Source: Candidatus Thorarchaeota archaeon (GTDB lineage: Archaea > Asgardarchaeota > Thorarchaeia > Thorarchaeales > Thorarchaeaceae). Taken from it: a stretch of DNA of 19,283 bases. The translations under genes were made by a program, and so were the position numbers. Under the pieces are notes generated by a model. It saw nothing but the letters and a program-made list of their open reading frames with translations. It ran no database searches and had not been told where the DNA came from. Location: positions 1 to 19,283 of the forward strand of contig JAOUFI010000039.1 in assembly GCA_029858305.1 (NCBI GenBank), read 5' to 3'. Each line of letters opens with the position of its first letter. The stretch's first letter is position 1. Positions 1 through 19,283 of this stretch are shown one piece after another.

Positions 1-479
1 CTCTTGATGCGCCCTCGTTTATCCTTCAACATCTCAGAAAACTTCTCCACTGTGAAAGTATCATCAAGAGGTTCTGGCCCAAGTTTTGACAACTGCTTAT
101 GTTTTGCAAGGTCATTCGATTTTATGAGATGCACGTGCCCAAACCACCAATGATGTATCCATACTTGTTCCCCAGTATCAAGAGTAAGCACAACACGTTC
201 ACGTTCGGGATTTGGTTGTTCATCATGATTGTGTAGGCGAATCTCACCACCCATTCCGAGATTAAATGCAAGAAACTGATCACAGTCAAGACAAACGAGA
301 ATCCACTTGCCACGTTGCTGGGCATCTTCAATACGACAATCTTTGATAGAATCTTTGAACTTCTTCACTGTTGTATTTAGACACTTGGGTTGATTCGCAT
401 GGGCGTTTGTAATTACTTTGCCCTTCAGAGCTTCTTTCATGCTCTTTGCAAGTACATAGATATCTGGTAGTTCTGGCAT
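1..479 (-). CDS. fpg: Fpg/Nei (MutM-like) H2TH-family DNA glycosylase, N-terminal part; runs off the window start
   Basis: Not in the ORF track. Manual translation from ATG at 479 gives MPELPDIYVLAKSMKEALKGKVIT...QQRGKWILV...FNLGMGGEIRL...WWFGHVHL...LSKLGPEPLDDTF...RGRIK, open to the window edge. The N-terminal PELP catalytic motif, RGK, LGMxG and LGPEPL are Fpg/Nei hallmarks. SD GGTGAT at 486-491 (minus). Confidence 0.9.
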   Translation of the reverse strand, partial: MPELPDIYVLAKSMKEALKGKVITNAHANQPKCLNTTVKKFKDSIKDCRIEDAQQRGKWILVCLDCDQFLAFNLGMGGEIRLHNHDEQPNPERERVVLTLDTGEQVWIHHWWFGHVHLIKSNDLAKHKQLSKLGPEPLDDTFTVEKFSEMLKDKRGRIK

Positions 480-510
480 TCTCTAATCACCATAGACATC
501 TGATTCAACA

Positions 511-577
511 GCGTATCACAATTTGAAGTTTCAGAACTATGTCATACATAGATTGTATACTGAAACTTGATACCCGC
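511..577. repeat. Long imperfect inverted repeat (hairpin) between the acyl-CoA dehydrogenase gene and fpg
   Basis: Nested arms: GTATCA 513-518 / TGATAC 568-573; AAGTTTCAG 526-534 / CTGAAACTT 560-568; CTATGT 537-542 / ACATAG 546-551 around a CAT loop. Function unknown. Confidence 0.6.
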
Positions 578-675
578 AGCCCATCAATGATAGGCATTAG
601 AACCAATTCACTGTTGTTTGAGAGCCCAGCAAATGTTGTTGATCCATCATCAAACCATATTCTGCTTAAACTCAA

Positions 676-1875
676 TCAGAAATCAGGTGGCTCGTTGTTA
701 TACCATTTTGGCATCTTGCTCATCGCAGGTTCGTATCCCGAGAGCACATACCGTGCAAGTATCAGTCGCTGAACTTCACTTGTTCCTTCATAGATTTGGT
801 ACAGCTTAGCATCTCTGAACAACTTCTCAACAGGGTATTGGTCGATGTATCCATATCCACCGTGGATTTGAACGGCTTCACTCGCAACCTCCATAGCTAC
901 ATCAGTAGCGAAGGCCTTAGCAGCACTTGCGGGGATTGTGGAATCTCCTACAAAGTCAGCTGTCCACGCAGCCTTTAGATACATCAATCGGGCAGCCTCT
1001 ATTTTCACATACATATCTGCTAGTTTGAACTGAATGACCTCGAAATTGTTGAGTTTTTCACCAAAAACCTCTCGTTTAGTTGTATAATCACGGGCAAATT
1101 CCATAGCAGCTCTGGCAAGACCTGTAGCAAATGCAGCAATCGCGGGACGTGTCATTGCAAATGTCTTCATTGCTATCTTGAAACCTTCTCCTTCAGAGCC
1201 CAACATGTTTTCGATAGGGACTTTGGCATCTCTGAACATCACTGCAGATGTTGTGGAAGCCTTATGGCCCATCTTCTCAACTGGTCGACCAGTCTTCACC
1301 CCAGGAGTGTCAGCGTCAACAATGAAAGCGCAGAGTGCTTTGTGCCTCTTGCTTGGATCAAGACTTGCAAAAACAGTGAATGTATTTGCATGTGGAGCGT
1401 TGGTAATCCAGAATTTGGAACCATTCAAGACATAATGGTCGCTCTCTCGTTTGGCTCGGGTCTGTATACCAGCAACATCAGACCCCATGCCTGGCTCTGA
1501 ACAGGCGAAGCTGATGAACTTCAAATCTTCTGTAAGTGGTCGAAGGTACTTCTCTTTTTGTTCAGGAGTTCCAGCCACCAGAATTGGTTCAGCACCTAGA
1601 GAGTTTACATAGATGCTCGTCGTCATTCCTGCGCAACCGGCGGCCATTTCTTCCACCGTGATACATTGTTCAATGGACCCTAGGCCCAGTCCTCCATATT
1701 CCTTCGGAATTGAGAGGTTCATAAGTCCTTCTTCCCAACACTTTTTAATTATTGAACGTGGGAATTCCCCAGTCTTATCATAGTAGTGAGCGTAAGGAAT
1801 CATATACTCCTGTGCAAATGCTCGCGCCTTGTTCCTAAGTTCCTGCTGTTCCTTGGATAGATTGAAATCAATCAT
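676..1875 (-). CDS. Acyl-CoA dehydrogenase (short/medium-chain-like)
   Basis: 399 aa with IPKEYGGLG, CSEPGMGSD, LNGSKFWITN, REVFG, VQIHGGYGY and RDAKLYQIYEGTSEVQR (catalytic Glu in IYEGT). SD-like GAGGGAG just upstream. Confidence 0.96.
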   Translation of the reverse strand: MIDFNLSKEQQELRNKARAFAQEYMIPYAHYYDKTGEFPRSIIKKCWEEGLMNLSIPKEYGGLGLGSIEQCITVEEMAAGCAGMTTSIYVNSLGAEPILVAGTPEQKEKYLRPLTEDLKFISFACSEPGMGSDVAGIQTRAKRESDHYVLNGSKFWITNAPHANTFTVFASLDPSKRHKALCAFIVDADTPGVKTGRPVEKMGHKASTTSAVMFRDAKVPIENMLGSEGEGFKIAMKTFAMTRPAIAAFATGLARAAMEFARDYTTKREVFGEKLNNFEVIQFKLADMYVKIEAARLMYLKAAWTADFVGDSTIPASAAKAFATDVAMEVASEAVQIHGGYGYIDQYPVEKLFRDAKLYQIYEGTSEVQRLILARYVLSGYEPAMSKMPKWYNNEPPDF

Positions 1876-1920
1876 TATGCTCCCTCAAAGAATAATGTGT
1901 CCTCTAAACCTTCGCCAAGT

Positions 1921-1928
1921 TGTATAAG
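1921..1928 (-). promoter_or_regulatory. Putative TATA box for the acyl-CoA dehydrogenase gene
   Basis: Minus-strand CTTATACA about 50 bp upstream of the ATG, in a 92-bp intergenic gap. Confidence 0.35.
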
Positions 1929-1967
1929 TCAGTTACTAAAGGGCATCCTAGATTTCAATTTGTGAAG

Positions 1968-4232
1968 TCATGAGGTTGAGGTGATATGTTTCACAACTTC
2001 TGGCAGGCTCCATTTCAACTCCAACTCCAGAGCGCCGCCTTCAGGACCAGGACATCGTCTTACACAAATGCGGCAAGCCACACATAGCCAGAGATCTACC
2101 TCCACGGTACCAAAACCTGGAGATTCTTTTTCAAGGATGATCTCATTTGATGGTTTTTGCGTAGCAAGGTTCTGAACAGTCTTATAGAAAAGCAATCGGT
2201 TGGAGGGTAGTTGAGAGAGAGCCTTGTCAGAGATTTCGAAGAGTTTAGGTATCTCGATTCGTCGTTTTAGTTCTATTGCGTGTTCAGGACAAGCAATCTC
2301 ACATGACTTGCAACCCAGACACCTCGATTGTTCCCACTCTATTGTCCCGAATCCAAGAAGAGGAGCATATCCCATTTGACTTCTATATTCATCAAGAACA
2401 GATGGCACATCGATATCCAATAAATCTTCAATAGTCACCTTTGGTCTAGTACTTGGAATCTTTGCACGGGTTCGATAAGTGAGTAAGACGGCGGAGCGTA
2501 TCTTATCCTCCACATCGCTTAGGGTGGATTCGTCAATTACCGCACCCTGTACACGAACTGATGTGAGCTTGTCACGTGCTTTTGAAAAGACTTCTAGCGC
2601 GTTGGCTAATTTGCCAATGTCCGAAGCTTTCAAATCACTCAATATCCTCTGAAGTTCCCCCTTAGCCTCGGATAGCTGCAAGGCCAGACCACTTGTAGTC
2701 TGCATTGTGATTTCAGACTCTGAGAGGGTCCTTGGTACATCATAGAGAAGATACCCATGACTCTCACCGGCAATCGTGAGAAGTTCATCACGCTTCATTC
2801 TGAGTAGATGGCGGAGTATTCTATCTGAAGGGATGTTTGTCCTCTCTGCAAGATCGTGTACTGTTAGAGCACCTAATTCTCGAATGAGAATCAGAATTGT
2901 ACCTCTCTCAAGCTCGTTATCAAGATAGGTATCCATCATGGTCTTGTAGACTTCAGGGTCAAGCTTTTCACCATAGACATTAGTACCTGACACAAGGGTG
3001 GGACCCTTTTCTAGAGTGATTTTAAGACGAAATCGGGCAAAGGCTTCAAGTCCTGCAGATATTAGCAGCTTGAGATTATCAGCATCTTCAGAAGTCTGGG
3101 CAGTTAGCAAAGCCTCTGTGACACTGTCAACGGTTTCTCGAAGCTTGTTAATGCTATCAGATAAAAGAGCTTCATTGTAAGCCCCAAGTATCTTTAGACG
3201 TTCAAGTATTGCTTGTAGTCTGCCGAGAGCTTCGTTCATAGTGTCAGCAGTTTCACCTTCTACTGATTTTACCATCCCCCGGACTTGTTGAACAATCCTT
3301 TTCATAAGTAGTGTTGAGTTTTGTGTTTCTGTGAGCACTCTAGAGAAAACAGGAGCGTCACCATCAAGACCAACCATCTCAACTTCCCCTCTCTGAATCA
3401 TGGTCACTAGAGCGTCCTGAATAATTTGAGATGGCGTTTGCATGAGTTCTCCAATTTGCACAACGGTCTTAGATCCCATTTTCGAAAGAATGAACAGAAT
3501 TACTCCACGATTGATTTCAGTAAGTAGATTCTCTTTGACGAGCTTGTTGAACCGCGCATCATCAATTCGACCTTCTCTCTTGCCTCGTTTTACCTGTGCA
3601 ATTGATCTTAATCCGGGACCATAGCGAGTCTGGGATCCTAGTTTTTGAAGGTCGTCTAGAGCCGAGTCAGGATCTTTTTCGACTTTTCCTTTGGTTTCTT
3701 CAAGGGATTCAGCGAGCGTGACCAATTCAGACCTTGCAGATTCCGCTTCGGTTTCAGCAGCCTTCTCAAATTCATCTGTGATTGACTCGATTTCAGAGAT
3801 TAAATCAGATATGGTTGACATGGTTGATGTCATATCGATGTCTACGCTGACATCTTTGTGTTCCTCTATCTCAGTCATTCTACTGAGGGTGTCTGTAAGT
3901 ATTTTGTTCAGTGCTTTCAATGATACAGATTCAACTATTGACAAAGCCTGTTCAAGACTAGAGATTGATTCTTTGAGAATGCCTCTGTCGTTTATCTCTG
4001 CAGTTATATTACTCTTCTTTACAGCTTCTAGAAATTTCTCGAAATAGGAATCAGGAAAAGCGAGGATTGCATCAGTTAGGGGAGCAAGTTCTTTCTTTAG
4101 ATTTTCAAGCTCATCCTTGACTCTGCTGATGGGAATAGTAGACTCTTCTTTGAGCCCGCTCAGTGTTAGTATCATATCCAACATTCGTTGTCTCTTAGGT
4201 GCAATTACCTTCTCAGGAGTTGCTTGGCTCAC
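1968..4232 (-). CDS. Large uncharacterised Fe-S protein: helical/coiled-coil region, two winged-HTH-like repeats and a C-terminal 2[4Fe-4S] ferredoxin
   Basis: Track ORF 1968..4250. The likelier start is GTG at 4232, which forms a GTGA overlap with the upstream stop and has SD GGAGGTGA. Repeats EINRGVILFILSKMGSKTVVQIGELMQTPSQIIQDALVTMIQRGEV and ELERGTILILIRELGALTVHDLAERTNIPSDRILRHLLRMKRDELL. Fe-S motifs CLGCKSCEIACP and CVACRICVRRCP. Confidence 0.85.
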   Translation of the reverse strand: MSQATPEKVIAPKRQRMLDMILTLSGLKEESTIPISRVKDELENLKKELAPLTDAILAFPDSYFEKFLEAVKKSNITAEINDRGILKESISSLEQALSIVESVSLKALNKILTDTLSRMTEIEEHKDVSVDIDMTSTMSTISDLISEIESITDEFEKAAETEAESARSELVTLAESLEETKGKVEKDPDSALDDLQKLGSQTRYGPGLRSIAQVKRGKREGRIDDARFNKLVKENLLTEINRGVILFILSKMGSKTVVQIGELMQTPSQIIQDALVTMIQRGEVEMVGLDGDAPVFSRVLTETQNSTLLMKRIVQQVRGMVKSVEGETADTMNEALGRLQAILERLKILGAYNEALLSDSINKLRETVDSVTEALLTAQTSEDADNLKLLISAGLEAFARFRLKITLEKGPTLVSGTNVYGEKLDPEVYKTMMDTYLDNELERGTILILIRELGALTVHDLAERTNIPSDRILRHLLRMKRDELLTIAGESHGYLLYDVPRTLSESEITMQTTSGLALQLSEAKGELQRILSDLKASDIGKLANALEVFSKARDKLTSVRVQGAVIDESTLSDVEDKIRSAVLLTYRTRAKIPSTRPKVTIEDLLDIDVPSVLDEYRSQMGYAPLLGFGTIEWEQSRCLGCKSCEIACPEHAIELKRRIEIPKLFEISDKALSQLPSNRLLFYKTVQNLATQKPSNEIILEKESPGFGTVEVDLWLCVACRICVRRCPGPEGGALELELKWSLPEVVKHITSTS

Positions 4233-6394
4233 TCGCTCACCTCCCTCCACTTGCCAGCAGTCCCATCATGGACAGGAGTCGGGCCTAAATCTTTGGCGCG
4301 TGTTACCATTTCATTAACAGCCTTAGTAAAGCGTTCAGGTTCAGCGCTGAACATTCTAAACATGCCTACACGGTTTCCTTTCCATCCAATCGCATTCAAA
4401 ATATCTCGAGCAACATCTACTTGCACTTGAGCAATCTCGTTACCATTCCCTCCGATATGACAACGGTCCTTCTCACAAGCCGCAATCATCACTGTGCTAG
4501 CACCATGTTCGAAGGCTTTGAGAATGTCTATGATACTTACACGACCTGCACAGGGAACTGGAATTAGACGTGTGTTTGCTGGGTATTCCATTCTCCTAGT
4601 TCCAACAATATCTATTGTTGATACTGAACACTCCTCGCAATAGAAACAGAGTGTAATTGGATTCTCTGGGCCAGCATCCTCAAGTACCGCAGCTATCTCA
4701 GACCATAGTTGATCATTTGAGAGAAAATTAAGTTGAGTGGCACCAGAAGGACATAGACTTTGACACACACCACATGCATGGCAATTCAAGGTATCAATTG
4801 CTGCCTTGAAGAGAATCTTCTGTTCCTCATCAGCTTCTTCAGCTTCTGTCTGTTCAATCATGAGAGGAACCCCACGTGGGCACTGCTGAGCACAAAGACT
4901 ACATCCAACACAATCATCGACATTTAGAACTGCTCCACGCGCAATTGCCTGAATAGTTCCACCCTGAAGCTCATTATGAATCATGAGAGTGCCAGCCTGG
5001 GCGTCTGTGATAGCTTCAAACACAAACTGTGGACGCGTGATCCCTCCAACTGCAACAACCCCACGCCGACGTGTTTCATTACGACGAAGTTTCCCATAAA
5101 GCTCCTTTACATATCCATCATCTTCAACTGCATAACCTAGAGTTTCAGAGAGTTCCAATATTCCATCTGCAGGAAGAATAGCAGAAGAAAGTACCAGCAA
5201 ATCAACTGGAATTTCCAGATACTTGTCAAGCAGAGAGTCATAGACGCGTACGTATGTTTTACCCTCATGCTCCCAAGTCATGCTGACCCGGCCACGAATA
5301 TAGTCTACTCCTTTCTCACGGGACTCCTTGTATATCATCTCATTCTCAAAGGGGACCCTGATGTCCATGTAGACTATTCGAACAGTAGCATCTGGTATTC
5401 TTTCTAGAAGCTCCAATGAATTGTCAATTGCAAAGGTACAGCATAATTTGCTGCAATCCTTCTTGTAATCCTCGGATCTGCTACCAACACACTGTACCAT
5501 CACAATTTCTTTGATTGGTGCACCATCAGAAGGACGAGCTAGCTTACCCTCAGATAGCATACACGAGAGTTCGAATTGTGTGATTACATCAGGATTCTTT
5601 CCATAGTGGTACTCATCCATTAATATGGGTTTGAACTCCTTGAATCCAGTTGCTAGGACAATGGCGGAAGTGTTCAATGTCTTTTCTTCGTCATCATCTG
5701 ACAAATAGTGTATGGAAAAGTTACCTTGTTCTCCTGAAACAAATTTGACGCGAACCTTGGTCTTTATTGTAATGGCTTTATTATTCCTGATTGCTTCCAA
5801 TCGGTCGTTTAATATCTCTTTGCCGGATTTTCCTGTCGGAGCAACTACAGGAAGACTTCTAACATGTCCGCCAAGTTCCTCCGTGATTTCTAGAAGAGAG
5901 ACCTTGTAGCCGAAATTCGAGAGGTTAAGCGCAGATTCGATACCAGCAATACCTCCACCAATGACTGTGACATGAGCAGGGATACTTTTCTGTTCTAAAG
6001 ACCGTTTTACTGCTTTCGCGGATCTTGCAAGTGTACCTCGAATCATATCTGCGGACTTTTTACTTGCTTGATCAATATCCTCGTGTACCCAAGCCGAGTG
6101 TTCTCGAATGTTCACATATTGAATCTGGGTGCTATCAGTATCATGTGATTTCAGATATTGATCGATTCGTGGTTGGATTTTTTGACTTGAGCAGGCAGCA
6201 ATCACAAGATGACCATCATTTGCCTTGAGAAGCTCTGCGATTTTAGCAAGACCTTCTTCCTGACAGACAAAATCATGAACCGCCACCGAAGATGCTAGAT
6301 TCATTTTACTGACTTGAGTTTCTAGGAAGTCATATTTCAACTGAAGTTGTTTGCCGCAAGTGCAGATGAGTGCTGCTGATTTATTATCATCCAT
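4229..6394 (-). CDS. hdrA: Heterodisulfide reductase subunit A-like flavoprotein fused to a C-terminal MvhD/FlpD [2Fe-2S] domain (QmoB-like architecture)
   Basis: N-terminal CTCG...C...AACS...NIREH; FAD motif VIGGGIAG; ATG; QCVGSR...CSKLCC; ferredoxin motifs CVGCSLCAQQCP and CHACGVCQSLCP; MvhD motifs FYCEECS, VPCAGRV, AACEKDRCH and final LGPTP. Confidence 0.92.
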   Translation of the reverse strand: MDDNKSAALICTCGKQLQLKYDFLETQVSKMNLASSVAVHDFVCQEEGLAKIAELLKANDGHLVIAACSSQKIQPRIDQYLKSHDTDSTQIQYVNIREHSAWVHEDIDQASKKSADMIRGTLARSAKAVKRSLEQKSIPAHVTVIGGGIAGIESALNLSNFGYKVSLLEITEELGGHVRSLPVVAPTGKSGKEILNDRLEAIRNNKAITIKTKVRVKFVSGEQGNFSIHYLSDDDEEKTLNTSAIVLATGFKEFKPILMDEYHYGKNPDVITQFELSCMLSEGKLARPSDGAPIKEIVMVQCVGSRSEDYKKDCSKLCCTFAIDNSLELLERIPDATVRIVYMDIRVPFENEMIYKESREKGVDYIRGRVSMTWEHEGKTYVRVYDSLLDKYLEIPVDLLVLSSAILPADGILELSETLGYAVEDDGYVKELYGKLRRNETRRRGVVAVGGITRPQFVFEAITDAQAGTLMIHNELQGGTIQAIARGAVLNVDDCVGCSLCAQQCPRGVPLMIEQTEAEEADEEQKILFKAAIDTLNCHACGVCQSLCPSGATQLNFLSNDQLWSEIAAVLEDAGPENPITLCFYCEECSVSTIDIVGTRRMEYPANTRLIPVPCAGRVSIIDILKAFEHGASTVMIAACEKDRCHIGGNGNEIAQVQVDVARDILNAIGWKGNRVGMFRMFSAEPERFTKAVNEMVTRAKDLGPTPVHDGTAGKWREVSE

Positions 6395-6403
6395 CTATCA
6401 GTT

Positions 6404-7660
6404 TCACTTCCTACTCTGGATTATTTTGGATACTGCAGCTCGGGCTTGGGTCACACTCTCTGGAACTTCTGCAGGACCTAATGCTGTACCACAAGCATAG
6501 ATGTGGTCACCCACTACAACTTCGTTTTCTGATATTGGATCTGCGATTCCAATAAATCCGCTTGCTGATTTTAACCCAAGACTTTCGATGAGTTTGGCTG
6601 TACCTTCTGGCGGTTCTAGAGCTGATGAGAGAACGAAAAGGTCCACTGAAAACTTCAGATATTTATTCAAGAGCGAATCATACACGACTATATCTAGAGA
6701 GCCATCTTCACCCGGTTGAATAAGGGATACCCGTCCTCGAATAAATTCAACACCGGACTCTCGAGCTGTACGATAATATCGTTCGTATCTGTCATAGGTA
6801 CGAATATCCATATACACAACGCTGACTTGAACTCCATCTCGTTCTTGTGTGAGAATATTGGCGTGTTTGAGAGCAAAAACACAACATATCTTTGAACAGT
6901 AGGGATAATAGTTCTCATCCCTGCTTCCAACACACTGAACCATCATGACTCTTTTCACAGGTTTTCCATCAGATGGTCTCACAGGCACTCCGCCGGACTC
7001 TCCATTTGGATCGATTATCTTGGCAAGTTCTAGTTGTGTGATAATGTTAGGATGTTTTCCGTAGCCATACTCAGTCATGTTAACTGGTTTCATTTCATGA
7101 TAACCAGTAGCAATAATGATGTCTGATACTTTGACTGTTTCTTCAGTGGGCTGTGCATTCAAGCGGATAGCCTTGGTAGGGCACTCCTCCTCAGCCTGTT
7201 TTGCACCATCGTCATTTATTGAGGGAGTATAAACAACTGCTTGAGGTTGGCACTGTGGAGATAATAGGTGGAATGCCTTTGACTTTTCTATGCAAAGACC
7301 GCACATCGTACATTTCTTTGGAATAATATACTGTGGACCTACCTTCAGTGTTACTGTGAATTGGCCCGGCTTGCCAGAAATGGTATTCACTTCACTATTC
7401 ATTTTCAGTGATATATTGGGCTGATCAATAAGCGCACTCCTATAGAAGCACTTTCGAATTCCGGGACGCCATCGGTTTCCTTCAAAACAGTAAAAACAAT
7501 CATCGGTTGGAAATGCCTTGTAGAGGTCAAGTGCATTACCACCCACAGTTTCTTGTCTTTCAACAAGGATAGCCTTAATTCCTGAATCTGCTAGCTCTAC
7601 TGCTGCAGTCATGCCTGCAACGCCAGCCCCGATGATGAGAACCGGATTAGACGTACTCAT
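6404..7660 (-). CDS. hdrA: Short HdrA-like FAD/Fe-S protein (QmoA-like architecture)
   Basis: IIGAGVAG FAD motif at the N-terminus, FPTDDCFYC, inserted CTMCGLC...CP, IATGY, RPSDGK, QCVGSR...CSKICC, YMDIRT, FIRGR. ATG at 7660 has SD GGTGAGG; GTG at 7669 is the alternative start. Confidence 0.9.
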   Translation of the reverse strand: MSTSNPVLIIGAGVAGMTAAVELADSGIKAILVERQETVGGNALDLYKAFPTDDCFYCFEGNRWRPGIRKCFYRSALIDQPNISLKMNSEVNTISGKPGQFTVTLKVGPQYIIPKKCTMCGLCIEKSKAFHLLSPQCQPQAVVYTPSINDDGAKQAEEECPTKAIRLNAQPTEETVKVSDIIIATGYHEMKPVNMTEYGYGKHPNIITQLELAKIIDPNGESGGVPVRPSDGKPVKRVMMVQCVGSRDENYYPYCSKICCVFALKHANILTQERDGVQVSVVYMDIRTYDRYERYYRTARESGVEFIRGRVSLIQPGEDGSLDIVVYDSLLNKYLKFSVDLFVLSSALEPPEGTAKLIESLGLKSASGFIGIADPISENEVVVGDHIYACGTALGPAEVPESVTQARAAVSKIIQSRK

Positions 7661-7665
7661 CCGCC

Positions 7666-8544
7666 TCACCCAGTCAAATGATTGAGAATAGAATCAGCAG
7701 GAACTCTGTTCATGCTGAGTCCCACATCTTCTTCAGTCATCCCTAAAGCTAAGCCAAGAATCTGAGGGTACAGAAGTACTGGTAAGTTGAACTCCTCACC
7801 ATATGATTCTTTCAATCCTAGCTGTTGTAAATCAAGCTGATTTCCACAGGCTGGGCAGACCACAGCAATGAATTCCGCTCCTGATTCTTTCATTGATTTT
7901 AGCTTATCACGAGCAAGTCGGATTGCTAGGTTTTCGTCAACAGGCAGAACTGTTGCGCCACAACATTGTTTCCACAATGGGTACTCTATAACTGATGCAC
8001 CGGTTGCTTGAACCAGCTGGTTCAGATATTCTGGTCTAAATTCGGTCACATCAATAGGGCGAAGAAGATGACAACCATAGTGAATGGCAATGCCAACTCC
8101 ATCTAATGGCTTAGTGATCTTTTTCCCTATCTCTTCAACACCAATATCCGTATACAGAGCTTCAACAAAATGGCGGGGAGTAATCGTGCCTTTGAATTCC
8201 AAATCATCCTTCTTGAGAATATCGTTAACTTTCTTCCTGTAACCAGCATCGTGCTTGAGAAAATGGTAGACATCCTTGAGTGATCCAAAGCATCCGTTGC
8301 AGGGTGTAACAATGTCATGACCATTCTTCTCTGCAATAGCTAGAGTTCTTGCATTTATGGTGAGCCATCCCAGATAGTCAATTGCACGAAGATTGGGACT
8401 TCCACAACAGCCGACACCTTCCATGTATTCCAACTGGATATCATATGTTTCTGCAACTTTCATCATAGCCGCTTCATAGTTGGGGTAGTTTGCAGGCACA
8501 CTGCAACCCATGTATAAGTTGTATATTGGCACCCTACTCACCAC
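7666..8544 (-). CDS. hdrB: Heterodisulfide reductase subunit B (CCG-domain protein)
   Basis: Two CCG domains: MGC...GCCGSP...PCNGC and HYGCH...QCCGA...VCPAC, followed by QLD and PQILGLALG. Overlaps the hdrC stop. Confidence 0.95.
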   Translation of the reverse strand: MVSRVPIYNLYMGCSVPANYPNYEAAMMKVAETYDIQLEYMEGVGCCGSPNLRAIDYLGWLTINARTLAIAEKNGHDIVTPCNGCFGSLKDVYHFLKHDAGYRKKVNDILKKDDLEFKGTITPRHFVEALYTDIGVEEIGKKITKPLDGVGIAIHYGCHLLRPIDVTEFRPEYLNQLVQATGASVIEYPLWKQCCGATVLPVDENLAIRLARDKLKSMKESGAEFIAVVCPACGNQLDLQQLGLKESYGEEFNLPVLLYPQILGLALGMTEEDVGLSMNRVPADSILNHLTG

Positions 8545-9076
8545 CCTCCACTAGTTTGTTCGTTCGTGTTTCCTTCAGGATGGTTTTCACAGCTTCGACA
8601 GATAATCCAGGAACGGCGGGCTCAAGACCCAAGTCTTCACGCTCCCAATCAGCTGTCACTGTGTAGAGTTGACCTTTCTCAAGGAGTTCTTTCCCTAAGC
8701 CTATGATATTGGAAGGAACTTTCCCTTCTTCAGCAGCGAGGTTCTTACAATCAAAGAAAATATCTGTTACTCGAACTTTCTGCGGGCAACGTTCCTGGCA
8801 CTGATAACAGGTCAGGCACAGCCATATCTCACTGGAGGAGAGAACCTCCTCTTTCATTCCGAGAATGATCATCCGGATGAGTTGATGCGGTTTGTACTGC
8901 CAAATATTAGCAATCGGACATGCTGCGGTACATGTCGAACAAGCAAAACACGCAGAGAGTTCTTCGCTGTTTGGCATACTTTTGATTTGTTCTCGAAACT
9001 TTGTATCTAGCTTCGACATATCAATTGGGTCAATCAAAGTAGTTGGTGGGCCACTTTGTTCTTCCATTTCAGTCAT
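8534..9076 (-). CDS. hdrC: Heterodisulfide reductase subunit C
   Basis: CFACSTCTAACP and WLCLTCYQCQERCPQKV [4Fe-4S] motifs; 180 aa; directly upstream of hdrB. Confidence 0.95.
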   Translation of the reverse strand: MTEMEEQSGPPTTLIDPIDMSKLDTKFREQIKSMPNSEELSACFACSTCTAACPIANIWQYKPHQLIRMIILGMKEEVLSSSEIWLCLTCYQCQERCPQKVRVTDIFFDCKNLAAEEGKVPSNIIGLGKELLEKGQLYTVTADWEREDLGLEPAVPGLSVEAVKTILKETRTNKLVEGGE

Positions 9077-9135
9077 AGGTTACACCACAACCATTTGATG
9101 AGTTTCTCGGGGAGTATTCAGCCATTTAATGCCTA

Positions 9136-9174
9136 TATTAAAAGTTTGTAGCCATGACATATTCACTACATGTC
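9136..9174 (-). promoter_or_regulatory. Putative hdr operon promoter (TATA box) with an upstream palindrome
   Basis: Minus-strand TTTTAATA at 9136-9143, preceded by CAAAC, about 60 bp upstream of the hdrC ATG. GACAT-N9-ATGTC at 9156-9174. Confidence 0.45.
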
Positions 9175-9178
9175 CAAG

Positions 9179-9370
9179 TTACAGTTCTTCACCAAAGCCT
9201 CTCCGGTAAAGTAGAAACAAAATACCAGAAATTCCCAAGGAAACAGTTACTACATAGGCAAAGAACTCGAATATACTCATCATGTTTATTGGATACATCA
9301 AACCACCAATTATGGCGAGCATAATACAAATGACACCGACAACTTGGAATATGACACGATGACCGGGCAT
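9179..9370 (-). CDS. Small hypothetical membrane protein (two predicted TM helices)
   Basis: Track ORF 9179..9427; ATG at 9370 (MPGHR) avoids overlap with the upstream ORF. Two hydrophobic stretches, VIFQVVGVICIMLAIIGGLMY and FFAYVVTVSLGISGILFLLY, are followed by RRG. Confidence 0.6.
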   Translation of the reverse strand: MPGHRVIFQVVGVICIMLAIIGGLMYPINMMSIFEFFAYVVTVSLGISGILFLLYRRGFGEEL

Positions 9371-9395
9371 GATTTGTGTCTGAACTGACAGCCTC

Positions 9396-9692
9396 TTAGG
9401 ACTTTCTGTCGATAGACATTGCCTCAATTATTGATTCGATTCTCGTGCAGACACCCTCACACGATCGAGTGGTCAAATCAAAAATCTGCATAGTCATCTG
9501 TATCAGGTAAGATTTTAGATTCTCTGGGTCAGCGTGAAGATTGGTTAGTATTGGACCGCCATCATTAGTTAGTTTCAGAATCCCTGTAAGGGCGATGAGG
9601 AATTTTTCATGGGACGACCTAATTTCATTGATTTGTTGATTCAGGTAATCTAATAGATGGTTTAAATCAGCAAGGACTTGCTCATTTTTCAT
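9396..9692 (-). CDS. Hypothetical protein (helical)
   Basis: 98-aa ATG ORF overlapping the gins51 stop, co-oriented, with an amphipathic helical pattern. No recognised motif. Confidence 0.6.
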   Translation of the reverse strand: MKNEQVLADLNHLLDYLNQQINEIRSSHEKFLIALTGILKLTNDGGPILTNLHADPENLKSYLIQMTMQIFDLTTRSCEGVCTRIESIIEAMSIDRKS

Positions 9693-10326
9693 CTATTGAG
9701 CCACCATCCTCAAGCACTACTCGAACCGCAGTGCCATCACGTAGCCATCTTCTAGCATTTGCAGTAGGTATTGTTGCAACATCCTCTTTCTTGAATGGAC
9801 CATAGGTCTGTTCATCAAGCCCCATGAAAGCTTCATCAATAGGCCTCAAAAATTTTACAACTATTTGGTCCATCTCATCAGATTCTTCAACAGGTACTTC
9901 ACCCTGTTGCTTTGCTGCTTTTCCCTTCTTGGCCTTGCTCTTTGTGCGAGGTGGAACTGTTCCTGCTAGTGATTCTGTCATAAATTCCGAGTGAGCATCG
10001 AATGCACGCTGAATTCGATTATAGAACTCCTCCTCAGCAAGAATCATATCACTTGTTGGACGACGACCTGCAAGTGCTGATTTCATGATTTTATCTCGCC
10101 GAAGTGCAAGCAAATCTTCGAGCATGAATTCCAGATTGAGCGCTTCTTGTGTAAGTATATCGGCTTGGAGTGAATCTTCCGCACTTGTCGATGCCAGTGA
10201 CAAGCGGACATTAGAGAGATATGCAATCATCTTGCTCAATCGAAGATCGGCCAGATTTTGAAGCAATTCGTTCTCCGTTTCATCTTCCCAAGCGCTCTTG
10301 ATGTCATCATAGTTTTTATCACTCAA
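9682..10326 (-). CDS. gins51: GINS complex subunit, Gins51 (Gins15) type
   Basis: Helical A-domain (LALRRDKIM, EEEFY) then C-terminal B-domain VVKFLRPI...FMGLDEQTYGPFKKEDVATIPTANARRWLRDG. Canonical position after pcn-priS. Likely start is TTG at 10326, overlapping the priS stop; the track's first 30 aa lie inside priS. Confidence 0.88.
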   Translation of the reverse strand: MSDKNYDDIKSAWEDETENELLQNLADLRLSKMIAYLSNVRLSLASTSAEDSLQADILTQEALNLEFMLEDLLALRRDKIMKSALAGRRPTSDMILAEEEFYNRIQRAFDAHSEFMTESLAGTVPPRTKSKAKKGKAAKQQGEVPVEESDEMDQIVVKFLRPIDEAFMGLDEQTYGPFKKEDVATIPTANARRWLRDGTAVRVVLEDGGSIDEK

Positions 10327-11692
10327 TTGAAGCAACCCCCTTGCAGAGTGCAAACACAGCTGCAGCCATAGGCAACTCAACGGTTTCCCCCTTGGTAAAC
10401 GGTCCATATGTTTCATCTTTTACCTTGAAAGAGGGCACAATCGGTCCTTTAGGAAAAATAACTTTCATAGTGCCCTGATTAAAAGCAATCGATTCATTGA
10501 ATGGATTAAAATCATCAAGTTGGTTTCGAGTGAGCAAAGATACGGCAAAGCCAGTCTTGCCGTTCAAGCTGCCGATGAGTCGAATTACCCTGTGAATATC
10601 ATGGGTGACAGGTCTGTCAATCTCACTACCATAGAGCTCGACAGCTTTCTCTGCAATTTCCTGCCAAGATTTCACTCCCACACGCTCCACATTCTTACTG
10701 AGGATAGGCCTTGTTCGTAAAAGGCCATCTAATGCGTCAGCCTTATTTTCTTTCAGAGAAGAAACCCATTTCTCTGTTCCTGAGTACGAATCAATAGCAC
10801 GAATGAATTCAACCATAGCATCAGCAATTCGTCCAGTCCAACCTGGAAAATCACGACCTGGCATCCATTTGGCGCCACTCTCCGTAACTATTGCCTTATC
10901 GCCTTTGAACCCAAGACCCATCACATAATGGACTATTTCTACTCGTGCATTAGAATCTAGCAAAAATACTTGAGGGTCACGGACTCGCACATGGTAACCC
11001 CTATGTCCACTATAATTCAGCTGAATTTTATCTGGGTCAAACCCGAAATCGCCAACCAGAAAATCGTCGTAGAGTTTTATTGTGTATTTTCTTGCTTCAT
11101 TGAGGCATTTTTCACAAATCCATTTTCTGGTACCAAAACTAGCATTTCCACATACGGGGCAAGTTTCTGGGGGTGTACCTGTTCCTGTTTTATGGCAGTC
11201 TGAGTTGTTGCACCGCCAAGCGTCATGATCGTTCGAGCACTTTAGTTCCAAATGGTCAGCATCTATATCAAAGACCAGTTCGGCGCCTTGCCACTCTTTT
11301 TCATGCATATGTGTAGCAATAGGAACTTTATAGAAAGCTGCAGAGTGGTATACGCTCTGGGGTGCAGAGTTAGATAGGCCTGTTAAGAGAGTTTCTCGAG
11401 ATTGATAGCCAATATGACGAATCCAACTAGTGGATTTAATCTCTCCAGACCCACAGTTTGGACATTCTTTCAAAGGCTGAAAGGATTTTCCTGACTTTCC
11501 ACAACCGTTTCGGGCGTCTTTGCCTTTTCTTTCGATACAATGCCAGTTATGTTCCCAAGTCTGCAAAGCAAACTCTCTAGCATGAACATTGTCAGGTACA
11601 TCTATGGATTCAGGGTTTTCTGAGTAATACTCATGAAACAGAAGTCGGAGCTTCATTATTGTTGTTGTTCGTCCCTGATTCCTTGTTGACAT
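10319..11692 (-). CDS. priS: DNA primase small (catalytic) subunit with extra zinc ribbons
   Basis: REFA, WQGAELVFDIDAD, YSGHRGYH and IDRPVTHDIHRVIRLIGSLNGKTG AEP motifs; C-terminal YGPF domain; SD GAGGAG upstream. Confidence 0.96.
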   Translation of the reverse strand: MSTRNQGRTTTIMKLRLLFHEYYSENPESIDVPDNVHAREFALQTWEHNWHCIERKGKDARNGCGKSGKSFQPLKECPNCGSGEIKSTSWIRHIGYQSRETLLTGLSNSAPQSVYHSAAFYKVPIATHMHEKEWQGAELVFDIDADHLELKCSNDHDAWRCNNSDCHKTGTGTPPETCPVCGNASFGTRKWICEKCLNEARKYTIKLYDDFLVGDFGFDPDKIQLNYSGHRGYHVRVRDPQVFLLDSNARVEIVHYVMGLGFKGDKAIVTESGAKWMPGRDFPGWTGRIADAMVEFIRAIDSYSGTEKWVSSLKENKADALDGLLRTRPILSKNVERVGVKSWQEIAEKAVELYGSEIDRPVTHDIHRVIRLIGSLNGKTGFAVSLLTRNQLDDFNPFNESIAFNQGTMKVIFPKGPIVPSFKVKDETYGPFTKGETVELPMAAAVFALCKGVASIE

Positions 11693-11804
11693 TGAAGAAG
11701 ACCACTCCTCTTGTGAACTTTTATGTTTCGACTATAAGAACCATTGAGGTATTGACGAGATTATAGTAATACTAGGTTTCATTCTTTGCAATCAGCGAAA
11801 TAGC

Positions 11805-12566
11805 TTAGGGCCTTCGTTCAACACGCGGTGCTAGGATGAAACTGATATTGCCAGCCTCTGCTATCGCAAACTCCAGCATCATTGGTTTGTTCCCAGTAAG
11901 TTGAAGAATTATGCTATCACTAGGAATAGATTTTGATATCTCAGCCAAGTAATTAAGTGCGTACATAGCAGTTGACGGCCCACTGCCGATTTTCAACTGG
12001 AACAGAGCAGGATCTTCGCCCTCAGTAGAGAGAATGACTTGTGCCTCGCCTGTATCACCTTCACCTGAAAAGGTGAGTGTGTTTTTCTCAACGCTAATCT
12101 TGACATGACTTGAAACCACGCCTATATCCTTGATTGCTTGCTTGAACGCATCTGCGTACATTTCAGCCTTGACTTCAAAAGCCATACTTGGTTTACTTGT
12201 TGGGCTATCTGGAGGAGTTAGAAGCTGAAGTTTGAACTGTCTTTCTGCTTGACCAATCATCTTGATTTCTAATCGTTTATCGTCCTCATCAAGATTAAAC
12301 TCTAAGCGTTCATCGCCACCCATTCGTTTACTCACTCTGGCAAGCTCATCAATACCCAAGCAGATATCATGTTCTCCTTTGCATGCATACTCCTGAAAAA
12401 CAGCAGCTGGAAGGTTCAAATCAACCATTGCTGCTTTGGATGAGTCTAGTTGCCGTAGTGTCATTCCAGATTCGGATACTTGAAGATGAGCCTCAGTAAG
12501 AAGTGTTGCTAAGGCATCAACTATCTGTTTCCAAGTTTTTGTACTGTCTAGAGTTGCGTGGAACAT
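11805..12566 (-). CDS. pcn: PCNA sliding clamp
   Basis: 253 aa; LDSSKAAMVDLNL, FQEY, YALNYL, PMMLEF and FILAPRVE C-terminus; SD GGAGG. Confidence 0.97.
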   Translation of the reverse strand: MFHATLDSTKTWKQIVDALATLLTEAHLQVSESGMTLRQLDSSKAAMVDLNLPAAVFQEYACKGEHDICLGIDELARVSKRMGGDERLEFNLDEDDKRLEIKMIGQAERQFKLQLLTPPDSPTSKPSMAFEVKAEMYADAFKQAIKDIGVVSSHVKISVEKNTLTFSGEGDTGEAQVILSTEGEDPALFQLKIGSGPSTAMYALNYLAEISKSIPSDSIILQLTGNKPMMLEFAIAEAGNISFILAPRVERRP

Positions 12567-12713
12567 TGTACTTTTCCTCCAGTTAGATGAAAGACCATTG
12601 AATAGGTGTGGTCTGGACAGATATTAGAAGTATCAACAGCAATTAAAATGTACTTCTCGGAAGATTCAGGCTTGAGAAAGTAATGGATTGTTTCTAGCAT
12701 TCTATTTCCTTCA

Positions 12714-13085
12714 TCAACTCATTGTTTTAGTAACCCTCTCCTCAAGCTCCAGAACTTCTTTGTACAGAGCGATGTCGAGCGTATCAATATCATGCGCGAG
12801 AATTGCATTTAGCCAAGGAATCTTTGTTTCCCCGTCTGTCTTCTCTGTCACATCACCAATGATGAGATACTTCTTCTTAGGTTCAAGGGTTCCCTCTATA
12901 GTAATCCAAATACTTCCCGCCTTCTTGAAGTCTTCATCGAAGAGATCCTGTACAAGAGCAGAGCCAGGACTGGAATCTACAACAATTCCAAGTATTCTAA
13001 CAGGCCCACGAGATTCCGGGGAAATATCGCGAATAGTTGTGAGCCGAGCTGGCTTTTTACGAATGAATTTTTTCTCTTCGGTCAA
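12714..13085 (-). CDS. rpa3: Small OB-fold protein, replication protein A subunit 3 (RPA14)-like
   Basis: RKKPA...IRDI...VRILGIVVD...IIGDV...DIDTLDIALYKEVLELEER matches my recollection of the Thermococcales RPA14 pattern (RRKPA...ISEI...IG...DLEALEEIRELER): a single OB fold plus a C-terminal trimerisation helix. TTG start. Confidence 0.72.
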   Translation of the reverse strand: MTEEKKFIRKKPARLTTIRDISPESRGPVRILGIVVDSSPGSALVQDLFDEDFKKAGSIWITIEGTLEPKKKYLIIGDVTEKTDGETKIPWLNAILAHDIDTLDIALYKEVLELEERVTKTMS

Positions 13086-13191
13086 ATCGCAAGCGCCCTT
13101 TTTGTTATCCTAAGTATTATGAGATACCATCTGCCTTTGGGTGAACCATCTGTAGGGCTATAAATGTGTCAGTCATTCTACCGTGATTAGA

Positions 13192-13521
13192 CTATCCACC
13201 ATAGTTGCGCCATGTGTGTTTGCAGCTGGTGCAGCGATAGAACTCTGTTGCCCCTTCATCACCACGCCGTGTCTGTACAGTCCAATAATATGCATCAGTA
13301 TTGTTACATTTAGGGCAGATTGCTTTTGTGACAGGCATTGGGATAGAGTCATCTTCAACAACAATAATTCTATCACGCGGACCTTTCTCAAGATTCTGAG
13401 AAACACTCAATTCACCCCGGATTTCTTTGATATGTTCGCAACTCCGGCACCTCAAGACTCGTTTTCCGTCTTCTTGTGTGAAAGGTACCATCATGGCACC
13501 ACATTTGTCACAGAATTCCAT
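13192..13521 (-). CDS. tfs: Transcription factor S (RpoM/Rpb9/TFIIS-like transcript cleavage factor)
   Basis: MEFCDKCG...CRSC and CPKC...QTRRGDEG...FYRCTSCKHTWR zinc ribbons with the acidic DE hairpin. Start at MEFC (13521) preferred over the track's 13563. Confidence 0.95.
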   Translation of the reverse strand: MEFCDKCGAMMVPFTQEDGKRVLRCRSCEHIKEIRGELSVSQNLEKGPRDRIIVVEDDSIPMPVTKAICPKCNNTDAYYWTVQTRRGDEGATEFYRCTSCKHTWRNYGG

Positions 13522-13598
13522 GGGATTGCACTCCGCTTTTGAGCTGCTGTGTTCATATGTCAATTAAGCGTTTTGACTTGTCCATAGAAAGTAAGTTG

Positions 13599-14012
13599 TT
13601 AATGCGGAAGATGTGTAATATTCAATTCCAAGAAATGCTGGAAAGAAGTAGCAGCAAGATTGCCTTCCTTTTCTCGACTGGTCTTACTATCAATGTCAAG
13701 TAAACTTGCGAGAGAATCAGCCATGGAAGGGATAGTTATCTTATCAGTCATCCATAGGTATGCCATAATAGCCTCGTATGCATCAGCAGCCTTTCCGATA
13801 TCACTTCTCCGATTCATATGTTGATATACAGACGTTCCTCGTATTGCTCGAGCAAGAACACTATCTCGAACCTTTTCACCTGTCGTATAGCCTAGAACTA
13901 AGGTCTTAGCAAGAGAATAACATAGGTTTACGAGATTATCACCAACCTTAGCTAAGCCCTTGTCATTCATAATCTGCTCGATGCTTGTATGTCTGACAAA
14001 AGACGTCCACAT
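13599..14012 (-). CDS. Archaeal ribonuclease III-like family protein
   Basis: DKGLAKVGDNLVNLCYSLA...KVRDSVLARA...ADAYEAIMAYLW resembles the RNase III LxxxGD...DxxEA signature. Location next to rpoL is typical for this archaeal family. SD GGTGAG. Confidence 0.75.
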   Translation of the reverse strand: MWTSFVRHTSIEQIMNDKGLAKVGDNLVNLCYSLAKTLVLGYTTGEKVRDSVLARAIRGTSVYQHMNRRSDIGKAADAYEAIMAYLWMTDKITIPSMADSLASLLDIDSKTSREKEGNLAATSFQHFLELNITHLPH

Positions 14013-14042
14013 TTGGGACTCACCAGCATAGCATTTTGATCT

Positions 14043-14333
14043 TCAATCAATACTATGGTCAGATGTCGCTTGATTGAACTTCTTTCGAAACTCTTCGGTG
14101 CGAGCAAGCATCTTTTCAAGAGCTTCACGAAGAACTACATTTGCTTGGCGACGTTTTGTTCGTAGAGTAACTATCGGACTAGCTAGTAATGGATGTTCAA
14201 TATTATAACCAGCAAATTCTACAGCAGGCTCTTCGAGAAGGGTCTTACGAAGGAGATTAGGAAATGAATGTCCTTCTCCACCAATCTCGAAAATCATCTC
14301 AAACTTAGTATTCTCTATTGTTCTTGGTTTCAA
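14043..14333 (-). CDS. rpoL: DNA-directed RNA polymerase subunit L (Rpo11)
   Basis: GEGHSFPNLLRKTLLEEPAVEFAGYNIEHPLL motif; TTGA overlap with the csl4 stop. Confidence 0.95.
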   Translation of the reverse strand: MKPRTIENTKFEMIFEIGGEGHSFPNLLRKTLLEEPAVEFAGYNIEHPLLASPIVTLRTKRRQANVVLREALEKMLARTEEFRKKFNQATSDHSID

Positions 14334-15097
14334 TCACGACGCCTCCGTGTGTCACTTCCTCTTCTATCAGGTCGACTTGATTTTCTATCACTAAAACGTT
14401 TATCTCCATCCCTCTCACGACGCCCCCCTTCGAAGCGTCTTCCGCCACGATGGTCACCTCGGTCATAATCACGATTATCGTAAGACCTTCGCCTCGGTGC
14501 TAGATCTGGTCTTGCTTCAAGTCCATAGTTCTGACCATAATCACTAGCAACTTCGCGGGTTTCTCTGTTTTCACATCTCAAGCAAAACATGTTATTGTAA
14601 GTGGTAAGAGTCAGAGGATGACCGCATCTAGAACATCTCGAAAAGACCACTCCAAGATCGGGTCCGATAACACTTACAGTAGTGGGAATCTCATGTGTGT
14701 TCAATGCAACAGCACGGACAATATCACTCACTCTCAGCACATCATGCATACTTTTAATGAAGCGGCGTGTCACATTGCTAATATGAATCTCACCTATGAG
14801 ACCGCTGTGAAAATCTTCACCATTCCTGCGTACAACTGCAATCTCAGCTCGTTGTTCATATGCGTTGACAACTTCGCCCATTAGGATGTCACCCTTGACA
14901 GGGAGTGCTAGTTTCATCTTACCATCTGTTTGAAGGACCTTGATAATTCTCTCTTTGAGGTCCATTGAAACTGCGCCTGGTGCAGCTGCAAATACAATGC
15001 CATCTTTTTCATAGGTGCCGTAGCTAGGACTTAGCTCTTCTATCACACATAGCTGGTCTCCAGGAACCACGATATCACCACTCTTAACGTCAGCCAT
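14330..15097 (-). CDS. csl4: Exosome RNA-binding subunit Csl4 with an R/D/G-rich C-terminal tail
   Basis: VVPGDQL...GTYE N-terminal domain, S1 domain (GEIHISNV...DIVRA), LGVV-x3-CSRCG...CLRC...ETRE zinc ribbon; adjacent to rpoL. ATG at 15097 overlaps the methylase stop (track start 15106). Confidence 0.93.
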   Translation of the reverse strand: MADVKSGDIVVPGDQLCVIEELSPSYGTYEKDGIVFAAAPGAVSMDLKERIIKVLQTDGKMKLALPVKGDILMGEVVNAYEQRAEIAVVRRNGEDFHSGLIGEIHISNVTRRFIKSMHDVLRVSDIVRAVALNTHEIPTTVSVIGPDLGVVFSRCSRCGHPLTLTTYNNMFCLRCENRETREVASDYGQNYGLEARPDLAPRRRSYDNRDYDRGDHRGGRRFEGGRRERDGDKRFSDRKSSRPDRRGSDTRRRRD

Positions 15098-15728
15098 TCG
15101 GTTCACACTCTTTGGAACATATTCGATAAAGATCTACATCAATCATATGTACACTTTTTTTATGATAATCGAACAATTTACCGATTGGAAATTGGAATGT
15201 TTCGATTTGTGTCACTCTTGCACCAAGCTTCTCGACTTCATTTTTCAGGAAGACTCTGTTCTTGTCACCTGCAAGGTGGATGCTATAGGTCACATCGGCA
15301 ATTGAGATTGCTTTTTGTAGGAATCTCAGGTCAGCACCTCTCTTTTTAACACCAAACGGTGGATTGCTGACCACAGTGTCGACAAGACTTCGTAGCTGAA
15401 AAGAGGAGACATCTCCTAATACCCAGTCTACTGTGTCTTCTATCCCGAGCAATCGTGAATTCATTTGTGACGCCTTTAAGGCTTTGCTTTGTACATCAAT
15501 TCCAATCACATGCTTAGCATCAAGAAGAGCTGCCCCAAGTGCAAATATCCCGTCTCCACACCCCAGATCACATACTGTCTTACTTGTTATATCACCGTGT
15601 TCCATCTGGGCTGCGAAAAGAATTGTAGAGGCAATTTTGGCAGGGGTTGGATACTGCTCTAATGAAACATCATACTCCCCAGTGTGTGATATAGATTCAA
15701 GTGCAATCTCAAGATCCCTAAGGCGCAA
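15090..15728 (-). CDS. METTL5-family SAM-dependent N6-adenine RNA methyltransferase
   Basis: LEQYPTPA, DLGCGDG, NPPFG and YSIH motifs; TTG start with SD AGGTGA at 15735-15740. Confidence 0.92.
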   Translation of the reverse strand: MRLRDLEIALESISHTGEYDVSLEQYPTPAKIASTILFAAQMEHGDITSKTVCDLGCGDGIFALGAALLDAKHVIGIDVQSKALKASQMNSRLLGIEDTVDWVLGDVSSFQLRSLVDTVVSNPPFGVKKRGADLRFLQKAISIADVTYSIHLAGDKNRVFLKNEVEKLGARVTQIETFQFPIGKLFDYHKKSVHMIDVDLYRICSKECEPNG

Positions 15729-15810
15729 ATGATATCACCTGAAGAGTTGTTTGTAAACACATAATACAGTGATGGCTAAATGAATAGTGCTGTTGGTACT
15801 CACTGAGTAA

Positions 15811-15887
15811 TACCTACTCTTTTTTCCACATGTTCCACAGGTTCCAATTGAAGTCCAATGGAACTTACCTCAACTTCTTATGGAAGT
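15811..15887. promoter_or_regulatory. Cluster of ORB/mini-ORB-like Orc1/Cdc6 binding sites (candidate oriC or cdc6 autoregulatory region)
   Basis: TTCCA at 15824, 15833 and 15842; GTTCCAATTGAA 15841-15852; GTCCAATGGAAC 15853-15864; ACTTCTTATGGAAGT 15873-15887. These resemble the TTCCAnTGGAA ORB core and lie directly upstream of cdc6. Confidence 0.6.
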
Positions 15888-15945
15888 GTTTAAGAGTCAG
15901 AATTGTAGGTTTCATACCTTAAGTTATAGATAGGAGTATTGTGGG

Positions 15946-17193
15946 ATGGAAAAACCTCTCGATAAACTGTTTGACAAGTTCTTGCAAGGTCAAGATATTT
16001 TCAAGGATAGAACTGCTTTAAGAGCTACATATGTACCAGAGAGTCTTCCATATAGGGATGATCAGATGAATAAAATTGGGTCCATCCTTGGACCTGCGCT
16101 ACGAGGTGCCCCACCATCCAACATTCTCTGCTATGGTAAGACTGGTACCGGCAAGACTGTTGTTGCTCGATATGTACTGGACTTGTTGGTGAAAAAGGCA
16201 AAGGAAAGTAGGCTTACTCCTCCTTTAACTGCACTAATAAATTGCAGAATTGTTGGAACAAATTATAGAGTGCTTCGACAGCTATGTGATGCAATTAATG
16301 CAACAATGCCTGATGGGTCTGATGTCCCATTTACAGGACTGCCAACTGATGAAATAAGATCAATCTTCAAGAAGGAACTTGATTCAGAACAGAATATTAT
16401 GGTAGTAGTGCTGGATGAAGTGGACTATCTTGTGAAACGGGATGTCAGTCAGGGCAATGACATTCTATATGGATTAACTCGGATGAATAGCGAACTTGAT
16501 AGAAGTCGAATATCGATAATAGGAATAAGTAACGACCTGACTTTCAAGGAGATGCTCGATCCCAGAGTACTTTCCACTCTTGGCGAGGAGGAGGTTATTT
16601 TTGCCCCCTATAATGCTGTTGAACTGAGGGGTATTCTGCAACAGCGTGTAGAGATTGCCTTCAATAAAGATGCAATTGCAGACGAGGGTGTCATTAATCT
16701 TGTTGGTGCGCTAGCTGCACAAGAACATGGGGATGCACGTCGTGCACTTGATCTATTAAGAACTGCAGGCGAACTGGCCGAGCGGAAAGGACATGTGAAG
16801 GTCAGTCAAGAGCATGTAAGGGATGCTCAGAAAGTAATTGAGAGAGATACAATAACTGAAGCTGTAAAGACATTACCAATGCAATCAAAGGCCGTATTGT
16901 TTGCAGTGTACGCTCTGGCGGATAAGGGGCAAAATGACATCGTCACAGGAGAGTGTTTCAATGTATATTCGGACATTGCCAAGACCCTTTCTCTAGACAT
17001 ACTGACACAGAGGCGTGTTTCTGACTTAATCTCAGAGCTGGATATGCTTGGTCTTATCAATACAACAGTGATTTCGAAGGGTCGTTATGGCCGTACAAAG
17101 AAAATCAAGCTAGCTGTGAGTAAAAAGCAGATTGGTACCATTCTTGATGACGATATTAGACTCAGCAAGGCAGCGAAGGACATTCTAAGGTAG
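15946..17193 (+). CDS. cdc6: Orc1/Cdc6 replication initiator
   Basis: Walker A GKTGTGKT, Walker B VLDEVD, GDARRALDLLR, and WH domain TQRRVSDLISELDMLGLI...SKGRYGRT; SD AGGAG. Confidence 0.98.
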   Translation: MEKPLDKLFDKFLQGQDIFKDRTALRATYVPESLPYRDDQMNKIGSILGPALRGAPPSNILCYGKTGTGKTVVARYVLDLLVKKAKESRLTPPLTALINCRIVGTNYRVLRQLCDAINATMPDGSDVPFTGLPTDEIRSIFKKELDSEQNIMVVVLDEVDYLVKRDVSQGNDILYGLTRMNSELDRSRISIIGISNDLTFKEMLDPRVLSTLGEEEVIFAPYNAVELRGILQQRVEIAFNKDAIADEGVINLVGALAAQEHGDARRALDLLRTAGELAERKGHVKVSQEHVRDAQKVIERDTITEAVKTLPMQSKAVLFAVYALADKGQNDIVTGECFNVYSDIAKTLSLDILTQRRVSDLISELDMLGLINTTVISKGRYGRTKKIKLAVSKKQIGTILDDDIRLSKAAKDILR

Positions 17194-17200
17194 CTAGGTA

Positions 17201-18808
17201 CTATTTCGACATATCATAGAAGAATTTTACATCCGGAATACCAGTCTGGAGATTCATAAAGGTGACAATTCCGGGAGTCGGTACAACACCTTGCTTACGC
17301 ATAAAATCAGTCTGTGATTGAAAGGTACCCGAATTTATTATTTGTACACCGCGGTAATTGTCAACGGCATTATGATGTGCATGCCCGAAATGAACAACAT
17401 CAGGAGGTGTATCAATGACCATCCAGTCACGATGCAGGGGGGCTAGTTCTGTTTTGCCGCCATATATTGGAGCGAGATGACGCTTTTTCAGTAGTTCTAT
17501 CATAGATATGGCAGGTTCTGTATAAGATGCTCGGGGTAGTGTAGTCACTAGATCATCCATACTATCGCCATGATTCATCAATATTCTAACATCCTCTACA
17601 AGAACTTGGCTGGGATCGCCAAGCATCACGACATTCTCGATCTTGTAGAGCGGTTCTGCAAATTCTCTCGGTATGGGTGGTTTAGGAAGGGCTTGTCGAC
17701 ATGCATCATGATTACCTGGTATACAGAAGATCTTAATCCTCTTTGGGATTTTCTTTAGTTTTTCTGCAATTGTAGCATACTGATCATAGAGACTTGATAC
17801 CTTAAGGTGCTCCCGCTGGCTGGGATAGACACTGATACCATCAACTAGGTCTCCTGCAATGAAGAGATATTTCGTCTTCTCCATCATATTCTTATCAGAG
17901 GTATCAACATCACGTCCGCTCAACCATGCTATGAATCGATCTAATTCGTCTTCCAAGAATTCCTGACTGCCACAGTGCAAGTCTGAAATGAATGCAGCAT
18001 AGACTTCTTTCTTTGCACGACCGACTTGACGCACAGTCGGGATATCAGGAAAGAGAACATCATCAGCAATCATCCGTTCACTGTTATCAACATAACCTGA
18101 GATACACACTATCTCATCTAATAGTAACGAATTTGCTTTCTCAGAGAGATCCTGACCTTTCGGACCTCGAAGTGCTGAAGGAATTACACAGATTATCGAG
18201 TCTTCATGGCCCTCTAAATCAATAATGATATTTCGTTGGCTTGAGATACTCTTGTTTCTGATTATACCAAGTACAACTTGGCTCGGTGGTCGTTGTCTGC
18301 GCCCGCCTTCATTATTCTGTAAAGAACCTGGTTTCACCGGACTTTTCCGCTGTTTAGCAATATCTGGAGTGACCGCGTTTTGTGTGTCTATACGGCCCAT
18401 GTAGATTTTCTTGATTCGAGCATATCGGTCTCGAAACAGTTCAAGAAAGTCCTCAATGATACCCTCAGATCCTACTGAATTCTGGTCCGGATTCTTTTCG
18501 ATTCTATAATGCCAATCAGTATCACTAATTTGAGATTCAGCGACCAAGGGGGGTAGATTAGGTTCTTGTTCATTTTCTGATGCAGATTTGAAAAAGGGAG
18601 CTTCGACGGTCTTTCCTTCGATTAATAACTCAACGTACTCTCTTGTGAGAACAGACGAACTATCAATTGACACATTGGACAGGATGACAGAATTGACAAT
18701 CTCCAAAGGAGCATCGAGATTTAGTATATAGTCTAAAGCATCAGGTGTTATCTGAAATCCAGATTTGATAAGAATTGCCAATACATTTCGACGCTCTGTT
18801 GATGTCAA
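17201..18808 (-). CDS. polB: DNA polymerase D small subunit DP1 (proofreading exonuclease)
   Basis: FRDRY, OB fold, and calcineurin-like phosphoesterase motifs ISDLHCGS, AGDLVDG, PGNHDA, HGDS, KRHLAPIYG, FGHAH, NSGTFQSQTDF. TTG start with SD GGTGG. Confidence 0.96.
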   Translation of the reverse strand: MTSTERRNVLAILIKSGFQITPDALDYILNLDAPLEIVNSVILSNVSIDSSSVLTREYVELLIEGKTVEAPFFKSASENEQEPNLPPLVAESQISDTDWHYRIEKNPDQNSVGSEGIIEDFLELFRDRYARIKKIYMGRIDTQNAVTPDIAKQRKSPVKPGSLQNNEGGRRQRPPSQVVLGIIRNKSISSQRNIIIDLEGHEDSIICVIPSALRGPKGQDLSEKANSLLLDEIVCISGYVDNSERMIADDVLFPDIPTVRQVGRAKKEVYAAFISDLHCGSQEFLEDELDRFIAWLSGRDVDTSDKNMMEKTKYLFIAGDLVDGISVYPSQREHLKVSSLYDQYATIAEKLKKIPKRIKIFCIPGNHDACRQALPKPPIPREFAEPLYKIENVVMLGDPSQVLVEDVRILMNHGDSMDDLVTTLPRASYTEPAISMIELLKKRHLAPIYGGKTELAPLHRDWMVIDTPPDVVHFGHAHHNAVDNYRGVQIINSGTFQSQTDFMRKQGVVPTPGIVTFMNLQTGIPDVKFFYDMSK

Positions 18809-18839
18809 GTAGCCACCAATTGAGAAGTGTTGAATTCCT

Positions 18840-18848
18840 GTTTTAAAC
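18840..18848 (-). promoter_or_regulatory. Putative TATA box for DP1 in the divergent intergenic region
   Basis: Minus-strand TTTAAAA about 33-39 bp upstream of the DP1 start. Confidence 0.4.
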
Positions 18849-18935
18849 GTCTGCCCCTTGCGAGCCTGCGGGAAATGTAATAAGCGCGCCTTTCACATCT
18901 CAGTTATTGTTTGTTATCGTAAATAGGTGATACTA

Positions 18936-19283
18936 ATGGTTTACATCAGAAAGCTGCAGCAAACTGGAGGGAAAACCGGCAGCTCGTACCTTGTAATCCT
19001 ACCGAAGGATTGGGTTGATAGTCAGAGTCTAAGTAAAGGAGATCCTGTTGTTCTTATTCAACGTGAAGATGGTTGTTTGATTGTAGACCCAAGGCTTCCA
19101 AAAGCTGGAGAAACACGATCCACAACGATGCAGATTGAGCAGAATCTTCGCTGGGAGATAACGAGTAGGTATTTGCTGGGTTTTGATGAGATTCGGATAG
19201 TGAGTAAAGAACCAATTACAAATACCCAAAGAAATCAGTTGGAGAGAGTGATTAAGAGATTTGTTGCACTAGAAGTAACAGAG
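18936..19283 (+). CDS. phoU: Archaeal phosphate uptake regulator, AbrB-type DNA-binding domain plus PhoU family; partial, runs off the window end
   Basis: Not in the ORF track. ATG at 18936 with SD AGGTGA at 18925-18930 gives MVYIRKLQQTGGKTGSSYLVILPKDWVDSQSLSKGDPVVLIQREDGCLIVDP...RWEITSRYLLGFDEIRI...FVALEVTE. RKLQxTG...SY.V.LPK.W and YLxGxDxI are typical of archaeal AbrB-PhoU proteins; the PhoU domains themselves lie outside the window. Confidence 0.85.
   Translation, partial: MVYIRKLQQTGGKTGSSYLVILPKDWVDSQSLSKGDPVVLIQREDGCLIVDPRLPKAGETRSTTMQIEQNLRWEITSRYLLGFDEIRIVSKEPITNTQRNQLERVIKRFVALEVTE

Follow-up and report, generated by a model that had tools for sequence, protein, structure and literature searches.

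A Thorarchaeota Hdr-type operon encodes an uncharacterised iron-sulfur protein that is most likely an electron-donor adaptor

We analysed positions 1 to 19,283 of contig JAOUFI010000039.1 (GCA_029858305.1) of a Thorarchaeota archaeon, hereafter the window, in which a minus-strand run of five tightly coupled genes ends with the gene of an uncharacterised iron-sulfur protein designated X. Judged by sequence comparison, X is most likely an Asgard-only adaptor that plugs electron donors into Hdr rather than a regulator. The gene content suggests that the operon product is a soluble Hdr-type flavin/iron-sulfur complex, and X would represent an undescribed subunit type added to this well-studied enzyme class. 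No known organisms are more closely related to eukaryotes than the Asgard archaea, whose energy conservation is debated and whose genomes carry many uncharacterised Hdr paralogues.

The five genes are arranged on the minus strand in the 5' to 3' order hdrC, hdrB, short hdrA, hdrA-mvhD and the X gene. As read from the sequence, hdrC and hdrB overlap by 11 nt, hdrB joins the short hdrA through a GTGA overlap (with an alternative ATG start 9 nt farther downstream), the short hdrA and hdrA-mvhD are separated by 9 nt, and hdrA-mvhD runs into the X gene through another GTGA overlap (g4232 t4231 g4230 a4229) with GGAGG upstream of it. These junctions bear out the original prediction of five co-oriented, coupled genes including a GTGA overlap to the 754-aa gene, and the set is a genuine operon. 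A putative archaeal BRE/TATA element, AAACTTTTAATATA (9134..9147, minus strand), was recognised by eye ~58 nt 5' of the ATG at which hdrC starts. An Rfam search of the window gave no match, and a repeat search for origin boxes near cdc6 returned only short two-copy matches. A sixth co-oriented gene, missing from the original prediction, lies 3' of X and encodes a Bcd-like acyl-CoA dehydrogenase (ACAD).

Among the 21 window ORFs of at least 80 aa, Pfam identified none as belonging to a hydrogenase or to Fdh, Flx, Apr or Mcr, in agreement with the earlier statement that mvhAG, fdhAB, flxABCD, aprAB and mcr are missing from the window. The description of the system as hydrogenase-less thus holds for the operon and the window but not for the genome, which encodes an mvhD-mvhG-mvhA operon with its own MvhD on contig C55 and eight MvhD-domain genes in all. 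A genome search had also been proposed for CoM-linked genes, mvhAG and apr; mvhAG was present, whereas neither McrA (PF02249) nor ComA (PF02679) was matched in this 88.9% complete genome, in which the controls were matched. The best genome match to AprA reached 45 bits against a cut-off of 641.75, and DsrC was not found in the same 88.9% complete genome.

The hdrC gene (8534..9076, minus strand) encodes a predicted soluble protein of 180 aa (Pfam Fer4_8, E 5.7e-12; maximum KD19 hydropathy 1.39), whereas hdrB (7666..8544, minus strand) encodes 292 aa matched by Pfam CCG (E 5.3e-31) in two stretches. Their architecture is that expected of HdrABC, HdrC with two CxxCxxCxxxCP motifs and HdrB with two intact CCG domains in which all ten cysteines are kept (C14..C46C47..C82xxC85 and C158..C194C195..C230xxC233). 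Neither reaches its model cut-off, HdrC scoring 105.6 bits against 160 for TIGR03290 (CoB_CoM_SS_C) and HdrB 276 bits against 345 for TIGR03288. HdrB had been expected still to reduce a disulfide; its CCG ligands are indeed intact, but disulfide reduction is insecure because the CCG-type BamD of class II benzoyl-CoA reductase, according to the available portion of bioRxiv 10.64898/2026.04.10.717634, passes electrons to ETF.

The operon encodes two HdrA flavoproteins of differing domain content. The short hdrA (6404..7669, minus strand) specifies 421 aa with a TrxR-like FAD domain (GAGVAG) and the cluster motif C246/C258/C262/C263, and has neither the N-terminal nor the C-terminal domain. Its inserted ferredoxin domain is reduced to a single cluster motif (C120, C123, C126, C163-P), and its C58/C61 align with C194/C197 of 5ODC HdrA (alignment to 5odc_A). 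The hdrA-mvhD fusion (4229..6394, minus strand) specifies 721 aa with an N-terminal Cys domain (C11, C13, C44, C68), an FAD domain with neither the inserted ferredoxin nor a Cys at the 197 position, a C-terminal 2x[4Fe-4S] ferredoxin (residues 495-548) and an MvhD/FlpD domain (residues 582-704; FlpD E 1.3e-32). Both proteins carry the GxGxxG FAD domain and the C-x11-C-x3-CC cluster motif of HdrA, and their best-scoring sequence matches are methanogen HdrA/HdrA2. Their best PDB matches are 5ODC, 8RVU, 7BKB and 9SFI (E 1e-60 to 1e-76), and the sHdrA-type entry 6TJR was matched at E 7.8e-41; the NCBIfam scores were 442 against a cut-off of 1100 (HdrA2) and 311 against 1400 (HdrA). A tree built from 52 HdrA units placed the eight short units beside X in one split (SH-aLRT 96) and the six long units beside X in another (SH-aLRT 99), both standing apart from every other HdrA paralogue of those genomes. 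By this phylogeny, the HdrA genes flanking X are orthologous across loci. The sequences also suggest that the two HdrAs pair as complementary halves of a heterodimer, an arrangement already proposed for the tandem HdrAs of ANME.

The X gene (1968..4232, minus strand) encodes 754 aa from GTG 4232 or 760 aa (1968-4250) from GTG 4250, and its homologues align from the 754-aa start. X consists of a helical scaffold, two winged-helix (wH) modules and one 2x[4Fe-4S] ferredoxin module. In the structure model, an N-terminal helical domain (residues 18-210 in 760-aa numbering; 3621..4199, minus strand) is followed by repeat 1, of helices and wH1 (residues 211-424, wH1 at ~245-305; 2979..3620, minus strand), and repeat 2, of helices and wH2 (residues 425-600, wH2 at 443-507; 2451..2978, minus strand). 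The two form an internal repeat (E 4e-6), and the wH of repeat 2 gives fold matches at Z 9 with an rmsd of 1.2-1.7 A over ~62 aa. The ferredoxin module (residues 634-750; 2001..2351, minus strand), itself an internal duplication, is split, with ~68 residues between the motifs C644xxC647xxC650xxxC654P and C723xxC726xxC729xxxC733P. These are the only eight cysteines of X, corresponding to one ferredoxin unit rather than the several tandem units of a polyferredoxin, and all eight are invariant across 14 sequences.

The model is of moderate quality (pLDDT 73, pTM 0.39, with 60-70 in the ferredoxin module), and a Foldseek search of it against the PDB gave no match at E <= 1e-3. Homology to Pol III RPC62/RPC82 was considered and rejected, as the top Foldseek rows (E 1.2e-3, TM ~0.1) reflect a generic multi-wH and helix resemblance; helical-bundle matches from a wide VIA-align search (Z ~10) were likewise set aside as lying in the uninformative range for helical proteins. 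A search of the ESM Atlas with residues 1-610 of X yielded no usable match, and the X profile against PDB sequences gave only generic ferredoxin matches and a weak match to the wH of AspA.

The distribution of X ties it closely to Hdr. The X gene lies directly 3' of hdrA-mvhD in all 30 loci with readable context, namely 17/17 Thorarchaeota loci with upstream sequence, 6/6 loci of a variant described below and 7/7 from genomes named Helarchaeota or Lokiarchaeota (Hel/Loki), and the operon was found in 85/85 Thorarchaeota-family genomes searched. Since the Thorarchaeota loci share whole-region synteny from PCNA to ACAD, they amount to little more than one observation. The Hel/Loki proteins are only 24-27% identical to X and their gene order is rearranged to hdrA(short)-hdrA/mvhD-X-hdrC-hdrB; in one such arrangement (locus L076), X overlaps one neighbouring gene by 4 nt and is separated from the other by 1 nt. 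Against Hel/Loki X, conservation is highest in the ferredoxin module, at 39% identity compared with 16-19% for the scaffold. X is thus not the orphan it had been called but a small lineage-restricted family conserved in Asgard archaea. Linkage of its homologues to hdr genes elsewhere was checked and found in 30/30 loci, so the objection that unlinked homologues would have raised fails and the original prediction is favoured.

Seven of 85 other Thorarchaeota-family genomes hold, in the same slot, a variant of X with a GltD/NfnB-like NAD(P)H:FAD module and a Fer4_20 cluster domain beside the MvhD-HdrA core. In the variant P0124, the module (NF009410, E 6.7e-143) stands in place of X residues 212-424, and the N-terminal domain of X is kept (P0124 residues 1-162, 38% identity). 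Canonical X and the variant did not occur together in any Thorarchaeota-family genome searched. Given the NAD(P)H flavoprotein found there in the variant, the slot after MvhD appears to act as an electron-input slot, in line with the earlier proposal, and the natural exchange of a wH repeat for an NADPH flavoprotein makes the nature of the electron donor amenable to specific tests.

Both module types of X are also found elsewhere fused to MvhD. The protein P0159 joins an X-type ferredoxin module to MvhD (FlpD 8-130, ferredoxin 174-277), and genes for such fusions directly follow an HdrA gene in eight of nine metagenome loci examined. Among matches to X residues 351-505, 8/12 carry FlpD N-terminal to the matched stretch, and sequence homology links the wH repeat of X to the C-terminal extensions found in uncharacterised 'long MvhD' proteins. 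In 4/4 other Asgard genomes examined, a free X-type ferredoxin protein (~160 aa) is encoded no more than 2 kb from a pair of tandem HdrA genes, and P0218 represents an X-type ferredoxin module fused to a double HdrA. Such fusions suggest physical association of the modules, although the placement of the P0218 module at the MvhD position could mean that the X ferredoxin stands in for MvhD instead of partnering it.

A protein combining winged helices with Fe-S clusters might be a redox-sensing transcription factor with the hdr operon or other genes as its targets, and some JGI annotations among the matches read, for example, 'ferredoxin/DNA-binding MarR family transcriptional regulator'. The wH folds can be superposed on those of MarR, TrmB and Z-alpha domains (Z ~9), and residues 451-494 give weak matches to MarR_2, TrmB, MarR and HTH_24, but all of these score under their Pfam cut-offs (25.1/27, 23.4/25.6, 20.1/24.6 and 17.6/21.9, respectively). 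The predicted recognition helices are poorly conserved, and net charge, a crude proxy, varies across 14 homologues from -2 to +2 in wH1 and from -3 to +4 in wH2. The X gene is translationally coupled among catalytic subunits and sits mid-operon in Hel/Loki genomes, wH1 is replaceable by an enzyme module in the variant, and the same wH module forms the C-terminal extension of MvhD proteins. The available portion of bioRxiv 10.64898/2026.04.10.717634 further describes the winged helix-turn-helix of BamF as a protein-protein interface. A regulatory role is highly unlikely, and X as a donor adaptor would add support for winged-helix folds as protein-docking parts in redox complexes.

We favour, with moderate confidence, an HdrA-heterodimer/HdrBC core in which X is the donor-docking, ferredoxin-wiring subunit and its wH modules do not bind DNA. 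Within the heterodimer, the long HdrA would supply the N-terminal cluster domain, the C-terminal ferredoxin and the fused MvhD, and the short HdrA the Cys197-type ligand and the sole inserted ferredoxin domain, with HdrC and HdrB as the high-potential branch. X would be a sixth type of subunit, limited to some Asgard lineages, whose two [4Fe-4S] clusters exchange electrons with the long HdrA at its MvhD [2Fe-2S] end while its helical scaffold and two wH modules grip a donor module by protein-protein contact. In the variant, the donor would be built in as the GltD/NfnB-like module, and electrons would pass from NAD(P)H through the X clusters and MvhD to the HdrA FAD, where they would split between ferredoxin (via the short HdrA) and HdrC/HdrB; with the flavin-free X of the window, a donor would dock in trans. 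The evidence is comparative throughout, consisting of the observed domain content, gene linkage, module fusions and variant, and from it we infer that the subunits bind one another, which way electrons run and which donor and acceptor would serve.

Evidence against an input role comes from the ferredoxin module itself, whose best solved-structure matches by sequence are the polyferredoxins FwdF (E 1.7e-13) and those of VhuB/MvhB type, with a fold match to FwdF at Z 9.0. FwdF and MvhB serve the low-potential output side in methanogens. X could accordingly be read as a low-potential output conduit, a tethered ferredoxin docked on the inserted ferredoxin of the short HdrA, that hands bifurcated electrons on to an enzyme docked at the wH scaffold. 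VhuB, which is encoded in an mvhD operon, binds the HdrA ferredoxin domain through a ferredoxin-fold insertion according to the available part of PMC13518236, and in X, too, the two cluster motifs are separated by an insertion. The inserted ferredoxin of the short HdrA keeps a single cluster motif, so that an extra relay by X would be sensible. However, X is a single ferredoxin unit rather than a polyferredoxin chain, both its modules occur fused to MvhD, the input adaptor, and an NAD(P)H module is built into the variant, NAD(P)H being typically a mid-potential Hdr/Flx donor that would make a poor ferredoxin-level sink without another donor. An output role for X is on balance doubtful, and the donor-docking role remains our preferred reading.

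The ACAD gene (676..1875, minus strand; Pfam, NCBIfam) begins 92 nt downstream of X. It follows X in 20/20 Thorarchaeota loci with downstream sequence (14/14 canonical and 6/6 variant) but in 0/7 Hel/Loki loci. ACAD is a possible functional partner of the X complex; the stronger claim of a proven partnership was rejected, since this gene order was seen in a single family with whole-region synteny. X might, on the other hand, be mainly a structural organiser of Hdr super-assemblies or a tether to ETF/acyl-CoA dehydrogenase, its clusters being a minor relay. About 600 of its 754 residues are helical scaffold, with N- and C-proximal helices predicted to bundle, and polyferredoxins set super-assembly architecture in methanogens (PMC13518236, in the part available). 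This is nevertheless an improbable account, given that the ferredoxin module is the best-conserved part and its ligands are invariant, while the ACAD link is missing in Hel/Loki and inseparable from general synteny within Thorarchaeota.

A less likely reading, by analogy, is that X and its related wH and ferredoxin modules constitute a plug-in docking system of Hdr-type bifurcating enzymes, so that one conserved HdrA-heterodimer/HdrBC core might accept exchangeable donor cassettes, NADPH being built in for the variant and a partner docking in trans for the flavin-free form. Thorarchaeota HdrBC would then not reduce a disulfide but feed or draw on the neighbouring ETF/acyl-CoA dehydrogenase couple, an idea that follows from the BamD to ETF transfer in class II benzoyl-CoA reductase. 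If true, the enzyme would be an Asgard-specific link from beta-oxidation or enoyl-CoA reduction to ferredoxin, and a true ACAD/ETF link would connect Hdr-type bifurcation with the fermentation of fatty acids or amino acids.

We compared the operon with known systems. As in methanogen MvhAGD-HdrABC and Fdh-Hdr, HdrB has two CCG domains, HdrC two [4Fe-4S] motifs, HdrA an FAD and MvhD the place of input adaptor; here, however, HdrA is split into two complementary proteins with MvhD fused to one of them, the operon has no hydrogenase or Fdh, and X is an extra subunit. Unlike methanogen CoB-CoM Hdr, the HdrA, HdrB and HdrC scores fall under NCBIfam equivalog cut-offs and the genome has no McrA/ComA match.

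QmoABC of sulfate reducers combines a short FAD subunit and a long FAD-ferredoxin-MvhD subunit with membrane QmoC and is associated with aprAB. The original prediction of a QmoAB-like system stands as to layout only (421-aa short FAD, 721-aa long FAD-ferredoxin-MvhD). HdrB is present here, no AprA reached the cut-off and no DsrC was found; no QmoA/QmoB model was among the top matches of the flavoproteins, the top named ones being HdrA2/HdrA. There is no QmoC either, its model scoring 59.5 bits against a cut-off of 300 and on the 180-aa HdrC only, and none of the five proteins has a transmembrane segment (maximum KD19 hydropathy <=1.74). The complementary tandem-HdrA heterodimer of ANME is, by analogy, the better published parallel; the available portion of Chadwick et al. 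2022 (PMC9012536) proposes complementary tandem HdrAs, whose pattern of complementarity matches ours, and describes NfnB-like modules grafted into Hdr proteins. In ANME-1 the insertion lies in HdrA's inserted ferredoxin domain, whereas here it lies in X, and that portion mentions no X-like subunit. The literature search found no characterised Hdr class with an X subunit, in keeping with the earlier view of an undescribed complex, and the available part of bioRxiv 10.1101/2024.09.26.615249 makes no mention of Asgard, Thorarchaeota, Lokiarchaeota, QmoA or QmoB.

The variant of X resembles FlxABCD-HdrABC and NfnAB, which are NAD(P)H-linked bifurcating systems, in having a GltD/NfnB-like NAD(P)H:FAD module beside MvhD-HdrA, but the module is inserted in the X scaffold and the X of the window has no flavin module. 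With VhuB/MvhB and FwdF, as far as described in the available part of PMC13518236, X shares a 2x[4Fe-4S] fold that contains an insertion, a gene position beside mvhD and, in the role proposed for X, the bridging of Hdr and a partner. Those polyferredoxins have 3-4 ferredoxin units, whereas X has one and a 600-aa helical/wH scaffold, and, unlike them, X probably acts on the input side. In the benzoyl-CoA reductase system, the winged helix-turn-helix of BamF, a long MvhD adaptor, contacts the input subunit BamI by cryo-EM (bioRxiv 10.64898/2026.04.10.717634, available portion). Both systems tie a wH to an MvhD-type adaptor and an HdrA-type bifurcating core, X being homologous in its wH to uncharacterised long MvhD proteins and likened to BamF by description; in BamF the wH lies within the MvhD protein, whereas here two wH modules and a ferredoxin are carried by a separate protein of 754 aa.

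A Thorarchaeota (Asgard) origin of the window is indicated by the name borne by close homologues, and archaeal PCNA, PriS, GINS, Cdc6, PolD small subunit, TFS and Rrp4 were also found encoded in it through Pfam. Five genes run on the minus strand from 9076 down to 1968, comprising hdrC (180 aa, two CxxCxxCxxxCP motifs), hdrB (292 aa, two complete CCG motifs), a short hdrA (421 aa), hdrA-mvhD (721 aa, FlpD domain at residues 582-704) and a last gene (1968-4232) encoding a protein of 754 aa, or 760 aa from the GTG at 4250, hereafter X and numbered by its 760-aa version. The successive junctions from hdrC to X are an 11-nt overlap, GTGA, a 9-nt gap and GTGA, and a BRE/TATA-like sequence read by eye, AAACTTTTAATATA, lies ~58 nt 5' of hdrC. 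The gene for a Bcd-like acyl-CoA dehydrogenase (ACAD; 676-1875, minus strand) follows 92 nt after X and has a Shine-Dalgarno-like sequence of its own, as well as a possible TATA. None of the five operon proteins has a transmembrane-like segment by KD19 hydropathy, and no hydrogenase, Fdh, Flx, Apr or Mcr was found in the Pfam annotation of the window ORFs. The original prediction of a five-gene hdr operon devoid of these partners locally was borne out by gene calls, motifs, junctions and Pfam.

Between gins51 and hdrC lie two small minus-strand ORFs (9179-9427 and 9396-9692; 82 and 98 aa) that are conserved across Thorarchaeota loci, the 82-aa product matching ABC2_membrane weakly and containing a hydrophobic stretch (KD19 2.69). 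Replication and information-processing genes are densely clustered in 9682-19283, namely those for Gins51, PriS, PCNA, TFS, an RNase III-like protein, RpoL, Rrp4 and a methyltransferase, followed by Cdc6/Orc1 at 15946-17193 on the plus strand and the small subunit of PolD at 17201-18808; a repeat search of the 217-nt gap ahead of cdc6 revealed no clear origin repeats. As listed, the ORFs of PriS and Gins51 share 98 nt (10319-10416), and Gins51 probably starts further downstream. Many Thorarchaeota loci (L007, L008, L009, L011-L014; ~780-1550) carry a second PCNA paralogue (~62% identity) 5' of the first; the matching place here, compared with window 12567-13190, holds only ORFs without Pfam matches.

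Pfam assigned to X only a split dicluster ferredoxin at residues 637-734, besides sub-threshold HTH matches at ~451-494 and ~254-288. Its AlphaFold model (pLDDT 73, pTM 0.39), built on a 14-sequence alignment, comprises an all-helical scaffold (40-600) with winged-helix (wH) domains at ~245-305 and ~443-507, a low-confidence linker (601-633) and a ferredoxin domain (634-747), and residues 211-424 and 425-600 form a weak internal repeat (E 4e-6). Fold searches gave generic matches only, to wH (Z ~9), ferredoxin (Z 8-9) and helical bundle, and a profile search of PDB sequences found no solved structure homologous by sequence to the scaffold. With such a scaffold X could be mainly a structural organiser, which we consider improbable, and with two wH domains it could be a redox-sensing regulator, which is more improbable still. 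The most conserved parts are wH2 and the ferredoxin module, a duplicated helix-LAxKxP-IxVP-GFGT-CxxCxxCxxxC unit in which 8/8 cluster cysteines are invariant across the 14-sequence alignment.

Searching 1.84 billion cluster representatives with X returned only 76 matches at E <= 1e-3, and its full-length relatives at 22-26% identity bear Helarchaeota or Lokiarchaeota names. Among 400 genomes of the phylum, X was matched in 85/85 genomes of the window's family, a few as fragments or as a variant form only, and full-length X was also present in three small families (3/3, 2/2 and 2/2 genomes); several other families hold solely a ~160-aa protein matching its ferredoxin module. In Thorarchaeota, hdrA-mvhD lies immediately 5' of X in 17/17 loci with upstream sequence and ACAD 3' of it in 14/14 with downstream sequence, which is weak independent evidence because synteny from PCNA to ACAD is common to these loci. 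Seven loci of three distant families offer a stronger test of linkage, where the order short hdrA, hdrA-mvhD, X, hdrC, hdrB was found in 7/7, placing X within the operon, and ACAD in none. At one of them, L076, the X gene and hdrA-mvhD overlap by 4 nt and X ends 1 nt before hdrC. Adjacency to hdrA-mvhD at all these loci upholds the expectation that X is tied to hdr genes elsewhere. Further, an HdrA tree of 52 units (quick IQ-TREE, LG+G4; units with <300 profile positions, including the long HdrAs of L072 and L073, left out) placed the X-adjacent short (8) and long (6) HdrAs each in one split (SH-aLRT 96 and 99), separate from other HdrA paralogues of their own genomes; the module has thus been inherited as a unit. 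Overall, X is probably a subunit of an Hdr-type complex.

Both HdrAs have methanogen HdrA as best match (PDB 9SFI, 8RVU and 5ODC; E 1e-64 to 1e-76), with HdrA2 as top NCBIfam model at scores far under the cut-offs. The short HdrA aligns with 5ODC HdrA residues 143-560, its C58/C61 being counterparts of C194/C197, and its inserted ferredoxin domain is reduced to one cluster motif. The long HdrA has the N-terminal Cys domain, lacks both the inserted ferredoxin domain and a Cys at the 197 position, and also bears a C-terminal 2x[4Fe-4S] ferredoxin and MvhD.

In a variant of X (P0124, 972 aa), the N-terminal domain (38% identity) and the C-terminal half (64% over residues 425-760) are retained and residues 212-424 are swapped for a glutamate-synthase-small-subunit/NfnB-like module, Fer4_20 plus Pyr_redox_2 (NF009410, E 6.7e-143). 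This pattern occurs in seven genomes of the family (G317, G318, G342, G348, G349, G350 and G352), the variant occupying the same slot as X between hdrA-mvhD and ACAD in 6/6 of those examined, and no genome in the survey of 400 showed both forms. The variant is the best argument for placing X at the donor side, where its first repeat (211-424) would mark the site at which a donor is held. The opposite assignment, in which X would resemble VhuB or FwdF and conduct low-potential electrons out of the complex, seems rather unlikely. We lean modestly towards X being an Fe-S subunit that serves as input adaptor in an Hdr-type complex built around an HdrA heterodimer.

The modules of X also occur fused or next to Hdr proteins elsewhere. 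P0159 (294 aa), from a cluster with one member named Bathyarchaeia, joins an X-type ferredoxin module to the MvhD C-terminus; a metagenome scan for this fusion returned 80 loci, ~15 with the full-length fusion, and in 8/9 examined the gene lay directly 3' of an HdrA gene inside hdr clusters. On Thermoplasmata-named contigs, a double-HdrA protein (P0218) ends in the same module, and the free ~160-aa protein lies directly after hdrA-mvhD in two Asgard genomes and ~1.6 kb from a tandem HdrA pair in two others. Likewise, 8/12 tested matches to X residues 351-505 are MvhD/FlpD proteins with the wH repeat as C-terminal extension, and a structural precedent for wH on an MvhD-type adaptor comes from class II benzoyl-CoA reductase, where the winged helix-turn-helix of BamF, a long MvhD protein, touches BamI of the electron-input module (2026 preprint, bioRxiv 10.64898/2026.04.10.717634).

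The genome (88.9% complete) encodes 8 MvhD-domain genes, many further hdr clusters, at least 3 [NiFe] hydrogenase large subunits, including an mvhD-mvhG-mvhA operon on contig C55, and, on C88, EtfB as well as an EtfA that has an N-terminal ferredoxin domain; in this assembly McrA, ComA and DsrC were not found and AprA gave no match reaching the cut-off. Directly 5' of the C55 operon (L163, 205-2561) lie an aldehyde:ferredoxin oxidoreductase and a small ferredoxin. Since the CCG-type subunit BamD of benzoyl-CoA reductase reduces ETF, not a disulfide, according to the part of the same preprint consulted (bioRxiv 10.64898/2026.04.10.717634), the neighbouring ACAD is worth considering as a candidate part of the high-potential branch. 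At L076, the stretch 12645-14986 (minus strand), 3' of the Helarchaeota/Lokiarchaeota-type operon, encodes a tandem pair of proteins of 377 aa, each ending in a dicluster ferredoxin and lacking any Pfam match in its N-terminal part; an HpaB/4-hydroxybutyryl-CoA-dehydratase-family gene comes next. On C117 (~1886-9460), another hdr cluster includes an HdrA-like gene interrupted by a GltD/NfnB-like module 51% identical to that of the variant, alongside hdrC, hdrB, mvhD and two additional HdrA genes.

Full-text literature searches returned no description of the X subunit; the main texts of two Asgard metabolism papers, as far as consulted, mention only hdrABC/mvhD genes (PMC6478937) and only multiple HdrA copies (PMC11237513). 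The likeness to QmoA/QmoB drawn at the outset held for the layout only; the operon has no QmoC-like membrane subunit, and the genome yielded no AprA or DsrC. The C117 cluster is akin to the HdrA-NfnB fusions of ANME-1 described by Chadwick et al. (PMC9012536), who also proposed HdrA heterodimers from the complementarity of the N-terminal domain and Cys197 in tandem HdrAs, a pattern that is matched by the short and long HdrA of the window.
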